Origin: Verrucomicrobiota bacterium
Lineage (GTDB): Bacteria; Verrucomicrobiota; Verrucomicrobiia; CAIQCK01
NCBI GenBank assembly: GCA_016219905.1
Contig: JACRKA010000351.1
Coordinates: 2,622 to 66,621 of the forward strand
Direction: 5' to 3'
DNA length: 64,000 nucleotides
Notes under the pieces: generated by a model
The model's input: the letters and a program-made list of their open reading frames with translations, nothing else
What the model was told of the DNA's origin: nothing
Databases searched by the model: none
Position numbers and translations under genes: made by a program
In this document: positions 1-64,000 of the stretch, piece by piece
Layout of the letters: each line of letters opens with the position of its first letter
Position numbering within the stretch: the stretch's first letter is position 1

Positions 1-1633
1 CTGCCACGCGCTCAGCGGCGATTCGCACGTGGCGCAGCATGACGCGGCGGACGATCCGGGTTGGTGGGACGCGGTGGTGGGGCCGGGCAAGGCGATGGAT
101 ACGGACAAGTATTTCGTCGTCTGCCCGAACATGCTCGGCGGCTGCCGTGGCACCACCGGGCCGAACTCGACCAATCCGGCCACCGGCAAGCCGTATGGCG
201 CGGATTTCCCGAACATCACCACCGGCGACATCGTGGACGTGCAGCGGCGGCTGGCGGACCATCTTGGCATTGAGCAATGGCTCGCGATCGCCGGCGGCTC
301 GATGGGCGGCCACCAATCGCTGGTCTGGGCGACGCGTTACCCGGAGCGTGTGCGCGGGGCGATCCCACTGGCGACCTCGCCGCGGCTGACGTCGCAGGCG
401 CTGGCGTTCGACGTGGTCGGGCGCAACGCCATTTTCCGCGACCCGCACTATCACGGCGGGCAGTATTACGACAAGAGCTGCGGCCCGCACGTCGGCCTGG
501 CGCTCGCGCGGATGCTGGGCCACATCACCTATCTTTCGCCGCAGGCGATGCAGGAGAAGTTCGCTGCCACGAAACTTCGTCCGCGCGACGTGGCCACGGA
601 GTTCGAGAAGAAGTTCTCGGTCGGCTCCTATCTCGCCTACCAAGGGGACAAGTTTGTGGAGCGGTTCGACGCGAATAGCTACATCACGCTCTCGATGGCG
701 ATGGACCTGTTCGACCTCGGCGCGACGCCGGGCGAGCTGGCCGACCGGCTCGCCAAGAGCCAGTGCCGCTGGCTGATCATCAGCTTCACGAGCGACTGGT
801 TGTTTCCGCCGGAACACGCGCGCGAGATCGTGGACACACTGATCGCGCTGGGCCGGCCGGTGAGCTACTGCAACGTCCGCAGCGACTGCGGCCACGACGC
901 GTTCCTGCTGGAGGACGAACTGCCGATCTACGGCGGCATGATCAGCGGGTTCCTGGAGAACCTGCGCGGTGAAGGCCCGGCAACACAGGTGCCGGCCGAA
1001 CTGGACGGACTGGACCGTTACCGGCCCCAGAGCATCTTCAGCACGCGCCGGCTCGACCACGACCGCATCGTGGAGCTGATCCCGCCGCAGGCGAGCGTGC
1101 TGGACATCGGATGCGGCGGCGGCCCGGTGTTGAGCCGGCTGCGGCAAACGAGCCGCGCGCGGCTGATGGGTTTGGAACTGGACGAGCAGGCGCTGCTGGC
1201 GTGTGTGCGGCGCGGGCTGGACGTGGTGCAGGTGGACGTGAACAAGGGGCTGCGGATTTTCGCCGACGGCCAGTTCGACGTGGTGGTGCTCTCGCTGACG
1301 TTGCAGAGCATCCGCAACGTCGAGCGCGTCATCGCCGACATGCTGCGCGTGGGCCGCAAGGCCATCGTGAGTTTCCCGAACTTCGGCTACCACAAGCTGC
1401 GCGCGACGCTGGCCAACGAAGGGCGCGCTCCGGAGCCGTTCAACTGGATGGGCTTCCGCTGGTATAACACGCCGGCGATCCGCTTCCTGACCATCGCGGA
1501 CTTCGAGGAGTTCTGCCGGGAGCGGAACTTCATGGTTCACCAGCGCGTGGCGTTGAACACCGAGGAAGGCCGCGAGGTCGCCGACGACGCCAACCGCCAT
1601 GCTGACATGGCGATCTTCGTGCTCAGCCTGTAG
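1..1633 (+). CDS. metX: Homoserine O-acetyltransferase (MetX) fused in one frame to the methionine biosynthesis protein MetW (methyltransferase-like). The 5' end is truncated by the window edge.
   Basis: The frame is open from nt 2. The N-terminal half has the alpha/beta-hydrolase MetX signature (GGSMGGHQSLVWA; DHPGWWD upstream of the annotated Met). The C-terminal roughly 200 aa has the MetW-type SAM-methyltransferase glycine motif (VLDIGCGGGPVLSRL). There is no stop between the two domains. Confidence 0.85.
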   Translation, partial: CHALSGDSHVAQHDAADDPGWWDAVVGPGKAMDTDKYFVVCPNMLGGCRGTTGPNSTNPATGKPYGADFPNITTGDIVDVQRRLADHLGIEQWLAIAGGSMGGHQSLVWATRYPERVRGAIPLATSPRLTSQALAFDVVGRNAIFRDPHYHGGQYYDKSCGPHVGLALARMLGHITYLSPQAMQEKFAATKLRPRDVATEFEKKFSVGSYLAYQGDKFVERFDANSYITLSMAMDLFDLGATPGELADRLAKSQCRWLIISFTSDWLFPPEHAREIVDTLIALGRPVSYCNVRSDCGHDAFLLEDELPIYGGMISGFLENLRGEGPATQVPAELDGLDRYRPQSIFSTRRLDHDRIVELIPPQASVLDIGCGGGPVLSRLRQTSRARLMGLELDEQALLACVRRGLDVVQVDVNKGLRIFADGQFDVVVLSLTLQSIRNVERVIADMLRVGRKAIVSFPNFGYHKLRATLANEGRAPEPFNWMGFRWYNTPAIRFLTIADFEEFCRERNFMVHQRVALNTEEGREVADDANRHADMAIFVLSL

Positions 1634-1696
1634 CGGGAGCCGGGAGGCTGCCGATGGCGCGGCGTTCGATGAATGGCGGAACGCTCACGCGTTCCG

Positions 1697-3754
1697 CTAC
1701 CGTCGCTCGCCCCGCGCCGGTGGCGACGCTTCTTCGGGCCATCGTTTGCGGTCGGCGACCAGCACCATGTTCACGCCTTCGAGGCGCGTGCCTTCCTTGA
1801 GCGGGAAGTCCTTCGGGAAGTTCAGGAACCGGATGATGGGCGACCAGTCCACCCATTCGCCCAGCATGACCTCCGAGAGGAAGCGGCGGTTGAGGGTGAT
1901 CGGCGTGAGCATGAACGCCGAGATGTGCTGGTAAAGGTCGTTGATCTTGTAGAACTCCTCCGGTTTCTCCGTGATCCAGATGCAACGGCGGTCGCCATAC
2001 CACGCCACGGCCCACGGCTGGTCGCTGACCATGAACTCGGTCGGCGTCAGGTAGCCGGCGGCTTGCGCGATCTTCGGCGGGTAGTAGGGCGGATACGCAT
2101 ACTTGTCGGGCGCAGGCCCAAACAGCCGCATCATCAGCGGCAGCGCCGCCAGCAGGACCACCACCACGATCACGCACGTGCGCCAGAGGGCCGCGTGGAG
2201 TTGCAGCCGATCCAGCAGCACGAAGAACATCGCCGTGCCATACATCGTCACCAGCGGGGCGAGCAGCACCAGGAGGTTGCCCGCCTGCGCCAGCGAGCCG
2301 TCGGGCCGCGCGTCCATGCCCGCCACGCACGTCACGATGAACAACACCACGCCGGACCAGAACATGGCCCATTTGAAGCGGTTGACCTGCAGGCGGCGGA
2401 ACTTGTAGAGCAGCGCCGTCACGCACAACGCCGCCGCCAGCGTCGAGCCGAACACCCAGCCGCCGTCGGCGCACAACGATTGGGCGTTGGCAGCGGCCTT
2501 GTGCCAGAGGTGTCTCATGGCCACGGCATTCAGGTTCGGCGACAACTGCCGCTCCAGCGTGTCGCCGCGCAGCGGGCTGGTCTGCAATTGATAAGTGTAT
2601 TGCGCCGTGCCGAGCAGATTGCTGTTGACCCAGACGTTGCGCAGGATCCACGGCGAGACCACCGCCAGGAACACGACGGCCATGCCCAACGCCATCCATC
2701 GGCCGCGCGACCAGCCCCACATCCGCCAGCCGAGGATGCACAGCGGCAACAGCAGCCAACCGGCGGCGTATTTCGTCAGGAACGCCAGCGCCACGAAGAA
2801 AGCCGCCAGCAAGCCCAGCAACACCGCCACGACCGGCCGCCGCTCCTGCACCCGCAAATCCTGCGCCACCACCAGACACTGCCACATCAGCCCCGCCCAC
2901 AACATCAGCAGCATCACGTTGAGGCCGGAGATCGCATACTGGCAGATCGTGTCCGACAACACGAACAAGCACGCCGCCATCACCCCCACGCCGCGGTCGA
3001 ACAACCGCCGCGCGATCAGATACGTCAGCCAGCCGTTGGCCAGCGTCAACGGCACGCCCAGCCCATACACAATCCACATGTCCGGGCCGTAAACCGTGAA
3101 CGCCTCCAACGGCCCGACCTCAAACGCCGTCTTCGGCGTCCACGACAGGCCGAAGAGAACCAGACAGACCGCAATACCCGTCCCGTGCCAGGCCACCTCG
3201 CCGCGTTTGAGCCGCAACCGCCACGCCCGGCTCACCAACCACGAAACCCACGCCAGCACGCCACCGCCCCACACCCACTTCCACAGGCCCCACGATACGA
3301 CCCGCTTCACCACCTGGCTGGTCGTCACCGGCGCGTCCGGTTTCGGCGGCGACGCGTCCGGCGCCGCCATGTCGCCCTTCTGCACCAGATACAACAGTCC
3401 GCCGACCAGCGCCGGATACAACGGCGGATTCGCCAGGTCCGGATGGTTCTTCAACATCGGGTCGCGCCACCGGCTGCGCTCATTGAGCCGCCAGATGCTC
3501 ATCGGCCGGATGAACCGCGTCGTGTAGCCCTCGCCCCGCACCAGGTTGCGCCCCAACTGCGCCTGGTCCATCGCCTCGCGCTGGTTCAGGCCGCGGAACT
3601 GGCTGCCGCCCATGTTCACGCCCATCAATGCCAGGTTGCCCGCATAAAACAACAGCAGCGCCCCGGCACAGACCGTCAACAGCAACGCGCGCAGCCCGCG
3701 CTGCCCGACCCCGATGTCGAAAAAATGCACCGTGTCCTGGATCGTGGCGGTCAC
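1697..3754 (-). CDS. GT-C family membrane glycosyltransferase (ArnT/PMT-like, GT83/GT39 type). The start is uncertain: GTG at about 3754 or 3730, or ATG at 3625.
   Basis: More than 10 predicted TM helices. The N-terminal periplasmic loop resembles the ArnT/PMT DE..Y..R and FEKPPL region (MDQAQLGRNLVRGEGYTT; HPDLANPPLYPAL). The ORF-track N-terminus upstream of about 3808 overlaps the response regulator gene, so the real start must be downstream of the regulator stop. Confidence 0.6.
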   Translation of the reverse strand: MTATIQDTVHFFDIGVGQRGLRALLLTVCAGALLLFYAGNLALMGVNMGGSQFRGLNQREAMDQAQLGRNLVRGEGYTTRFIRPMSIWRLNERSRWRDPMLKNHPDLANPPLYPALVGGLLYLVQKGDMAAPDASPPKPDAPVTTSQVVKRVVSWGLWKWVWGGGVLAWVSWLVSRAWRLRLKRGEVAWHGTGIAVCLVLFGLSWTPKTAFEVGPLEAFTVYGPDMWIVYGLGVPLTLANGWLTYLIARRLFDRGVGVMAACLFVLSDTICQYAISGLNVMLLMLWAGLMWQCLVVAQDLRVQERRPVVAVLLGLLAAFFVALAFLTKYAAGWLLLPLCILGWRMWGWSRGRWMALGMAVVFLAVVSPWILRNVWVNSNLLGTAQYTYQLQTSPLRGDTLERQLSPNLNAVAMRHLWHKAAANAQSLCADGGWVFGSTLAAALCVTALLYKFRRLQVNRFKWAMFWSGVVLFIVTCVAGMDARPDGSLAQAGNLLVLLAPLVTMYGTAMFFVLLDRLQLHAALWRTCVIVVVVLLAALPLMMRLFGPAPDKYAYPPYYPPKIAQAAGYLTPTEFMVSDQPWAVAWYGDRRCIWITEKPEEFYKINDLYQHISAFMLTPITLNRRFLSEVMLGEWVDWSPIIRFLNFPKDFPLKEGTRLEGVNMVLVADRKRWPEEASPPARGERR

Positions 3755-3807
3755 CGACTGCGGCGTCGGGGGTCGCGGTTCCAAAGGAGGAGGTTCAGCG
3801 GGAGTGC

Positions 3808-5205
3808 TCACAGGTCTTCGAGGTTGAATTCGTGGATCTTGCGGTGCAGCGTGCGCCGGCTCACGCCGAGCCGTTTGGCCGCCTCGGTGCGGTTGCCCTC
3901 GCAAGCCCTGAGCGCGTTGATGAACATCTGCCGCTCCACTTCGTGCAAGGGCAGCACGCCCTTTGCGATCTGCTCCGGCGACAGCATGCCTTGCTCGCGC
4001 GCCGCCTCCGTGCCGGCCCGCACCGCCGGCGGCAGGTCCTTCAGCGTGATCTTGTCGCCGCGCGCCAGCACCACCGCGCGCTCGATGGCCGTGCGCAACT
4101 CGCGCACGTTGCCGGGCCACTGGTAAAACAACAGCGCGTTCATCGCCTCCGGCGTGATCTCCGTGATCGGCTTGTTGTTCTCCCGCGCGAACTCCGTCAG
4201 GCACGCCTTCGCCAGCAGCACCACGTCGTCGCCCCGCTCGCGCAGCGGCGGCATCGTCACCGTCACCACCTGCAAACGGTAGAACAAATCGTCGCGGAAC
4301 TTCCCCGCCTTCACCAGCTCGTCGAGGTTCTTGTTCGTCGCGGCCACCAGCCGCACGTCCACGTCGAGGGTCTTGTTCCCGCCGACGCGCTCGAATTGCC
4401 GTTCGCCGAGCACCCGCAGGATCTTCACCTGCACCGACGGGTCAATCTCGCCGATCTCGTCCAAGAAGATCGTGCCGCCGTCGGCCTCCTCGAACCGCCC
4501 GATCCGCCGCTCCAGCGCGCCGGTGAACGCGCCCTTCTCGTGGCCGAACAGCTCGCTCTCCAGCAGGCTCAGCGACAGCGCCGCGCAGTGGACCGCGACG
4601 AAGCGGCTGGCGCGGCGCGGGCTGAGCTGGTGGACGGCGTGCGCCACCAGTTCCTTGCCGGTGCCGCTCTCGCCCTGGATCAACACCGTCGCCCGCGTCG
4701 GCGCCACCTGACGCACCGTGTCGAGCACCTCCACCATCGGCGCCGACTGGCCGATGATGTTCTCCAGGCCGAACCGTTTGTCGAGTTGCTGCCGCAGCGC
4801 GACGTTTTCACTTTCGAGCCGCCGGCTCTTCAGCGCGCGGGCCAGCACCAACTCCAGCCGTTCCAGGTCCACCGGCTTGGTCAGGTAATCGTAAGCGCCG
4901 CGACGCATCGCCTCCACCGCGTTCTCCACCGTGCCGTAGGCCGTCATCATGATGCACAACGGCGGGCGCGGCAGTGCCTGCGCGCGCTGGATCAACTGCA
5001 ACCCGTCCATGCCCGGCATCCGCAGGTCCGCCAGCACGACATCGAAGCTCTCCGTCTCCAGCAGCCGCATCGCCGTCGCGCCGTCCTCCGCCAGCGTCAC
5101 GGCGTAGTCGCCATCGAGCGCGCGGCTCAATCCCTCGCGCGTGTGGCGTTCGTCGTCCACGACCAGCACGGGCGGCAGCGGGGGTTTGGCAACGGGGGCG
5201 CTCAT
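3808..5205 (-). CDS. Sigma-54-dependent response regulator (NtrC family): receiver domain, AAA+ sigma54-interaction domain and Fis-type HTH.
   Basis: Receiver aspartate region (VLADLRMPGMDG). Walker A GESGTGKE. ESELFGHEKGAFTGA (GAFTGA motif). C-terminal HTH (AAKRLGVSRRTLHRK). Confidence 0.93.
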   Translation of the reverse strand: MSAPVAKPPLPPVLVVDDERHTREGLSRALDGDYAVTLAEDGATAMRLLETESFDVVLADLRMPGMDGLQLIQRAQALPRPPLCIMMTAYGTVENAVEAMRRGAYDYLTKPVDLERLELVLARALKSRRLESENVALRQQLDKRFGLENIIGQSAPMVEVLDTVRQVAPTRATVLIQGESGTGKELVAHAVHQLSPRRASRFVAVHCAALSLSLLESELFGHEKGAFTGALERRIGRFEEADGGTIFLDEIGEIDPSVQVKILRVLGERQFERVGGNKTLDVDVRLVAATNKNLDELVKAGKFRDDLFYRLQVVTVTMPPLRERGDDVVLLAKACLTEFARENNKPITEITPEAMNALLFYQWPGNVRELRTAIERAVVLARGDKITLKDLPPAVRAGTEAAREQGMLSPEQIAKGVLPLHEVERQMFINALRACEGNRTEAAKRLGVSRRTLHRKIHEFNLEDL

Positions 5206-5206
5206 G

Positions 5207-6388
5207 TCAATTGCGCGCGGCCAGCTCCAGCCGCCGTGACGGGGCTTGCGCCGCCTCCAGCACGCGCACGCGCTTCTCTCGAACCGGAAGCCGCACGCGG
5301 AAGACGGTCCCCTTGCCCACCGCGCTGTCCACGTCCAACGCGCCGCCGTGTTCCTGCACGATGCGGCGGACGATCATCAGGCCCAGACCGGAACCGTCCG
5401 GCTTGGTGCTGCGATAGGGGTCGAAGATCCGCCCGATCTGGTCCGGCGGAATCCCCGCGCCCGTGTCCGCGACGCTGATGACGACATGGTTGCCGGCCGC
5501 CTCGGTGGCCACGGTGAGCTTGCCGCCGCGCGGCATCGCTTCGAGGGCGTTCTTGATGAGGTTGAAGAACACCTGCTTCATCTGGTCGTGGTCGAGCCAG
5601 ACGCGCGGCAGGCCGCGGGCCAGCTCCGCCTCCACCGCGACGCCGGCGTTGGCGATCTCGCCGCTCATGAACTCCAGCGTCTCCCCGACCACGGCGTTGA
5701 CCGGCTGCAGCTCCATGTGCACCGGCGTCGGCCGGACCGCCTCCAGGAACTGCGTGATGATCTTGTCGAGCCGCGCCACCTCGGCCTTGGCGACGCGGAG
5801 CGACTCCTGCGTCGAGGCGCGCGGGGCCTCCGGCAGCCGGCGCAGTTCGCGCTCCAGCAGTTGGAGGTGGATGTGGAGCGAGTTGAGCGGGTTGCCGATC
5901 TCGTGCGCGACGCCCGCCGCCAGCAGCGTCATCGCCTCGACGCGCTTGCTCTCGAGGGTCTCGGCGGCCTGTTTGCGCGATTCGGTCACGTCGCGCAGGA
6001 TGAGCACCGCGCCCGCCCCGCCGCCGCCGGCCAGCGGCACGGCGTAGAGGTGCAGGTAACGCTGCCGCGGATAGAAGACCTCCAGTTCGCGGCTGAACGC
6101 GCGCGGCCGGCTCGCGCCGTCGGCGTCCCATTTCAGGTCCGGCAGGTAGCGGCCCAGCGGCAGCCCGAGCGCCGTGTCGCGCGGCACGCCGAGCAGCTCC
6201 GTGGCGGCCTGGTTGAGGTAGCTGATGCGGCCTTCGTCGTTGGTGACGATGACGCCCTCGTGGAGCGAGTTGAAGACCGCCTCCAGGAACCCGTGCTCCC
6301 GCGCGAGCTGGCTGAAGTAGCCCTGCACGCTCTCCGCGTCGAGCCAGTTGAGCTTGCCGAGCAGCTTCTGGTGGAACTTCTGCTTCAT
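5207..6388 (-). CDS. PAS-domain sensor histidine kinase.
   Basis: PAS region (EGVIVTNDEGRISYLNQAATELLG). H-box HEIGNPLNSL. HATPase_c G-boxes (DTGAGIPPD, GSGLGL). Its stop is 2 nt from the response-regulator start. Confidence 0.9.
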   Translation of the reverse strand: MKQKFHQKLLGKLNWLDAESVQGYFSQLAREHGFLEAVFNSLHEGVIVTNDEGRISYLNQAATELLGVPRDTALGLPLGRYLPDLKWDADGASRPRAFSRELEVFYPRQRYLHLYAVPLAGGGGAGAVLILRDVTESRKQAAETLESKRVEAMTLLAAGVAHEIGNPLNSLHIHLQLLERELRRLPEAPRASTQESLRVAKAEVARLDKIITQFLEAVRPTPVHMELQPVNAVVGETLEFMSGEIANAGVAVEAELARGLPRVWLDHDQMKQVFFNLIKNALEAMPRGGKLTVATEAAGNHVVISVADTGAGIPPDQIGRIFDPYRSTKPDGSGLGLMIVRRIVQEHGGALDVDSAVGKGTVFRVRLPVREKRVRVLEAAQAPSRRLELAARN

Positions 6389-6389
6389 C

Positions 6390-7373
6390 CTAGAACCAGT
6401 TCTTGCGCTTGAGCCAGATCAGCAAGCCGAACGTCGTGCCCAACATCAGCAGCCACGCCCACAGATAGCCGTAGGCCCACTGGAATTCCGGAATCTTCAG
6501 GTTCATCCCGTAGATGGAAGCGATGACCAGCGGCGGCAACGAGATGGCGTTGAGGATCGTCAGCACCTTGACCACCTCGTTGGTCTGGTTGGCGGAATGG
6601 CTGAGATAGACCTGCAACGTGTTGGTCAGATGATCGGTGTAAGCGTCCGTCGTGTAACCGATGCGGACCAGCGCGTCATGCACGTCGCGGAAATACGGCA
6701 ACAGGTGCGCGCGGATGATCTTGAACTCCCCGCGCGCCAGCCGGCCGATGACCTCGCGTTGCGGGCCGACGGTCTGCCGGAACAGCGTCACCTGCCTCCG
6801 GATCGCCTGGATGTGGTTCAACGTCGCCCGCGTCGGCTGGCTGAACACCTGGTCCTGCAACGCCGCGATCTGCCCCGCCAGCGCGTCCACCGCCGGCTGA
6901 TAGCTCTCCACCAGGAAATCCACGATCGTGTGCAGCAGCCGGTCCGCCCCGCGCGGCCCGGTCTTCACGCAACGATCAAACGCCTGCGCGATCGCCTTCA
7001 TCGGCTGCTCGTGCCACGTCACCAGGAAGTTCTTGCCGATGAACGCATCCAACTCCGGCGTCTGCACCGTCTCGTCCTGCGGCGAATACTCCACGCCATG
7101 CACCACCAGGAACGTGCAGACCCGCCACGGTTCCACGTCCTCATAAGGCTCGATCTTCGGCGTGCTGATCGCCTCATGGCAGTCATTGATCGCCAGCGGA
7201 TGGAAGTTGAACAGGTTTTCGCCGAGGACATTGTGCGCCTCCTCCTCGGTGGCGTTCTCGAGGTCCACCCAGATCAACTTGTGGTTCTCGGCAAGATAAG
7301 TGCGCAACTGGTCCAGCGAGGCATCGCGCCCGATGAACTTTCCCTGATCGTCGAAGATTAAGCTATGGACCAT
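6390..7373 (-). CDS. corA: CorA family magnesium/cobalt transporter.
   Basis: C-terminal two TM helices with the YGMNLK signature (GMN motif), and a typical CorA cytoplasmic domain. The stop lies 2 nt upstream of the histidine kinase start. Confidence 0.9.
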   Translation of the reverse strand: MVHSLIFDDQGKFIGRDASLDQLRTYLAENHKLIWVDLENATEEEAHNVLGENLFNFHPLAINDCHEAISTPKIEPYEDVEPWRVCTFLVVHGVEYSPQDETVQTPELDAFIGKNFLVTWHEQPMKAIAQAFDRCVKTGPRGADRLLHTIVDFLVESYQPAVDALAGQIAALQDQVFSQPTRATLNHIQAIRRQVTLFRQTVGPQREVIGRLARGEFKIIRAHLLPYFRDVHDALVRIGYTTDAYTDHLTNTLQVYLSHSANQTNEVVKVLTILNAISLPPLVIASIYGMNLKIPEFQWAYGYLWAWLLMLGTTFGLLIWLKRKNWF

Positions 7374-7618
7374 AGGAACAACTCGTCACACCGCCCGTCG
7401 CGCACCACCGCCGGCTGCCCTGTGGCAAACCTGCACACACCCAGCCACGCACCACCCGCAACGGAAAAAACGCGGATTTTGCCACGCGCAGATTAGCACA
7501 CTCCACTCGCCGCCAGCAAGCGCGGTTTCAGCGGCTCACAGAATGCAAGTCGTCCGGCAGGCAGGCCCATCACTCGCCCGCCTCACCGCTCCGCCGCTCA
7601 ACCATTCCCTCGTTTCAA

Positions 7619-9259
7619 TCACTCCATCGCCTTCAACAGGTCGTCCTTCGGCATGCGCAGGACGAAGGACTGGAAGCTCTCGCCGGCGTTGCGCCGGGCC
7701 TGATACACATCGAGCAGCTTCGTGATGGCAGCCGGCAGGGCGTTCGCGGGGATTTTTCCTTTCAGCAGCTTGTTGAACGCGCGGTTCCTGCCAAGCTGGT
7801 CGCCGGTGAAGAGGTCGAACGCCTCGACCTGTTTGCCGTCCACGCGCGTCAGCGCGCCGCGCAGGCCGATGTCGGCGATCCAGCTCTGGCCGCAGTTGTT
7901 CGGGCAGCCGCTGAAATGGATGCGGATCTTGTCGCTGTAGCCGGGCCGCGCCTTTTCCAGTTGCTCGACGAGCCACATGGCGCGGTTCTTGGTCTCGGCG
8001 ACGGCGAGTTTGCAGAACTCGATGCCGGTGCACGACACGCAGCCGCGGCGGAAGCTCGACGCCTCCCAGACCAGCCCGCGCGCGGTCAGTTCTTTCAGCA
8101 GCGCATCGAGGCTGGCCTTTGGGATGTTCGGGATGAGGATGTTTTGCTTGTTGGTGTTGCGGATCTCTCCGCTGCCGAACTTTTCCGACAGCTCCGTGAT
8201 GGCCAGCAGATGCCCGGTCGAAATCCGGCCGCCGAGGCACGAGATGCCGACGTAGTAAAGGCCGGCTTGTTTCTGCTCGTGGACGCCGAAGTGGTCGCTC
8301 TCCGGGTCCTCCGGCTCGTCGTAGTCCGCGGCGCTGAACGGCTCCAGCTTGCGGCCCAGGCGCTTCTCCAACTCGGCGGCGAACCGTTCCGCGCCCCAAT
8401 CCGCCACCAGGAACTTCAAGCGCGCCACGCGCCGGCCGGCGTCGCGGTAGCCTTCGTCGCGGTAGAGGGCGGCGATGTGGTGGACGACCTCGATCAATTC
8501 TGATTTCACCGGCGGGATGAAGACCGGCAGCAGTTGGGCCATGTGCGGCGCGGTGGAGAGGCCGCCGCCGACCTTGATGCCGAAGCCGGCCTGGCCGTTG
8601 CTCTTGCGCCGGAGGGCGAAGATGCCGACGCAGTTGATGTCGGGCTGGGCGCAATGGATATGGCAGCCGCTGACGGAGAACTTGAACTTGCGCGGCAGGT
8701 TGGAGAACTCGCGGTTGTGCGTGAGATGGTCGTCAACGGCGCGGGTGAACCCGGTGGCGTCGAGGATTTCGTCGCGGTCCAGGCCGGCCGCGGGGCAGCC
8801 GACGACGTTGCGGGTGATGTCGCCGCATGCGCCGGAGGTGGTCATGCCGACGGAGGCCAGCCGGGCGAAGATGTCCGGGAGCTGCTCCACGCGCAGCCAG
8901 TGCATCTGATAGGTCTGGCGCGTGGTCACATCGAGGAAGCCGCGGCCGTAGTCGTTGGCGATGCCGGCGATGACGCGCGCCTGCGCGGAGGTGACCTGGC
9001 CGGCGGGGACCTTCAGGCGCATCATGAAATAGCCCTCGGACTCGGGCCGCTGGGTGTAAACGCCATACCACTTGAACAGCTTCAGGTCGTCGGGCGTGAT
9101 CGCCTCGAAGCCCATCTTCGCGTAGCGGAAGATGTCGTGGACGATGTCGAGGCCATCCTTGGCGAGCTTGATCTGCTCGAAGGGGTCGGGCTTGACGCCG
9201 CCGACGGCCGCGTTGGCCTTGGCGGCGGCGAAATTGACGTGCGGTTTTGGCTCTGGCAT
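7619..9259 (-). CDS. Ferredoxin-dependent sulfite/nitrite reductase (siroheme plus [4Fe-4S]; NirA/Sir family).
   Basis: Two nitrite/sulfite reductase ferredoxin-like half-domains. Cys cluster CVSCTGIEFCKLAVAETK...SGCPNNCGQ, typical of siroheme-[4Fe-4S] coupling. Confidence 0.85.
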   Translation of the reverse strand: MPEPKPHVNFAAAKANAAVGGVKPDPFEQIKLAKDGLDIVHDIFRYAKMGFEAITPDDLKLFKWYGVYTQRPESEGYFMMRLKVPAGQVTSAQARVIAGIANDYGRGFLDVTTRQTYQMHWLRVEQLPDIFARLASVGMTTSGACGDITRNVVGCPAAGLDRDEILDATGFTRAVDDHLTHNREFSNLPRKFKFSVSGCHIHCAQPDINCVGIFALRRKSNGQAGFGIKVGGGLSTAPHMAQLLPVFIPPVKSELIEVVHHIAALYRDEGYRDAGRRVARLKFLVADWGAERFAAELEKRLGRKLEPFSAADYDEPEDPESDHFGVHEQKQAGLYYVGISCLGGRISTGHLLAITELSEKFGSGEIRNTNKQNILIPNIPKASLDALLKELTARGLVWEASSFRRGCVSCTGIEFCKLAVAETKNRAMWLVEQLEKARPGYSDKIRIHFSGCPNNCGQSWIADIGLRGALTRVDGKQVEAFDLFTGDQLGRNRAFNKLLKGKIPANALPAAITKLLDVYQARRNAGESFQSFVLRMPKDDLLKAME

Positions 9260-9360
9260 AGGGCCGCGAACTATAGCCGGGCCGCGTGGTTTTGCAACCG
9301 CGCGGGCGCGCCATAGTTTTGCTTGCCAGCACCGGCGGCGACATCTACCAGTAAGCAGGC

Positions 9361-10383
9361 ATGAATGAAAAAGTGGCGCACTTGATGGACCGCGCGGTGA
9401 TCCGTTTCGCGACCAACATGATGCGCGACGGTCACAGCGATCACGAGAACCATCCCGAGCAGAAGGAGCTTTGGCAGGCCTACCCGCGCACGCTCGGCTC
9501 GTGGGAGACGCTCTTCGCGCTGCCGGAGCCGCTGACAGATGTGGAGCAATGCCTCAGCCGGCCGCTCTGGCTCGGCCCGGCCACGCACCGGTCGTTTCAT
9601 TTTCCCAGCCCGGTCACGACGCCGTGGGAGATCAACAACCGCGTCGGGGGCGATTACTTCGAGGGTCACGGACCCGACGCGCGCCAGCGGCCCACGGTGC
9701 TGCTGTTGCACGGCTGGAACACAAACATCGCCTACTATCTTAATTACTGCCGCACCGGCCATCGCTTCGCGCGGCGCGGGATCAACTGCGCGTTGATGCA
9801 CCTGCCCTACCACGTGGACCGCAAGCCGAACCGCTGGAAGGAATACTTCCTGACCGAAAACATCGCGCACACTGTGCAGGCCGTGCAGCAGGCGGTCATC
9901 GAGGCGCGCGTCGTGTTGCGCTGGCTGCGCGCGCGGCAGTCCGGCCCCGTCGGCATCTGGGGCATCAGCCTCGGCGGCTGGATCGCGAGCATCGTCGCCT
10001 GTGTGGAGAAGGAGCTGGATTTTGCCGTGCTGATGACGCCCGCGGTCCGGCTCGACCGCCAGGTGTGGGAACTCAAGTTCCTCGCCGCGATGAAGGAGAG
10101 CCTGCTTGCCCAAGGCGCGACGCGCGAGGACATCATCCGCATCGCGGAGCCGCTGCTGCCGAAGTTCCACAAGCCGCTCATCGAACGCGAACGCATCCTG
10201 ATCCTCGAGGCGCTCTACGACCAGTTCCTCGGGCCGGAGACGATTGACGAGCTTTGGCAGGCGTGGGACAAGCCGCCCATCGAACGTTATCGGCACGGCC
10301 ACATCAGCATCCTGATGGATGCCCGCGTCCTGGGCCGCACGGCGGATTTCATCAAGACCATGACGCGCCGCACGGAGCCTTGA
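9361..10383 (+). CDS. Alpha/beta-fold hydrolase of unknown specificity.
   Basis: HGW oxyanion-hole region and nucleophile elbow GISLGG, with a predicted Ser-Asp-His arrangement. First gene of a plus-strand cassette together with the ABC transporter. Confidence 0.7.
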   Translation: MNEKVAHLMDRAVIRFATNMMRDGHSDHENHPEQKELWQAYPRTLGSWETLFALPEPLTDVEQCLSRPLWLGPATHRSFHFPSPVTTPWEINNRVGGDYFEGHGPDARQRPTVLLLHGWNTNIAYYLNYCRTGHRFARRGINCALMHLPYHVDRKPNRWKEYFLTENIAHTVQAVQQAVIEARVVLRWLRARQSGPVGIWGISLGGWIASIVACVEKELDFAVLMTPAVRLDRQVWELKFLAAMKESLLAQGATREDIIRIAEPLLPKFHKPLIERERILILEALYDQFLGPETIDELWQAWDKPPIERYRHGHISILMDARVLGRTADFIKTMTRRTEP

Positions 10384-10391
10384 ACCACCCC

Positions 10392-11140
<749 letters not shown>

Positions 11141-11144
<4 letters not shown>

Positions 11145-11938
11145 ACCTCCGCCGCATCAACGCCCTGTTGCTCCGCTACCTGCTGCTCTACCGCCAGAGC
11201 TGGACGCGGGTGATGGAGATTTTCTTCTGGCCGGTGATGGACCTGCTGGTCTGGGGCTTCCTGACCAACTACCTCATCAACGTCGGCGCGGGCAGCGTGC
11301 CGGCGATGGTGACGTTCCTCATCGGCTCGATGATCTTCTGGGACCTGCTCTACCGCGCGCAACAGGGCGTGACCATCTCGTTCCTCGAAGATGTCTGGGC
11401 GCGCAATCTCCTGAACATCTTCGTTGCGCCCGTGACCATCACCGAGTTCCTCGTCGCCACGTTTGCGCTGGGCATCATCAAGGTGCTCGTCAACGGCCTG
11501 GTGCTGGCGCTGCTCGCATGGGCGCTCTACGCGTTCAACATTTTCCAACTTGGTTTCACGCTGATCCCGTTTGTGTTGAGCCTGATGTTGATGGGCTGGG
11601 CGATGGGCATGGCGACGGTGGCGTTGATCATGCGCTGGGGCCACGCCGCCGAGGCGCTCGCCTGGGGCATCCCGTTCCTGGTCCAGCCACTGTCCGCGGT
11701 GTTCTACCCCGTCAGCGTCCTGCCGCAGTGGTTGCAGCCCGTCGCGTGGGCATTGCCCTGCACCTATGTCTTTGAAGGCATGAGGGAGGTGCTGCGCAGC
11801 GGCCAGGTGCCGTGGGAAATGTTCTGGTGGTCGCTGGGCCTCAACGTGGTCTATCTCGCCGCCTCGGCGCTGTTCTTCCGCTACCTCTTCGGCGTCGTCC
11901 GCGTGCGCGGGCTGCTGGGCAAGTTGGGGGCGGAGTGA
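11141..11938 (+). CDS. ABC-2 family transporter permease.
   Basis: Six TM helices. The start ATG overlaps the ATPase stop (ATGA) at 11141. The ORF-track upstream extension lies in another frame's noise. Confidence 0.85.
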
Positions 11939-12012
11939 AGGCGGCGGCCAGCTTTTGCTTGAAATCGCCGGCGAGAACGGGTTTCCTACGTGGCTATCGA
12001 AAGGATCCTCTT

Positions 12013-12285
12013 ATGAAAAAACTGAGCCGTTATCTCACACTCACCATCGCTGCCGCATTCCTAGCCGTTTCGGCCAGCGTTTATGCCGCCCCGTGCTGCG
12101 ACGAGATCGTCGAAAAGGCCAAGAAGGGCAAGGCGTGCGCCTTCTGCGCCGAAAAGGACTGCTGCAAGGAAGCCGTCAAGAGGCTTGGCGAGGAAGCCAA
12201 GGCCTGCTCCAAGGCCCGCTGCAAGAAAAAGGCGGGTGCGGGCAAGGAAGGCGAGAAGAAGGAAGGCAAAGAGAAGAAGCAATAA
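12013..12285 (+). CDS. Small (91 aa) secreted protein rich in cysteine and lysine, with a Sec signal peptide.
   Basis: N-terminal signal peptide MKKLSRYLTLTIAAAFLAVSASVYA. Eight Cys in CC/CxxC arrangements and a Lys-rich tail (KKEGKEKKQ). An intrinsic terminator follows. Confidence 0.65.
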   Translation: MKKLSRYLTLTIAAAFLAVSASVYAAPCCDEIVEKAKKGKACAFCAEKDCCKEAVKRLGEEAKACSKARCKKKAGAGKEGEKKEGKEKKQ

Positions 12286-12322
12286 CCTCTCGCCGGGACA
12301 AGTTCCGGCACACAAACTCAAC

Positions 12323-12359
12323 GGGCCGCTGGACGTGTCCAGCGGCCCGTTTGTTTTTC
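12323..12359 (+). terminator. Rho-independent terminator.
   Basis: Perfect 11-bp stem gggccgctgga/tccagcggccc with a 4-nt loop, followed by gtttgtttttc. Confidence 0.8.
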
Positions 12360-12401
12360 ACACTTGTTGGACGCTCAGCGCACCACCGCTACCGCCAGAG
12401 C

Positions 12402-14132
12402 TTAACCCGCCGCGGCGCTCACAGCCTCGGCGGCCTCGTTCTTCTCATAGAACGTCGGCGGCTCGTAGGTCCAGCCATTGCGGAGGCGACGGTCTTCACG
12501 ACACAGCATGAAGTAGGCGTATCGGCCACCCAACGCGGCCACCAGTCTCGCCTTCAGTCCGAACTCCCCGCAGATGTCCTTCAAAACGCGTGAGGCCCTG
12601 GCCGATACTCGCGGATTGGAACGGAACCACTTCCGGGGTGCCCACAGCGCGGCGGCGTAGGTGACCGCCAGGTCGCGTGCTTCCCACCGGAAGCGCTCGC
12701 GAATCCGATTGTCCGGGTGGTTCTTGTAGCGGCGCCAGCCCTGGAGGATGGTCCGGGCCATCCGCAGCGCGCTCGGCCCGTTGACCTCGAAGTCGCGATT
12801 GAAGGCGCGCAAGAGGTATTCGGTCTCCTGGCCGTCCTTGATGTGCGGGTGCTTGTAGTTGAACTTGAATTGGCCGTGGAGGTCGGCATCGAGATACTCG
12901 GGGTGCTGCAGGAGAGAGCCGTCGGCCCTCAGTTGCTCGTGCAACGGTGTGCCGGGGCTGGCCGAGTAAAGCATGAACTGGTGAAACTCGGTGTCGTGGC
13001 TGACGGCGTAATCAATCGCCTCGTCAATGTTCGCCGGCGTGTGCTCCTCCAACCCGATGATGGTCGAGCCGAGCACGCGGACTCCGTGGGACTGGAGCGT
13101 GCTGATCAGCGCGTGCGTGTTGGATCCCTTCAGCTTGTCATACTTCGAGTTCTTGCCTTCAAGGCCCATCCACACCCACGAGATGCCCAGCCCGACGATC
13201 TGCTCCATCGTGTAGGTGCGGAGCGTGTTGGCCGAACTGAAGATGTAGAGGGACCACGACTTGTTGTGCTCGATCATCAGGTCGAGCAACCGGAGCGCGC
13301 GTTTCTTGTGCAGCAGGAAGTTCTCGTCCATCACGAAGAACGAGCGGACTTTCATCGCGTCTTCCAGCTCGCACATGACCTTGAACAACGCGTCGCCGGT
13401 CTCGTAGAAGTGGACGAAGTTCCCCTTGCCGCCGAACATCGCCGAGGTCGCGCAGAAGTTGCACCCCATCGGGCAGCCCACCGACGGGATCAACGTGGCC
13501 GCCACGTCACCCGGTTTCTCGCTCAGCGGGACGCCCATCGTCCGCCCGCCGATGCCGGAGATGATGCGCGGATGGCGGATCGGCGCGTCCACGTCCTCGC
13601 CGAGGAACCGGCGCATCCAACGCACGCCCTCGCCCTTGACGATGTAGTCCGCGTCAATGCGCTGCTCCAGTTGGCGAATGTTGGACACATGCCCGCCGAT
13701 CACAATCGCCGCCTTCGGCTGGTGCTGCCGGATCAGTTCGCACATCTTCTGCACCTTCGTCACGTTCGGCATGATCGCGCTGATGCCGATCACGTCGTAG
13801 GTCTTCGTGCGAATCTCCTCGATGAAGCGGTCCAGCGTCGGGAAATCCAGCAGCGTGCAGGGCGCGTGGATGTTGGCATGGATCAGCATCAGCCCCCACG
13901 AGCGATGGAACATCCGCACCGAAAACGCCTCCTGCGTCCGTGTCACCTGGCTGTGGTAAAGCTCCATCGGCTTGATGGCGCGGCTGCCGAACTCGTCGTC
14001 CGTGGCGTAAGGGCCAAAGACGCCCGTCAACAGCACGCGAGCTCGCGATCCCAAGGGATGAACCGGCGTATCCAGAACTTCCGTCGGCCCAGAAACAAAG
14101 GTTGTTGCCATAATATGATCCGGCCTTCGCAC
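12402..14132 (-). CDS. B12-binding-domain radical SAM protein (class B rSAM).
   Basis: N-terminal cobalamin-binding Rossmann region. Radical SAM CxxxCxxC = CPMGCNFC. Long C-terminal extension of the kind seen in class B rSAM enzymes. Confidence 0.85.
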   Translation of the reverse strand: MRRPDHIMATTFVSGPTEVLDTPVHPLGSRARVLLTGVFGPYATDDEFGSRAIKPMELYHSQVTRTQEAFSVRMFHRSWGLMLIHANIHAPCTLLDFPTLDRFIEEIRTKTYDVIGISAIMPNVTKVQKMCELIRQHQPKAAIVIGGHVSNIRQLEQRIDADYIVKGEGVRWMRRFLGEDVDAPIRHPRIISGIGGRTMGVPLSEKPGDVAATLIPSVGCPMGCNFCATSAMFGGKGNFVHFYETGDALFKVMCELEDAMKVRSFFVMDENFLLHKKRALRLLDLMIEHNKSWSLYIFSSANTLRTYTMEQIVGLGISWVWMGLEGKNSKYDKLKGSNTHALISTLQSHGVRVLGSTIIGLEEHTPANIDEAIDYAVSHDTEFHQFMLYSASPGTPLHEQLRADGSLLQHPEYLDADLHGQFKFNYKHPHIKDGQETEYLLRAFNRDFEVNGPSALRMARTILQGWRRYKNHPDNRIRERFRWEARDLAVTYAAALWAPRKWFRSNPRVSARASRVLKDICGEFGLKARLVAALGGRYAYFMLCREDRRLRNGWTYEPPTFYEKNEAAEAVSAAAG

Positions 14133-14285
14133 AGCACGGAATGTGTCAAAACGAAGGACTCACGCCCTGCATACGAGCGGCCAGACGCTGCAACTTAACA
14201 CCACCGGGATGATTTAGAACAGACAAACTTTCTGCCATGTCTGCTATTTTGGGCGGGCGCCGCCTTCCGGCCCGTTCGCCTTTCA

Positions 14286-14981
14286 TCAACCCTCGTTGAA
14301 ACACAGCGTCGCGTGCCACTTCTTGTAAAGCTCCACCGTGGCGCGGCAGTCCCCCAGGCAGTAGCGTGCGATCTCCTTCTGGCGGCCCTCGGCGAAAAGC
14401 TTGTTCATGTCGAGGCCGGTGATGCCGCCCGCCTTCGGACTTTCGATGCCGAACGTCCTGCAATAATAATCGAGATTGAACTTCCGCGTCGCGCCATAGA
14501 ACGAGAGCTGCTCCAGCAGGTCCACCATGTCCTTCGCGTATCGGTTGCCCATGAGATTGCGCGAGGGCCGCACGCCGAGGATCGCGCTGCGCAGCATCAC
14601 AAACGGGCAATCGAACGTGCGCCCGTTGAACGTCACCAGCCGGTCGTAGCGCTTCACCACGTCCCAGAACCCGGCGAGGATGTCTTCCTCCATGCCGGAG
14701 GAAAACTCGACCAGGCCATCCTCGCTCGCCCACTCCTCCGCGTCGTCGGATTGGTAGAGCACCTTCCCCTTCCCCGTGTCCACGTTGAGCATGCCGATGG
14801 CGATCACCTGTGCAGTCGGCGCGGTCAGGTTGAGTTGCTGGATGACCTCGGCGCGTTTGGCCGCCCGCGCCTCCCCGGTCGGCTCGCGCTCGGCATAGCG
14901 CATCAGGTATTCCTTCTGCGCCTCGTCCAGGGAATCAAAGTCACACCCGGCCGTCTCGATGTCGAAGAGGAGAGTAGTCAT
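14286..14981 (-). CDS. RNase H-like 3'-5' exonuclease (PolB-exonuclease-domain-related, DEDD type).
   Basis: Exo I motif LLFDIETAG. Downstream acidic and Tyr residues consistent with the DEDDy family. Confidence 0.7.
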   Translation of the reverse strand: MTTLLFDIETAGCDFDSLDEAQKEYLMRYAEREPTGEARAAKRAEVIQQLNLTAPTAQVIAIGMLNVDTGKGKVLYQSDDAEEWASEDGLVEFSSGMEEDILAGFWDVVKRYDRLVTFNGRTFDCPFVMLRSAILGVRPSRNLMGNRYAKDMVDLLEQLSFYGATRKFNLDYYCRTFGIESPKAGGITGLDMNKLFAEGRQKEIARYCLGDCRATVELYKKWHATLCFNEG

Positions 14982-15057
14982 GGCAGGAGGATTGTAACCG
15001 CGAATCGCCGCAGATAAACGCGGAAATTAGCCGGCCCTGCGTTCGTCCGCGGCCCCA

Positions 15058-15435
15058 TCAAACCCCGAACGACTCGCCGCAAGAGCAACTGCTGGTCGCG
15101 TTCGGGTTCTTGATCTTGAACCCGCCGGCCACCAACGCGTCGGACCAGTCCAGCTCGGAGCCGGTGAGGTAGAGCGCGCTCTTGCCGTCGGTGACCACGC
15201 GCCCGCCACCGCTCTCCACAAGGATGTCGTTTGGCTTGAAAGCGTCCACGATGTCGAGCTTGTAGCTGAGGCCGGAACACCCGCCGCCCACGATGGAGAT
15301 GCGCAACGCCCCCTCCGGCCGGGCCTGTTTGCCGAGCAGGTCGCGGATTTTCGCGCCGGCGCGCTCCGTGGCCTTGATGAGTTTCTCGTTGCCGAGCCGA
15401 TACGGCGGCGCAGTGATCGTGTTCGCATCGTTCAT
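15058..15435 (-). CDS. Iron-sulfur cluster insertion/assembly protein (IscA/ErpA, HesB family).
   Basis: Conserved Cys triad: GGGCSG...CSCGESF at the C-terminus. Confidence 0.9.
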   Translation of the reverse strand: MNDANTITAPPYRLGNEKLIKATERAGAKIRDLLGKQARPEGALRISIVGGGCSGLSYKLDIVDAFKPNDILVESGGGRVVTDGKSALYLTGSELDWSDALVAGGFKIKNPNATSSCSCGESFGV

Positions 15436-15497
15436 GGTCCGCGGAACCTAGGCGAGCAATGCGCCGCGGTCAAGAAACCCGCGGCCGGCAACTCCGG

Positions 15498-15884
15498 CTA
15501 CTTCGCTGCCGCGTGCGGGACTCTTTGGAAAAGCCGCAGCGCGTTCCCCTCCACGTCCTCGAATTCCGCCAGCCAGAAACCGTGCTCCTTGCGCGGCTCG
15601 TAGTGGAACTTCACGCCGCGCTCCTTCAGTTGCGCGGCGAACTTCTGGATGTCATGGACTTCGAAACTGAGCTTAAAGGCCCCAAGGGCGCCGTCGCTCC
15701 TGGGGTGCTTCTCGCTATGATGCAGCGCGAAATGCGTGTCACCATCCGCAAGCTTGAACTCCACCCAGAACTTGCTGTCAATCAGCGGCTGCCCAAGCCC
15801 CAGCGTTTCGCCGTAGAAGTGCTTCGCCTGCGCCATGTCGCGCACATAGACGAAGATCGTGTTGATCCTCCGAATCGGGTGCAT
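15498..15884 (-). CDS. VOC family protein (glyoxalase / bleomycin-resistance fold).
   Basis: About 128 aa with beta-alpha-beta-beta-beta module pattern; FVYVRDMAQAKHFY and HFALH motifs. Confidence 0.7.
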   Translation of the reverse strand: MHPIRRINTIFVYVRDMAQAKHFYGETLGLGQPLIDSKFWVEFKLADGDTHFALHHSEKHPRSDGALGAFKLSFEVHDIQKFAAQLKERGVKFHYEPRKEHGFWLAEFEDVEGNALRLFQRVPHAAAK

Positions 15885-15902
15885 CGTCGTTTCCCTTTCC
15901 CT

Positions 15903-17327
15903 TTACTTCATGAACCGGCCCGCCACGTCGAACGCCCACGCCACGAACGGCCCTTGATACACGCCGATCAGCAACGTCGCGCCCATCACGCACCACAGCG
16001 TGGCTTTCATCGGCAGGCTCACCGCGATCGCGCCTTCGTCCCGCGGCTCCTGCCAATACATCGCCTTGACCACACCTAGATAATAGTAGAGAGACGCCAC
16101 AACGCCAACTGCGCCGACCGCCGCCAGCCACCAAAGCTGCTGCCCGATCACCGCCGACAAAACGAGGAACTTCGCGAAGAACCCCGCCATCGGCGGCACG
16201 CCCGCCAGTGACACCAGCGCCACCGTCATCGCCGCCGCCAGCAACGGCGACCGCCGCGCCAGGCCCGCGTAGCTCGCGATCTCGTCATCGGCCGTCGCGT
16301 GGGCCAGGCACACGATCACCAGGAACGCACCGAGAGTCGTGAACACGTATGCGAACAGGTAGAACAACACCGCGCCCGTGCCGAACGCCGTCGCCGCCGC
16401 CACGCCCAGCAGCAGGAAACCCGCGTGGCTGATGCTGGAGTAGCCGAGCAGCCGTTTGATGTTCTTCTGCGGGATGGCCGCAAGGTTGCCGTAGAGAATC
16501 GTCACCGCGGCCAGCACCGCAATCAGCGCGACCCACGTCGCCTTCATCGGCAGCAGGCCGCCGTAAAGCAGACGCAGCAGCAGCGCGAAGCCCGCCGCCT
16601 TCGAGCCGACCGCCAGAAACGCCGTCACCGGCGACGGCGCGCCCTGATACACGTCCGGCACCCAGATCTGGAACGGCACGCTGGCCACCTTGAATCCAAG
16701 CCCCGCCAGCACCAGCAGCACGCCGAGCAGCACGAGGCCGGTTGCGCCCTTCGCGCTCAGGAACTCCGCCAGCCCCGCGAAACTCGTGGTGTTGGTCGCG
16801 CCATAGATGAACGTGATGCCATAAACCAAAAACGCCGACGAGAGCGCGCCGAGGATCAGATACTTCACGCCCGCCTCCAGCGACGCCACCTGCCGCCGCA
16901 GGAAGCTCGTCAGGATGTAGAAGCTCACCGTCACCAACTCCAGCGCCACGAACAGCATCACAAAATCGCTCACCGACGCCGTCAGCATCATGCCCGTGCA
17001 CGCGAACAGGATCAGCGCGAAGAACTCGCCGACGCCGGACTCAATCTTGCCGGCAAAACCAACCGACATCACTGTCACGAGGATCGTCGCGATCAAGAAC
17101 AGCCGTTTGAAAAACAAGGCCAGCGCGTCGTTGATCCACATGCCGTGGAACCCGGCACCCTCCACCATCCCGCCCCAGAAGCTCCACGCCAGGATTGCCG
17201 TCAAACCGGCGGCGCTGATCGCGCCGAGGAAACGCTTGTCGTCGCGCCGCGTGAACACGTCGAGCATCAGCACCAGCATCGCAAGCCCGGCGGTGGCGAT
17301 CTCCAGTTTGAGAAGCGAAAGGTTCAT
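15903..17327 (-). CDS. nuoN: NADH-quinone oxidoreductase subunit N.
   Basis: 14-TM antiporter-like subunit; last gene of the nuo cluster. Overlaps the nuoM stop. Confidence 0.93.
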   Translation of the reverse strand: MNLSLLKLEIATAGLAMLVLMLDVFTRRDDKRFLGAISAAGLTAILAWSFWGGMVEGAGFHGMWINDALALFFKRLFLIATILVTVMSVGFAGKIESGVGEFFALILFACTGMMLTASVSDFVMLFVALELVTVSFYILTSFLRRQVASLEAGVKYLILGALSSAFLVYGITFIYGATNTTSFAGLAEFLSAKGATGLVLLGVLLVLAGLGFKVASVPFQIWVPDVYQGAPSPVTAFLAVGSKAAGFALLLRLLYGGLLPMKATWVALIAVLAAVTILYGNLAAIPQKNIKRLLGYSSISHAGFLLLGVAAATAFGTGAVLFYLFAYVFTTLGAFLVIVCLAHATADDEIASYAGLARRSPLLAAAMTVALVSLAGVPPMAGFFAKFLVLSAVIGQQLWWLAAVGAVGVVASLYYYLGVVKAMYWQEPRDEGAIAVSLPMKATLWCVMGATLLIGVYQGPFVAWAFDVAGRFMK

Positions 17328-17328
17328 G

Positions 17329-18927
17329 TCACTTGGCTGGCTTCACGGCGCGCTTGGCTTGGACCGGTTTCGGCTTCGGCGGCAGCGGTTCCCTGGCCTT
17401 CGTCTTCTCCATCGCCTCGACCACGGCGATGGCCGCCGGCTTGATCGTGTCCACTAGTTCGCGCGGATAAACGCCCGCCCAGATCAACGCGCCGAGCAGC
17501 ACGACGTAGGGCAGCTTGGCGGGAAAGTTTGCGTCGCTCAACTGCTGCCATTTCGCCGGCAGCACGCCAAAGCAGACATCGCGCACCGCACGCAACATAT
17601 AGACCGCGCCGAGCACCGCCCCGCCCCAGATGGCCACGATCACCGGCCACGACAGCGTCGCCCCGCCCACTTTCACGCCCCAGGCTTTCACCTGCCACGC
17701 GCCGAAGAGCACCATCACTTCGCTGGGGAAGTTGGCGAAGCCCGGCAGGCCGATGGACGCAAACCCCGCCATCACGATCGCCGTGCCGATGAACGGCATC
17801 CGTTTGCACAGGCCACCCAATTCCGACATCTCCCGCGTGCCCGTCTGCGCGAAGAAAAAGCCGCTCAGCGCGAACGCCAGCGCCGCCGAAAGGCCGTGCG
17901 CAAACATCAGCAGCACCGTGCCGGTAATGCCGAGGTAAGTGAAGGTGGCGATGCCAAGAAACGCAAAGCCCATGTGCGCGACGCTGGAATAGCCAAGCAA
18001 GTAGTTGAAGTTCTTCTGCCGCATCGCCACGAGGCCGCCATAAACGATGTTGCCCAGCAGCAGCGCCAGCAGCAGCCAGTTCCAGTCCTCCGCGCCACTG
18101 GGCAGCACCGGCAGCACGATCCGCAGCAGCGCGTAGAGGCCGAACTTCTTCAGCACGCCGGCGTGGAGCATCGCCGTCGCCGTCGGCGCGCAGCCGTAGC
18201 CGATGGGCGCCCACGTGTGCAGCGGCACCAGCGACACCAGCGCGCCCAGCCCGAACAACAGCAGCGGATAGACGAGATGCTGGAAGCCCGCGCTGAACGG
18301 CTGGCCCTTGGCGAACGCGACCAGTTTCACCACGTCGAAGGTGCGCTCGTCCGCCGGCAGGCCGACATAGAGCGCGATGAGGCCGAAGAGCGCCACCAGC
18401 GCGCCCGCGCTCAGGTAGAGCGTCATCTTCATCGCCGCGTATTCGCGCTGGCCGCTGCCCCAGATGCCGATCATCAGGAACGTCGGGATCAGCGCCAGTT
18501 CGTGGAAGAAGTAGATGAAGAAGATGTCCAGCGACGCGAACATGCCCATCGCTCCGCTGAGGATGATCATCAGCAGGACGTAGAACTCCTTCTGCCGCTT
18601 CGTCACGTCCCACGCCACGAGCGTCGCCGCGAAGCCAACCAATCCCGTCAGCAGGATCATCACCACGCTGATGCCATCCACGCCGACGTGCCAGCTCAGG
18701 TCCAGAGGCGCGACCCACGTTATCTTCTGCACCATCTGAAACCCGGCGTCCGACGAGTTGAACCGCGTGTAGATCATCACGCTGAGCACGCCGGTCAACA
18801 GCGAGCCAAGAATCGAGAGCCACCGGATGGCCGCCGCCGATGTCGGCCGCAGACAACATACGATCACCGCAAACGCCAGCGGCGTCAGGATCGCGCAGTT
18901 CAGCAGGCTGTAGGAGTCGAAGATCAT
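17329..18927 (-). CDS. nuoM: NADH-quinone oxidoreductase subunit M.
   Basis: Antiporter-like subunit; order L-M-N conserved. Confidence 0.93.
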   Translation of the reverse strand: MIFDSYSLLNCAILTPLAFAVIVCCLRPTSAAAIRWLSILGSLLTGVLSVMIYTRFNSSDAGFQMVQKITWVAPLDLSWHVGVDGISVVMILLTGLVGFAATLVAWDVTKRQKEFYVLLMIILSGAMGMFASLDIFFIYFFHELALIPTFLMIGIWGSGQREYAAMKMTLYLSAGALVALFGLIALYVGLPADERTFDVVKLVAFAKGQPFSAGFQHLVYPLLLFGLGALVSLVPLHTWAPIGYGCAPTATAMLHAGVLKKFGLYALLRIVLPVLPSGAEDWNWLLLALLLGNIVYGGLVAMRQKNFNYLLGYSSVAHMGFAFLGIATFTYLGITGTVLLMFAHGLSAALAFALSGFFFAQTGTREMSELGGLCKRMPFIGTAIVMAGFASIGLPGFANFPSEVMVLFGAWQVKAWGVKVGGATLSWPVIVAIWGGAVLGAVYMLRAVRDVCFGVLPAKWQQLSDANFPAKLPYVVLLGALIWAGVYPRELVDTIKPAAIAVVEAMEKTKAREPLPPKPKPVQAKRAVKPAK

Positions 18928-20825
18928 TGCATGACCACGTAGTAGAGAATGATGACCAGGCCGGCCGCGAACAGGAACGCGTAGGTCTGCAGGTTGCCGG
19001 TCTGGAAAAGCTGCAACATCTTGCCCAGCGTTTGCGCCACGGCCGCCGTGCCGCGCACGCCCAATCCCGCGATGACCCAGCGGTCCACGAGGTCGCAGAG
19101 CGCGGCCAGCCCGCCTTGCACGTATTTCACCAAGGCGAGGTAGAACTCATCGAAGCCGAACTTGTGCCACAGGATCGTGTGCAGCAGCGGAAACTTGGTC
19201 TTGATCGGGTCCTCCGCCGGCTCGCCATAGTAAAATGCAAACGCCAGCGCCAGGCCCATCACAAACGCCAGCATCGCCAGCGCGAGGACGTTGCCGCCGG
19301 CCGGCACTTCGCTCAGTCCCTTCTCGCCCACCAGCCAGCCGGGAATGCCCATCCACGTGTAGCCGCCGATGACGGAAAGTATCGCCAGCACAATCAGCGG
19401 GCCGAGCACCACCCACGGGCTTTCCTTCACCTTGCCCGCCGCCTCGCTGCGCGGCTGGCCGAGGAACGCGACAAACAACAGGCGGAACATGTAGAAGCTC
19501 GTGAACCCGGCGGTCACCGCCGCCAGCACGAACAGGTCGTCGTTGCGCTCGTGCGCCAAACCGAGAATCGTCTCTTTGCTGAAGAACCCGCTCAGTCCCG
19601 GAAACCCGGTCAGTGCCAGCAAGCCGACGGTGAAGCACGCGGTCGTGATCGGCATCTTTTTCCAAAGCCCGCCCATCTTCCAGATGTCCTGCTCGCCGTG
19701 ATGGAAGCCGATGATCACGCTGCCGGCGCTCAGGAACAGCAGAGCCTTGAAGAACGCGTGTGTCGAGAGATGGAACATCGCCGGCATGTAGCCGTTGACC
19801 TGCGGCACGCTCAGGCCCACCGCCATCACCATGTAACCAAGCTGGCTCAGCGTCGAGTAGGCCAGGATGCGCTTGATGTCGTTCTGCTGGCACGCGATGA
19901 CCGCCGAGAGCAATGCCGTCAGGCCGCCGATCCATGCGATCACATCCATCGCCGCCGGGCTGGCGAACACCAGGAACGACACGCGGCACAGCATATACAC
20001 GCCCGCTGCCACCATCGTCGCCGCGTGGATGAGCGCGCTGACCGGCGTCGGGCCTTCCATCGCGTCCGGCAACCACACGTGCAGCGGCAACTGCGCGCTC
20101 TTGCCGACCGCGCCGCAGAAGATCAACAGCGCCGCGATCGTCAGCACGCCGCCGCCTATTTCGTGCGAATGCACCTTCAGGTAGTTGCGGATGTCGCTGA
20201 AGTCCACGCTCCCGGTCACGTTCCAGACCAGCAGGATGCCGAGCAGGAAACCGAAGTCGCCGATGCGGTTGACGATGAACGCCTTCTTGCCGGCCTCGGC
20301 CGCGGCGGGCCGTTGATACCAGTAGCCGATGAGCAGGTAACTCGACACGCCGACCAGCTCCCAGAACACAAACATCATCACCAGGTTGCCGGAGAAGACG
20401 ATGCCGAGCATCGAGAACACGAAGAACGACAGCTTCGCGAAGAACCGGTTGATGCCCGGATCGCCGTGCATGTAGCCGACGGAATAGACGAAGATGCACA
20501 GCGACACCACGCACACGATCATCGCCATCATCACGCTCAGGCGGTCGAGCGACCAGTTGACGTTCACCTCCAGGTCGCCCACGTCCAGAAAGCGATAGGT
20601 GGGCGAGGTCATCACGTTGCCGGCCTTCACCGCGTCCAGCGCGAGCCATGCAAACACCGTCGAGCCGAGCAGAAACGCAATGGCAATGACAGGCCCGGCT
20701 GTCCGCTCCATCACCGGGCTGAAGTCGGCGTAGAACGGCGACCGCCGGCAGATCAGCACGATGACCACCGCCGCGCAGAGCGGCCCGGCCAGGATGCGCC
20801 AGAGTAGTCCAGTGACGTCGTCCAT
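18924..20825 (-). CDS. nuoL: NADH-quinone oxidoreductase subunit L.
   Basis: 633 aa antiporter-like subunit with a C-terminal long amphipathic helix region. Confidence 0.93.
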   Translation of the reverse strand: MDDVTGLLWRILAGPLCAAVVIVLICRRSPFYADFSPVMERTAGPVIAIAFLLGSTVFAWLALDAVKAGNVMTSPTYRFLDVGDLEVNVNWSLDRLSVMMAMIVCVVSLCIFVYSVGYMHGDPGINRFFAKLSFFVFSMLGIVFSGNLVMMFVFWELVGVSSYLLIGYWYQRPAAAEAGKKAFIVNRIGDFGFLLGILLVWNVTGSVDFSDIRNYLKVHSHEIGGGVLTIAALLIFCGAVGKSAQLPLHVWLPDAMEGPTPVSALIHAATMVAAGVYMLCRVSFLVFASPAAMDVIAWIGGLTALLSAVIACQQNDIKRILAYSTLSQLGYMVMAVGLSVPQVNGYMPAMFHLSTHAFFKALLFLSAGSVIIGFHHGEQDIWKMGGLWKKMPITTACFTVGLLALTGFPGLSGFFSKETILGLAHERNDDLFVLAAVTAGFTSFYMFRLLFVAFLGQPRSEAAGKVKESPWVVLGPLIVLAILSVIGGYTWMGIPGWLVGEKGLSEVPAGGNVLALAMLAFVMGLALAFAFYYGEPAEDPIKTKFPLLHTILWHKFGFDEFYLALVKYVQGGLAALCDLVDRWVIAGLGVRGTAAVAQTLGKMLQLFQTGNLQTYAFLFAAGLVIILYYVVMQ

Positions 20826-20828
20826 GCT

Positions 20829-21137
20829 TCAGAGTCTCATGCTTGTCAGTTCGTCCACGTTGACCGTCTTGCGCCGTCGGAACAACGCCACGATGATCGC
20901 CAGCCCGACCGCGACCTCGGCCGCGGCGACGGTGATGATGAAGAAAACGAAGACCTGCCCGTGCAGGTTGCCGTTGTAGCGGCTGAACGCCACCAGCGCG
21001 AGGTTGGCCGCGTTCAACATCAGTTCCAGCGACATGAAGATGACCAGCGCGTTGCGCCGGATGATCACGCCCGCCAGGCCGAGCGAGAACAGCACCGCGC
21101 TGACCACGAGATAATGTTGGAGGACGACTGGAATCAT
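20829..21137 (-). CDS. nuoK: NADH-quinone oxidoreductase subunit K.
   Basis: 102 aa, three TM helices ([23 protein letters not shown]...). Start ATG at 21137; the longer ORF-track frame upstream is read-through noise. Confidence 0.9.
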
Positions 21138-21619
21138 TTCAGGTCCCGTTTCGACAGCAACACTACGCCGATCATCGCCACCAGCAGCAGCACCGATGTG
21201 ACCTCGAACGGCAGCAGGTAGTGCGTGAACAGCAGCCGGCCCACCGCCTCGGTCGTGCCTACCACGCCTTTGGCCGCCACCAGCGGCATGTCTTCGACCA
21301 CGTCGTGCACCTTCACGAGGAACGCCGCCGCCACGACAATGCCGCCACCGAAACTCAGGATCCTGAACCGCCGCCGCTGTTCCGACTTCAGGTCGAGGAA
21401 CATGATGACGAACAGGAACAGCACCATCACCGCGCCGGCATAGACCAGCACCTGGATGATCGCCAAGAAATAGGCCTCCAGCACGACGAACAGGCCCGCC
21501 ATGAAAAACATGGCGAGCACCAGGAACATCGCGCTGTTGACCGGGTTGCGGCTCAGGATCACCAGCAACCCGCTCAACAGCATCGCTATGCTGAAAAACC
21601 AAAACAGTTGGTCGTGCAT
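21134..21619 (-). CDS. nuoJ: NADH-quinone oxidoreductase subunit J.
   Basis: Start placed at MHDQLFWFF (ATG 21619). The 14 residues upstream in the ORF track are translated from the intergenic repeat. Confidence 0.88.
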
Positions 21620-21626
21620 TTTACAG

Positions 21627-21783
21627 AAAATCCGAAATCCGAAACTCGAAATTCGAAACAAATCCGAAACCCGAATTCACCAAAGACGGAAACCGCGCGT
21701 AGCGCCCTGGTCGGCCGTTTCCAAGATTTTCGTCTTTCCTCATTCGAGTTTGTTTCGGATTTCGAGTTTCGACATTCGGATTT
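21627..21783. repeat. Structured intercistronic palindromic repeat, copy 1 (nuoI-nuoJ gap).
   Basis: About 50-nt arms built from CCGAAAT/TCGAAAC heptads (aaatccgaaatccgaaactcgaaattcgaaac ... gtttcggatttcgagtttcgacattcggattt) around a roughly 60-nt loop. It fills the whole 163-bp gap. Confidence 0.85.
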
Positions 21784-22283
21784 CACTTCTTCTGCCACTT
21801 CTTGATCGGGTCGGGCATCGTGCCGCCCAACTCCAACAGCTTCTCCTTGTTGAACATCATGTCTTTCCGCGAGAGGCCGGTCACCGAATACGGCCCGCGC
21901 AGGAAGATCGCCTGTTCAGGGCAGACCTCCTCGCAGTAACCGCAGAAAATGCAGCGGATCATGTCAATCTCGAACTCGTCCGGCGTCTTCTCGACCTTCT
22001 TATACTTCGCGTTGTCCGGGTAAGCCATCGGCTTGATCCGGATCGCCCGCGGCGGGCACACAAACTCGCAAAGCTGGCACGCGACGCACTTCACGCGGCC
22101 GTCCTCATCCTTCACCAGCACCGGCTGGCCGCGGTAGCCCGGCGGAATCTCCGGCTTCTGCTCCGGATAGCGCAGCGTCACCTTCTTCCGGAACAGATGC
22201 GAGAACGTCAGCATCATGCCGGAGATGATCGCCGGCAGATAGAGCCGTTCCCAGATCGTCAGCGGTTTGCGCTCGATCCTCAT
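21783..22283 (-). CDS. nuoI: NADH-quinone oxidoreductase subunit I (2x[4Fe-4S] ferredoxin).
   Basis: Two CxxCxxCxxxCP motifs (CVACQLCEFVCP; CIFCGYCEEVCP). ATG at 22283 overlaps the nuoH stop (ATGA). Confidence 0.92.
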   Translation of the reverse strand: MRIERKPLTIWERLYLPAIISGMMLTFSHLFRKKVTLRYPEQKPEIPPGYRGQPVLVKDEDGRVKCVACQLCEFVCPPRAIRIKPMAYPDNAKYKKVEKTPDEFEIDMIRCIFCGYCEEVCPEQAIFLRGPYSVTGLSRKDMMFNKEKLLELGGTMPDPIKKWQKK

Positions 22284-23344
22284 GACGGACTCCATCCGGC
22301 CACAATCGCCAGCCCCGCAATCAAAATGCTCACGAGCGCCAACGGCAAAAAAACTTTCCAGCCCAGGCCCATGAGCTGGTCGTAGCGCACGCGCGGCACC
22401 GTCCAGCGCACCCAGATGAACACCAGCGCCAGCGCGCAGACCTTCGCGAGGAAAATGCAGATGTGGGCGATGCCCACCGCGATGCCGCCGCTGACCGGCA
22501 CGAACGGCAAATGCCAGCCGCCGAGGAACAGCACCGCCAACAGGGCCGAAGCGGTGATCATGTTCGCGTATTCGGCGAGGAAGAACATGGCGAACTTCAT
22601 CGAGCTGTATTCGGTGTTGTAGCCGCCCGCCAGTTCCTGCTCGGCCTCCGGCAGGTCGAACGGCGCGCGGTTGGTCTCCGCGAACGACGACGCCACGTAG
22701 ATGATCGCCGGCAGCCAGTTCCACGGATAGCAAATCAGCCAAAGGTGCTCGGTCTGCCAGCGCACAACCTCCGTCAGCCGCAAGCTGCCCACCTGCATGA
22801 ACAGCGGGATCACCGACAGGCCGAGGCAGAGTTCGTAGCTGATGAGCTGCGCGCTGCTGCGCACGCCGCCGAGGAACGGATACTTCGAGTTGCTCGCCCA
22901 GCCGCCGAGCACGATGCCATAGACACCCAGCGACGCGATGGCGAACACGAACAGGATGCCGACGTTGATGTCCGCGACGATCATCGGCACGCCGCAGAGC
23001 GTGCTGCCGAACGGGATCGCCGCCCAGACCATCAGCGCGGGTGCCATCACGAGCATCGGGCCGAGCCAGAAGTAGAACTTGTTCACGTGGCCCGGCACGA
23101 AGTCCTCTTTGAGGATCGCCTTCAGCGCGTCAATGATCGGCTGGCCAAGCGCCCAGCACGCCCCGATCTGGATTGCGCGGCCATCCTTGCGGATCCAGAT
23201 GGGAATGCCGACGCGGTTCGGGCCAAGCCGGTCCTGGATGAACGCACAGATGCGTCGTTCCGCCAGCACGATGTAGGCGCAGATGAACAGCAGCACGCCG
23301 ACCACGCCGACGATCTTGATCAGATGTATGAGAATCGGGTCCAT
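22280..23344 (-). CDS. nuoH: NADH-quinone oxidoreductase subunit H.
   Basis: 8-TM NuoH/ND1 family; conserved DRLGPNRVG...LGQPIIDALK region. Confidence 0.93.
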   Translation of the reverse strand: MDPILIHLIKIVGVVGVLLFICAYIVLAERRICAFIQDRLGPNRVGIPIWIRKDGRAIQIGACWALGQPIIDALKAILKEDFVPGHVNKFYFWLGPMLVMAPALMVWAAIPFGSTLCGVPMIVADINVGILFVFAIASLGVYGIVLGGWASNSKYPFLGGVRSSAQLISYELCLGLSVIPLFMQVGSLRLTEVVRWQTEHLWLICYPWNWLPAIIYVASSFAETNRAPFDLPEAEQELAGGYNTEYSSMKFAMFFLAEYANMITASALLAVLFLGGWHLPFVPVSGGIAVGIAHICIFLAKVCALALVFIWVRWTVPRVRYDQLMGLGWKVFLPLALVSILIAGLAIVAGWSPS

Positions 23345-23353
23345 GGGTTAAAA

Positions 23354-23507
23354 GCCCGAAATCCGAAACTCGAAATCCGAAATAAATCCGAAATCCGAAG
23401 GCGGCAACGGCCAGACCGGCACCAACCGCTCTGGCGTGGACGTTTCGAGATTCGTTGTCTTCGTCATTCGAGTTTGTTTCGACTTTCGAGTTTCGACTTT
23501 CGGATTT
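23354..23507. repeat. Structured intercistronic palindromic repeat, copy 2 (nuoG-nuoH gap).
   Basis: Same architecture and heptad composition as copy 1 (cccgaaatccgaaactcgaaatccgaaataaatccgaaatccgaa ... cattcgagtttgtttcgactttcgagtttcgactttcggattt). It fills the 161-bp gap. Confidence 0.85.
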
Positions 23508-25149
23508 ACCCCAACTGCACGCCGCCGTCGCCGATCTTCTCCAGCGACAGGCCGGCAAACGGCTTCACGTTGGCCGCCATGTCCGCGAACAACGCCACGA
23601 TGTCCGCAAACCGGTCTGGTTGACCGGTCTCGCGCAACAGGTCGCGAAAGATTTCCCAATCGCTGCGCTCTTCGCCGCCGAGCGACACGGCCGGCCAGAC
23701 ACGCTGGACGCGCCCCTTGGCATTGGTGAACGTGCCGCGTTTCTCGGCGTAAGTCACGCCCGGCAGCACGAAATGCGCGGCCTTCGTCGTCTCCGTCGGC
23801 CTGAAATCCACGACCAGCAGCAGCGACAGCTTCGCCAACAGATCGGCGCCGATGCCGCGCCGGGTCACATCCTCCTGATGGACGACGAGCGTCTTGATCT
23901 TGCCAGCCTTGATGCCGTCGGCGATCGCCGCGAACTTCGACCCCATCGGCGCGGCTGCCACGTTGAAAATCTTCGCGCCGGCGCTGTTCGGGTTGCGGTC
24001 GGCGTTGACGAGGAAGCTGTCACCGTCCCACGTCCGCGGCACGCAATCGCTGACGCTGCCTTTCGCCAGCATCGAGAACAGGTAAAGCTCCTCGTTGGTC
24101 GCCCGCGCGCTGCCGACGAACGCCACGCTCGTGCGGTCGGCCAGCGCGGCCTTCAGCTTCGGCGCGAGTTGCTTCAGCGCATCGGCGTAGCTCGTCTCCT
24201 TGCCGCTGACGAACGCCTTCTTCAGCCGGCTCGCTGCGTTGATGTGTTTGTAGTTGTGACGGCCTGCGTCGCACATCCAGCATTCGTTGACGGCGTCGTT
24301 TTCGCGCGGCGTCTGGCGATAGACGACGTTCTCGCGCGACCAGATGACGATGTTGCAGCCCGTGGCGCAGCTCGTGCAGATGCTCTTGGTCTCCTTCAGG
24401 AACCAGACGCGCATCTTGAACCGGAAATCCTTGTCGGTGAGCGCGCCGACCGGGCAGAGGTCCACGGTGTTGAGGGAGTAATTGCCGGCGAGCTTCTTGC
24501 CAGGCCAGCAGGTCAACGTCGTGTGGCTGCCCCGGTTGGTGAAGCCGAGACAGTCGTCCTTTGCCACATCGCGCATGAACCGGATGCAGCGGCTGCACAG
24601 GATGCACCGCTCGTCGTCGAGCATCACGCGCAGGCCGAGGTCCACCTGTTTCGGCTTGTGAACCTTCTCCTCGCGGAACCGGGACGCGTCCTTGCCGAAC
24701 TCGACGGAATATTCCTGCAGCTTGCACTCGCCAGCCTGGTCGCAGATCGGGCAGTCGAGCGGATGGTTGATGAGGAAGAACTCCATCACCGAGTTCTGCG
24801 CCTGTTGCACAGCGGGCGAGTTGGTGACGACGACCATGCCCTCGGTGACCTGCGTGTTGCAGCCGATGGACAGGCGAGGCGCCATCGTGACCTTCGTCGT
24901 GCCGTCGGGGTTGAGGACAGGCTTGCCGTCGGGGCCGCGCATCGGGCCGCCCACCTCGACGAGGCACATGCGGCAGTTGCCGGAGATGGCGAGCTTCTTG
25001 TGATAGCAATAGTGCGGCACGAACACCCCGACCCTCTGGCCCGCTTCGATGAGGTTGGTGCCCTTCGGCACCTGCACCTTGATGCCGTTGATGGTCGCGT
25101 TGACCATCTCGGCGGCTGGCGTTGGAGTTGTCGGGTTGTCCGCCATCAT
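23506..25149 (-). CDS. nuoG: NADH-quinone oxidoreductase subunit G (75 kDa Fe-S subunit, short form).
   Basis: N-terminal 2Fe-2S and His-ligated 4Fe-4S motifs (CYHKKLAISGNCRMC; HPLDCPICDQAGEC). 547 aa. Confidence 0.92.
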   Translation of the reverse strand: MMADNPTTPTPAAEMVNATINGIKVQVPKGTNLIEAGQRVGVFVPHYCYHKKLAISGNCRMCLVEVGGPMRGPDGKPVLNPDGTTKVTMAPRLSIGCNTQVTEGMVVVTNSPAVQQAQNSVMEFFLINHPLDCPICDQAGECKLQEYSVEFGKDASRFREEKVHKPKQVDLGLRVMLDDERCILCSRCIRFMRDVAKDDCLGFTNRGSHTTLTCWPGKKLAGNYSLNTVDLCPVGALTDKDFRFKMRVWFLKETKSICTSCATGCNIVIWSRENVVYRQTPRENDAVNECWMCDAGRHNYKHINAASRLKKAFVSGKETSYADALKQLAPKLKAALADRTSVAFVGSARATNEELYLFSMLAKGSVSDCVPRTWDGDSFLVNADRNPNSAGAKIFNVAAAPMGSKFAAIADGIKAGKIKTLVVHQEDVTRRGIGADLLAKLSLLLVVDFRPTETTKAAHFVLPGVTYAEKRGTFTNAKGRVQRVWPAVSLGGEERSDWEIFRDLLRETGQPDRFADIVALFADMAANVKPFAGLSLEKIGDGGVQLG

Positions 25150-26453
25150 TTCTCCAGTTTCACGAAGTCATCCCGGAACTTCTCGACGAAGCTCTGGACC
25201 GGCCAGGCGCACGCTTCGCCGAACGGGCAGATGGTGCGGCCAGGGATGTTGTCGGCGATGCCCTTGAGGTAATCGGTGTCGCCCTTCTGGCCGTGGCCAT
25301 GGGTCATGCGATGGAGGGCCTTGGCCATCCAAAGCGAGCCTTCGCGGCAGGGCGTGCACTGGCCGCAACTCTCGTGCGCATAAAACTCGGCGATGTTGGC
25401 GATGGCCTTTGGCATGTCGGTCGTCTCGTCCAGGACGATGACGCCGCCGGAGCCGGCCATTGTGCCGACCAGCGGCAGCGAATCGAAATCCACCGGCACG
25501 TCCTGCCAGCCCCAGTCATACGCCGTGCCGTCGCGCTTCTTGCCCTTGAACCGCTCGTCGCAACGAATGATCTTCGCGCTGCTGCCGCCGGGGATGATGG
25601 CCTTGACCTTGCGCCCGCCGGGGACGCCGCCGCAGAGGCCGTTGATCAACTCGCCATAGGTGATCTTGCCCAGTTCAACCTCATAGCAGCCGGGCTTGTT
25701 GACGTGGCCGCTGACGCCGACCATGCGCGTGCCGGTGTTGCCAGGCGTGCCGATGTGGGCGAACTCCGCCCCGCCCATCTGGATGATCACCGGGATGTTG
25801 GCGAGCGTCTCGACGTTGTTGACGATGGTCGGGCACATCCAGAGGCCGAGCACGGCGGGGAAATACGGCGGCTTGAACCGCGGATAGCCGCGCTTGCCTT
25901 CGAGCGACTCGATGAGTCCGGTCTCCTCGCCGCAGATGTAGGCGCCCGCGCCGCGGTGGACGAAGATTTCCAGCGAGTAGGCCGAGCCAAGGATGTTCCT
26001 GCCGACGAAGTTTTTCGCGCGCGCCTCTTCGATGGCCGCGAGCAAAATCTTGTAGCCTTGGGCGAACTCGCCGCGGACGTAGATGTAGGCGGTGCGCACG
26101 TCGTTGGCGTAGCTGGCGCAGACGATGCCCTCGATGAGCGCGTGCGGGTCGCGGTGGATGATCTGCCGGTCCTTGAACGTGCCCGGCTCGGCCTCGTCGG
26201 CGTTGCAGATGAGGTAGATCGGCTTGCTGCTCTTGCGGTCCACGAGCGACCACTTCAGGCCGGTGCCGAACCCCGCGCCGCCACGACCGCGCAAACCGGA
26301 GCGCGTGACCTCGGCGCGGATGTCCTCCGGCTTCATCGCGAGCGCTTTTTTCAGCGCCGCATAGCCGCCGGCGGCCAGGTAGTCCTCGATGCGGACCGAG
26401 TAACCCGGCTGGGTCATTCGCGCGGTCAGGATTTTTCGTTCAGCGGCGGCCAT
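25146..26453 (-). CDS. nuoF: NADH-quinone oxidoreductase subunit F (51 kDa; FMN, NADH and 4Fe-4S binding).
   Basis: GxGxxG-type FMN/NADH region (GRGGAGFGTGLKW); C-terminal Cys cluster ESCGQCTPCREG. Confidence 0.93.
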   Translation of the reverse strand: MAAAERKILTARMTQPGYSVRIEDYLAAGGYAALKKALAMKPEDIRAEVTRSGLRGRGGAGFGTGLKWSLVDRKSSKPIYLICNADEAEPGTFKDRQIIHRDPHALIEGIVCASYANDVRTAYIYVRGEFAQGYKILLAAIEEARAKNFVGRNILGSAYSLEIFVHRGAGAYICGEETGLIESLEGKRGYPRFKPPYFPAVLGLWMCPTIVNNVETLANIPVIIQMGGAEFAHIGTPGNTGTRMVGVSGHVNKPGCYEVELGKITYGELINGLCGGVPGGRKVKAIIPGGSSAKIIRCDERFKGKKRDGTAYDWGWQDVPVDFDSLPLVGTMAGSGGVIVLDETTDMPKAIANIAEFYAHESCGQCTPCREGSLWMAKALHRMTHGHGQKGDTDYLKGIADNIPGRTICPFGEACAWPVQSFVEKFRDDFVKLEK

Positions 26454-26473
26454 GGTTGGTTGCGGTTGCTAAA

Positions 26474-27652
26474 TCAGTGCTTGTGCTCGTGATCAGGTTC
26501 ATGCTGCGGCACGCCGTCCGCAGGGATTGAAGCAAGCGGCAACGATGATGAATGCTCGATCAGCGAAATCACGAACCGGTCCGCCTCGGTCGGGGACGGG
26601 TTTTCCGCCGGGTCGGGCACTGACAGGAGTTTGCCCTCGACTTCGCGCCAGGCCCAGTTGATGAACTCGCCGGCGGCGCAAGTGATCCGGATGATGTAAC
26701 GGGCGCCGGCGATCTCGGCCACGACGTTCCAGACGTTGGCGAGCGTGCCGTAAGCTTCGAGAGCTGCCTTGTGCCCGTCCTCCAACAGGAGACAAACGAG
26801 ATTGCTCGCGTCGCCAAGTGCGTATGTGTCGTCGGCCTTGCCGGCGAGTTCCGCGGGCAACACCGCATCGCGCCCCATCTCTTTAAGGCAACGCTGCCGC
26901 GCGTAAGCCGCCGGCATCTTCAGCCGCTCGATCGCCATGCAAGCCTCGAACACCAGCACCGCCTCCTCAAAATCATCTACACGCCACATCGAGACGCCGA
27001 GGTTGTAGGCCTCGATGGGCGGCAGTTCCAACTCTCTGGGCAGTTGCCCCACGGCGACCCTCGCTTCAGCGGACGGCTTCTGCTGAACCGCAGGCGCTGG
27101 CGCAGCGCGTTTGCGGGCCGGGTGCTGGCGCGTGTCGGGCTTCTGGAGCGTCGCCTTTTGCACGGGAGTCTTCGGCGGAGGCGCAACTATTGCCAGAATC
27201 TCGTCGAGCTTCGCTGGCGTGACGTTTTCGTAGTGGTCGTCGTTGATGGTGACGCACGGCCCTTTGTCGCACGCCGCGAGGCACTCGACCCAGGCGAGGC
27301 TGAACCGCCTGTCCCTGGTGACCTCGTCCATGCCGATGCCGAGTTTCTGTTTCAACGCTTGGGCGAGCTTGTGGCTGCCAGCCAGTTCGCACGACAACGT
27401 GCGGCAGATCTTGATGTGATACTTGCCGACGCGTTTGCGCCGGAACATCGGGTAGAACGTCACGCACTCGGCGACGTGGATCGGCTGGCACTCCAGCTTC
27501 TTCGCCGTCCACTCGATCATCGGGTCGGAGATAAATCCGTAATGCTCCTGCATGGCGTGCAGCGCCATCAACATCGCGCTGCGCTTCTTGTCGGGCGGAT
27601 AGTGCGCCAGCAGCGCGTCCACGGCGGCGTTGAGTTCTGGAGGCGGTTGCAT
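26474..27652 (-). CDS. nuoE: NADH-quinone oxidoreductase subunit E (24 kDa 2Fe-2S) carrying a C-terminal extension of about 230 aa of unknown function.
   Basis: Start ATG at 27652, immediately after the nuoD stop. Thioredoxin-like NuoE core with Cys ligands (CRTLSC...CLAACDKGPC). It is followed by a roughly 230-aa non-NuoE region ending in a His-rich tail (HEPDHEHKH). Confidence 0.85.
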   Translation of the reverse strand: MQPPPELNAAVDALLAHYPPDKKRSAMLMALHAMQEHYGFISDPMIEWTAKKLECQPIHVAECVTFYPMFRRKRVGKYHIKICRTLSCELAGSHKLAQALKQKLGIGMDEVTRDRRFSLAWVECLAACDKGPCVTINDDHYENVTPAKLDEILAIVAPPPKTPVQKATLQKPDTRQHPARKRAAPAPAVQQKPSAEARVAVGQLPRELELPPIEAYNLGVSMWRVDDFEEAVLVFEACMAIERLKMPAAYARQRCLKEMGRDAVLPAELAGKADDTYALGDASNLVCLLLEDGHKAALEAYGTLANVWNVVAEIAGARYIIRITCAAGEFINWAWREVEGKLLSVPDPAENPSPTEADRFVISLIEHSSSLPLASIPADGVPQHEPDHEHKH

Positions 27653-27654
27653 GG

Positions 27655-28962
27655 TCAGCGGTCGCACTCCCCCATCACAAAGTCGAATGAACCAAGGATC
27701 GCCACCACATCGGCGATGAGATGGCCTTTGAGCAGGTGCGGCAACACGCTCAGGTTGCAAAAGCTCGGCCCGCGGATCTTCAACCGCCACGGCACGCCTC
27801 CGCCGCGGCTGACCACGTAGAAGCCCAGCTCGCCCTTCGCGTTCTCGGCGCTGAAGAACGCCTCGCCCGGCGGCACGTTCGGCCCCTCGGTGACCACCAT
27901 GAACTGGTGGATGAGTTCCTCCATCCGCGTCAGCACCTTTTCCTTCGGCGGCAGGATGGTCTTGAAATCCGGCGCGTTGACCGGCCCGCCGGGCAACTTG
28001 TCGCACGCCTGCTTGAGGATGCGCACCGATTGGCGCATCTCCTCCATGCGGACCAAGTAGCGGTCGTAGCAGTCGCCCATCGTGCCGACGGGCACGTCGA
28101 ACTCGAAGTCTTGGTAGCAGAGATACGGATGCGCTTTGCGGAGATCGTATTCGACGCCGCTGGCGCGCAGGTTCGGCCCCGTGACGCCATAGTCAATCGC
28201 CACCTCCGGCGCGAGCACGCCGACGTCGCGGTTGCGGTCCATAAAAATGCGGTTGCCCGTCAACAACCGGTCCACCTCGCCAAGCGTCTTCGGGAACGTG
28301 TCGAGGAAGTGGCGCAGCTCGGCGATCCAGCCTTCCGGAATGTCGCGCGCCACGCCGCCGATGCGCGTGTAGCTGTTGGTGAGGCGGGCGCCGGTCATTT
28401 TCTCCAGCAGCGTGTAGAGCCGTTCACGCTCGGTGAACGTCCAGAGGAATATCGTCAGCGCGCCCAGATCGAGTCCCATCGCGCCGATGCCCATCAGGTG
28501 GGACGCGATACGTGCGATCTCGCAGCAGATGGCGCGGATATACTGGCAGCGCGGCGGCACTACCAAACCCATGAGCTTCTCGACCGCGAGGACAAAGGCA
28601 ACGTTGTTGGCCGGCGATGCGAGGTAGTCGAGCCGGTCGGTGTAGGGCACGAACTGGTTGTAGGTGAAATTCTCGGCGATCTTCTCCTCGCCACGATGCA
28701 GGTAGCCGATCTCCGGCCGCGCGGCGGTGACGATCTCGCCGTCCAGCTCGAGCACCAACCGCAACACGCCGTGCGTGGACGGGTGCGACGGCCCCATGTT
28801 CAGGACCATCTTCTCGCACGGCAGTTCCGGCTCCGGCACGGGTGGCTGGGCCGCCGCAACCTGCGGGGCCGCGACACGCGCTGCCACGGCGCGCGCCACC
28901 GCCGCCCGCGTTGCGGGCGTCTTGACCTTCACTTGAGCGACTTTGGGTTGCGGTGTTGACAC
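27655..28962 (-). CDS. nuoD: NADH-quinone oxidoreductase subunit D (49 kDa), with an Ala/Val-rich N-terminal extension.
   Basis: Conserved MVLNMGPSHPSTHGVLRL core from about residue 52. The low-complexity N-terminus (AAVARAVAARVAAPQVAAAQPP) may or may not be translated. Confidence 0.9.
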   Translation of the reverse strand: MSTPQPKVAQVKVKTPATRAAVARAVAARVAAPQVAAAQPPVPEPELPCEKMVLNMGPSHPSTHGVLRLVLELDGEIVTAARPEIGYLHRGEEKIAENFTYNQFVPYTDRLDYLASPANNVAFVLAVEKLMGLVVPPRCQYIRAICCEIARIASHLMGIGAMGLDLGALTIFLWTFTERERLYTLLEKMTGARLTNSYTRIGGVARDIPEGWIAELRHFLDTFPKTLGEVDRLLTGNRIFMDRNRDVGVLAPEVAIDYGVTGPNLRASGVEYDLRKAHPYLCYQDFEFDVPVGTMGDCYDRYLVRMEEMRQSVRILKQACDKLPGGPVNAPDFKTILPPKEKVLTRMEELIHQFMVVTEGPNVPPGEAFFSAENAKGELGFYVVSRGGGVPWRLKIRGPSFCNLSVLPHLLKGHLIADVVAILGSFDFVMGECDR

Positions 28963-28988
28963 GGAATTGAAAACGAAAGCTCGTTTCG

Positions 28989-29621
28989 CTACGGCCCGCC
29001 CGTCTTGTCGCGCACGTCGTCGGGCAGCGCGTTGGTCCGTATGCGCGGCTCGCGTCCCGCGGCATGTTCGGCCGGCGTCGTCACAAACGGCCCGCCGTCC
29101 AGCGGCGCGGCCTGCGTGAACGCCACGCCCGGCACGTCGCTCGGCTTGCCTTCAAGCGGGAAATCCTTTCGCAGCGGATGGAACGGGTAACCCTCCCACA
29201 TCAGGATGCGGCGCAGGTCGGGATGGCCGGTGAAACGGATGCCGACCATGTCGTAAGCCTCGCGCTCGTGCCAGTCGGCCGTCCGCCAGACGCTGCTGAC
29301 GCTCGGCACGGTCGGGTCGCTCTCCGGCACGCCGACCTTAAGCCGCAGCAGGCCGCCGTTCTTCATCGAGTAGAGCAGGTAATCCACCTCGAACCGCGGC
29401 GCGGCGTCGTAGTTGTCCACGCCGCAGATGTCCACGAGATAATCGAATGCGCAGCCAGCATCCCCTTTGAGGAATGAGCAGATGACGGCGATGTTCTCGC
29501 GCGGCACGGTGATGGTGACCTCGTCGCGCCCGGTGACCTTGTCCGCAAACACAACGGGCGCGCCGATCTTCTCGCCGAATCGGTCGCGAACAGCCTTGGC
29601 AGCGTCGAGTGCGGTGGGCAT
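28989..29621 (-). CDS. nuoC: NADH-quinone oxidoreductase subunit C (30 kDa).
   Basis: NuoC family core (WHEREAYDMVGIRFTGHPDLRRIL). Confidence 0.92.
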   Translation of the reverse strand: MPTALDAAKAVRDRFGEKIGAPVVFADKVTGRDEVTITVPRENIAVICSFLKGDAGCAFDYLVDICGVDNYDAAPRFEVDYLLYSMKNGGLLRLKVGVPESDPTVPSVSSVWRTADWHEREAYDMVGIRFTGHPDLRRILMWEGYPFHPLRKDFPLEGKPSDVPGVAFTQAAPLDGGPFVTTPAEHAAGREPRIRTNALPDDVRDKTGGP

Positions 29622-29627
29622 GGGAGT

Positions 29628-30194
29628 TCAGGAGGCTTTCGGCAAATCCGCGGGCGCGCGTTTGAGGTTCTTGAGGCCCGGCTCGCGCTGGATCTTCTCC
29701 TGCAACTTGATCAACGCATCGAGCAGCGCTTCGGGCCGCGGCGGGCAGCCGCCGACATAGACGTCCACGGGCAGAAGCCGGTCAATGCCTTGGAGCACGG
29801 CGTAGCTGCGATACATGCCGCCGGTGGACGCGCACGCGCCCATCGCGATGCACCATTTCGGGTCGGGCATCTGGTCCCAGATGCGTTTGACCGCGAGCGC
29901 CATCTTGTAGGTGACCGTGCCGGAGACGATCATCACGTCGGACTGACGCGGCGAGAACCGCATCACCTCCGCGCCGAACCGCGCAATGTCGAAACGCGAG
30001 GCGCCCGTGGCCATCAACTCGATCGCGCAGCAGGCGAGGCCCATCGGCATCGGCCAGAGGGAGTTTTTGCGGATCCAGTCAATCGCGGCATCCAGCCGCG
30101 TGATGATGGCGTCGCTCTCAAGCTGCCCGGTGTAACCAATCGTTGTGGTTGTCTGCGTCATGCACCCCTGCGTTCGGTCTTGCTGCACCTTCAC
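29628..30194 (-). CDS. nuoB: NADH-quinone oxidoreductase subunit B (20 kDa, N2 cluster).
   Basis: Conserved [16 protein letters not shown] and GGCPP cysteine motifs. No nuoA is present upstream. Confidence 0.93.
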
Positions 30195-30356
30195 GACGGC
30201 AAACAGCGTGCGAAAAATGCGCCGCCAACGCTAGAAACAATGCCCCAGCATTGCAAGTGAAAGTTGTGATTTCTTTCACAAGCCGGGCGCAAGGATCGGC
30301 GTGCCCCGCGGGCGACTGGCGAGGGCCGGCACGCAGCAGAACGGGCGCGGGACCGG

Positions 30357-31541
30357 CTAGAGGTCGGCTTTCTCGACAAGCTCCTTCAGTCGCGCGAGAA
30401 ACCGCGCGCCTGCAGTCCCCTCGATGATGCGGCGGTCGCACCCCAATGTCAGCCGCACCATGTGCCGCGTCTTCATGACGCTGTTGACGACGCGCGGCTC
30501 CTGTTGGATCGCGCCGACCGCCAGAACGGCGGAAAGCCCCGGCATGATCAGCCCGTTGAAGCTCTCGACGCCAAACATGCCCAGATTGGTCAGGCTGAAA
30601 TTCGCATCCGTGAGGTCATGCTGCGTCAGCGCTCCATCGCGCGCCCGCTGGGCCAGCGTGGCCACATTCAAGACCAACTGATCCAGCGGCCGGTTCTTCA
30701 CATCGTGCAGCACCGGCCACATCATGCCCCGCGGCGTGTCCACCGCCACGGCCATGTTCACTTGCGCGTTCTCGCGCCAACTCCGCCCCAGAAAAGTCCC
30801 GAAGAGCCGCGGGTGCTCCATCAACGCCTCGGCGGCAAGTTTCGCCATGATGGCCGTGATCGAAGGCGCGTCTTTGCGCGCGGCGCGCCATGCCACCAGC
30901 GCCGTGGCGTCCACGGCCATGGTGATGTTGTATTGCGGGATGTCTCGGTGCGCCTGCGCCATGCGCTGCACCCAGACCTGTTCCGCCGGCGTCAACATCA
31001 TCTGCCGCGTCGGCGCGGCGGGTGCCACCGCCTCTGCCGGCTCCGGTTTCGGCGGAAGCTCCTCTGTCTTCTTGCGCGCAATCGCCGCCTCCACATCGCC
31101 CACAATAATCCGCCCGCCGGGACCGCTGCCCCGTAATCCGCTGATGTCCAGGCCGCTCGCCTCGGCCAGCCAGCGGGCGCGCGCGCTGACCTTCGCCGCA
31201 GCCGCCGACAGCCCTGCTTCGGCGGTGGCAGCGGATTCCTCCGCCGGCTCCTCGTCCTCTGTCTCCGCGGCTTCTGTCGCTGGGGCTGCCTGAGGCTCAG
31301 GCGACTCGTCCTCGATGATCCCCAGCACAACGCCGGGTTTCGCCTCCGTGCCGGTTTCCAGAAAAATGTCCGCCAGCATCCCCTCAAACTCGCTCTCGAT
31401 CTCAAGGACCGTCGTGCGGGTCTCGACGGCCAGCACCACTTCGCCCTTCCGGATGGAGTCACCGATCTCTTTGCGCCAACGCCCGACCGTGGCGCGCCCC
31501 TGAACAGGCGCGCTGGGCGGCAATGTGATCTCGTATCTCAT
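30357..31541 (-). CDS. Degenerate homologue of the 2-oxoacid dehydrogenase E2 (dihydrolipoamide acyltransferase). It has lipoyl-like, subunit-binding and catalytic-like domains but lacks the lipoyl lysine and the catalytic histidine.
   Basis: The lipoyl-domain motif reads VETRTTVLEIES in place of ETDKA (no Lys). The peripheral-subunit-binding domain is intact (ISGLRGSGPGGRIIVGDVEAA). The catalytic motif reads GCDRRIIEGTAGARFL in place of DHRxxDG (His to Arg, Asp to Glu). Confidence 0.75.
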   Translation of the reverse strand: MRYEITLPPSAPVQGRATVGRWRKEIGDSIRKGEVVLAVETRTTVLEIESEFEGMLADIFLETGTEAKPGVVLGIIEDESPEPQAAPATEAAETEDEEPAEESAATAEAGLSAAAAKVSARARWLAEASGLDISGLRGSGPGGRIIVGDVEAAIARKKTEELPPKPEPAEAVAPAAPTRQMMLTPAEQVWVQRMAQAHRDIPQYNITMAVDATALVAWRAARKDAPSITAIMAKLAAEALMEHPRLFGTFLGRSWRENAQVNMAVAVDTPRGMMWPVLHDVKNRPLDQLVLNVATLAQRARDGALTQHDLTDANFSLTNLGMFGVESFNGLIMPGLSAVLAVGAIQQEPRVVNSVMKTRHMVRLTLGCDRRIIEGTAGARFLARLKELVEKADL

Positions 31542-31569
31542 CGGCTCTGCTCCGTCTTCCGGCCACCGT

Positions 31570-32016
31570 TCATTCCGACACGCGTTTGATGATCGCCAGC
31601 CATAATGAATCCACCGACCGCACCAGCTTGATCATCTGATTCAAATCAATCGGTTTGCTCAAGTAAGCATCGGCGTTGAGATCGTAAGCTTGCAGGATGT
31701 CCTCTTCCGCCTTCGACCCGGTCAGCACCACCACCGGGATGCGCTTCAGCACGGGGTCTTTCCTCATCTCGATCAACACCTCGCGCCCGTCCTTGCGGGG
31801 CAGGTTCAAATCAAGCATCACCAAGTCCGGCTCCCGCGCTGCCGCATACTTGCCCTCGCGCCGCAGGCAGGCCATCGCCTCGATTCCATCACCCACCACG
31901 GTGAGGCTGTTGTGCAGTTTGGCCTCGCGGAACATCTCTTGCACCAGCCGCGCGTCGCCCGCGCTGTCCTCAACCAATAGAATCTCTATCGGCTTGATCG
32001 CTTTCTTGTCACTCAT
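31570..32016 (-). CDS. Single-domain response regulator receiver protein (CheY-like).
   Basis: Start taken at MSDKKAIKPIEILLVEDS. Phospho-acceptor context VMLDLNLP and conserved LTGSKAEED / K-P region. Confidence 0.8.
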   Translation of the reverse strand: MSDKKAIKPIEILLVEDSAGDARLVQEMFREAKLHNSLTVVGDGIEAMACLRREGKYAAAREPDLVMLDLNLPRKDGREVLIEMRKDPVLKRIPVVVLTGSKAEEDILQAYDLNADAYLSKPIDLNQMIKLVRSVDSLWLAIIKRVSE

Positions 32017-32160
32017 TTGAGCCGCCAGATGATGTTGCACGCACCTGCCGCATTTCCAAATCTTCAATTCATCCTACCGTAATTCAGCCTAAAGACAACT
32101 CTGCAGTTGCGCCGGGTGACCTGCGCCAACCACGCCGCGCACGACTGACGCCGCCACCCT

Positions 32161-33066
32161 CTACTGTGACCCGAACAAACTTACGCCCGCCGGGCTGCGC
32201 CCGCCGCTGGTGTCCACGATCACCTTCCGCGCTTGTGCCAGGCATTGCTCCAGCGTCTCCAGATAAAGCCGGTGCCGCGTCGCCTCCGGCGCGTCCTTGT
32301 ATTTCGCGAACACCTCCCGCACCCGCTGCGCCGCGCCGCTGGCCAGCTCGACCTTCTCCTGCTTGTAGGCCTCCGCGAGCCGCTCCGCGCGATACGCCTC
32401 GCCCTGCGCCCTCGGGATCAAGTCGTTGGCATAACCCTGCGCCTCCTCCACCAGCCGGAAACGGTCGGCCTTCGCGCTGACCACATCGTTGAACGCAGCC
32501 GCCACCTCCGGCGGCGGATACACGCGCTGGATGTTTGCCGAGTTGATGCTGATGCCGCAGCGATACGCATCGGCCAGCTTCGCCAGCCGCTCCTGCACAC
32601 GCTGCTGGATCTCCACGCGCTTCTCGTAGAGCACCTCCTCCACCGGCATCCGCGCCACCACCTCCGTCAGCGCGTTCTTCGCCGCCGCCTTCAGCAAATC
32701 CTCCGGCGCGACGCTGCCGAACAGATAATCATGCGCCGAGGCGATGTTGTATTGCACCACCAGCTCGATGTTCACGATGTTCTTGTCGCCGCTGAGTAAT
32801 TCCACCTCTGCCGGCAACGGCGCCCAGCCCGTCACCTGCCCCGCCAATGCCACGCCCAGCCCCAGCCGTTTCGTCTCGCGCACCTTCAACGGCACCACCA
32901 CATCGCACGGCCACGGCAGCTTCACATGGATGCCGGGCGGCACGCGGTCATCCACGATCCGGCCGAACCGCCCCAGCACGCCCTGCTCGTCGGTCTTGAT
33001 CATATAGACCGACGTGGCCAGCCAGCCGATGACGGCCAGCGCGAATATCCAGCGAACTATTCTCAC
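32161..33066 (-). CDS. SPFH/band-7 domain protein (HflK/HflC family).
   Basis: N-terminal TM anchor followed by an SPFH domain and a coiled-coil tail. Overlaps the upstream SPFH gene by 4 nt. Confidence 0.8.
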   Translation of the reverse strand: MRIVRWIFALAVIGWLATSVYMIKTDEQGVLGRFGRIVDDRVPPGIHVKLPWPCDVVVPLKVRETKRLGLGVALAGQVTGWAPLPAEVELLSGDKNIVNIELVVQYNIASAHDYLFGSVAPEDLLKAAAKNALTEVVARMPVEEVLYEKRVEIQQRVQERLAKLADAYRCGISINSANIQRVYPPPEVAAAFNDVVSAKADRFRLVEEAQGYANDLIPRAQGEAYRAERLAEAYKQEKVELASGAAQRVREVFAKYKDAPEATRHRLYLETLEQCLAQARKVIVDTSGGRSPAGVSLFGSQ

Positions 33067-33953
33067 TTGTTTGCCTTCAACGCCTGCGATCCTTCCGTCA
33101 GCAGCTTCAGGAAATCACTGTCGCTGCCCAGCACCAGCGTCGTGTTCTCCTTCAGCGTCACCCGATACGCATCCAGCGTCCGCAGAAACTTGTAGAACGA
33201 CGGGTCCAGCGCGATGGCCGAGTTGTAAATCTCGATCGCCCTCGCGTCGCCCTCGCCCTTGAGCGTCTCGGCCTTGCGGTTCGCCTCGGCCAGGATCGTC
33301 GTCTTCTGCTTGTCCGCCTCGGCCCGGATCTTCATGCCCTCCTCCTGGCCCTCGGCGCGGAACTGCTTCGCCTCGCGCTGCCGTTCCGCCCGCATCCGCT
33401 CGAACACCGCGTCGCGGTTCTGCGTCGGGAAACCGAGCCGCTTGATCCGCACGTCCACCACCTCGATACCGTAGCGCCCCTTCGCCGTCTCGCTGCACTT
33501 CCCGCGGATCTCCTCCGAAAGCGGGTCGAGCTTCATCTCCTCCGGCTTTATCGAAAGCAACGCCGCCAGCGGCGTCACGCCCAGCTTTGAGCTAAGCTCG
33601 CTCCAGAGCACGTCCCGCAGCCGCATCTCCGCGCCGAGCGGGTCGCGCACCGCCAGCAGGAACTTCTGCGGCTCGGCGATCTTCCACGCCACGAAGCTCT
33701 GCACGACGATGTTCTTCTTGTCCTGCGTCAGGAACTCCGACGGTGTTGCGTCGTAAAGCCGCACGCGCCGGTCGAAGCGCAGCACGCCTTCCCACGGCCA
33801 CTTCAGCCCCAGTCCCGCCGCGTCGAGCGGGCGCACCGGCTTGCCAAACAGCGTCACGATCACGCTCTCGTTCTCGCGCACGGTGAAGAAGCACGTCCAG
33901 ACCGCGGCGACCGCCACGGCCAGCACAAGCAAGGTTTTCGATACAGGTTTCAT
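33063..33953 (-). CDS. SPFH/band-7 domain protein (HflC-like).
   Basis: N-terminal TM anchor, ESVIVTLFGKPV SPFH start, and a coiled-coil C-terminus (ERMRAERQREAKQFRAEGQEEG). Confidence 0.8.
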   Translation of the reverse strand: MKPVSKTLLVLAVAVAAVWTCFFTVRENESVIVTLFGKPVRPLDAAGLGLKWPWEGVLRFDRRVRLYDATPSEFLTQDKKNIVVQSFVAWKIAEPQKFLLAVRDPLGAEMRLRDVLWSELSSKLGVTPLAALLSIKPEEMKLDPLSEEIRGKCSETAKGRYGIEVVDVRIKRLGFPTQNRDAVFERMRAERQREAKQFRAEGQEEGMKIRAEADKQKTTILAEANRKAETLKGEGDARAIEIYNSAIALDPSFYKFLRTLDAYRVTLKENTTLVLGSDSDFLKLLTEGSQALKANK

Positions 33954-33954
33954 G

Positions 33955-36900
33955 TCACTCCTCGGAAATCGTCGGCCGCTGCGCCGTCTGCGCCGGCGCA
34001 GACGGTGCGCTTTGACTCAGCAGCGCCTTCAACCGCTCGTTCAGCAAATAAATCTGGTGCGGCGCCTTTGCGCGGTTGTCCACGACGTAAAGCTGCTGCC
34101 GCGGCAGCAACTCTTCCATCATCTCCAGGTAAAACCGTTCCGCCTGCGCCTCACGCTGTGGGCCGGCCGCCTTGGCCGTCGCTGCGAACCGCGCCGCGCG
34201 GCCATTGCTATCCGCGATTTTCGCGTCCCGTGCCGCCGTCGCCGCCGTCACCGTGTTCGTTGCCGCTCCGCGCGCCAGAGGCACCTGCTCATTGCGGTAG
34301 CCCTCCGCTTCGTTGATGACGCGGCTCTTTTCCTCAATGGCGCTCGCCACGTCGCGATACGCGTCCACCAGCTCGATCGGCGGATGCACGTCCTGCAACC
34401 GCACGGCCTGCACCTCGATCCCTGCCGCGCACGCATCGAGCCGCCGTTGGATGAACTCTCGCACATGCTGCTCGACGAAGGGCCGGCCCGTCGTGAGCAA
34501 TCGCTCCGCTGCCGCGCGTCCCGCCGCCTCGCGCAGCGCCGCCTCGGCCAGCGCCTTCACCAGCGCCGCCGGCTCCGTCGCCGCGAACAGGTAAGCCACC
34601 GGGTCCTTCACCACGAAATGCGTCGTCAGTGTCACCGCCACGAAGTTCTCGTCGCCCGCCACCACCATCGCCTCCTCCGGCACGAACTGGAACCCACCCT
34701 TGTGCTCATAGTTCCATTCGTAGGCCGTCGGTTCAATAAACACATTCGTCTGCGCGGCGGCCGGCTGCGTCCATCGTTTCCAGAACGGCTGCGCCGCGAC
34801 AGCGCGCTCCACCGCGCGCAACCCGACCTGCACACGCTGCACGCGCTCCGGCGTCACGCGGAGCACTTCGTCGCACGGCCACGGCCAGACGTAACTCAGC
34901 CCCGGTTCCAGCACGGCAACCTTTCGGCCAAAATGCAACCGCACGCCGACCTCGTCCGGCTGGATCGCCGTCAAGCCGGTCACAAACCAACTCGCCGTTG
35001 CCGCCACGAGCGCCACGCCCAGCGCTTTCGCCGGTTGGTTGCGACAGAACCCCGCCACCGCATTGCCCTGCCGCCGACATCCCGCCGTCTGCTGCTGCCA
35101 CCACGCCGCGCCGCGCCGCGCCGTCTCGCCGCTCGACAAGAGTCGCAGCGAGTTGCACACCACCAGCAGCGAGGAAATCTGGTGCGTGACCGCCGCGCCG
35201 ATCGGCCCGATCACGCCTTGCGACGCCGCGAACACCGCCGCGCCATTGAAGCCGACGGCGAACCACCAGATGTTGTGCCGGATCGTGCGGATGACCTGCC
35301 GGCAAAACTCGATCGCGAAAGGGATTCTCCTCAAGTCGTCCTGCATCAGCACGACATCAGCCGCCTCGATGGTGATGTCCGTGCCCAACCCGTGCATCGC
35401 CACGCCCGTGTCCGCCGCCGCGAGCGCCGGCGCGTCGTTGATCCCGTCGCCGCACATCAACGTCGCCAGCCCGCGCTGCTGGAGCGCGCGGATGCGCGCG
35501 ACCTTGTCCGCCGGCAGCAAGCCCGCGCCCACCTCGCCGATGCCCACGCGCTCGCCAATGGCGCGCCCGACGCGTTCGTTGTCACCCGTCAGCAGGACAA
35601 TCTGCTCGATGCCACACCCACGCAGCAACGCCACCGTCTCGCGCGCTTCCTCGCGTGGGGGGTCGCTAAGGGCGACCGCGCCGATGACGGTAGCCGCCGA
35701 CGTATGGAGGCGGTCCGCTTTCTTACCAACAGAACTGTTGTCCACCTCCTCACGTCGGTGGCTACCGCGCGCCACCAGCACCACCGTGTGGCCCGCTTCC
35801 TCCAGCCGCTGGATGCGCGCCTCGGCTTCCGCGGAAATCGCCGCGCCCCGCTGCTGCATCAGCTGGCGGTTGCCCACCGCAATGAATGTGGGAGGGGCCT
35901 TAGCGCCCCGACCCGGCGCGTCCCACGCCCCAGGAACGGACTTGGAAGTCCGTTCTACTTCGGAGGCTGTGCTCGAAGTCGTAGAACGGACTTCCAAGTC
36001 CGTTCCATCGTCACGACGAACCTCCGCCACCGTGCCCATGCCCGGCACGGCTTCGAACTTATCCGCCCGCTTCAGCGCAATGCCCCGCCGCTGCGCCTCC
36101 GCCACGATCACCTGCGCCAGCGGATGCTCCGAGTGCGACTCCGCCGTCGCCGCGAGCGCGAGCAACGCGCCCTCATCGCCGCCAAACGCGACCGTCTCGA
36201 CGACGCGCGGTTTGCCGACGGTCAGCGTGCCGGTCTTGTCGAACACAACCGCGCGCGTGTTCGCGAGCTTCTCCAGATAGATGCCGCCCTTGACCAACAC
36301 GCCGGCCCGCGCGAGCCGGCCGATGCCCGCCGCGATGCCCGTCGGCGTCGCCAACACCAGCGCGCACGGACACGCCACGATCAGCACGCTGACGGCCCGG
36401 ATGAGCCGCGCGCTGAAGTCCCCGCCGGAAAAGAAAAACGTCGCAAGGCCCAGCGCGATGACCGTCGGCACGAACCATACCGCCCACTTGTCGGCGCGCT
36501 GATGGACACCCGCCTTTTTCTCCTCCGCCTCCTCGACGAGGTGAATGATCTTGCCGAGCGTGGAATCCTCACCGACGCCAGTGACGCGCACGTCGAGCGA
36601 GCCGACCTGGTTGATGGTGCCTGCGAACACCTTGTCTCCGCCGGCCTTGTTCACCGGGATGCTCTCGCCAGTGATCGCGCTCTGGTCCACCGCCGATGCG
36701 CCCGCGACGACCTCGCCGTCCACCGCAATGCGCTCGCCCGGCCGAACCATAACCACGTCGCCAGCACGGATGTTGTCCAGCGCCACCTCGACGATGTCGC
36801 CGCCGCGCCGGACGCTGGCGGTGCGCGGCACCAGCTTGATGAGCTTCTCGATCGCGCCGCGCGTGCGGTCCACGGCGAGTTCTTCGAGATAGCCGCCGAC

Positions 36901-37176
36901 CAGCATGATAAAGATGACCTCGGCGGCGGCGAAATACTGGCCGATGTAGAGCGCGGCGCACGCGGCGATGGCGATGGCCAAGTCGCTGGAAATCTCGCGG
37001 TGGAGCAGCCCCCATGCGGCCTCGCCGAAGATCTTGTAGCCACCGATCAGCGTGATCAGCACCGCCACATCAAACGGCCCGACATCCTTGATCCAGCCAA
37101 ACCAGTAAAGCGCCAGCAGCCCGCCGACGGCGGCGATGAACAGTGGCTTGCACAGTTTCTTGAGCGACGCTGGCAT
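33955..37176 (-). CDS. Heavy-metal-translocating P1B-type ATPase (CPC type) fused at its C-terminus to an HflK-like SPFH domain. It carries in-frame palindromic insertions.
   Basis: P-type motifs: TGES, CPCAL (metal-binding TM6), DKTGTLT, GDGINDAPAL. The P-type portion ends at NSLRLL. After that the frame continues into a TM segment plus an HflK-like SPFH domain (VRLHFGRKVAVLEPGLSYVWPWP...) of about 370 aa. Total 1073 aa. Confidence 0.8.
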   Translation of the reverse strand: MPASLKKLCKPLFIAAVGGLLALYWFGWIKDVGPFDVAVLITLIGGYKIFGEAAWGLLHREISSDLAIAIAACAALYIGQYFAAAEVIFIMLVGGYLEELAVDRTRGAIEKLIKLVPRTASVRRGGDIVEVALDNIRAGDVVMVRPGERIAVDGEVVAGASAVDQSAITGESIPVNKAGGDKVFAGTINQVGSLDVRVTGVGEDSTLGKIIHLVEEAEEKKAGVHQRADKWAVWFVPTVIALGLATFFFSGGDFSARLIRAVSVLIVACPCALVLATPTGIAAGIGRLARAGVLVKGGIYLEKLANTRAVVFDKTGTLTVGKPRVVETVAFGGDEGALLALAATAESHSEHPLAQVIVAEAQRRGIALKRADKFEAVPGMGTVAEVRRDDGTDLEVRSTTSSTASEVERTSKSVPGAWDAPGRGAKAPPTFIAVGNRQLMQQRGAAISAEAEARIQRLEEAGHTVVLVARGSHRREEVDNSSVGKKADRLHTSAATVIGAVALSDPPREEARETVALLRGCGIEQIVLLTGDNERVGRAIGERVGIGEVGAGLLPADKVARIRALQQRGLATLMCGDGINDAPALAAADTGVAMHGLGTDITIEAADVVLMQDDLRRIPFAIEFCRQVIRTIRHNIWWFAVGFNGAAVFAASQGVIGPIGAAVTHQISSLLVVCNSLRLLSSGETARRGAAWWQQQTAGCRRQGNAVAGFCRNQPAKALGVALVAATASWFVTGLTAIQPDEVGVRLHFGRKVAVLEPGLSYVWPWPCDEVLRVTPERVQRVQVGLRAVERAVAAQPFWKRWTQPAAAQTNVFIEPTAYEWNYEHKGGFQFVPEEAMVVAGDENFVAVTLTTHFVVKDPVAYLFAATEPAALVKALAEAALREAAGRAAAERLLTTGRPFVEQHVREFIQRRLDACAAGIEVQAVRLQDVHPPIELVDAYRDVASAIEEKSRVINEAEGYRNEQVPLARGAATNTVTAATAARDAKIADSNGRAARFAATAKAAGPQREAQAERFYLEMMEELLPRQQLYVVDNRAKAPHQIYLLNERLKALLSQSAPSAPAQTAQRPTISEE
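35689..35766. repeat. In-frame palindromic element (family A) inside the P-type ATPase gene.
   Basis: 78 nt (26 codons). Arms ggtagccgccgacgtatggaggcgg / ccacctcctcacgtcggtggctacc. Encodes SHRREEVDNSSVGKKADRLHTSAATV, placed by eye into the HTVVLVARG...IGAVAL loop of the ATPase; P1B-ATPases are not expected to carry such a segment there. Confidence 0.75.
35893..36007. repeat. In-frame palindromic element (family B) inside the P-type ATPase gene.
   Basis: About 115 nt. It contains two mutually reverse-complementary 22-nt near-palindromes (gaacggacttggaagtccgttc / gaacggacttccaagtccgttc) flanking tacttcgg..cgaagtcgta. Encodes TDLEVRSTTSSTASEVERTSKSVPGAWDAPGRGAKAPP, sitting between VRRDDG and TFIAVGN, which I equate from memory with the VDGRTVLVGN region of other CopA-type pumps. 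Confidence 0.7.
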
Positions 37177-37289
37177 AGTGGACGTGGAGCGCAGTCTATA
37201 TCAGAACGCGGCCCCCGCTGCAAAGTTTCATCCCGCCTTTCCCTGCACGGCGGTTTGACATCGGCGGGGCAGTTCCTATACTCGCGGCC

Positions 37290-38261
37290 ATGAAGATCTT
37301 CGTCGTGGGCGGGGCTGGCTACATCGGCAGCATCTGTGTGGAAGAGGTGCTCAACGCCGGCCATCAGGTCACCGTGTTCGACAATCTCTCCGAAGGCCAC
37401 CGCAGCGCGGTGGACCCGCGCGCGGCGTTCGTGCAGGGCGATCTCGCCAATTACGCCGAGATCAGCGCCGCGCTGAAGGCCGCCGTGCCGGAGGCGGTGA
37501 TGCACTTCGCTGCGGCGTCGGTGGTGCCGGAGAGCATGGTCAACCCGTCGAAATATTTTCACAACAACGTCGCCAACGCCATCCACCTGCTCGACGCCAT
37601 CGTCGAGCACGGCATCAAGAAGTTCGTCTTCAGCGGCACCTGTGCCATCTTCGGCACTCCGGAACGCGTGCCGATGACCGAGGACCTGCCGGTTCGGCCC
37701 CTGTCGCCCTACGGTCAAAGCAAGGCAATGGTCGAGCAGATGCTGCGCTGGTATGACCAGATTCACGGCGTCCAATACGTGAGCCTCCGCTACTTCAACG
37801 CCGCCGGCGCGAGTGAGAAGTTCGGCGAACATCATCGCCGCGAGACGCATCTCATCCCCAACGTGCTGGCCGTCGCGCTCGGCACGAAAGACCACGTCGA
37901 GATCTACGGCACCGACTACCTCACGCCCGACGGCACGTGTGTCCGCGACTACATCCACATCATTGATCTCGCCCAGGCCCACATCCTCGCCCTCCAATGC
38001 CGCCAGAGCGCCTGCTTCAACCTCGGCTGCGGCGACGGCTACACGGTGAAGCAGGTCATTGACACCTGCCGCAAGGTCACCGGCCACCCCATCCACGCCA
38101 TCGAACGTCCGCGCCGGCCCGGCGATCCGCCGAAGCTGGTCGCTTCCTCGAAGAAGATTTCCTCCGAACTGGGATGGAAGCCGCGCTTCAACAAGCTCCA
38201 AGACATCGTCGCCAGCGCATGGGCGTGGCACAAGACGCACCTCAACGGGTATCCGGACTAG
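37290..38261 (+). CDS. galE: UDP-glucose 4-epimerase.
   Basis: N-terminal GGAGYIGS Rossmann motif, YxxxK (YGQSKAM) catalytic pair, 323 aa. Confidence 0.9.
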   Translation: MKIFVVGGAGYIGSICVEEVLNAGHQVTVFDNLSEGHRSAVDPRAAFVQGDLANYAEISAALKAAVPEAVMHFAAASVVPESMVNPSKYFHNNVANAIHLLDAIVEHGIKKFVFSGTCAIFGTPERVPMTEDLPVRPLSPYGQSKAMVEQMLRWYDQIHGVQYVSLRYFNAAGASEKFGEHHRRETHLIPNVLAVALGTKDHVEIYGTDYLTPDGTCVRDYIHIIDLAQAHILALQCRQSACFNLGCGDGYTVKQVIDTCRKVTGHPIHAIERPRRPGDPPKLVASSKKISSELGWKPRFNKLQDIVASAWAWHKTHLNGYPD

Positions 38262-38265
38262 CGGC

Positions 38266-38364
38266 GTTGGAGTGATGGAGTATGGGAGTGTTGGGGGGAT
38301 GGGGAGATAGAACTTTCCGCTTCAACAATCCACTACTCCACAACTCCAATACCCCATCACTCCA
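38266..38364. repeat. GGAGT-rich palindromic intergenic element (family E), copy 1, between the convergent galE and exported-protein genes.
   Basis: ttggagtgatggagtatgggagtgttgggg ... ccacaactccaataccccatcactccatc forms a long imperfect hairpin that abuts both stop codons. Confidence 0.75.
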
Positions 38365-40800
38365 TCATTCGAGCTTCGGCCCCTCGATCCGCTCGCCGCG
38401 CTGCTGGCGGGCCTGGTCGGCGACATCGAACGTGCCGTAGAACAGCGCGTTCGCATCCATCCACGTCACCAGCCGCTCCATATCCTCCGCGGTGAGCGCC
38501 ACGTCGTGGTGACCTTTCATCAGCATCTTCATCAACGGGCTGCCGCGCGCGCCGAAAAAGTCCGGCTGCGACATCGGCTCGCTGTTCACGACGCGGAAGT
38601 CGCCCGGCTTGCCACCCCACGCCGAGAACGACACGCGTCCGGCCAGCGCGTTGTAGGAGGCGCTGTAGCGGCCTTGCGGTTCGCCCGTCAGCGCAAGCTT
38701 GCCCTCCGGCTGCGGCCCGCTGTGGCAGGAGACGCAATGTTTGTTGAGCACGGGCTGGACGAGGATGGGATAACTCAACGGCTTCGAGCCGTCGGGGCCG
38801 GGCGCAATCGTCGAAGGCGGCCGTGACATGGCGATGGCGACGCGGCGTGAAGATGGAGTGTTGGCACGGTGCTCGTGGCAGCCGACACAAGAAACGCGCT
38901 CGCCCGGCTGGAGATAGGTGACGCTGCGCATCGTTTGCACCGCCTGGCCGCGCTCGTCGAGCGCCTGGAACGCGAGCGCGATATTGGCCGGCGCGCGGAA
39001 ATACGCCGAGCCATCCGCCTCGACAGGCACCGTGCCGAGCACTTGCTTGCCGGGCGAGGCATTCGCAACACCAACCGTCGGCGCGTTGATGTGCGGTGTC
39101 GTCTTGGGCAGCACCTGGATGACGCGCAGACGCGTGATGCGAGCATCCGGCAGCCGCGGCCATGAATCGTGAACATTTTCAACAAAGAAGGTGCCGTCGC
39201 GCGATGCGGCATCCTTGATGCGCGATTCGGATTCTTGTGCAAGCAACGGCAACGCCGGCGGCGTCGGACGCGCCCGCAGCGGCATCGGCCAGAGGCTGCA
39301 GATTTCCGAGTCGCGATAAAGCAGTTCCTTGTTGCCGAACGCATCCACGAGGTAGAGGCCGAACATGTTCGCCGGATTGGCGCTCGGCTCGCCGATCAGC
39401 GGGTCGAAACTGTAGGCGGCCAGAAAATACTTCTCCGACAACGGCCACGGCGTGCGATAGCAGTGGCCCGGCCACCGCGCCGCCTCCGGCGGAACAACTG
39501 GCGGGTTCTTCGGGCTGCCCGGCGCGCGCCAGAACGCCGGTTTCGCCGTGCCGTGCGACACGGGCTCCTCGCTCTCGGGAAACAGCGCGTCCGGCGTCAG
39601 CCGCGTGATTGGTTCCAGACCGTCCACCCCGCGCGTCACATCAAGCAGAATGATCGAGCCGGCGGTCATCGCATGGTGCGCCGCAGCGGTGGCCATCACG
39701 CGGCTCGACGCCGGCACGGCGCGGGCTTCCCACACGCCGACCGGGTTCAACGTGTTGTTGCCGTAGAACGCACGCACATCCGTGCCGTCCGGCCGCACCG
39801 TCCAGAGTTGCTGGTAATGCACTGCGTTGCGGTCCACGTAATCCCAACGCGTGTAGATGACACGGCCATCGTTGAGGACCGACGGGTCCCATTCGTGCGT
39901 CTCGTGAAACGAGACCGGATGCGGGTCGGAGCCGTCGCCGTTCGCGACAGCCAGCGTGTAGGTCGCGCACGGCCCGCGCCCGCAGCGATGGAACCCGCCG
40001 CGCCGCGTCGAGATGAAAACAATGCGGCCATCGGGCAAACAGCGTGACGCAAAATCGTCGAACGGCCCGTCTGTGAGCTGGCGCAGCCGCGAACCGTCTG
40101 CCGCCATCTCGTAGAGATGGTAATACCGGTCCAGACACGCCTCGCGATCCTTCGGCGCGGTCGGGGCGTTACAGTAGGCGAACAGGATGCGTTTGCCGTC
40201 GTAGGACACCTCCGGGAACTGGAAACTGCCGGGCGGCAGCGCATCCGGCGCAAGCTGGCGGCACCGCATCGTCCTGCCCGGCTCGTCGAGCGCGAACACC
40301 CCGCCGCCCGGCCGCGCGCAACTGCCGTAGTATTGCGTGAGCTGGTGGCTGAACATGCTCGGCACCTGCTTCACGAAAACCAGCGGCCCCGTTTTCGCGA
40401 GCGGATTGGCAAACACGATCTCGCGCCGCAACTCATGCGCCCGCCGCCAGAGGCTTTCCAAAGCAGGAGAATCCGCCATCGTAGGCGCCGACGTAAGGAG
40501 GCGAACGTCATGTGTTGAGCCGGAACGTTTCGCCTCCTCACGTCGGCGCCTACCGAACTCCCCGCGCAGCTTCTCCCATTGCCGCTGCAAATCTCCCAAC
40601 TCCACGCCCGCCGCCCCCAGATCGCTAATCAGCGCATCACCACGCTTGAAGAGCTTGGCGACCGCGTCCACGTAGGTGCCGGGATTACGCGCCGTGCCGA
40701 TGCCATCCTGTTTGCGCCAGTCGGCTTCAATCATCGCGCGCTCGTCCGCCCCAAGCACGCTCGTGACTGCCATGAAGAATGACAATGCAAATCGCCGCAT
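38365..40800 (-). CDS. Exported protein with a TolB-like beta-propeller region and two C-terminal CxxCH (putative c-type haem) motifs. It carries an in-frame palindromic insertion.
   Basis: Signal peptide MRRFALSFFMAVTSVLGA. Repeated DG.(R/I).F.S propeller-like units. CVGCHEH and CVSCHSG motifs near the C-terminus. Confidence 0.65.
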   Translation of the reverse strand: MRRFALSFFMAVTSVLGADERAMIEADWRKQDGIGTARNPGTYVDAVAKLFKRGDALISDLGAAGVELGDLQRQWEKLRGEFGRRRREEAKRSGSTHDVRLLTSAPTMADSPALESLWRRAHELRREIVFANPLAKTGPLVFVKQVPSMFSHQLTQYYGSCARPGGGVFALDEPGRTMRCRQLAPDALPPGSFQFPEVSYDGKRILFAYCNAPTAPKDREACLDRYYHLYEMAADGSRLRQLTDGPFDDFASRCLPDGRIVFISTRRGGFHRCGRGPCATYTLAVANGDGSDPHPVSFHETHEWDPSVLNDGRVIYTRWDYVDRNAVHYQQLWTVRPDGTDVRAFYGNNTLNPVGVWEARAVPASSRVMATAAAHHAMTAGSIILLDVTRGVDGLEPITRLTPDALFPESEEPVSHGTAKPAFWRAPGSPKNPPVVPPEAARWPGHCYRTPWPLSEKYFLAAYSFDPLIGEPSANPANMFGLYLVDAFGNKELLYRDSEICSLWPMPLRARPTPPALPLLAQESESRIKDAASRDGTFFVENVHDSWPRLPDARITRLRVIQVLPKTTPHINAPTVGVANASPGKQVLGTVPVEADGSAYFRAPANIALAFQALDERGQAVQTMRSVTYLQPGERVSCVGCHEHRANTPSSRRVAIAMSRPPSTIAPGPDGSKPLSYPILVQPVLNKHCVSCHSGPQPEGKLALTGEPQGRYSASYNALAGRVSFSAWGGKPGDFRVVNSEPMSQPDFFGARGSPLMKMLMKGHHDVALTAEDMERLVTWMDANALFYGTFDVADQARQQRGERIEGPKLE
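40481..40553. repeat. In-frame palindromic element (family A), copy 2, inside the exported-protein gene.
   Basis: Arms gtaggcgccgacgtaaggaggcgaacg / cgtttcgcctcctcacgtcggcgcctac share the core CCGACGT..GGAGGCG / CGCCTCCTCACGTCGG with the copy in the ATPase. Encodes about RRRREEAKRSGSTHDVRLLTSAPT. Confidence 0.75.
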
Positions 40801-40848
40801 GACGCCCCGGATACTACCCTGCCGCTCCCCAGATGTTGAGCTTTCTCT

Positions 40849-42966
40849 TCATTCCTCCCACAGTCCGCGGATTTTGCCGCGGGCGTCCGTTTCCTGAGCA
40901 ACCGATTCCGCGCCGCCGGCATCCACTTTTGGCAACTTCAACGTCACTTGCTCGAACTTCGCCCGCACGTCGGTTGGGATGAAGCGGGTCAGTTGCGCGA
41001 ATGTGTGGCGGTCGCCCATCTCGTGCTTCGTGGCGTAGTAGCGCAGCGGGAAACAGACGTAGAGCCAGTTGCGCGCGCGGGTCAACGCAACGTAAAGCAG
41101 CCGCCGCTCCTCTTCGATCTCGTCCGCGTCGCCGGTGCTCAGGTCGCTGGGGATGATGCCGTCGGTGGCGTGGATGAGGAAGACCACGTCCCACTCGCAA
41201 CCTTTCGCCGAGTGGATCGTGCTCAGCGTCATCCAGTCGTCGTCCTTGCGCGGCGGGCCAGCCCAATCGCCGGTCGCGCCCGGCGGGTCGAGCGTCAGCT
41301 CGGAGAGGAACTGCTCGCGGGACTCGAAGCCCGCCGCGATGACGCCCAACTGCTCCAAGTCGCGCACGCGGACCTCGGCGTGGTCATAGACCTCGTGGAA
41401 GATCGGGTCGTAGAATTGTCGGATGCGCTCAATCTGCGTGCCCAAACTGATGATGGTGGGGCGAGGCTCTGCCGAGCCTTCGCCACTGTCTTCATGGGCA
41501 TGGCTCGGCGGAGCCTCGCCCCACCCCTTTGGCGACAGCTTAATCTCACCCAAATCGCGCAGCAGGCCGCACAATGCGATGAACCGCTCCCGCGCCGCAG
41601 GCGGCACGGGACAGTGCGACAGCGCGCGCAGGTCATGGCCGTTGGCGGCAAGGAAGCGCCAGATGCGCTTCGCGCCAGCCGGGCCGACACCCTCCAGCAG
41701 GTGGAGGACGCGGAACCAGCTCATCTCGTCGCGCGGGTTCTCCAGGATGCGCAGCAGGGCGAGCAAGTCCTTCACGTGGGCGGCTTCGAGGAACTTCAGG
41801 CCGCCGAATTTCACGAACGGGATGTTGCGCCGCGTCAACTCCACCTCCAACGCGTCGCTCCAGTGGGCGGTGCGCACGAGCACAGCCATCCGGCGCAACG
41901 GCACGCCGGCCTCGTAGTGCTCGAGGATTTTCTTGCAGACGAACCGCGACTGCTGCGCCTCGTCGAGGCAGTTGACCAGCATCGGCCGCTGTTCGCTGCG
42001 GCGGTCGCTCCAGAGGTCCTTGGTGAACCGCTCCGGCGCGCGGGCGATGACGGCGTTGGTGGCGGCGAGGATCGGCTGCACGCTGCGGTAGTTCTGCTCG
42101 AGCGTGATGATGGCCGCGCCGGGGAACTGTTTCGGGAAATCGAGGATGTTGCGGACCGTCGCGGCGCGGAAGCTGTAGATGCTCTGCGCGTCGTCGCCGA
42201 CGACGCTGAGGTTGCGGTGCGGCCCAGCCATCTTCAGCAAGATGTCAGCTTGCAGCCTGTTCGTGTCTTGGTATTCGTCCACGAGGATGTGGCTAAAGCG
42301 GGCGGCGACGCGCGGACCGGCCTCGGCCGTGTCCATCAGGTGCCGCCAGACCAGCAGCAGGTCGTCGTAGTCGAGCACGTGCCGGTCGTGCTTGCGGTCG
42401 GTGTAGGCCGCGAACAGTTGCTTCAATTCCGCCTCATGCTCCGCGCACCACGGGAAATGGCGCTTGAGCACACGACCGAGCGGCTGCCGGGCGTTGGCGC
42501 AGCGTGAGTAGATGTCGAGCAGCGTGCCTTTCTTCGGGAACCGCTTCTCCTTCGAGTGCAAGCCGAGGTCATGACGGACGAGGTTGAGCAGGTCCTCGGC
42601 GTCGGATTGGTCGAGCACGGTGAAATCGGGCGCGAGGCCGACGGCGCGGCCGTGGATGCGGAGGAGACGGTTGGCGATGGCGTGGAAGGTGCCGCCCCAG
42701 ACGCGTGAAACGTGAAACGTGAAACGTGAAACGTGACAGGAATGTTCGGCGCGGCGGATCATCTCGTGGGCCGCGCGGCGGGTGAAGGTGAGCAGGAGGA
42801 TGCGCCCGGCTGGCACGCCGCGCTGGAGCAGGCAGGCGACACGGGCGGCGAGGGTCTTGGTCTTGCCGGTGCCCGCGCCGGCGATGATCAGGAGCGGGCC
42901 GTCGCCATGCGTGGCCGCGGCGCGCTGCTGCGGGTTGAGTTCATCCAGCCAGGCAGAGTCGGGCAT
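40849..42966 (-). CDS. UvrD/PcrA/Rep family ATP-dependent DNA helicase.
   Basis: Motif I GAGTGKT, Ia LLLTFTRRAA, II VDEYQDTN, GTFH, and downstream motifs. 705 aa. Confidence 0.9.
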   Translation of the reverse strand: MPDSAWLDELNPQQRAAATHGDGPLLIIAGAGTGKTKTLAARVACLLQRGVPAGRILLLTFTRRAAHEMIRRAEHSCHVSRFTFHVSRVWGGTFHAIANRLLRIHGRAVGLAPDFTVLDQSDAEDLLNLVRHDLGLHSKEKRFPKKGTLLDIYSRCANARQPLGRVLKRHFPWCAEHEAELKQLFAAYTDRKHDRHVLDYDDLLLVWRHLMDTAEAGPRVAARFSHILVDEYQDTNRLQADILLKMAGPHRNLSVVGDDAQSIYSFRAATVRNILDFPKQFPGAAIITLEQNYRSVQPILAATNAVIARAPERFTKDLWSDRRSEQRPMLVNCLDEAQQSRFVCKKILEHYEAGVPLRRMAVLVRTAHWSDALEVELTRRNIPFVKFGGLKFLEAAHVKDLLALLRILENPRDEMSWFRVLHLLEGVGPAGAKRIWRFLAANGHDLRALSHCPVPPAARERFIALCGLLRDLGEIKLSPKGWGEAPPSHAHEDSGEGSAEPRPTIISLGTQIERIRQFYDPIFHEVYDHAEVRVRDLEQLGVIAAGFESREQFLSELTLDPPGATGDWAGPPRKDDDWMTLSTIHSAKGCEWDVVFLIHATDGIIPSDLSTGDADEIEEERRLLYVALTRARNWLYVCFPLRYYATKHEMGDRHTFAQLTRFIPTDVRAKFEQVTLKLPKVDAGGAESVAQETDARGKIRGLWEE
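42703..42735. repeat. Tandem GTGAAAC heptad repeat (4.5 units) embedded in-frame in the helicase gene.
   Basis: cgtgaaacgtgaaacgtgaaacgtgaaacgtga. Translated on the minus strand as HVSRFTFHVSRV between helicase motifs Ia and GTFH. Confidence 0.8.
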
Positions 42967-42975
42967 GGCGCGCGT

Positions 42976-43368
42976 TCAGGGCCGGCCGCGGACGATGACG
43001 ACATCGTGGGGCCAGCACCAATACCAGTGCGGGCCGAAGGCATACCAGTCGTAGTAACGGCGCGAATACTCGCGCTCCTGCCAGCGGACGGCTTCGAGGT
43101 AGTCCTGGAGCATGAAGTCAATGACGCCGTTATTGACGCCGCTGTCGTGGAGGTGGAGGATTTCGGCGGCCGTGAGCCGATAGACCGTGCCGGAGGCGCG
43201 GATCTTCTGGATGATGTCGGTGTCGAGCGCGCCCGACTTCGCCATCTGGATGATCTCTTCCTGCGTCAGCGGCTTTGGCGGCGGGCCTTTGGGGCCAGTG
43301 CTCGCGCAGCCCGCAACCGCAAGCGCAAGTGCACCAGCGAGAATCAGACTGCTTGTCTTCACAGCCAA
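42976..43368 (-). CDS. Hypothetical lipoprotein.
   Basis: Signal peptide with lipobox LAVAGC. 130 aa, Trp/Tyr-rich C-terminus. Confidence 0.6.
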   Translation of the reverse strand: MAVKTSSLILAGALALAVAGCASTGPKGPPPKPLTQEEIIQMAKSGALDTDIIQKIRASGTVYRLTAAEILHLHDSGVNNGVIDFMLQDYLEAVRWQEREYSRRYYDWYAFGPHWYWCWPHDVVIVRGRP

Positions 43369-43416
43369 TTGATAGTCCTGCCGCCGCGCCGGCGCAAGCC
43401 CGCGCGCGGCCCGCGC

Positions 43417-45234
43417 TCACTGTTCCGCCGGCTGGGACGGCGACTTGCGGGAAAGCTCGAGCAACTTGTCCAGCGGGACGACCACCTCGGCCGTCGCGGC
43501 GGCTCGCGTGAGGGTGAAGAAGCCGGCGATGTCGGCCTGCAAACGGTCCAGCAGTTCGTAGAGCCGTCCACCCTCGGCAGCCACTGCCGATGGCATCGCG
43601 CCGGTCGCGATCTTGAAGTAGTCCTCGACCTGCATGAAGAAGACGCCGTTGAGCCGTTTGGGGAAGCCGGCGACGGCGGCGTCGAAGCGCGGCCGCGCGA
43701 TCGGCGTGGCGGGCGGCTTCTTCGCGAGGCCAATCAACTGCCGGATGTTCTCCGCTGCGCGCGGGCCGGTGGCTCCGAGGCCGAACTGTCCCGCGAACGC
43801 GGTGCGCGAGACGAGGTTCGTGCCGAAAGGATTCCGGGAGGCGCCTTGCGAGGCGGGTGACCCGCTCCCGGCGAGGTCGAAGGTCATCTGGTCAATCTCA
43901 ACGCCCGCGTGGCGCGCGACGTTGGGCTGGAATTTCGTCCGACCGGATTCGGCCTCGGACAAGAACCCGCTGAGCGCCTGGACTCCGGCGGTGGCGGCCT
44001 TGCGCTGCGCCGCCCGCGCGCGGGCTGCGTCCTTGACGCGATAGGCTTGGATCATGTCGAAGCCGGTCTGTCCGGCAGGCTGGGACTTCAATGCCACACC
44101 CGCTGCGCCGGCGCGAACCTCCATGTTCTCGCGCATGATGTCCGCCAGAGAGGCCGACGCGGTGGCGGTGTTTGTCGGCGCGGCGGCTTGCAGGATCGGC
44201 TGCAGGTATTGCGTGCAAAACTCAATCGTCTCCGGTGTCTGCGCCGTCTGCCAGCAGCCCAGCATGGCCGCGTCCGCGGGCATCAACGACATCACGCCGG
44301 CATCGAGCGCCGCGGGCGATTGCGCGGCGAGAACTCCCGCAAGCGGCGTCTTCGCCAGGGGACGCAGGCCGAGGCGCACCTTGAGCTGCCCCTCGATCAG
44401 TTCAGCCCCGACTTCAAGCGACTCGATCTGTTTCGTCACGGACAACAGGCTGTCCATGGCCGCGGCATGGATCCTGCCGCGCCTGACAGCCACCTCGCCG
44501 CCTGTCGGGCTGCCAGAGCGCGTAACAGCGGCTTGCTGTCGGAGTTCCTTCTCGTAGATGCCCAAGAGCGCCGGCACGTTACAGGCCGCGGTGATGTCGC
44601 CTGCAACGGCGCGCGTCAAACGAAGCCCGCCCCCTTTCCCCGGCTCCAACAAGCCGCGGTCGCCGACGATCAACCCCTCGTTCCCGCGCACGGTGACGAA
44701 GTAGTGTCGGGTGACCTGTTTCTTGAACTTCGCCGGGTCAGCCTGTTCGCCGGCCTGCAACGCCGCCATGAAACCGCGCCGGTCAAATTCCTCGACCGGC
44801 TCGGTGAAGTGCCGCACCGCCGCGCCGGCCGTCGCCGGGTCCGCCTCGACGCGATTGACGCCGCCTTTTCCGAAGCTGTCGCAGAACAACGCCGCGTCGC
44901 TCACACCTATAATAATGGCAAGGTCATTGGTGAACTTCGCCGGGTTGAGGAACACCACGGTGCAGGGGCGCTGGAGGTCCACGCCGGCCAGCATCGGGTT
45001 CTTCATGAACCGCTGCGCCACCAACGGCAGGAGATCGCCGACGCGGCCGCCGAGCTTGCGGGTGATGCCGTCCATTTTGCCGAGCGCGACTTCGGGCCGC
45101 TCGATGCGCAGGTAGCCGAGACCCTCGGCGCCGGCGCGGGCCAGGACGGATTCGGCTGAGGGGTCGGCTGCGGCTGAAGCCAGCGAGAGGACGGCCGCGG
45201 CCAGCAGGCTCGCGAGGCGAGCGAATGTTTTCAT
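43417..45234 (-). CDS. Secreted hypothetical protein (605 aa).
   Basis: Cleavable signal peptide MKTFARLASLLAAAVLSLASAAA. Long ORF with codon-usage-consistent composition; no recognisable motif. Confidence 0.65.
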   Translation of the reverse strand: MKTFARLASLLAAAVLSLASAAADPSAESVLARAGAEGLGYLRIERPEVALGKMDGITRKLGGRVGDLLPLVAQRFMKNPMLAGVDLQRPCTVVFLNPAKFTNDLAIIIGVSDAALFCDSFGKGGVNRVEADPATAGAAVRHFTEPVEEFDRRGFMAALQAGEQADPAKFKKQVTRHYFVTVRGNEGLIVGDRGLLEPGKGGGLRLTRAVAGDITAACNVPALLGIYEKELRQQAAVTRSGSPTGGEVAVRRGRIHAAAMDSLLSVTKQIESLEVGAELIEGQLKVRLGLRPLAKTPLAGVLAAQSPAALDAGVMSLMPADAAMLGCWQTAQTPETIEFCTQYLQPILQAAAPTNTATASASLADIMRENMEVRAGAAGVALKSQPAGQTGFDMIQAYRVKDAARARAAQRKAATAGVQALSGFLSEAESGRTKFQPNVARHAGVEIDQMTFDLAGSGSPASQGASRNPFGTNLVSRTAFAGQFGLGATGPRAAENIRQLIGLAKKPPATPIARPRFDAAVAGFPKRLNGVFFMQVEDYFKIATGAMPSAVAAEGGRLYELLDRLQADIAGFFTLTRAAATAEVVVPLDKLLELSRKSPSQPAEQ

Positions 45235-45247
45235 GAAGCCGGCAAGA

Positions 45248-45436
45248 CTAGCGGGTATAGGCGCCGGGGCCGGTTCCCATCGGCATGCTCTTCTCCCACG
45301 TGGCGGGGCGGTTCCACGGCAGCGAGGTGCCGCCTTCGGGCGTTCCGCAACCAGCGAGGAGGCCCAGGAGAGCGGAGGCGATCAGAAGACAAATCAAGCG
45401 CACAGAAGGAAACGACTGGAACAGGCGCGGGATCAT
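45248..45436 (-). CDS. Possible small lipoprotein (62 aa).
   Basis: Signal peptide plus lipobox LLAGC. Short, so it could be spurious. Confidence 0.35.
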   Translation of the reverse strand: MIPRLFQSFPSVRLICLLIASALLGLLAGCGTPEGGTSLPWNRPATWEKSMPMGTGPGAYTR

Positions 45437-45460
45437 GCGGCCGGCTGGCGACGACAGGGT

Positions 45461-46237
45461 TTATTTCTTTGGGATGCCAGTGTCACCGGCTTGGGGCGGG
45501 TTCTTCTTGAAGTCGCCCATGAAGTCGCCGATGCACGCGTCGTCATCCACGGTGCTGATGCGAACCGGGCCGATGACGTCGGTGCCGCGATGCAGGAGAA
45601 GGACGCCATTTTTCCTGGCTCCCTTCTTGTTGCCCGCGTCAAGCACGGCGAAGTTCCACGTCTTGTCGTAGAAAAGCACTTTCGCGGTCAGGTCTTTCGG
45701 CAACTCCATTTCCCAGCCCGGCTGCCCGCGCGCCAACTTGAGATCGGACTCCAGCGCCTTGCTGGTTTCAGCGAGAGACGTGTTCGCGCCCTTGAGCGCC
45801 GTGACTTGCTCGTTCAGCTTCACGGCCTCTTCGGACTTGGTCTTCACCTGCGTGTCCAAATCCTTGCACTTCTGCTCCGCCTCAGCCAGCTTGGCCCGGA
45901 CGTTCTCCACTTCCTTGATGGCGGCCTGCCCGGCATCCGCCAACTTTTTGGTCTCATCAAGCTGGGTCTTCAGCGTGGTGACATTCGCCGTGGCCTCGGT
46001 CAGTTGCTGCTCGGTCTTCTTCTTCTCCTCCTCGGTCTTGGCCAGCTCCTCCTGCTTGGCCTTGAGGTTGCCCTCGGTGGTGGCCAAGGTCTTCTTGGTG
46101 GTGGAAAGCTCCGCCTTCGTGTCGGTCAGGTTCGACCGCAGTGTGGCGGCCTGGGCGTCAACCTTCTTGCTCAGAAAGATTGAGGCCCCTCCGAGAATCA
46201 ACGCAACGACCAAGCAAATTCTGGCAATGATGGACAT
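45461..46237 (-). CDS. Membrane-anchored coiled-coil protein.
   Basis: Start taken at MSIIARICLVVALILGG (TM anchor). About 150 aa of heptad-rich Lys/Glu coiled coil (TKKTLATTEGNLKAKQEELAKTEEEKKKTEQQL), then a C-terminal globular region. Confidence 0.65.
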   Translation of the reverse strand: MSIIARICLVVALILGGASIFLSKKVDAQAATLRSNLTDTKAELSTTKKTLATTEGNLKAKQEELAKTEEEKKKTEQQLTEATANVTTLKTQLDETKKLADAGQAAIKEVENVRAKLAEAEQKCKDLDTQVKTKSEEAVKLNEQVTALKGANTSLAETSKALESDLKLARGQPGWEMELPKDLTAKVLFYDKTWNFAVLDAGNKKGARKNGVLLLHRGTDVIGPVRISTVDDDACIGDFMGDFKKNPPQAGDTGIPKK

Positions 46238-46340
46238 TAATTTGTCTCCTTCAGCCGGCAACCAGCCACTTCTTCTGACAGACCGCGCACGCAGCCGAGG
46301 TTGTAATTGGCGCGCATCCTATCGAAACACCTCGGCGGTG

Positions 46341-46817
46341 TCAACCACCAGACGGGCGAAATTTTCCACCGCCCTCCCGCCGCGTCCGGGCACTCTCCCG
46401 GCGCATCGCCACGCCCTCGCACTCCAGCCAATCCCGCAACTCCTCCGCCGTGATCACCCGCGCGCCGAAACCCAGCGCCGTGCGCGTCTCCGCGCCGTCG
46501 TTGGTGGCCACCACCAACTGCCCCGGCGACCGCGATCGCGCCACCATCCGCTCGATCAAGCTATCCGCCGTCAGGCCTTTGCCGGTGAAGAGCACCTCCA
46601 CCGCCGCCGGCGCCTCGCCGCGCGAGACGCGCCGGCCGCCGCGCCCGTCGAACACCACCACCACCCGCGCGCCGCTCAGGTCCTGCAACTGCGTCATCGC
46701 CGCCACCAGTTCATCCCGCGCCTGCTCCAGCCCGCGGCGGAGCGCGGCCCGCAGCGGCGGCCAAGCGTGAATCACGCTATAGCCGTCCACGAGGATGAGT
46801 TCTGCATCGCCGGTCAT
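46341..46817 (-). CDS. NYN-domain (YacP-like, PIN-related) putative RNA-binding nuclease.
   Basis: Start at MTGDAELILVDGYSVIHAWP, typical of the YacP/NYN N-terminus. The ORF-track N-terminal extension runs into the tRNA gene. Confidence 0.7.
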   Translation of the reverse strand: MTGDAELILVDGYSVIHAWPPLRAALRRGLEQARDELVAAMTQLQDLSGARVVVVFDGRGGRRVSRGEAPAAVEVLFTGKGLTADSLIERMVARSRSPGQLVVATNDGAETRTALGFGARVITAEELRDWLECEGVAMRRESARTRREGGGKFRPSGG

Positions 46818-46847
46818 GATTGCACCGCACGCCGCGGGGAAGAAAAA

Positions 46848-46923
46848 TGGTGGAGCCGAGGGGAATTGAACCCCTGACCTCCTCAATGCCATTGAGGCGC
46901 TCTCCCAACTGAGCTACGACCCC
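46848..46923 (-). tRNA. tRNA-Ala (anticodon GGC).
   Basis: 76-nt cloverleaf read from the minus strand: GGGGTCGTAGCTCAGTTGGGAGAGCGCCTCAATGGCATTGAGGAGGTCAGGGGTTCAATTCCCCTCGGCTCCACCA. Anticodon loop AT-GGC-AT. G3:U70 Ala identity pair. Encoded CCA. Confidence 0.9.
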
Positions 46924-47002
46924 ACCGGGGGTGACGGCCGCGTAAACTAGAGACCGCCTGCTGCGAAGTCAACGGAAAAGGCCCGCCCGGGCCGCGCTCT
47001 TG

Positions 47003-47443
47003 TCAGCGCCGGGAGGCGCAGTGGCCGCAGTCGCGCGGGCACTCGACGAGCATCTCGACCTTGTAGGCGACCGGACGGAACCGCGAGCCGGTCGCCCGCG
47101 GCTGGATGTCGAGCGATTGCTCCTCCAGGTCCCAGACCTGGCCGCACGCAATGCAGCGGGCGTGATGGTGCGGGTCAAGCCGGTGGCTGTAACGGGCCGG
47201 GCCGTCGTCGCTGCGCGGCACCTTGGCGACCTGGCCGCACTCCACCAGTGCCTCCAGTGAGTTATAGACGGTCGCGAGGCTGACATCGGGCAGCTTGCGG
47301 CGGACGCGCTGAAAAACCTCCTCGGCGCTCGGATGGTCGCGCGAAGCCAGCACCGCGTCGTAAACAGCCTGCCGCTGCCGCGTCATGCGCCAGCCGCGCT
47401 CGCGCAGCGTCTGCTGCAAATCGTTGGCTGTCTTCTGGATCAT
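47003..47443 (-). CDS. Fur-family metalloregulator (Fur/Zur/PerR type).
   Basis: Winged-helix N-terminus (RQRQAVYDAVL...HPSAEEVF). HHH metal site (HRLDPHHHARCIACG). C-terminal CxxC pairs. Confidence 0.85.
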   Translation of the reverse strand: MIQKTANDLQQTLRERGWRMTRQRQAVYDAVLASRDHPSAEEVFQRVRRKLPDVSLATVYNSLEALVECGQVAKVPRSDDGPARYSHRLDPHHHARCIACGQVWDLEEQSLDIQPRATGSRFRPVAYKVEMLVECPRDCGHCASRR

Positions 47444-47444
47444 C

Positions 47445-47921
47445 TTACTTCTCGTCTTCGGTTGAGACCATCGCCCCGGCGCCGTCGCGCCCGGCCTTGA
47501 ACTCGGCCATCGCCAGCTCGAAGGTCGTCCACGAGAGCATGGCGCACTTGATGCGGACGGGGAACTTCGAGACGCCCTTGAGCGCGATCAACTCGCCCAT
47601 TGCCTCCTCGTCCACCTCGCCGCCCCTCATCATCGTGCGCACGGATTCGCAGACTTGTTTGCCCTCGTCGAACGTGCGGCCCTTGACCAGCTCCGTCATG
47701 ATCGAGATGCTGGCCTGGCTGATGGAACAGCCGTGGCCGCTGGACTTGATGTCCTCGATCCGGCCGTTCTCATCGAGGCGCAACTCCAGGTGAACCTCAT
47801 CGCCACAGAGCGGGTTCTTGCCGTCCACGCGCACGCTCGCATCCGGCACGGTGCCGCGGTTCCGTGGCTTGCGGTAGTGGTCCAAGATGATGGCCTGGTA
47901 TAGGTCGTCGAATTCGCTCAT
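47445..47921 (-). CDS. sufU: SUF-system Fe-S cluster scaffold / sulfur acceptor (SufU/NifU-like).
   Basis: Start at MSEFDDLYQ. Conserved Cys in NPLCGDE, SGHGCSIS and C..AMLSW. Confidence 0.85.
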   Translation of the reverse strand: MSEFDDLYQAIILDHYRKPRNRGTVPDASVRVDGKNPLCGDEVHLELRLDENGRIEDIKSSGHGCSISQASISIMTELVKGRTFDEGKQVCESVRTMMRGGEVDEEAMGELIALKGVSKFPVRIKCAMLSWTTFELAMAEFKAGRDGAGAMVSTEDEK

Positions 47922-48232
47922 GAGAATCGAATCTTCACATCGTCGCCCTCGATGACCACCGGCCATGCGCCCACCTTGCCAAACGCCGGCAGCGTCAGCG
48001 CCTTGCCGGTCTTGAGATCGAACTTCGCGCCGTGCCGCGGGCAGTAGATGCAGCCGTCCTCGACCTCGCCCTCGGCCAGCGGCCCGCCGTCGTGCGTGCA
48101 CACGTCCTCGATGGCGAACCAGTTGCCGGCCGCGTCGCGGACGATGCCCACCTTCGTGTCGCGCAACGTGACGATCTTGTGTTCGCCCGGCGCGATGTCC
48201 CTGACGGTTGCGACTTTGATCAGTTCAGGCAT
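47918..48232 (-). CDS. Rieske [2Fe-2S] domain ferredoxin (SUF-associated).
   Basis: CTHDGGPL ... CPRHGAKF Rieske ligand boxes. 104 aa. Overlaps the sufU start (ATGA). Confidence 0.85.
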   Translation of the reverse strand: MPELIKVATVRDIAPGEHKIVTLRDTKVGIVRDAAGNWFAIEDVCTHDGGPLAEGEVEDGCIYCPRHGAKFDLKTGKALTLPAFGKVGAWPVVIEGDDVKIRFS

Positions 48233-48244
48233 GGAGTCCCTTGG

Positions 48245-49495
48245 CTACACGGTGACGACGGTCTTGGTTTCGATGCCGAAAAACTTCAGCGCCTTCCGCA
48301 GCGCCGCCACGAGCGCGTCCACCTCGGCGGTGGTGTTGTAGAGGTAGAAGCTCGCGCGCGCCGTCGCGGCCACGCCGAGTTTCTTGTGGAGCGGCATAGC
48401 GCAATGATGGCCGGCGCGGATGGCGACGCCTTGCTGGTCGAGGAACTGCGCGATGTCGTGCGCGTGCAGGTCGTCGAGCGTGAACGCAACCAGCCCGCCG
48501 CGCTCGTCCGGCGGCGGGCCGTAGGGATGAAAGCCGGGCAGGTCGTGGAGTTGTTCCCAAGCGTAACGCACCAGCGCGTCCTCGTGCGCGTGGATCGCGT
48601 CGAGGCCGATCTTTTCCAGATACTCGACGGCCGCGCCAAGGCCGATGGCCTGCGCGATGGCCGGCGTGCCGGCCTCGAACTTCCACGGCGTGTGGTTCCA
48701 TGTGGATTCCCGCCAATCCACGACGGAGATCATCTCGCCGCCGCCGAGGAACGGCGGCATCGCCTCCAGCAGCCATTTGCGGCCGTAGAGGACGCCGATG
48801 CCGGTCGGCCCGCACATCTTGTGGCCGCTGAACGCGAGGAAGTCGCAGTCCATCCGTTGCACGTCGGTGGCGATGTGCGCGCACCCTTGCGCGCCGTCCA
48901 CCAGCACGAGCGCGCTGACGGCGTGCGCGTGGCGGATGATGCTGGCGACGGGGTTGATCGTGCCGAGGACGTTGGACATCTGGGTGACGGCGACGAGCTT
49001 GAGGCGGTCGTTGAAGAACTTCTCCGCCGCCGCGAGGTCGAGCCGGCCCTGGCCGTCGAGCGGAATGAACTCCAGCCGCGCGCCCGTCCTCTGCGCGAGC
49101 AACTGCCACGGCACGAGGTTGGAGTGGTGCTCCATCTCCGTAAGCAGGATGACGTCGCCGGCCTTGACGTTCGCGTCGCCCCACGCGCGGGCCACAAGGT
49201 TGATCGCCTCGGTGGCGTTGCGCGTGAACACGATCTCCGCCGGCTCGGCGGCGTGGATGAACCGCGCGACGGTGGCGCGGGCCGCCTCGTAGTGCTGGGT
49301 GGCAAGATCGCTGATCTCGTAGATGCCGCGGTGGACGTTGGCGTTCCAGCGTTCGTAATAGGCTTGCAGCGTGTCGAGGACCGGGCGCGGTTTCTGGGAA
49401 GTGGCGGCGCTGTCGAGATAGACCAGCGGCTTGCCGCGCATCGTCTGCCGCAGCAGCGGGAAATCCTGTCGGAGTTTTTCGACCTCGTAGCTCAT
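48245..49495 (-). CDS. sufS: Cysteine desulfurase SufS (class II aminotransferase).
   Basis: PLP lysine region (SGHKMCGPTGIGVLYG) and active-site Cys (RAGHHCAMPL). Confidence 0.92.
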   Translation of the reverse strand: MSYEVEKLRQDFPLLRQTMRGKPLVYLDSAATSQKPRPVLDTLQAYYERWNANVHRGIYEISDLATQHYEAARATVARFIHAAEPAEIVFTRNATEAINLVARAWGDANVKAGDVILLTEMEHHSNLVPWQLLAQRTGARLEFIPLDGQGRLDLAAAEKFFNDRLKLVAVTQMSNVLGTINPVASIIRHAHAVSALVLVDGAQGCAHIATDVQRMDCDFLAFSGHKMCGPTGIGVLYGRKWLLEAMPPFLGGGEMISVVDWRESTWNHTPWKFEAGTPAIAQAIGLGAAVEYLEKIGLDAIHAHEDALVRYAWEQLHDLPGFHPYGPPPDERGGLVAFTLDDLHAHDIAQFLDQQGVAIRAGHHCAMPLHKKLGVAATARASFYLYNTTAEVDALVAALRKALKFFGIETKTVVTV

Positions 49496-49524
49496 CGTGG
49501 CGTGTGGGTGAAAGACCGGTCTTT

Positions 49525-50772
49525 CTAGCTGTTCCCCATCGCCTGGTCAACCGCCTGCCAAAGCTGCTCGCGCAGGATCTCGTCCGGGATGTAACGCATC
49601 ACCTGGTCGAAGAACCCGCGCATCATCAGCCGCGTCGCGTCCTCCACGGAAAGGCAGCGCGAACGGAGATAGAAAAGCTGCTCCGGGTCCACCGGGCCGA
49701 CGGTCGCGCCGTGGGTGCAGCGCACGTCGTTGGCCTCGATCTCCAGGATCGGCGTGGCATCGGCGCGCGCGTGCTCGCCGAGCAGGAGGTTACGGCTGGC
49801 CTGGTAGGCGTCGGTTTTCTGCGCGGCCTTGTGGACGCGGATGGTGCCCTCGTAGGCCGTGCGCGCGCCGGCCTTCACCGCCGCCTTGAACAGCAGGTCG
49901 CTCTTCGTGTAGGGCACACGATGGTCTTGCAACGTGTCGTAGCAGACCGTCTGGCCCGGCTGCGCGACGGTCACACCGAGCAACTCGGCCGATGCGCCAG
50001 CGCCGTCAAGGACCGCATCGAGCCGCATCTTGCTCGCCGCGCTGCCAAGGCCGAGATTGAGCCACGTCAGGTTCGCGTCGCGCGCCAGCACCGCCCGGCG
50101 CGTGCTCACGTCCCAGACGTGGCGGCCCCATTGCTGCTCGGCGACATACACGACGTTGGCCCCCTCGCCCAGGATGATCTCCGTCACGCCATCAAACAAC
50201 CCCTGCCCTTCCTCCGTGGCGGACTTGTAATGGTCAAGATAGGTCAGCTTCGCGTGGCGCTCGACGACGATGAGCGTGTGCGCGAAGTGGGCGGCGTTCT
50301 TCCCAGCCGCGCGAAATTCCGTCCGCAATGGCATCTTCAACTCGACGCCCGCCGGCACATACAGGAACGTGCCGTGCGTCCAGAAAGCCGCGTGCATCGC
50401 GGCGAACTTGCTGCTGCGCGCAGGCACGACGCTGGTCATGAAATACTTCTCGATGAGTTGCGGATGCTGCCGCAGCGCCGTCGCAAAATCGCAGAAGATG
50501 ACGCCGCTCTTGGCGAGGTCCGGCACGGCGAACGGCGGGGAGAAATCCGCGCCGACCTGGTGGCGCAACGCCACGAACCGGCTGGGGGCCATTTCGCCAA
50601 GCTTCAGCTTCGTCCAGTCGAGCTTGCCCTCGGGCAGCGGCAACTCGTCGCTGACCACCAGCCCCTCGAAGCGCCGCTGGCGCATCCAGTCCGGCTCATG
50701 TTGTTCGCGTGAGTAGCGGTCAACAAATTCGCGTGTGAACGCAGATTCTTCCGTGATCGTTGGCATCAGCAA
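49525..50772 (-). CDS. sufD: Fe-S cluster assembly protein SufD.
   Basis: SufB/SufD beta-helix family, 415 aa, positioned between sufB and sufS. Confidence 0.88.
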   Translation of the reverse strand: MLMPTITEESAFTREFVDRYSREQHEPDWMRQRRFEGLVVSDELPLPEGKLDWTKLKLGEMAPSRFVALRHQVGADFSPPFAVPDLAKSGVIFCDFATALRQHPQLIEKYFMTSVVPARSSKFAAMHAAFWTHGTFLYVPAGVELKMPLRTEFRAAGKNAAHFAHTLIVVERHAKLTYLDHYKSATEEGQGLFDGVTEIILGEGANVVYVAEQQWGRHVWDVSTRRAVLARDANLTWLNLGLGSAASKMRLDAVLDGAGASAELLGVTVAQPGQTVCYDTLQDHRVPYTKSDLLFKAAVKAGARTAYEGTIRVHKAAQKTDAYQASRNLLLGEHARADATPILEIEANDVRCTHGATVGPVDPEQLFYLRSRCLSVEDATRLMMRGFFDQVMRYIPDEILREQLWQAVDQAMGNS

Positions 50773-50809
50773 ACTCCTCTGAAATCAGGTTTCGCAAGTC
50801 CGCCGCGGC

Positions 50810-52243
50810 TCAACCAACGGAGCCTTCCATCTCAAGCTCAATGAGGCGGTTCAGTTCGACGGCGTATTCCATCGGCAATTCCTTCACCAGCGGCTCGATG
50901 AAGCCGCAGACGATCATGTTCATGGCCTGGTCCTGTGTGAGACCGCGGCTCATAAGATAGAAGATCTGCTCGTCGTTCACCTTCGAGACGCGGGCCTCGT
51001 GGCCGATGGACACGTCGCGCTCGTCCACCTCGATCTTCGGGTAGGTGTCGGTGCGCGACTCCTCGTTGATCAACAGCGCGTCGCACTCGACGTTGGACTT
51101 CACACCGTGGCAGCCGGGATAGACCTTCAACAGGCCGCGGTAGCTGGAGCGCCCGAAGCCTTTGCTGATGGACTTGGAGATGATCCGCGAGGTGGTGTTC
51201 GGCGCCATGTGGACCACCTTGCCGCCCGCGTCCTGGTGCTGGCCGGTGTTGGCGAACGCGATGGAGAGAATCTCGCCGTGCGCGCCAGGCTCCATCATAT
51301 AGACGGCCGGGTATTTCATCGTGAGCTTGGAGCCGATGTTGCCGTCCACCCACTCCATCGTCGCGTCCCGGTAGGCCGCGTCGCGCTTGGTGACGAGGTT
51401 ATAAACGTTGGTGCTCCAGTTCTGGATGGTCGAGTAGCGGACGCGGGCGCCCTTCTTGACGACAATCTCGACGACGGCGCTGTGCAGCGAGTCGCTCGAA
51501 TACACCGGCGCGGTGCAGCCCTCGACGTAATGAACAAAGCTGCCCTCGTCGGCGATGATCAGCGTGCGCTCGAACTGGCCCATGTTCTCCGCGTTGATGC
51601 GGAAGTAGGCCTGCAACGGCAGGTCCACCTTCACACCCTTCGGGATGTAGATGAACGAGCCGCCCGACCAGACGGCGGAGTTGAGCGCGGCGAACTTGTT
51701 GTCCGCCGGCGGGATGACGGTTGCGAAATACTCGCGGAACAAGTCCGGGTGCTGCTTCATCGCCGTGTCGGTGTCGAGGAAGATGACGCCCAGTTTGGCG
51801 AGCTTCTCGTTGAGGCTGTGATAGATGACCTCGCTCTCGTATTGCGCGCCGACGCCGGCGAGGAACTTCTTCTCGGCCTCGGGAATGCCAAGGCGGTCGA
51901 AGGTGTTCTTGATCTTCTCCGGCACGTCGTCCCAACTCTTACTCTGGCTCTCGGCCGGCTTCAGGTAGTAGTAGATGTTCTCAAAATCCAACGGATGGTT
52001 CTGGATGTTGCCGCCCCAAAAGCCGGTCGGCATGGGCTTCTGGCGGAAGAGTTCGAGCGACTTCAGCCGGAACTTCAGCATCCACTCCGGCTCGTTCTTG
52101 TAGTGCGAGATCGCCTTGACGACGTCCGGGTTCAAGCCTTTCTGCGGCTTGATGATCGGCGTGACGTCGTCGTGGAAGCCGTATTTCGATTTGTAGTCCT
52201 CGTTGAGCGTCAACGACGCCTGGACTTTGGGTTCATCAGCCAT
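50810..52243 (-). CDS. sufB: Fe-S cluster assembly protein SufB.
   Basis: 477 aa SufB family with the conserved C-terminal region ([32 protein letters not shown]). Confidence 0.92.
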
Positions 52244-52285
52244 GGTGTTTGTGTCCCCTTTGAGCGTTGTTCAACACTCCCCTGC

Positions 52286-53098
52286 TCAGACCGCCACCGG
52301 CTCCGGTTTTTCCTCGGACTCGCGCGGGAAGCCGAGTTCCTCGCGAATCTTGTCGTAGCCTTCCTGCTCGACCCGCAACGCCAGGTCCGGTCCGCCGCTC
52401 TTGACGACGCGGCCGCGCATCATGATGTGGACGAAGTCAGGCTTGATGTAGTTGAGGATGCGCTGGTAGTGCGTGATCACCAGCGCGCTGAAATCCGGGC
52501 GCTCCTTCTTCATCGCGTTGACGCCTTGCGCGACGATCCTCAGCGCGTCTATGTCCAGGCCCGAATCCGGTTCGTCGAGCATGGCAAGCTGAGGCTCAAT
52601 CATGAGCATCTGGAGGATCTCGTTCCTCTTTTTTTCGCCGCCGCTGAATCCCTCGTTCAGGTATCGCAGGGCGTAGGTCATGTTCCATTCCAACACCTTC
52701 ATCTTTTTCTTGAGGAGGTTCTGGAACTTGATGACGTCCAGTTCGGGTTCGCCGCGGGATTTGCGGCTGGAGTTGTAGGCCATCCGCAGGAACTCCGGCA
52801 ACTTCACGCCGGGCACCTCCATCGGATACTGGAACGCCATGAAGATGCCGCGGTGCGCGCGTTGTTCGACTTCGACGTCGAGCAGGTTCTCGCCTTTCCA
52901 GAGAACCTCGCCGCGCATGACCTGGTAATCGGGGTGGCCCATCAACGCCTTGGCCAGCGTGCTCTTGCCGGAGCCGTTCGGCCCCATCAGCGCGTGGATC
53001 TCGCCCGGGCCGATCTCCAAATTGACCCCGTGCAGGATTTGGTTGCCGGACACGGCGACCTCGAGGTGGTGAACCACAAATTTTCCAAAGTTGCTCAT
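52286..53098 (-). CDS. sufC: Fe-S cluster assembly ATPase SufC.
   Basis: Walker A GPNGSGKST, signature FSGGEKKR, Walker B LAMLDEPDSGLD, H-loop ITHY. Confidence 0.93.
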   Translation of the reverse strand: MSNFGKFVVHHLEVAVSGNQILHGVNLEIGPGEIHALMGPNGSGKSTLAKALMGHPDYQVMRGEVLWKGENLLDVEVEQRAHRGIFMAFQYPMEVPGVKLPEFLRMAYNSSRKSRGEPELDVIKFQNLLKKKMKVLEWNMTYALRYLNEGFSGGEKKRNEILQMLMIEPQLAMLDEPDSGLDIDALRIVAQGVNAMKKERPDFSALVITHYQRILNYIKPDFVHIMMRGRVVKSGGPDLALRVEQEGYDKIREELGFPRESEEKPEPVAV

Positions 53099-53239
53099 CT
53101 TCGCGTTCCAGACTCAGATGGTTTGTTTAGAACAGTTATTGACTGCGGAATATAGCTGCAAGACCTAGGCGGTCAACAAAAAATAAGAGTCAGTTCATCC
53201 TGATTGCCGAGCCGCCCGAACACCAACAACCAGTGAACG

Positions 53240-54244
53240 TTACGAAGACAGTTCAGGCTTGGCTTCCCTCAACATCAAGTCATTCAGCGCCCGCTTCGGC
53301 TCTTTGCCATCGTAGATCACACTACACACCTCATTCGTAATGGGAGCTTCCACCCCCAATTTCTGCGCGAGACGCTGGGCCGCTTTCGCAGTCCGCACGC
53401 CCTCGGCGACCATCACCATCGAGTCAAGAATCTGCTTCAGGTTCTCGCCGCGACCAAGCCGCTCGCCCACGCCGCGGTTACGGCTCCACTTGCTGAAACA
53501 CGTCACGATGAGATCACCGATACCGCTCAAGCCGAAGAACGTCTCCCGTCGCGCGCCCAGCGCCACGCCCATGCGCGCCATTTCCGCCTGGCCGCGTGTG
53601 ACCAGCGCGGCTTTCGCGTTGTCGCCGAGACCGAGGCCGTCGCCGATGCCGGCGGCGATGGCGATGACGTTCTTGAGCGCGCCGCCGAGTTCGACGCCGA
53701 TGACGTCGTCATTGGTATAGACACGAAACCGCTCGGTCATGAACGTCCGCTGCACCAGCGCGGCCAGCGCGCTGTCACGCGAAGCCGCTACGACCGCCGT
53801 CGGCACGCCACGGGCAACCTCTTCCGCATGGCTCGGCCCGCTCAGCGCGGCGATTGGCGCGTCAGGCTGCTGCTCGGCAATGATCTGGGTCATCCGCTCG
53901 TGCGTTTCGTTCTCGATGCCTTTGGCCACGCTGACCACTGGCACCTTCAACCGCGGCAGCTTGCCGCAGACCGAGCGCATCACATGGGATGGCGAAGCCA
54001 GCACGACCAAATCCGCGCCTTCGACCGCCCACGCCAGGTCACAACCCAACTCGATCTCCGGCGGCACGGTCACGCCCGGCAGGAACCGGACGTTCTGCCC
54101 CTGCGCGCGGATTTCGTCCACGGATTGCTGCTCGTAGCTCCACAGCCGGATGCGCCACGGCGGCGACTCGCGCCGGCCCTTGCCGTGCAGCAGCACACTC
54201 AACGCCGTTCCCCATCCGCCCGCCCCGATGATCGCGATGTTCAT
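53240..54244 (-). CDS. gpsA: NAD(P)H-dependent glycerol-3-phosphate dehydrogenase.
   Basis: Start MNIAIIGAGGWGTAL (ATG 54244, overlapping the plsY stop). Conserved GALKNVIAIAAG. Confidence 0.92.
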   Translation of the reverse strand: MNIAIIGAGGWGTALSVLLHGKGRRESPPWRIRLWSYEQQSVDEIRAQGQNVRFLPGVTVPPEIELGCDLAWAVEGADLVVLASPSHVMRSVCGKLPRLKVPVVSVAKGIENETHERMTQIIAEQQPDAPIAALSGPSHAEEVARGVPTAVVAASRDSALAALVQRTFMTERFRVYTNDDVIGVELGGALKNVIAIAAGIGDGLGLGDNAKAALVTRGQAEMARMGVALGARRETFFGLSGIGDLIVTCFSKWSRNRGVGERLGRGENLKQILDSMVMVAEGVRTAKAAQRLAQKLGVEAPITNEVCSVIYDGKEPKRALNDLMLREAKPELSS

Positions 54245-54849
54245 GCGTCTTTCTTTTCGAACTTGTGTTCCGCGCCCGCCAGCAACCGTCGAATGTTCGA
54301 CGCGTGCCGGATGATTGTCACGACGGCGACGAACGCCGCAAAGCCTGTCAGCGTGGCGTTCCGAGAAAACGCGAACACGAGCGCAGGCAGCGCGGCCACC
54401 GAGACAATGGACGCCAGCGACACGTAGCGCCAGACCAGAAAGACGATCAGCCAGATGACCGCCGCAATCAGTTGCGCCGGCCAGCAGATGGCCAGGAAGC
54501 CGCCGATGGCCGCCGCGACGCCCTTGCCGCCCTTGAAGCCGAGCCACGGCGTGTAGTTGTGGCCGAGGATGACGCAAAGGCACGTGACGATTTGGAGCGC
54601 CGAGACATCGAGCGACGGCAGGAGCCGCGGCGCGAGCAACGCCGGCAGGAATCCCTTCAGCGCGTCCACGACAAACACGCCGCGGCCGGCCCAGCGGTTG
54701 ACGCTGCGCAGGACGTTGGTCGCGCCGATGTTACCGCTGCCAACTTCGCGGATGTCCACGCCGTAGGCGCGCGCCACGAGGAAGCCGGTGGGGAAACTGC
54801 CGATCAGGAAGGCGGCGAGGGCGAGGGCGAAGTAGGCCAGTAGGTCCAT
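54241..54849 (-). CDS. plsY: Glycerol-3-phosphate acyltransferase PlsY (acyl-phosphate dependent).
   Basis: 5-TM protein with SGNIGATN and HNYTPWLGFKGGKGVA motifs. Confidence 0.92.
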   Translation of the reverse strand: MDLLAYFALALAAFLIGSFPTGFLVARAYGVDIREVGSGNIGATNVLRSVNRWAGRGVFVVDALKGFLPALLAPRLLPSLDVSALQIVTCLCVILGHNYTPWLGFKGGKGVAAAIGGFLAICWPAQLIAAVIWLIVFLVWRYVSLASIVSVAALPALVFAFSRNATLTGFAAFVAVVTIIRHASNIRRLLAGAEHKFEKKDA

Positions 54850-54851
54850 GA

Positions 54852-54907
54852 GGCGTGAAACGTGAAACGTGAACGTGAAACTCTTACGTTTTACGTTTTA
54901 CGTTTCA
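54852..54907. repeat. GTGAAAC heptad-repeat hairpin (family C) exactly filling the gap between plsY and the upstream gene.
   Basis: gcgtgaaacgtgaaacgtgaacgtgaaac tcttac gttttacgttttacgtttcac: about 25-bp inverted arms of GTGAAAC/GTTTTAC units. Confidence 0.8.
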
Positions 54908-56383
54908 CTACTTGAACGTCGGCAGGAAGCGGTAATAAACCTCCAGCATCATGCACAGCAGCGTGGTGTGATACACCGGCTGGTCTTTCGGATCGGTGAC
55001 CTGCCTCCAGCCCGTCGCGGGCGGGCCGCCAGCAGGGCCAGGCACCGGCCATGAACCGTCCGCCTTTTGGTAGCGGATGATCTCCTCGCGGAACATGCGG
55101 TTCCATGCCGTCCAGTAGCTGCCGCCTGCCTGGAAAAGCGCCTGCGTCATGTAATACCATCCGTAGCTGCTCCCCTCGCCGCCTTTTTCCCACTCGCACT
55201 TGTAGGTGCTCAAGGTCCGCTGTCCACCCTTGGCCTCCTTCGAGTCACCCGCATTGATGAATTGCATGCAAAGCACACCCACACCGACCAGCGCGGGAGA
55301 GCCGCCGCCCCTGACCGCGTAACCGAACTGGTGCTTCTTGTCATCATAGACGCCCCGCAGGAACTCCAGCGCCTTCTGCAAGCATGCATCAATGCCCGCC
55401 ACCTTCACGCCCGCCATCTTCGCCGCCTTGAGCGCCTGCACGTTCCAACCGACGATGGACGTGTCGCCGCCGGGCCGCTTCGGATCCTCGCGCCCCACCT
55501 TGTTGTAACCGTAATCCCACGATCCATTTGGCGCCTGGTTGCTCACGATGAGTTGAACCGCGCCCTCCAGCACCGTCAACAGGTCGCTGATCTGCGTCAG
55601 CGCATAATCCTCCGCCAGCGCATACGTCGCGATCGCGTGCTGATACTCCACGTGCTCGGTGGCCAGTTTGTTCCTGTTCTTCTTGCCGACCTCCATCAAC
55701 CACTGCACGCCCTTCTGCACCGTCTCGCCATAATGCTGGCTGTCCTGCCGTTCGCCGTGCGCCAGGAACGTCAGCAGCGCCAGGCCCGTCATGGAGGATC
55801 GGTAGTGCCCGCCCCACGAACCGTCCGGGTTCTGGTTCGCCTTCAGCCAGTCCAGCGCCCGCAACACCGCGCCCTCCCCCTGCCGCGTGCCGCCAAACTT
55901 CCCCATCGCATTACCCCTCTCGGAGCCGAACCGGTTCTGGTAAAGGCTGGACACCTTCACGTTCGCGAGATTCTTGATGAGGCTCTTTGACAAATCCCCC
56001 GACGTCACCGGCGCAGCCACCGTCGGCGTCACAATGCTCACCGCCGTCGGCGATGGCAACGGCGTCGCCACCGTGATCGGCCGGGCCGCAGTCGCTGAGG
56101 TCGTCGGTTGCTTGGTCGTCGCCAGATTCTGCTCCTTCCGCTGCTCTGGCGGGGGCGGGGGCGGCACACTGTCATTCGCCTTCTGGGCCGAGGGCGCTAC
56201 GAAGACGGATACCATCCCGCTCTGCGTGCGAGTCACTTCGTAGGTGCCGAACAGGAGGATGAACAGCAGGTGCAACAGCAACGCGACCAGATAGAACGGC
56301 ACGCTGCGGAAACGCGTCAGAATCAGGTCAGTCCACGCCTGCGGATTCAACCACGATGATACGGATCCAGTTGGCGCTTGCAC
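54908..56383 (-). CDS. Membrane-anchored protein with prenyltransferase / squalene-oxidase-like (terpenoid cyclase) repeats.
   Basis: N-terminal TM anchor, a Pro-rich linker (PPPPPPEQ) and repeated DGSWG / NGSWDYG / DGSWPVPG alpha-alpha toroid repeat signatures. Confidence 0.7.
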   Translation of the reverse strand: MQAPTGSVSSWLNPQAWTDLILTRFRSVPFYLVALLLHLLFILLFGTYEVTRTQSGMVSVFVAPSAQKANDSVPPPPPPEQRKEQNLATTKQPTTSATAARPITVATPLPSPTAVSIVTPTVAAPVTSGDLSKSLIKNLANVKVSSLYQNRFGSERGNAMGKFGGTRQGEGAVLRALDWLKANQNPDGSWGGHYRSSMTGLALLTFLAHGERQDSQHYGETVQKGVQWLMEVGKKNRNKLATEHVEYQHAIATYALAEDYALTQISDLLTVLEGAVQLIVSNQAPNGSWDYGYNKVGREDPKRPGGDTSIVGWNVQALKAAKMAGVKVAGIDACLQKALEFLRGVYDDKKHQFGYAVRGGGSPALVGVGVLCMQFINAGDSKEAKGGQRTLSTYKCEWEKGGEGSSYGWYYMTQALFQAGGSYWTAWNRMFREEIIRYQKADGSWPVPGPAGGPPATGWRQVTDPKDQPVYHTTLLCMMLEVYYRFLPTFK

Positions 56384-56455
56384 GACATGGGAACCTACCC
56401 ATCCCCCGCGGGGCCAGCAAGCATTTTTCCGCCTGCTCGAAGTCCCCGCAAGCGG

Positions 56456-57493
56456 TCAGGGCTTGATGGCGATCTTGCAGACATCCGTCGGGCCGGAGAG
56501 TTCCCGCAGCACATCGGGCAGACGGACGAGCGGTTCGGTGCGGCTGATGAACTTGGCCGCGGGCACGACGCCGGTGGCCAGCAATTCCAGCGCGCGACGC
56601 ATGTGCGCCGGTGTGTGGTGAAAGCTCGACAGCAGCGTGAGCTGATCGTAGTGCAGCCGCTGCGTGTCCAGCGGCACCTGCGTCCCAGCCGGCGGGCCGC
56701 CGAAAAGTTGCAGCCGCCCGCCCTTGCGGACCAACGCGAGCGCCTGCTCCCACGTGGCGGGCAGGCCGACCGATTCGATCACCACGTCGGGGCCTCGGCC
56801 GCCGTTGGACGCCTGCCGCGCCTGCGCGATGGCGTCGCCGGCGGCATTGAACACCTCATGCGCGCCGAGGTCCTTCGCCAGCGCCAACCGCGCGGGGCGC
56901 GCGTCCAACGCGATGACGTGCGCGCCGGCCTGCCGCGCCAGAGCGACGAACATCAGGCCGATCGGGCCGACGCCGATGACCACCGCCGTCTCCGTGGGCG
57001 CCAGTTGAATCATGTCGAAACCTTTCACCACGCAAGCCAGCGGCTCGGCCAGCGAGGCGTGCTCGAAGGGCAGGCCGTCCGGAACGACCTGGAGGTTCAA
57101 CTCCACGATCCGCGCCGGCACGCACACATACTCCGCGTAAGCGCCGTTGAGCCACGTGAAGTCGTCGCACAGTTCCGGCTGCTGATGCGCGCAATAGAAA
57201 CACTTGCCGCACGGCGCCGAGTTGGCCGGCGTCACGCGCTGGCCGATTATCCACCGGGTCACGCCCGGCCCGACGGCCTCGATGACGCCCGCCATTTCGT
57301 GGCCGAAGACCGCCGGGGGCCGGATCATCTTGGCGTGATAGCCGCGCTTGAACACCTTCACGTCGGTGCCGCAGGTGGTGGCCGCGCCGATGCGCAACAG
57401 CACCTCGCCGGGTTGCGGCTTCGGCACGGGGCGTTGTTCGATCCGGACATCTTCTTTGCCGTAGAGGACGGCGGCGGTCATTGTCTTGCTCAT
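56456..57493 (-). CDS. Zinc-dependent alcohol dehydrogenase (MDR family; sorbitol/threonine dehydrogenase-like).
   Basis: Start MSKTMTAAVLYG (ATG 57493, overlapping the upstream ADH stop). Zn ligands GHEMAG and structural-Zn Cys cluster (CGKCFYCAHQQPELC). Rossmann GVGPIG. Confidence 0.88.
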   Translation of the reverse strand: MSKTMTAAVLYGKEDVRIEQRPVPKPQPGEVLLRIGAATTCGTDVKVFKRGYHAKMIRPPAVFGHEMAGVIEAVGPGVTRWIIGQRVTPANSAPCGKCFYCAHQQPELCDDFTWLNGAYAEYVCVPARIVELNLQVVPDGLPFEHASLAEPLACVVKGFDMIQLAPTETAVVIGVGPIGLMFVALARQAGAHVIALDARPARLALAKDLGAHEVFNAAGDAIAQARQASNGGRGPDVVIESVGLPATWEQALALVRKGGRLQLFGGPPAGTQVPLDTQRLHYDQLTLLSSFHHTPAHMRRALELLATGVVPAAKFISRTEPLVRLPDVLRELSGPTDVCKIAIKP

Positions 57494-58494
57494 AGTTGCA
57501 CCATGACTTTCAACGACTTCGGCCCCGGGTTGGAGGCGACGGCGATGGCTTCGTTGATGCGCTCCATCGGGAACCGGTGGGTGATCAGCGCGCGGACGTT
57601 GATCCGGCGGTTGAACACGATGTCGGCGACGCGGCCGTTCAACTCGATGTCGGAGCTGTAGCTGCCGACGAGGTCCTTCTCGCTCATGCAGACCGCGCCG
57701 ACGTCCACCGGCACGTGCTGGCCGGCCTGCGTCTGCGCGAAGAGCATCACGCGCCCCGCGGGGCGGGTCGCTTCGAGGGCGGCAGAGATGGCGTCGGCGT
57801 TCGCGGCGGCGACGAACGACACGTCCGCGTCGCGCACGTCCTTCGCCACGCCGTCCGCGCCGAGTTCGAGGGCGATGGCGACGCGCTCCGGAATCGGGTC
57901 GAAGACGGACACGTGCGCGCCAGCCAGTTTTGAAAGTTGCATCAACATCAAGCCGATGGGGCCGCAACCGAAAACCACGACGCGGTCGTCGGGGCGGACG
58001 CCGGCCTTGAGGACGGCTTTCAAGATGGTGTTCAACGGCTCCAGCATGGCGGCTTCTTCAAACGTCGCGCCGTCGGGGATGCGGGTGATGCCGCCGCCGG
58101 CCACGATCCAGTCCATGACGCGGACGTATTCGGCGTAGCCGCCGCCGGCCGGCTCGAAGCCCGCGGTGGTGCCGGTCTTCTTGTAGGTCGGGCATTGGGC
58201 GAACGCCTTGCGCTCGCAGAGTCGGCAGCGCCGGCAGGGGACGTGATGATAGACCGCGATGCGCTCGCCGACGCGCCAGTCGTTCACGCCCGCGCCGACC
58301 TCGACGATGGTGCCGGCGGTTTCGTGGCCGAAGACGCGCGGCGGCGGCACGAGGCCGTGGTGGATTTTCTTAAGGTCGGTGCCGCAGACGCCGCAAACGG
58401 CGACGCGGATGAGGAGTTCGCCGGGGCCGATGGAGGGCTTGGGGAGTTCCTCGACGCGGAGGTCGTTCGGGCCGCGATAGACGACGGCTTTCAT
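57490..58494 (-). CDS. Zinc-dependent alcohol dehydrogenase (MDR family), paralogue of the adjacent gene.
   Basis: CGVCGTD, GHETAG, CRRCRLCERKAFAQC structural Zn site, GCGPIG Rossmann. Confidence 0.88.
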   Translation of the reverse strand: MKAVVYRGPNDLRVEELPKPSIGPGELLIRVAVCGVCGTDLKKIHHGLVPPPRVFGHETAGTIVEVGAGVNDWRVGERIAVYHHVPCRRCRLCERKAFAQCPTYKKTGTTAGFEPAGGGYAEYVRVMDWIVAGGGITRIPDGATFEEAAMLEPLNTILKAVLKAGVRPDDRVVVFGCGPIGLMLMQLSKLAGAHVSVFDPIPERVAIALELGADGVAKDVRDADVSFVAAANADAISAALEATRPAGRVMLFAQTQAGQHVPVDVGAVCMSEKDLVGSYSSDIELNGRVADIVFNRRINVRALITHRFPMERINEAIAVASNPGPKSLKVMVQL

Positions 58495-58498
58495 AAGA

Positions 58499-58580
58499 TT
58501 GGAGTGGTGGGGTGATGGAGTATTGGAGTGTTGGGTTGTCTGTGGAAGTTACCCATTACTCCAATACTCCAACACTCCAT
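58499..58580. repeat. GGAGT-rich palindromic intergenic element (family E), copy 2, between the glucan phosphorylase stop and the ADH start.
   Basis: ttggagtggtggggtgatggagtattggagtgttggg ... cccattactccaatactccaacactccat: the same GGAGT(A/G)TTGG-unit hairpin as at 38266-38364. Its right arm overlaps the TAA stop. Confidence 0.75.
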
Positions 58581-61135
58581 TACCCCCATAGGATCAGCCC
58601 CGTGTCGAGCGGGTCGCCGAGGTCGGGATGAGCGGGGACGACGCGGACGGCGAAGCCGTGGCGGCCGGTGGCCTGGCAGGGGATCGCTCCGATGAAGCGG
58701 TGCGTGCCGTCGGAATTGGACCGGACGAGTTTCATCGGGACCGATCTGGCACGCGCGAGGCGTCCGTCGGCTTCCAGCGGGCCGTAGAAAAGTTGAAGGG
58801 CGATGTTCTCCGGCTTCAGGTCGCCGACGTGGACGGTGGCGGCGACGGGCAGTTCGGCGCCGACGGCCTGCTCGCCTTCGGCGCACTGCTGGACGCTGGA
58901 AAGCCGGACTTTGCCCCAGTTCTGCGCGATGTAATGCTTCCAGCCGGTGAACTGGCGGCAGGCGCCCATGTTGTCGCTGGCCAGGCGCTGGTGGCGTTGC
59001 GCGCAGGGCACGTAGGATTGCTCGACGTATTCCTGCACCATGCGATGGCTGTTGAAGATCGGCCCGATGGTGCTCATGGAGTTCTTCATCATGGCGATCC
59101 ATCGCCGCGGCAACCCGTCGGCGCCGCGCTCGTAGAACAGCGGGACGATCTCCTTCTCCAGCAGGTCGTAGAGCGCGCGGCTCTCGACTTCGTCCTGATA
59201 GTTCGGGTCGGTGTAGTCCTCGCCGTGGCCGATGCTCCAGCCGTTGTCGGCCTGCTCGACTTCGCACCACCAGCCGTCGAGCGTGCTGACGTTGAGCGCG
59301 CCGTTGACGGTGGCCTTCATGCCGCTGGTGCCGCTGGCCTCCAGCGGCCGGCGCGGCGTGTTGAGCCACACGTCGCAACCCTGCACGAGGTAGTGGGCCG
59401 TGTTGACGTCGTAGTCTTCGAGGAAGACGACCCGGTTGCGGATGTCGGATTCGCGGGCAAACTGGACGATCTGGCGGATGAGTTCCTTGCCGGGGCCGTC
59501 ATTGGGATGCGCCTTGCCGGCAAAGATGATCTGGACGGGCAGGTCGCTGTTGGTCAGGAGCCGCTTGAACCGTTCCGCATCGCGCAGCAGCAGGTTGCCC
59601 CGCTTGTAGGTGGCGAACCGCCGCGCGAAGCCGATGGTCAGGACTTTCGGATCGAGCACCTCGTCGGCGTGGGCGGTCTCGCTGATCATCGCGCCCCGGC
59701 GGCGAAGCTGCTCGCGCAACCGGCGGCGGGCATAGGCCACGAGCCGTTCGCGCCGCCGCTCGTGGGTGCGCCAGAGTTCCGCGTCGGGGATTTCCTTGAT
59801 GCCCTGCCAGACGCTCTGGTCGGTCGGCTCCTCCTGCAGGCGCAGGCCGAGGTAGGTCTCAAACAAAGCGGCCATCTCGCGCGACAGCCACGAATGGGAG
59901 TGCACGCCATTGGTGATGGCCGTGATGGGCACCTCCTGCTCCGGCACCTCCGGCCACATCCGCTGCCACATGCGGCGGGAGACTTCGCCGTGGAGTTTGC
60001 TGACGCCGTTGCGCTTCGCGGAGAACCTCAGCGCCAGCACGGCCATGTTGAAGTTTTCGGTGTTGTCGGCGGGGTTCTGGCGCCCCAAGCCGAGGAAGTC
60101 GTTGCGATCCAGGCCGAGTTCCTGCCGGAAGCCGTGGAAGTAATGCTCCATCAGGTCCGCATGGAACACGTCAATGCCCGCCGGCACCGGCGTGTGCGTC
60201 GTGAACACACCGCCCGCCGACACGATCTCGCGCGCTTCCGCGAAACTCAGGTGGTTCTCCTTCATCTTGCGGCGCACGCGCTCCAGGCCGAGGAACGCGG
60301 CGTGGCCCTCGTTCATGTGGCAGACGTGCGAGTTCAACCCCAGCGCCTGCAGCGCGCGGCAACCGCCGATGCCGAGCATGATCTCCTGCCGGATGCGCAT
60401 GTCGCTGTCGCCGCCGTAGAGCGAGGCGGTGATGTCGCGGTCGGCGGGCGAGTTCGACTCGATGTTCGTGTCGAGCAGGTAAAGGGGGACGCGGCCGACC
60501 TGCGCCCGCCAGATCTGCGCCCGCACCGTGCGGCCCGGATAGTCGAGGCTGATGATCAGCGGCAGGCCCTCCGGGTTGCGGACCAGCGTGATCGGCATGT
60601 TGTAGAAATCGTTGTCGGGATACACCTCGAGCTGCCAGCCGTTGGCGTCGAGGCGCTGATGGAAATAGCCGCGCCGGTAGAGCAGGCCGACGCCCACCAA
60701 CGGCACGCCGAGGTCGCTCGCGCTCTTGAGATGGTCGCCCGCGAGCACGCCGAGGCCGCCCGAATAGATCGGCAGGCACTCGTGGATGCCGAACTCCAGC
60801 GAGAAGTAGGCGATCGCAGCCGGGTTGTTGCCGTCGTGGACCTTGTGATACCACGTCGTGTCGTTCATGTAGCGTTCGAGCCGGGCCATCACGCGCTTCA
60901 TGTGCGCCAGGAACCCGCCATCGTTCTTGAGCACGCCCAGCCGTTCCTGGCTGATCCGGCCCAGCATCAGGATCGGGCTGTGATACGTCTCCCGCCACAG
61001 GTCGCGATCCATGCGCAGAAACAGCTCGATCGCCTCGGCGTTCCACGACCACCACAAATTGTAGGCCAGCGTCCGGAGCGGACTCAGTTCCTCCGGCAGC
61101 GACGCAACCACTTCAAACGTGCGTATGTTCTTCAT
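58580..61135 (-). CDS. Alpha-glucan phosphorylase (GT35 family, maltodextrin/glycogen phosphorylase-like).
   Basis: 851 aa. PLP-Lys region (TSGMKATVNGALNVSTLDGWW) and conserved GT35 core (GFTTHTPVPAG, EASGTSGMK). Confidence 0.88.
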   Translation of the reverse strand: MKNIRTFEVVASLPEELSPLRTLAYNLWWSWNAEAIELFLRMDRDLWRETYHSPILMLGRISQERLGVLKNDGGFLAHMKRVMARLERYMNDTTWYHKVHDGNNPAAIAYFSLEFGIHECLPIYSGGLGVLAGDHLKSASDLGVPLVGVGLLYRRGYFHQRLDANGWQLEVYPDNDFYNMPITLVRNPEGLPLIISLDYPGRTVRAQIWRAQVGRVPLYLLDTNIESNSPADRDITASLYGGDSDMRIRQEIMLGIGGCRALQALGLNSHVCHMNEGHAAFLGLERVRRKMKENHLSFAEAREIVSAGGVFTTHTPVPAGIDVFHADLMEHYFHGFRQELGLDRNDFLGLGRQNPADNTENFNMAVLALRFSAKRNGVSKLHGEVSRRMWQRMWPEVPEQEVPITAITNGVHSHSWLSREMAALFETYLGLRLQEEPTDQSVWQGIKEIPDAELWRTHERRRERLVAYARRRLREQLRRRGAMISETAHADEVLDPKVLTIGFARRFATYKRGNLLLRDAERFKRLLTNSDLPVQIIFAGKAHPNDGPGKELIRQIVQFARESDIRNRVVFLEDYDVNTAHYLVQGCDVWLNTPRRPLEASGTSGMKATVNGALNVSTLDGWWCEVEQADNGWSIGHGEDYTDPNYQDEVESRALYDLLEKEIVPLFYERGADGLPRRWIAMMKNSMSTIGPIFNSHRMVQEYVEQSYVPCAQRHQRLASDNMGACRQFTGWKHYIAQNWGKVRLSSVQQCAEGEQAVGAELPVAATVHVGDLKPENIALQLFYGPLEADGRLARARSVPMKLVRSNSDGTHRFIGAIPCQATGRHGFAVRVVPAHPDLGDPLDTGLILWG

Positions 61136-61234
61136 TGTCGGTTATGGGCAGCTACTAAGCCGGCATGTATAGCCGATGGGCCGGCAAGTTGCCAGCACTG
61201 TCTGCCGCCCGGGGAAAAAGGCGTCGTTGTTGGC

Positions 61235-63355
61235 TCAGAACCTCGCCCGGAAGGTGGCGACGATGTTGCGGCCGGGTTCGTTCAGGCCGGAGCCGTGGAT
61301 GCGGTAGTCCTCGTCGCTCAGGTTCTCGACGGCGGCGGTGACGGAGATGTCGCGGGTGATGTTCCAGCCCGCGCGGAGGGTGCCGACGGCGTAGCCCGGC
61401 GTGCCATCGGGCGGGATGCGCTGTGTGTCGCGCGTGTCCTCGGTGCTGAGGTTGTCCTGCCGGTCGGCGACCGTGGCGACGCCCTCGATCCAGAATCTCC
61501 GGCTCGGATGCTCCCAGCGCAGGCTGAACTGGCCGGTGACAGGCATGAGCCGACTGATCGGCTCGCGGCGCTTGACGGCGGCCGAGGTGGGATACTGGTC
61601 CACTTCGCCTTCCATCCACGTGAACCATCCGGAGGCGGTCCATTGCGGATGGAACTGGTAGCTGGCACTCAATTCGATGCCGTGAAGGTAGCCGTTGCCG
61701 GCGTTCTTCTTGGTGACTTCGCGGTTCGCGCCGATCATGTTGCCGGTCGGTGCGCGGACGATCATGTCGGCGATGTCGGTGTAGAAATAAGCAGCCTGCG
61801 CCGACACGTGGCGATACTGGGCCTTCACGCCGAACTCATAGGAGATGAACTCCTCCGGCTTGAGACCCGGCGCGGCGGTCTCGATCTCGCCGCTGCGGGC
61901 GATGTCGAAGCGGGTGAGGTCGGAGAGGTTTGGCGCGCGGAAGCTCTGCGAGGCGCTGGTGAACAAGTGCCAATGATCCTCATCATCAGCACGGAAGAGC
62001 AGCCGGCCACTGCCGACGCCGGAGTCCCAGGAATTGGAGATGGAGGTGCGCAATCCGGTGCGCGGGTCGCGGACGGCATCGGCGTCGGCTGCGGCGTGGG
62101 TGTAACGCGCGGCGAGGATGAGGTTGAAGCGGTCGCCGAGCGGGATGTCGTCCTGCACGAAAAATCCGACGAGGTCGTAGGTGGCGTTGTCGGCAACGGG
62201 GCCTTGGATGGCGGTCGAGGTGAGGACGCCGGCGGCGTTGTAGGTGCGGCCGTAGGAGTCCACGTCGTCGTGGTAGTAGTCGGCGCCGTAGATCCAGCGG
62301 CCGAACGGGCTGGGGCTTTCGAGTTGGAACGATGCGCCGAACGTGCCCACCTCGAAGCCCTGGTTTTCCCGCGCGCCGCTGCTGCGGACGCGGAGCAGGT
62401 CTTCGGTTTGTTCCTGGAATGAGACGCTGGCGTGGATGGCCTCGACGGCGCAGTCCTGATGGGTGGAATGAAACTGGAGATAAGTCAGCTCGCGGTCCTG
62501 GTCATAGATGAGCTTGCGGTCGTCGCCGACGGTGGTGCCGTGGAAGCTGTCGCCGTAGAGGGTGCGGTGGGTGCGCCAGATGTTGTCCTGGCTGACGCGC
62601 TGGTGGGCGAGGACGAGTCTGGTTTCCGGCGCGAAGAAATACTCGGCCTTGAAGTCGCCGTCCCACTCGTCGTAGCCGGTCTTGCGCTGCACGTCGGTCT
62701 CGTGGCCGGCGCGCAGGTCGCCGAAGCTTTTCAGCGATACGCCGAGGATGAAACCGAACTCGCGGTCGAGGCTGCCGCTGATTTGCGCGCGGCCGATGTG
62801 CGAGTCCTCGGCGCTGGAGATGCGGTAATAGGCCTCGCGGTCCCAGAGGAAGCCTTCGCCGTATCGGTCGCGGGAGCGGGTGATGGCGTTGACGGTGCCG
62901 CCGACGGCGTCGCTGCCGTAGAGGACCGCGCCGCCGCCCTTGACGACCTCCAGCCGCTCGATGCCGAGCGGGTCCACGGTGTTCCAGTATTGGTTGGGGC
63001 CGTCGCGGAAGGCGGAGTTGTTCACGCGGATGCCGTCCACCATCAGCAGCGTGCGAAAGCCGGTGAAGCCGCGGATGAACGGCGATCCCTGGCCGTGGGC
63101 GGTTTTCTGGACCATGATGCCGGGCGTTTCGCTCAGCGCCTCGGGCAGCGTGCGGGCCTGCTCGCGCAACTGGATGTCGGCGGCGGTGACAGTCTGGACC
63201 GTGGCCGGTGTGTCAAAGGCGGTCTTCTCGGAGCGCGTGGCCGTGACGACGCGCTCGCCGAGCCGCAGTGAAGTGGACGCGGTATGGGTTGCGGCCTGTG
63301 CAAAGGCAAGGGGCAGCAGGGCGAGCAGGTGCGCGCCAAAGGTCTTATAGGTCAT
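61235..63355 (-). CDS. TonB-dependent outer-membrane receptor.
   Basis: Signal peptide. Plug domain with TonB-box-like region (ERVVVTATR) and FIRGF motif. 22-strand barrel ending in the aromatic C-terminal residue (...ATFRARF). Confidence 0.88.
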   Translation of the reverse strand: MTYKTFGAHLLALLPLAFAQAATHTASTSLRLGERVVTATRSEKTAFDTPATVQTVTAADIQLREQARTLPEALSETPGIMVQKTAHGQGSPFIRGFTGFRTLLMVDGIRVNNSAFRDGPNQYWNTVDPLGIERLEVVKGGGAVLYGSDAVGGTVNAITRSRDRYGEGFLWDREAYYRISSAEDSHIGRAQISGSLDREFGFILGVSLKSFGDLRAGHETDVQRKTGYDEWDGDFKAEYFFAPETRLVLAHQRVSQDNIWRTHRTLYGDSFHGTTVGDDRKLIYDQDRELTYLQFHSTHQDCAVEAIHASVSFQEQTEDLLRVRSSGARENQGFEVGTFGASFQLESPSPFGRWIYGADYYHDDVDSYGRTYNAAGVLTSTAIQGPVADNATYDLVGFFVQDDIPLGDRFNLILAARYTHAAADADAVRDPRTGLRTSISNSWDSGVGSGRLLFRADDEDHWHLFTSASQSFRAPNLSDLTRFDIARSGEIETAAPGLKPEEFISYEFGVKAQYRHVSAQAAYFYTDIADMIVRAPTGNMIGANREVTKKNAGNGYLHGIELSASYQFHPQWTASGWFTWMEGEVDQYPTSAAVKRREPISRLMPVTGQFSLRWEHPSRRFWIEGVATVADRQDNLSTEDTRDTQRIPPDGTPGYAVGTLRAGWNITRDISVTAAVENLSDEDYRIHGSGLNEPGRNIVATFRARF

Positions 63356-63442
63356 CGTGGCGTCGGTTCCGGAAGGAATGGATTCCGATCCGTCACCTGA
63401 TTAGTTGCAGGCGACGCCAGAAAGTTGCCCGGCGGCGGGAAA

Positions 63443-64000
63443 CTATTTTTCTTTTTCGACCGTGGTCCGGGCGGACACGGTCCCGTGGGAGGTCACGAGG
63501 GTGATCTCGTAGGTGCCCGGGACCAGGTGGGCGCTTTCCGGCACCTTGCGGCCGAGGATGTGGACAGCGGTCTTGCCGCCAGAGATCTGCAGGGGCGGAT
63601 GGAGGTCTTTCAATTCCCCGCCGAGCGGGTCGCGCGTGATGGCGCGCGTGATGGTGACCGGTCTCCCGGACGGGTTGGCGATGCCGATGTCGTAATCGAG
63701 GGAGGGAGGTTCCACGAAATAGCGGCTGATGAGGACGCGGTTGATCACCACCGCGGGCGCTTCGCCGGGGGACAGGGCGAGGTTCCAGGCGTAGATGACC
63801 AGGCCGATGGCGATGACCGCGGCGAACAGGCGGCCGATGGAGCTTTGCCAGCGCAACCGCGTGTGTTCCTCGGCCATGGCTCCTTTGCCGGTGGTGAGCA
63901 CGCGCTCCCGCAACTCCGGGCGCGGCGGTTCCGCGTGGCGCAAGAGATCCTCGGCGCCTTGCTGCAGTTCCTTGTAACTGCGCATCAGCCCCGCGCAGTC
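63443..64000 (-). CDS. Hypothetical single-pass membrane protein (possibly anti-sigma/FecR-like) upstream of the TonB-dependent receptor. Its 5' end may run off the window.
   Basis: Cytoplasmic N-terminus, one TM (LFAAVIAIGLVIYAWNLAL) and a periplasmic domain of about 110 aa. The frame is open to the window edge upstream of the annotated ATG at 63985. Confidence 0.45.
   Translation of the reverse strand, partial: DCAGLMRSYKELQQGAEDLLRHAEPPRPELRERVLTTGKGAMAEEHTRLRWQSSIGRLFAAVIAIGLVIYAWNLALSPGEAPAVVINRVLISRYFVEPPSLDYDIGIANPSGRPVTITRAITRDPLGGELKDLHPPLQISGGKTAVHILGRKVPESAHLVPGTYEITLVTSHGTVSARTTVEKEK

Follow-up and report, generated by a model that had tools for sequence, protein, structure and literature searches.

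The palindrome at positions 40481-40553 of the 64-kb stretch of DNA analysed in this study (hereafter the window) is very probably an inverted doublet of GTAG-type REP sequences that is mobile via a cognate RAYT transposase and is tolerated in its host protein as an in-frame insert of 25 amino acids. The short open reading frame in its spacer, which is preceded by a Shine-Dalgarno-like motif, is a coincidence. The first-pass annotation had described a dispersed palindrome carrying this mini-ORF, but had not recognised the element as a REPIN-like GTAG doublet with a RAYT of its own.

The whole element is 73 nt in length and carries GTAG at both outer ends, an arrangement known as an HH dimer. 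This extent agrees exactly with the first-pass annotation, whereas the 27-nt arms and 18-nt loop given there should be replaced by 25-nt arms and a 23-nt spacer. REP arm 1 (40481-40505, plus strand) reads GTAGGCGCCGACGTAAGGAGGCGAA and is composed of the GTAG head, a 4-bp stem (CGCC/GGCG) and the loop GACGTAAGGA, in which AAGGAGG is contained. The assignment of this arm was based on the position frequencies of 367 arms, the DNA fold of a single arm and covariation. REP arm 2 (40529-40553) reads GTAGGCGCCGACGTGAGGAGGCGAA on the minus strand. The two arms are 96% complementary; their sole difference, at position 15 (G in arm 2, A in arm 1), results in a G.U pair on the sense strand of the host gene and in A.C on the other strand. 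Beyond the arms, a 1-nt bulge is followed by 3-4 further base pairs of the stem. The spacer (40506-40528) forms the loop of this long hairpin, contains ATGTGTTGA and is not conserved in the family.

Pairing of the arms, assumed in the first-pass annotation, was borne out by proper fold calculations. The RNA fold of the palindrome has an energy of -58.9 kcal/mol for the minus strand (z -7.7) and of -53.4 kcal/mol for the plus strand (z -7.5), while the DNA folds have energies of -33.1 and -31.4 kcal/mol (z -9.2 and -8.0). In none of these runs did any of 200 shuffled sequences fold as well. The arm match pattern of the family, hereafter family A, is GTAGSCRCCGACGTNNGGAGG, and its expected number of occurrences in shuffles of the window was 0.00.

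At least 120 stretches matching this pattern were found in a scan of genome contigs. Among the 80 loci listed, about 50 assemblies are represented, nearly all of them Verrucomicrobiota, with several contigs coming from one MAG; related MAGs carry copies on up to 6 separate contigs each. The arm sequence is common to about 50 species-level genomes. The arrangement at 40481-40553 matches that of 146 distinct doublets of other Verrucomicrobiota. When 266 arms with at most 5 mismatches to the consensus were grouped, doublets with GTAG outside (103) outnumbered singlets (60), and their most frequent length was 70-71 nt. The modal spacer of the family is 20-21 nt. The spacers themselves are unrelated between copies, identity of 70% or more being seen in just 30 of 807 equal-length pairs, and this holds even within one MAG.

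The consensus of the GTAG-headed arm is GTAGCCGCCGACGTGAGGAGGCGGA. More than 97% of the 367 arms have the GTAG head (G 361, T 357, A 357, G 364). In the minimum-energy fold of a single arm, positions 5-9 and 20-24 form a 5-bp stem, rich in G+C, that closes the conserved 10-nt loop GACGTGAGGA. This stem is paired in 90% of the cells and shows 42 double-change cells compared with 12.4 in shuffles, and none of 1000 shuffles matched the observed covariation. Positions 12 and 17 within the loop also covary (C-G in 126 arms, G-C in 19). The C12-G17 pair closes a GYRA tetraloop, present as GTGA, GTAA or GTCA, and adjoins tandem G.A pairs. The arms in the window belong to a minority variant with G5 and A24, by which the small stem is reduced to 4 bp. 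A sister family, GTAGGAGACGACGTGAGGAGTCTC, has the same loop with all five stem pairs swapped.

A second doublet of family A is located at 35690-35765, so that the window holds two copies 4.7 kb apart. It is 76 nt long, with arms GTAGCCGCCGACGTATGGAGGCGG and GTAGCCACCGACGTGAGGAGGTGG and a DNA fold energy of -20.9 kcal/mol (z -5.2). The first-pass annotation had taken family A for a dispersed repeat and not a local duplication, and this copy, together with the matches in relatives, confirms that view. The second doublet lies in the minus-strand gene at 33955-37176, which encodes a P1B-type ATPase fused to a Band 7/SPFH domain (Pfam; 1073 aa), and encodes about residues 471-496 in the nucleotide-binding region. 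In the alignment of this ATPase with CopB (PDB ID: 3SKY), 112 query residues stand opposite 44 residues of the chain at the site of two palindromes. It is worth noting that a palindrome in the neighbouring UvrD gene (41455-41525) maps to the unaligned 2B region in a PDB alignment. REP doublets of at least three kinds occur in the window, within three adjacent genes.

The element at 40481-40553 is placed in a gene on the minus strand (38365-40800) that encodes an HzsA-related, PD40 beta-propeller protein of 811 amino acids (Pfam HZS_alpha, 2.8e-24; PD40). The protein is identical to one NCBI Verrucomicrobia MAG protein and has thousands of homologues. Its N-terminus has a hydrophobic, signal-like segment, and it is probably secreted. 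The element encodes residues 83-107, GRRRREEAKRSGSTHDVRLLTSAPT, with neither a stop codon nor a change of frame. Since the N-terminal part upstream of the element is conserved in orthologues, this region is coding; the earlier statement that a reading frame passes through the element is supported, the frame being that of a real and probably secreted protein.

The first-pass annotation had proposed that orthologues of this protein be compared for an indel at the site, and one of 75 nt, or 25 codons, was found. In the DNA alignment, the closest insert-free orthologue is a net 75 nt shorter exactly at the position of the element. In the protein alignment, the insert falls in a linker of variable length, and the segment is absent from two orthologues (P0010 and P0014). 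A third orthologue (P0003) carries a different GTAG doublet, GTAGCGGCGGTCTCTGACCGCCG, of 25+23+25 nt in the same linker. The AlphaFold2 model of the host protein, based on an alignment of 24 sequences, is poor (mean pLDDT 56.7); its confidence falls at residues 91-110, a segment flanked by two helices modelled with confidence. The in-frame insert of 25 amino acids would seem to be tolerated in the variable linker and may well be functionally neutral.

Insertion into genes is common in the family. Of 101 distinct doublets, 48 are spanned by an open frame of 200 aa or more, and 28 of these show the coding GC3 pattern, which puts the share of intragenic in-frame doublets at 28-48%. The hosts confirmed by Pfam are IleRS, ValRS, LeuRS, UvrA, a NuoF-like protein, SDR, FtsX and BatA. 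The whole doublet corresponds to 22 extra residues in IleRS compared with 8C9E and to 26 extra residues in UvrA compared with 3PIH. We considered the idea that the spacer is host sequence caught between two independent REP insertions, but rejected it, since the doublet is extra together with its spacer in IleRS, UvrA and the host protein of the window. The GTAG-to-CTAC lengths of the in-frame copies fall into all three residue classes modulo 3, so these lengths do not define where the mobilised unit ends. GTAG REPs are by usual criterion extragenic, but both copies in the window are intragenic, as is the above proportion of doublets in related genomes. Since intragenic GTAG REPs have been documented in Verrucomicrobia (PMC3733652), the intragenic site is no bar to membership.

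A candidate for the cognate enzyme was found outside the window. Two loci (L062 and L119) came from a tblastn search with an E. coli RayT query, which was used as a lead only. The L062 ORF matches NCBIfam REP_Tyr_transpos (NF047646) with an E-value of 1.3e-17, although its 64.1 bits are below the curated cut-off of 80 bits, and the search for Pfam Y1_Tnp gave no match. The protein shows significant homology to TnpA-REP (PDB ID: 4ER8), with which it aligns over 136 residues at 7e-9 and about 24% identity; the aligned part covers the HUH motif and the Tyr region. It is a divergent relative. Family-A doublets are located on both sides of the L062 gene. Of 80 metagenome loci, about 33 encode a RAYT at least about 64% identical, and nearly all of these are flanked on either side by arms of family A at distances of up to about 250 nt, which gives about 30 loci with arms on both sides. 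Another 45 loci, whose RAYTs are more distant, have the sister REP instead. At the level of sequence, the association of RAYT and REP is clade-specific. No RAYT gene was found in the 64-kb window, the cognate RAYT being known from related genomes and metagenomes only, and we infer that the source genome has one.

These facts are consistent with the following mechanism. Two 25-nt GTAG-headed palindromes in inverted orientation, separated by some 20 nt of spacer, constitute the REPIN architecture, and the GTAG head with its small hairpin would be the single-stranded-DNA substrate of an HUH/Y1 RAYT, by analogy with E. coli TnpA-REP and the IS200/IS605 family. The RAYT may cut and rejoin the DNA without target duplication and thereby spread or maintain the family within the lineage. 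One copy, together with its spacer, would have landed in the length-variable linker between the two N-terminal helices of the host protein, adding a net 75 nt. Two of the three frames in which an arm can be entered are free of stop codons. Since the insert kept the reading frame, it survived as a tolerated insertion of 25 residues. The SD-like GGAGG simply belongs to the REP loop and stem, and the ATG of the spacer is accidental. Mobilisation of doublets by the RAYT is suggested by analogy with these systems; presence and absence were seen among orthologues, and whole-doublet insertions in IleRS and UvrA. The unrelated spacers within one MAG run against simple replication of recent copies as a unit.

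There is a slim chance that the hairpin is actively maintained in coding regions as a domesticated intragenic element, either by a RAYT that rewrites or repairs the arms or by selection on a role in the mRNA such as pausing, RNase processing or stabilisation. Active maintenance would fit the near-invariance of the arms over about 50 species combined with unrelated spacers, the location of up to half of the copies in frame in essential genes, and the bias of sense-strand mismatches between the arms of intragenic copies towards G.U (17, compared with 6 A.C).

It is very unlikely that the element is a functional RNA or translation element, in which the SD motif and ATG drive the mini-ORF or the hairpin serves as a selected terminator, attenuator or processing site. 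On the plus strand, AAGGAGG (40495-40501) is indeed followed after 8 nt by ATGTGTTGA (40510-40518), the RNA hairpin is highly stable on both strands, and the G.U bias points in the same direction, although it is based on 23 positions. The GGAGG, however, is a conserved part of every arm (REP positions 17-21) and pairs with the CCTCC of the opposite arm, so the SD motif is sequestered in the stem. Of 292 oriented copies, 13 have an ATG 4-10 nt downstream of GGAGG, roughly as many as chance would give; a start codon at SD spacing is therefore not conserved among them, and the spacer of the copy at 35690 has no ATG. The mini-ORF is moreover antisense to the host gene. The claim that these elements carry ribosome-binding-like sequence thus holds for the GGAGG of every arm but not for its use with a start codon, and the suspicion of the first-pass annotation that the SD-ATG arrangement is due to chance proved right. 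As for an intrinsic terminator, no T-run follows the hairpin in the flanks, CGAACTCCCC (plus) and GATGGCGGAT (minus), and the element lies inside a continuous ORF. The copies occupy unrelated positions in unrelated genes. A scan of positions 33000-44000 against Rfam 15 gave no match beyond generic hairpin noise, namely microRNA-precursor hairpins with 27-28 bits compared with a gathering score of 97.

A classical MITE derived from a DDE insertion sequence, whose terminal inverted repeats would be the 25-nt arms and which would move by cut-and-paste with target-site duplication, is a highly improbable explanation. The size of about 70 nt, the terminal inverted repeats and the dispersed copies are those of a MITE, and CG is present on both sides of both copies in the window. 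Throughout the family, however, there is no target-site duplication: identical 2-nt flanks were found in 7 of 146 doublets compared with 5.3 expected, and identical 3-nt flanks in 1 of 146. Conservation does not extend to the interior, arms often occur singly and have a covarying hairpin of their own, and the gene flanked by the arms encodes an HUH/Y1 RAYT, not a DDE transposase. A 2-bp CG duplication, with which the lengths of the two copies become multiples of 3 (73+2 and 76+2), was also considered as the target-site duplication, and was rejected on account of the flanks and the modulo-3 lengths of the whole family. That no insertion took place at all, the palindromic DNA having arisen by chance in an ancestral Arg/Glu-rich linker or as an artefact of MAG assembly, is scarcely credible: the linker is variable in all orthologues and helix 70-93 continues into the first arm in the model, but the palindromy greatly exceeds what chance would give, the nearest orthologues either are without the segment or have other REP doublets, and the family census, with the same 25-nt arms at hundreds of unrelated sites in independent assemblies, effectively refutes it.

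The interpretation as a REP doublet is of use for annotation. It accounts for the low-complexity insert of 25 residues in the host protein, for many peptides of the types VAADVRRR...LLTSAAT and SRRREEA...PPPHVGGY, and for spurious small ORFs in Verrucomicrobiota MAGs. For the study of mobile elements, family A provides a well-defined REP/RAYT pair, with an arm consensus, a structured loop of GYRA and tandem G.A type and a sister clade in which the stem changes are fully compensated. The unusually frequent intragenic copies form a natural data set on target choice by an HUH enzyme and on the tolerance of proteins for random insertions of 20-30 residues.

Among known systems, bacterial MITEs such as Correia/NEMIS, ERIC and RUP resemble family A in that they are small, non-coding, have inverted-repeat ends, can form RNA hairpins and at times lie in frame within genes. 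Target-site duplications, conserved interiors and descent from DDE insertion sequences are characteristic of MITEs; none of these traits holds for family A. The E. coli REP/BIME system with TnpA-REP (PDB ID: 4ER8; PMC3479197, PMC8266576) shares the conserved 5' tetranucleotide and the hairpin in single-stranded DNA, but differs in REP sequence and hairpin architecture, and E. coli REPs are essentially extragenic. The palindromic elements of Rickettsia, as outlined in PMC3733652, are also repeats in frame in functional, often housekeeping genes that are tolerated as an extra peptide. They belong to a different phylum, RPE-1 is described there as a longer palindromic insertion, and a comparison at the level of motifs gave no sequence relationship to family A.

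The REPINs of Pseudomonas and Enterobacteria, as defined by Bertels and Rainey (2011; PMC3116915) and in PMC3337134, are closer. Both there and in family A, two inverted REPs of about 25 nt enclose a less conserved spacer in a total of about 70 nt, doublets outnumber singlets (here 103 to 60), the RAYT gene is flanked by its own REPs, and RAYT clades pair with different REPs. REPINs have been described as extragenic, whereas the doublets of family A are often in frame within genes (28-48%), and the arm sequence of family A spans about 50 species-level genomes.

The closest system is that of the GTAG REPs (Di Nocera, De Gregorio and Rocco 2013; PMC3733652), for which that paper reports dimers and intragenic copies, with the highest number in the verrucomicrobium Opitutus terrae. 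The likenesses are the GTAG head followed by a short stem-loop, the prevalence of inverted dimers 20-100 bp apart that can be folded into one long hairpin, and RAYT genes flanked by the repeats. Many of the GTAG dimers reported there for Verrucomicrobia are intragenic and encode 20-30 amino acids, and their hosts (uvrA, UvrD/Rep helicases, tRNA synthetases) match those found here and the UvrD gene adjacent to the present host. Family A differs in its large, internally structured 10-nt loop and its short 5-bp stem, and its unrelated spacers depart from the rule of thumb given there that HH dimers have conserved spacers. The family-A peptides and the 7-nt arm core CCGACGT were not found in the supplementary text of that paper; family A may be one of its GTAG-17 to GTAG-20. 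Intragenic GTAG REP dimers in Verrucomicrobia have been known since 2013; family A opens no new category and adds another member to them.

The best-supported reading of the element at 40481-40553 (GTAGGCGCCGACGTAAGGAGGCGAA cgtcatgtgttgagccggaacgt TTCGCCTCCTCACGTCGGCGCCTAC) is a REP doublet, similar to a REPIN (an inverted REP pair with its spacer), that was spread by a cognate HUH/Y1 RAYT (REP-associated tyrosine transposase). The repeat finder placed its arms at 40481-40505 and 40529-40553; they are 25 nt long, 96% complementary and 23 nt apart, and the stem gains three or four more pairs beyond a one-base bulge. The first-pass annotation had described this palindrome correctly except for the lengths, which it put at 27 nt for the arms and 18 nt for the loop. 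Chance alone predicts 0.00 occurrences of the arm pattern in the window. The proposed pairing of the arms was borne out by the fold calculation, both as RNA (minus strand, -58.9 kcal/mol, z -7.7; plus strand, -53.4 kcal/mol, z -7.5) and as DNA (-33.1 and -31.4 kcal/mol; z -9.2 and -8.0), and none of 200 shuffles matched the fold energy in any RNA or DNA run.

The family of the element (family A, headed by GTAG) was searched for in one genome per species with the pattern GTAGSCRCCGACGTNNGGAGG, which gave at least 120 stretches. The 80 loci listed represent about 50 assemblies, of which almost all are Verrucomicrobiota; some MAGs gave several contigs. With up to five mismatches there were at least 266 arms; the matches listed include 60 singlets and 103 inverted doublets whose GTAG faces outward, and in them the modal doublet length is 70-71 nt and the modal spacer 20-21 nt. 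A second copy in the window, at 35690-35765, lies inside a minus-strand fusion ORF (33955-37176, 1073 aa), in which a heavy-metal-type (P1B-type) P-type ATPase (E1-E2_ATPase and HAD) carries a C-terminal Band 7/SPFH domain. Together with the copies in about 50 assemblies among the matches listed, it confirms the earlier claim of a dispersed repeat. Family-A units were also seen in a tandem cluster with a period of about 99 nt (scan locus L024, 1550-1900), as two doublets within one 1573-aa open frame (L110, 3462-3532 and 5515-5608) and in hybrid doublets, where a family-A arm is paired with a GTAGGAGCCGAGGTAACGAGGCTC arm (L001, L069, L059). In other MAGs, TTCGGAT-type repeats fill the spacers of such hybrids; the window has the same repeats at 21628-21783 and 23356-23508, as long inverted arrays of heptamer-like units (AAATCCG / AAACTCG).

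The 25-nt arms share the consensus GTAGCCGCCGACGTGAGGAGGCGGA, and more than 97% of 367 arms carry GTAG. When one arm is folded alone, positions 5-9 pair with 20-24 in the structure of minimum energy. This stem covaries: 90% of the cells are paired, 42 cells show a double change as against 12.4 in shuffles, and none of 1000 shuffles equalled the observed values. The loop pair 12-17, which is C-G in 126 arms and G-C in 19, encloses GTGA, GTAA or GTCA and adjoins G10-A19 and A11-G18. Since the differences between the arms of a doublet cluster in this loop (positions 12, 15 and 17), the small hairpin, and not the long hairpin alone, is the conserved unit. The arms are near-identical while the spacers differ, even inside one genome; the spacers are unrelated even between copies of one MAG, and only 30 of 807 equal-length pairs reach 70% identity.

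No RAYT was found within the 64-kb window. A tblastn lead pointed to a RAYT-like ORF in the scan locus L062, with family-A doublets on either side. Its NCBIfam match is to REP_Tyr_transpos (E 1.3e-17), at 64 bits where the cut-off is 80. The ORF also matches E. coli TnpA-REP (PDB 4ER8, E 7e-9), a match that takes in the HUH motif as well as the Tyr region; Pfam Y1_Tnp gave no match in this ORF. A metagenome scan with the L062 protein as query yielded 80 loci. In approximately 33 of them the protein shows at least about 64% identity, and nearly all of these have family-A arms on both sides, within about 250 nt. The 45 more distant loci are without family-A arms and have GTAGGAGACGACGTGAGGAGTCTC flanks instead; this REP shares its head and loop with family A, has each of the five stem pairs exchanged, and flanks a sister RAYT clade (L154-L200, 55-62% identical). 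Clade-specific pairing of REP and RAYT, the kind that defines such systems, is observed in these metagenome loci, and the exchanged stem pairs of the sister REP independently support the arm hairpin. Another RAYT, at 851-1961 of L119, scores above the NCBIfam cut-off (94.5 bits) and matches Pfam Y1_Tnp (4e-8); both its flanks hold a further repeat, translating as ...FLSAGSGDFPV...NTELESSV.PQAGKPALR.

By analogy with TnpA-REP (PMC3479197, PMC8266576) and REPINs (PMC3116915), the RAYT would act on a substrate of GTAG and hairpin in single-stranded DNA and would leave no target duplication; it presumably catalyzes the transfer and may still be active. No target-site duplication was found across the doublets, identical 2-nt flanks occurring in 7 of 146 as against 5.3 expected. 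The CG on both sides of two window copies, considered as a target-site mark, is therefore not meaningful. If the element were instead a MITE of the DDE type, a target-site duplication, a conserved interior and an enzyme other than a RAYT would be expected; all three expectations fail.

On the plus strand, 8 nt separate AAGGAGG (40495-40501) from the downstream ATG TGT TGA (40510-40518), a mini-ORF antisense to the host gene, from which it had been proposed that these elements can carry ribosome-binding-like sequence. GGAGG does occupy positions 17-21 of every arm, so the Shine-Dalgarno-like sequence is a feature of the family, although CCTCC of the partner arm pairs with it. Of 292 oriented doublets, only 13 have an ATG 4-10 nt downstream of GGAGG, which is close to the rate expected by chance; the copy at 35690-35765 has none. 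The mini-ORF is a coincidence, as the first-pass annotation had itself allowed. The interpretation of the element as a regulatory RNA or mini-ORF fails for lack of conservation, and the element has neither a T-run nor an Rfam match.

The host ORF (38365-40800, minus strand, 811 aa) encodes an HzsA-related/PD40 protein (Pfam HZS_alpha, 2.8e-24), identical to an annotated protein of a Verrucomicrobia MAG (68-kb contig) and with homologues in the thousands. The reading frame passes through the element, as had been noted, giving residues 83-107, GRRRREEAKRSGSTHDVRLLTSAPT. Alignment with 23 orthologues showed two conserved parts, residues 20-82 (with the EADWRKQDGIGT motif) and the segment that begins at ESLWRRAHELRR, separated by a stretch of variable length. 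Conserved protein on both sides places the element within the coding region. The nearest insert-free orthologues, P0010 and P0014, are both without the segment, and DNA alignment with the P0010 gene gave a net difference of exactly 75 nt (25 codons), the indel for which an orthologue comparison had been suggested. Other close orthologues have different inserts at this site. The linker DNA of P0003 is another GTAG doublet (CTGTAGCGGCGGTCTCTGACCGCCG ... CGGCGGTCGGAGACCGCCGCTACAG; L202, 1302-1374) of the same 25+23+25 geometry and another REP sequence (GTAGCGGCGGTCTCTGACCGCCG, 8-bp stem, 3-nt loop). The linker is thus shown to be a permissive site that was hit independently and repeatedly. Palindrome-like inserts were also seen in the same linker of P0002, P0005, P0009 and P0011. 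The AlphaFold2 model of the host, poor overall (mean pLDDT 56.7), has a confidence dip at 91-110 between confident helices 70-93 and 112-129. The copy would have been kept since it is in frame in a permissive linker, and it is probably neutral. That the segment is ancestral to the protein, or an assembly artefact, is contradicted by the family census. An inverted repeat (38268-38364) follows directly on the host stop codon, in the intergenic stretch that separates this gene from the next; like that at 58498-58589, it consists of TGGAGTR-like short repeats (e.g. TGGAGTGATGGAGTATGGGAGTGTTGG); the two may represent a separate extragenic hairpin family.

Among 101 distinct doublets (genome-scan matches listed plus the window), 48 lie within spanning open frames 200 aa or longer, 28 of which show a clear coding GC3 pattern. 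Pfam-confirmed hosts are IleRS, ValRS, LeuRS, UvrA, a NuoF-like subunit, an SDR, an FtsX permease and BatA. The whole doublet corresponds to 22 residues missing from structure 8C9E in IleRS and to 26 missing from 3PIH in UvrA; the spacer therefore comes along with the arms. All three frames of the reverse arm are open; the forward arm has two open frames, since TAG and TGA share its remaining one. Because of these open frames, peptides recur at the start (VAADVRRR, SRRREEA) and end (LLTSAAT, PPPHVGGY, SSRRRL) of the doublets. The GTAG-to-CTAC lengths of in-frame copies fall in all three classes modulo 3. On the sense strand of 28 intragenic doublets (L001-L120 listed plus the window), inter-arm mismatches are G.U in 17 cases and A.C in 6, an excess that in this small sample is suggestive of RNA-level constraint; the single mismatch of the element is G.U on the sense strand.

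The ATPase gene hosting 35690-35765 also contains a TT dimer (GTAG inward) at 35933-36006, a perfect 26-nt inverted repeat of another REP (GTAGAACGGACTTCCAAGTCCGTTCC) with a 22-nt spacer, in frame at about residues 391-415. This dimer and the family-A copy make up most of the approximately 68 residues that are extra relative to CopB (3SKY). The doublet at 41455-41525 is of a third kind, headed by GTGG (GGTGGGGCGAGGCTCTGCCGAGCC...), and its 31-nt arms are 87% complementary; it lies at about residues 481-504 of the UvrD-like helicase encoded by the adjacent minus-strand ORF (40849-42966). The Pfam UvrD_C match of this ORF is in two stretches, and the doublet falls in the unaligned 2B region of the PDB alignment; related GTAGGGCGAGGCTCC... 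units occur in other loci (e.g. L029, L085).

The element agrees closely with the account of GTAG REPs by Di Nocera et al. 2013 (PMC3733652). That paper defined the GTAG-tagged REP and two kinds of dimer, HH with GTAG outside and TT, and showed RAYT genes with the repeats on their flanks. It described intragenic GTAG REPs as commonest in the verrucomicrobium Opitutus terrae, where dimers code for 20-30 residues in hosts including uvrA, UvrD/Rep helicases and tRNA synthetases. The peptides encoded by the element were not found in the available portion of its supplementary text. We therefore treat the element as a further family of this known kind. The present result goes somewhat beyond that account in two respects: the spacers of HH dimers are unrelated, contrary to its rule of thumb, and the family-A arm is conserved over about 50 species-level genomes among the matches listed.

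Follow-up and report, generated by a model that had tools for sequence, protein, structure and literature searches.

A hairpin upstream of plsY and a tandem array inside a helicase gene, both built from the heptad GTGAAAC, are best read as heptanucleotide simple sequence repeats (SSRs) of an already known class. We consider it fairly probable that both are products of slippage, the first being a recent intercistronic hairpin and the second an old array held in its reading frame. Heptad arrays of this kind would arise, turn over and become homogenised through replication slippage, and would be tolerated mainly between genes.

Results and discussion

A heptad unit shared by two sites

The window, i.e. 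the whole stretch of 64,000 nt analysed here, contains 14 copies of GTGAAAC where 5.9 are expected, a count of 14 or more being reached by none of 100 shuffled sequences. Eight of the 14 copies fall within the helicase array and the plsY hairpin. Scanning the window with the 14-mer GTGAAACGTGAAAC (up to two mismatches allowed) yielded eight matches against 0.26 expected, all of them confined to 42705-42739 and 54855-54908. The unit recurs at these two sites in 64 kb, at each of them in three or more head-to-tail copies (Tandem Repeats Finder (TRF) copy numbers of 4.7 for the helicase array and of 4.1 and 3.1 for the two arms of the hairpin). The proposal of the initial annotation that one and the same 7-mer builds both is supported by the counts as well as by the 14-mer scan. 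Copying from one site to the other was considered and rejected, as the ends shared by the two (..GTTTCAC GC(G/C)TC..TGG) are too short to be told apart from a chance likeness.

The hairpin in the plsY spacer

The plsY hairpin (E5 in the numbering of the window's hairpins) is an inverted pair of arrays. Read on the plus strand, it starts with a purine-rich 5' arm, GTGAAAC GTGAAAC GTGAAC GTGAAAC (54855..54881), followed by the loop TCTTAC (54882..54887) and the 3' arm GTTTTAC GTTTTAC GTTTCAC (54888..54908). One of the four units of the 5' arm is a base short, and two units of the 3' arm carry a T in place of the C that is needed for a Watson-Crick pair. The two mispairs are G·T on the plus strand and C·A on the minus strand. 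Given the deleted base, the two G·T pairs and longest gap-free arms of 19 nt that are 89% complementary, the hairpin is less regular than the "perfect-looking" structure first described. As RNA it folds with -33.2 kcal/mol on the plus strand (z = -7.6) and with -22.4 kcal/mol on the minus strand (z = -4.2); as DNA it folds with about -17 kcal/mol on either strand. Each of these values surpasses shuffled sequences by far.

Both neighbouring genes lie on the minus strand. The downstream gene is plsY, encoding glycerol-3-phosphate acyltransferase (54241..54849; TIGR00023, 167.9 bits against a cut-off of 137.2), with its ATG at 54847-54849. The upstream gene is DUF6288 / prenyltransferase-repeat-like (54908..56383), and the G of its stop codon TAG (54908-54910) also belongs to the first repeat unit. 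The spacer from this stop to the plsY ATG (54850..54907, minus strand) measures 58 nt and is spanned end to end by E5, exactly as claimed at the outset. No Shine-Dalgarno-like sequence was found in these 58 nt. A consensus terminator scan called no intrinsic terminator at E5, where the tails are GCCUCAUGG on the minus and UACUUGAA on the plus strand and hold no U-tract, and the terminator and promoter scan at E5 returned nothing relevant. A search of the whole window against Rfam 15 at gathering score matched a tRNA-Ala(GGC) alone (46848-46923, minus strand), which is the sole tRNA in the window. A permissive Rfam scan of E1, E2, E4 and E5 gave no match for E2 and E5, and for E1 and E4 it gave sub-threshold matches to generic miRNA-precursor hairpins.

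Relatives of the spacer were reached via the neighbours of the DUF6288 gene in three other genomic loci (L203, L204 and L205), the PlsY relatives among the matches listed being at most 49% identical. The order DUF6288-plsY-gpsA is kept in L203 and L205, where the DUF6288 proteins are 80% and 57% identical to that of the window; in L204 (DUF6288 63% identical) the contig stops in a cut ORF of 77 residues just past the spacer. The plsY spacers of the three relatives are 100, 30 and 82 nt long, plsY starts with GTG, and neither a heptad repeat nor a hairpin is present in any of the three. Differences in presence and length between related genomes are a feature of heptanucleotide SSRs, and here they take the form of the absence of E5 from L203, L204 and L205. 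Since three relatives are without it at the same locus, E5 is a lineage-specific replacement of the spacer, of recent origin, and not a conserved regulator of plsY. An assembly artefact was rejected as its origin because E5 sits between genes in an order that is conserved in relatives.

Transcribed together with the minus-strand genes, E5 would fold into a stem of some 24 bp that starts at the stop codon of the upstream gene and ends 5 nt short of the plsY ATG. Such a stem would most likely act as an intercistronic modulator that damps read-through, protects the 3' end of the upstream mRNA or affects access to the start codon. Ribosomes that terminate at the stop codon of the upstream gene would be expected to melt the outer part of the stem. 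The stem may also tie initiation at plsY to termination of the upstream ORF. Any such effect would be dispensable, as relatives do without E5, and it is probably modest as well.

Five hairpins of tandem heptads and octads

Besides E5 the window holds four more hairpins whose arms are tandem units of 7 or 8 nt, and the five together represent three unit families. E1 (21621..21796, about 175 nt) and its paralogue E2 (23353..23510, about 158 nt) have arms of CCGAAAT-type heptads, and both are intergenic between minus-strand genes. E1 extends from a stop codon to about 5 nt short of a start codon, and E2 likewise runs from a stop codon to a few nt before a start codon. Their arms are about 93% identical and share irregularities, while their cores differ. 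E3 (38264..38370) has arms of TGGAGTRW-type octads and lies between convergent genes. E4 (58498..58590) belongs to the same octad family and fills a spacer of 85 nt between minus-strand genes. Each unit family is seen twice if the helicase array is counted with E5 as the GTGAAAC pair, and all remaining well-matched TRF arrays of period 7 or 8 sit in the intergenic hairpins, whose arms repeat a single unit in opposite orientations. Apart from E3, each hairpin is flanked by co-directional genes of the minus strand; it starts at the stop codon of the upstream gene or overlaps it, and leaves 2-7 nt to the downstream ATG. A Shine-Dalgarno-like sequence is present at none of these four. From 12402 to 64000 nearly all genes of the window lie on the minus strand, with one exception at 37290-38261.

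The z-scores of the window's hairpins run from -3.8 to -7.6, those of strong stems, and the plus-strand RNA folds of E3 and E4 reach -52 and -55 kcal/mol. The plus-strand RNA is the better folder in E3, E4 and E5. Over all five hairpins the mismatches comprise 16 of the G·U type, 11 of the C·A type and 27 of the transversion type, without significant asymmetry. Because the mismatch types show no strand preference, the better plus-strand fold provides no evidence for an antisense RNA, and strand-specific selection on an RNA was dropped as an explanation on the same counts (16 vs 11). A further fold lies close to E1 within a minus-strand coding region: 21461-21600 reaches -66 kcal/mol on the minus strand versus -45 on the plus strand, with z of about -5 against the G+C trend and no match in Rfam.

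With five elements of three families in 64 kb and arms of E1 and E2 that are 93% alike, the set would, judged from these similarities, look more like the outcome of copying whole elements than of independent slippage at each place. One may go further and regard the hairpins as miniature mobile elements (MITE-, REP- or REPIN-like) that were copied whole into short spacers, the tandem units being merely internal to their arms. The pairing of three families with two members each, the irregularities shared by E1 and E2 despite different cores, the absence of E5 from three relatives and the filling of spacers from stop to start codon by the four co-directional hairpins would all agree with this, as would the GTAG that overlaps one end of E5 in a window in which GTAG-type REP-like palindromes are abundant. 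The defining marks of such elements are a different matter. REP/BIME sequences are G+C-rich palindromes of 20-40 nt with a GTAG or CGTC end, whereas the arms of E1-E5 measure 25-50 nt and are A+T-richer, and a GTAG end occurs in E5 alone, where it overlaps the stop codon. The hairpins have inverted arms as MITEs do, but E1, E2 and E5 show no target-site duplication at their flanks. E1-E5 have no end tag in common, arm lengths and unit counts vary between copies, and no transposase is linked to the hairpins. Moreover, the GTRAAAC unit forms plain one-sided arrays in many phyla (loci among the matches listed). Mobility of whole elements is on this balance an unlikely explanation, and we retain slippage-made SSRs as the preferred reading. 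CRISPR arrays were excluded by the period of 7 nt without spacers.

REP-like palindromes also occur in frame within coding sequences of the window. Two of them (35688-35767 and 35933-36006) lie in a P-type-ATPase-like ORF of 1073 aa (33955..37176, minus strand), where they encode ..GSHRREEVDNSSVGKKADRLHTSAATV.. and ..DGTDLEVRSTTSSTASEVERTSKSVPG..; one of the two is a perfect inverted repeat of 26 nt that begins with GTAG. A palindrome of the same family as 35688-35767 starts with GTAG inside an ORF of 811 aa (38365..40800, minus strand); it spans 40481-40553 and has arms of 25 nt that are 96% complementary.

The helicase and its in-frame array

The second GTGAAAC site lies in an ORF of 705 aa (40849..42966, minus strand). 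By its Pfam domains and PDB matches the product is a UvrD/PcrA-family SF1 helicase; the equivalog scores stay below cut-off for PcrA (409 vs 911), UvrD (356 vs 1144) and Rep (321 vs 951). The in-frame heptad tract (42700..42736, minus strand) encodes HVSRFTFHVSRV just before WGGTFH, and the translation across the array runs ..EHSCHVSRFTFHVSRVWGGTFH.. in the helicase. Read on the minus strand, the tract consists of four perfect ACGTTTC units (42707-42734) and one ACGCGTC (42700-42706), followed by TGG. TRF reports CGTGAAA × 4.7 with 100% matches at 42704-42736, confirming that a tandem array sits inside the UvrD-like ORF. The loop that it encodes is variable and stands after motif Ia (TFTRRAAHEM) and before WGGTFH, in agreement with the position initially assigned between motif Ia and GTFH; when the loop is aligned with solved structures of UvrD1 and UvrD, the tract falls opposite a gap. 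The array lies in the sole orientation that can be translated: (GTTTCAC)n is free of stops in all frames, whereas (GTGAAAC)n has TGA in all three.

As had been argued from the length of the unit, the frame constrains the copy number. With one or two units more or fewer, translation stops early, at residue 128-186 of 705; with three, the frame is kept. Heptanucleotide SSRs within ORFs cause phase variation in some host-adapted bacteria. The array could by analogy be a contingency locus at which slippage by one unit switches the helicase off and on, with a reversible repair or recombination phenotype. Four perfect in-frame heptads and the truncating effect of small unit changes are what such a locus would require, and misalignment does occur at the site, as units have been homogenised in two lineages (see below).

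For the array site the proteins of 19 relatives were aligned, and the DNA of eight orthologues was read in heptads backwards from the TGG of WGGTFH. In five orthologues (70-83% identity) one can make out five heptads in the register of the window. These read ACGTTTC ACGTTTT ACGCATC ACGCTTC ACGCGTC in L002 (76%), ACGCTAC ACGCTCT ACGCAAA ACGCTTC CCGTGTT in L237 (74%), ACGCTTC ACATTCC ACGCGTC ACGCTCC GCACGTC in L239 (70%) and ACTCGTC × 3, ACTCCGC, CCGCGTC in L238 (73%; helicase gene at 10001-12043), while L001 (83%) has a decayed version of the heptads. Autocorrelation at k = 7 places the array site at about the top 1% of gene windows in seven of nine genes, and of these nine it is absent in one relative of 80% and in one of 60% identity. 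Orthologues of 69-83% identity for the most part retain a period of 7 nt at the array site, and in those of 70-83% identity the loop there counts 12-17 residues. It differs in length between orthologues by 6, 9 or 12 nt, apart from a much larger insertion in P0019, and wherever the DNA of an orthologue was read, these differences fall upstream of the array. Not one length difference of 21 nt or of whole units was found at the array site among the 19 aligned orthologues.

The alignment does not bear out a repeat-encoded segment specific to this lineage, given loops of similar length and heptads in the same register. A helicase with the same peptide and no nucleotide repeat, which the initial annotation would have counted against slippage, exists in part: in the closest orthologue (P0002, 83%) the nucleotide repeat is mostly decayed and the related peptide, HALRPTLNAARV, has equal length. 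In the window ACGTTTC is repeated four times and in L238 ACTCGTC three times, which on comparison indicates that different units were homogenised independently in the same register. The array is thus an old in-frame heptad microsatellite of five units, fixed in unit number and subject to concerted evolution. Slippage or conversion acts on it to some extent, since units are homogenised in two lineages, and either slippage or intra-array conversion may have made the units uniform without a net change in length. The presence of a perfect ACGTTTC × 4 beside decayed arrays in closer relatives is such that an extra homogenising process is needed. The loop itself would be a poorly constrained part of the protein surface, and selection on the reading frame would hold the five units.

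The absence of whole-unit differences among the 19 orthologues speaks against the view that the array is maintained for frequent switching of its length. The tract has only four perfect units, its host is an environmental Verrucomicrobia MAG, the protein cluster of the helicase has one member on one contig with no variant alleles known, and like repeats are common in non-coding DNA here, so that the presence of one needs no special function. Phase variation of the helicase is on the comparative evidence not favoured, and we regard a contingency locus as very unlikely compared with the preferred frame-held microsatellite.

The same ORF holds an insertion at 41455-41525, a G+C-rich palindrome with 31-nt arms that are 87% complementary, translated in frame as ..PKGWGEAPPSHAHEDSGEGSAEPRPT.. 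in the helicase. It is present in P0004-7, 14, 17 and 19 and absent in P0002, 3, 8-12, 15 and 16.

Heptad arrays in other genomes

Three tandem copies of GTRAAAC were found in at least 120 DNA stretches of species-representative genomes, against about 2 expected by our own estimate. Among the matches listed the hosts are mostly Chloroflexota; others are Verrucomicrobiota, Planctomycetota, Lentisphaerota, Nitrospirota, Desulfobacterota, Gamma- and Betaproteobacteria, Acidobacteriota, Gemmatimonadota and Bacteroidota, and further groups occur as well. Many of these loci also carry adjacent arrays of other heptads. Period 7 dominates the short tandem repeats, with 241 arrays in 850 kb of scan loci (among the matches listed); in 311 kb of unrelated control loci it accounts for 9 of 20 arrays, with many different units. 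On viral contigs (GTGAAAC)3 occurs at 15 loci and three control heptads of the same composition at 2, 8 and 5. A special status for GTGAAAC was rejected, as control heptads likewise lie far above chance and many units co-occur; GTGAAAC is favoured modestly, a few-fold at most. The spread across phyla reflects a general abundance of heptamers, because heptad triples of equal composition likewise exceed chance by a wide margin.

By a crude ORF test, 121 of 141 arrays in the scan loci (among the matches listed) lie outside long ORFs. Within 45 nt upstream of a long ORF that starts with ATG, (GTTTYAC)n is found for 46 of 139 arrays and the opposite orientation for 11 of 139 (among the matches listed), a bias with p = 3e-6 where random positions give a rate of 15%. 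Inverted pairs of heptads or octads are common. Their purine-rich arm comes first in 29 cases versus 5 over the scan loci listed and the window. All five hairpins of the window obey this rule, and it holds for GTRAAAC and for other units on either strand. Comparable hairpins occur in co-directional spacers of L081 (verrucomicrobial) and L047 (Rhodanobacteraceae), 24 and 44 nt before an ATG, respectively. At 6784-6818 of L021, from another Verrucomicrobia MAG, GTAAAAC (GTGAAAC)4 forms GTTTYAC × 5 on the strand of the gene; the array lies directly upstream of the sequence for a prepilin-like N-terminus (..HRAFTIIEVLIAVALL..), with which it appears to share its frame.

The purine-first polarity together with the orientation bias at start codons suggests some selection, such that a purely mutational origin falls short. 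The hairpins might accordingly be selected RNA devices, either factor-independent bidirectional terminators or attenuators, or stems for translational coupling, with the pyrimidine-rich 3' arm proposed as a weak RNA:DNA hybrid or as a ribosome landing site beside the start codon. Both regularities would fit such a role, and so would the strength of the stems and their extent from the upstream stop to 2-7 nt before the ATG without a Shine-Dalgarno sequence; the repeats of Xanthomonas, which lie near the end of the neighbouring ORF, are known to be transcribed (PMC4692102). E5, however, is not conserved at the orthologous site, has neither U-tract nor terminator call and belongs to no Rfam family, and strong termination 5 nt ahead of plsY-gpsA would shut off genes that are essential. 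The mismatch types also lack the strand preference that selection on one RNA strand would leave. Selected RNA devices thus appear rather unlikely as a general explanation, and slippage-made SSRs remain our preferred account.

Another conceivable explanation is that the heptads serve as binding sites, with a DNA- or RNA-binding protein recognising the tandem 7-nt units. Heptamer-binding proteins have been speculated on by MacGregor (PMC4679880) and in a study of Nostoc (bioRxiv 10.1101/2022.06.06.494920), and arrays near start codons are widespread. A single specific binder is at odds with the dozens of unrelated units in the same genomes; a candidate gene for it did not turn up, and very distant phyla share the unit without any trace of a factor transferred along with it. 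We consider a dedicated heptad binder extremely improbable, and the SSR reading is kept.

Comparison with known repeat systems

Heptanucleotides have been described as the most abundant long SSRs in many prokaryotes (Mrazek 2007, as cited in PMC4679880 and PMC4692102), and polymerase slippage is named in the latter two sources as a proposed cause of heptamer SSRs. A close parallel to the window's elements is GGGAATC of Xanthomonas (Rehm et al. 2015, PMC4692102), with 70-75 convergent inverted pairs per genome that are able to form stem-loops. Of these repeats 89-93% are intergenic, they lie near the end of a neighbouring ORF and are transcribed, and the arrays differ in length and sequence between close relatives (PMC4692102). 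Shared with the window are tandem 7-nt units in a high-GC genome, an intergenic location (about 90% there) close to ORF ends and mostly between co-directional genes, inverted pairs with the purine-rich arm first and variation between close relatives. In contrast, the units here are GTGAAAC, CCGAAAT or TGGAGTRW, which are unable to form G-quadruplexes, the spacer is taken up completely by the hairpin as far as the start codon, and the host is a verrucomicrobial MAG.

The TAACTGA repeats of Beggiatoaceae form arrays a few nt upstream of start codons in one orientation and without a Shine-Dalgarno sequence (MacGregor 2015, PMC4679880). These repeats, found in marine Beggiatoaceae, Cyanobacteria and Bacteroidetes, resemble ours in their arrays of 2-6 copies just upstream of starts, their one preferred orientation, the lack of a Shine-Dalgarno sequence, the occurrence of some copies within ORFs and a scattered phylogenetic distribution. 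They consist of another unit, however, and almost all are one-sided (169 direct sets and 1 indirect), whereas the inverted form dominates in the window. In Nostoc, heptamers stand next to start codons or run into them, among others at recF and recO, and their effects on reporters are modest (bioRxiv 10.1101/2022.06.06.494920); heptamer repeats of Calothrix are placed with the same cyanobacterial STRR class (as cited in PMC4692102). Contiguous units at or over start codons, there including positions upstream of DNA repair genes, are common to the cyanobacterial repeats and ours, but the former are direct arrays in low-GC genomes with measured reporter effects.

ORFs with SSR-mediated phase variation in host-adapted bacteria (reviewed in PMC11868660) have in common with the helicase ORF a non-triplet repeat in which a one-unit change destroys the frame; they differ in that the helicase has a short tract of fixed unit number across orthologues in a free-living organism. 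REP/BIME sequences (Di Nocera et al. 2013, PMC3733652) are likewise imperfect intergenic palindromes between co-directional genes, and REP-like ones exist in the window, yet their G+C-rich stems of 20-40 nt lack internal tandem units, whereas E1-E5 are longer, A+T-richer and built of 7-8-nt repeats. On every feature testable, the elements of the window fit the known class of heptanucleotide SSRs.

Conclusions

Among long simple repeats, heptamers are the commonest in many bacteria, and our analysis adds a verrucomicrobial case in which the hairpin form is dominant and whole spacers are filled from stop to start codon. Further additions are two regularities across phyla, a purine-rich arm that comes first and a GUUUYAC side that faces the start codon, which hint at selection, and a clean in-frame heptad microsatellite whose five units have been kept while the units were homogenised independently in two lineages. 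A bolder and in our view unlikely generalisation would hold inverted heptad and octad hairpins in at least eight phyla to be slippage-assembled RNA elements, acting as attenuators or coupling stems with the purine arm 5', from a stock of repeats that is occasionally absorbed as stop-free, loop-coding sequence. If this were true, a universal rule would apply to such RNA elements, namely that the pyrimidine-rich arm stands next to the start codon. The main consequence of our results is that the suggestion of a phase-variable repair helicase is removed, and the current understanding of these repeats is left unchanged.
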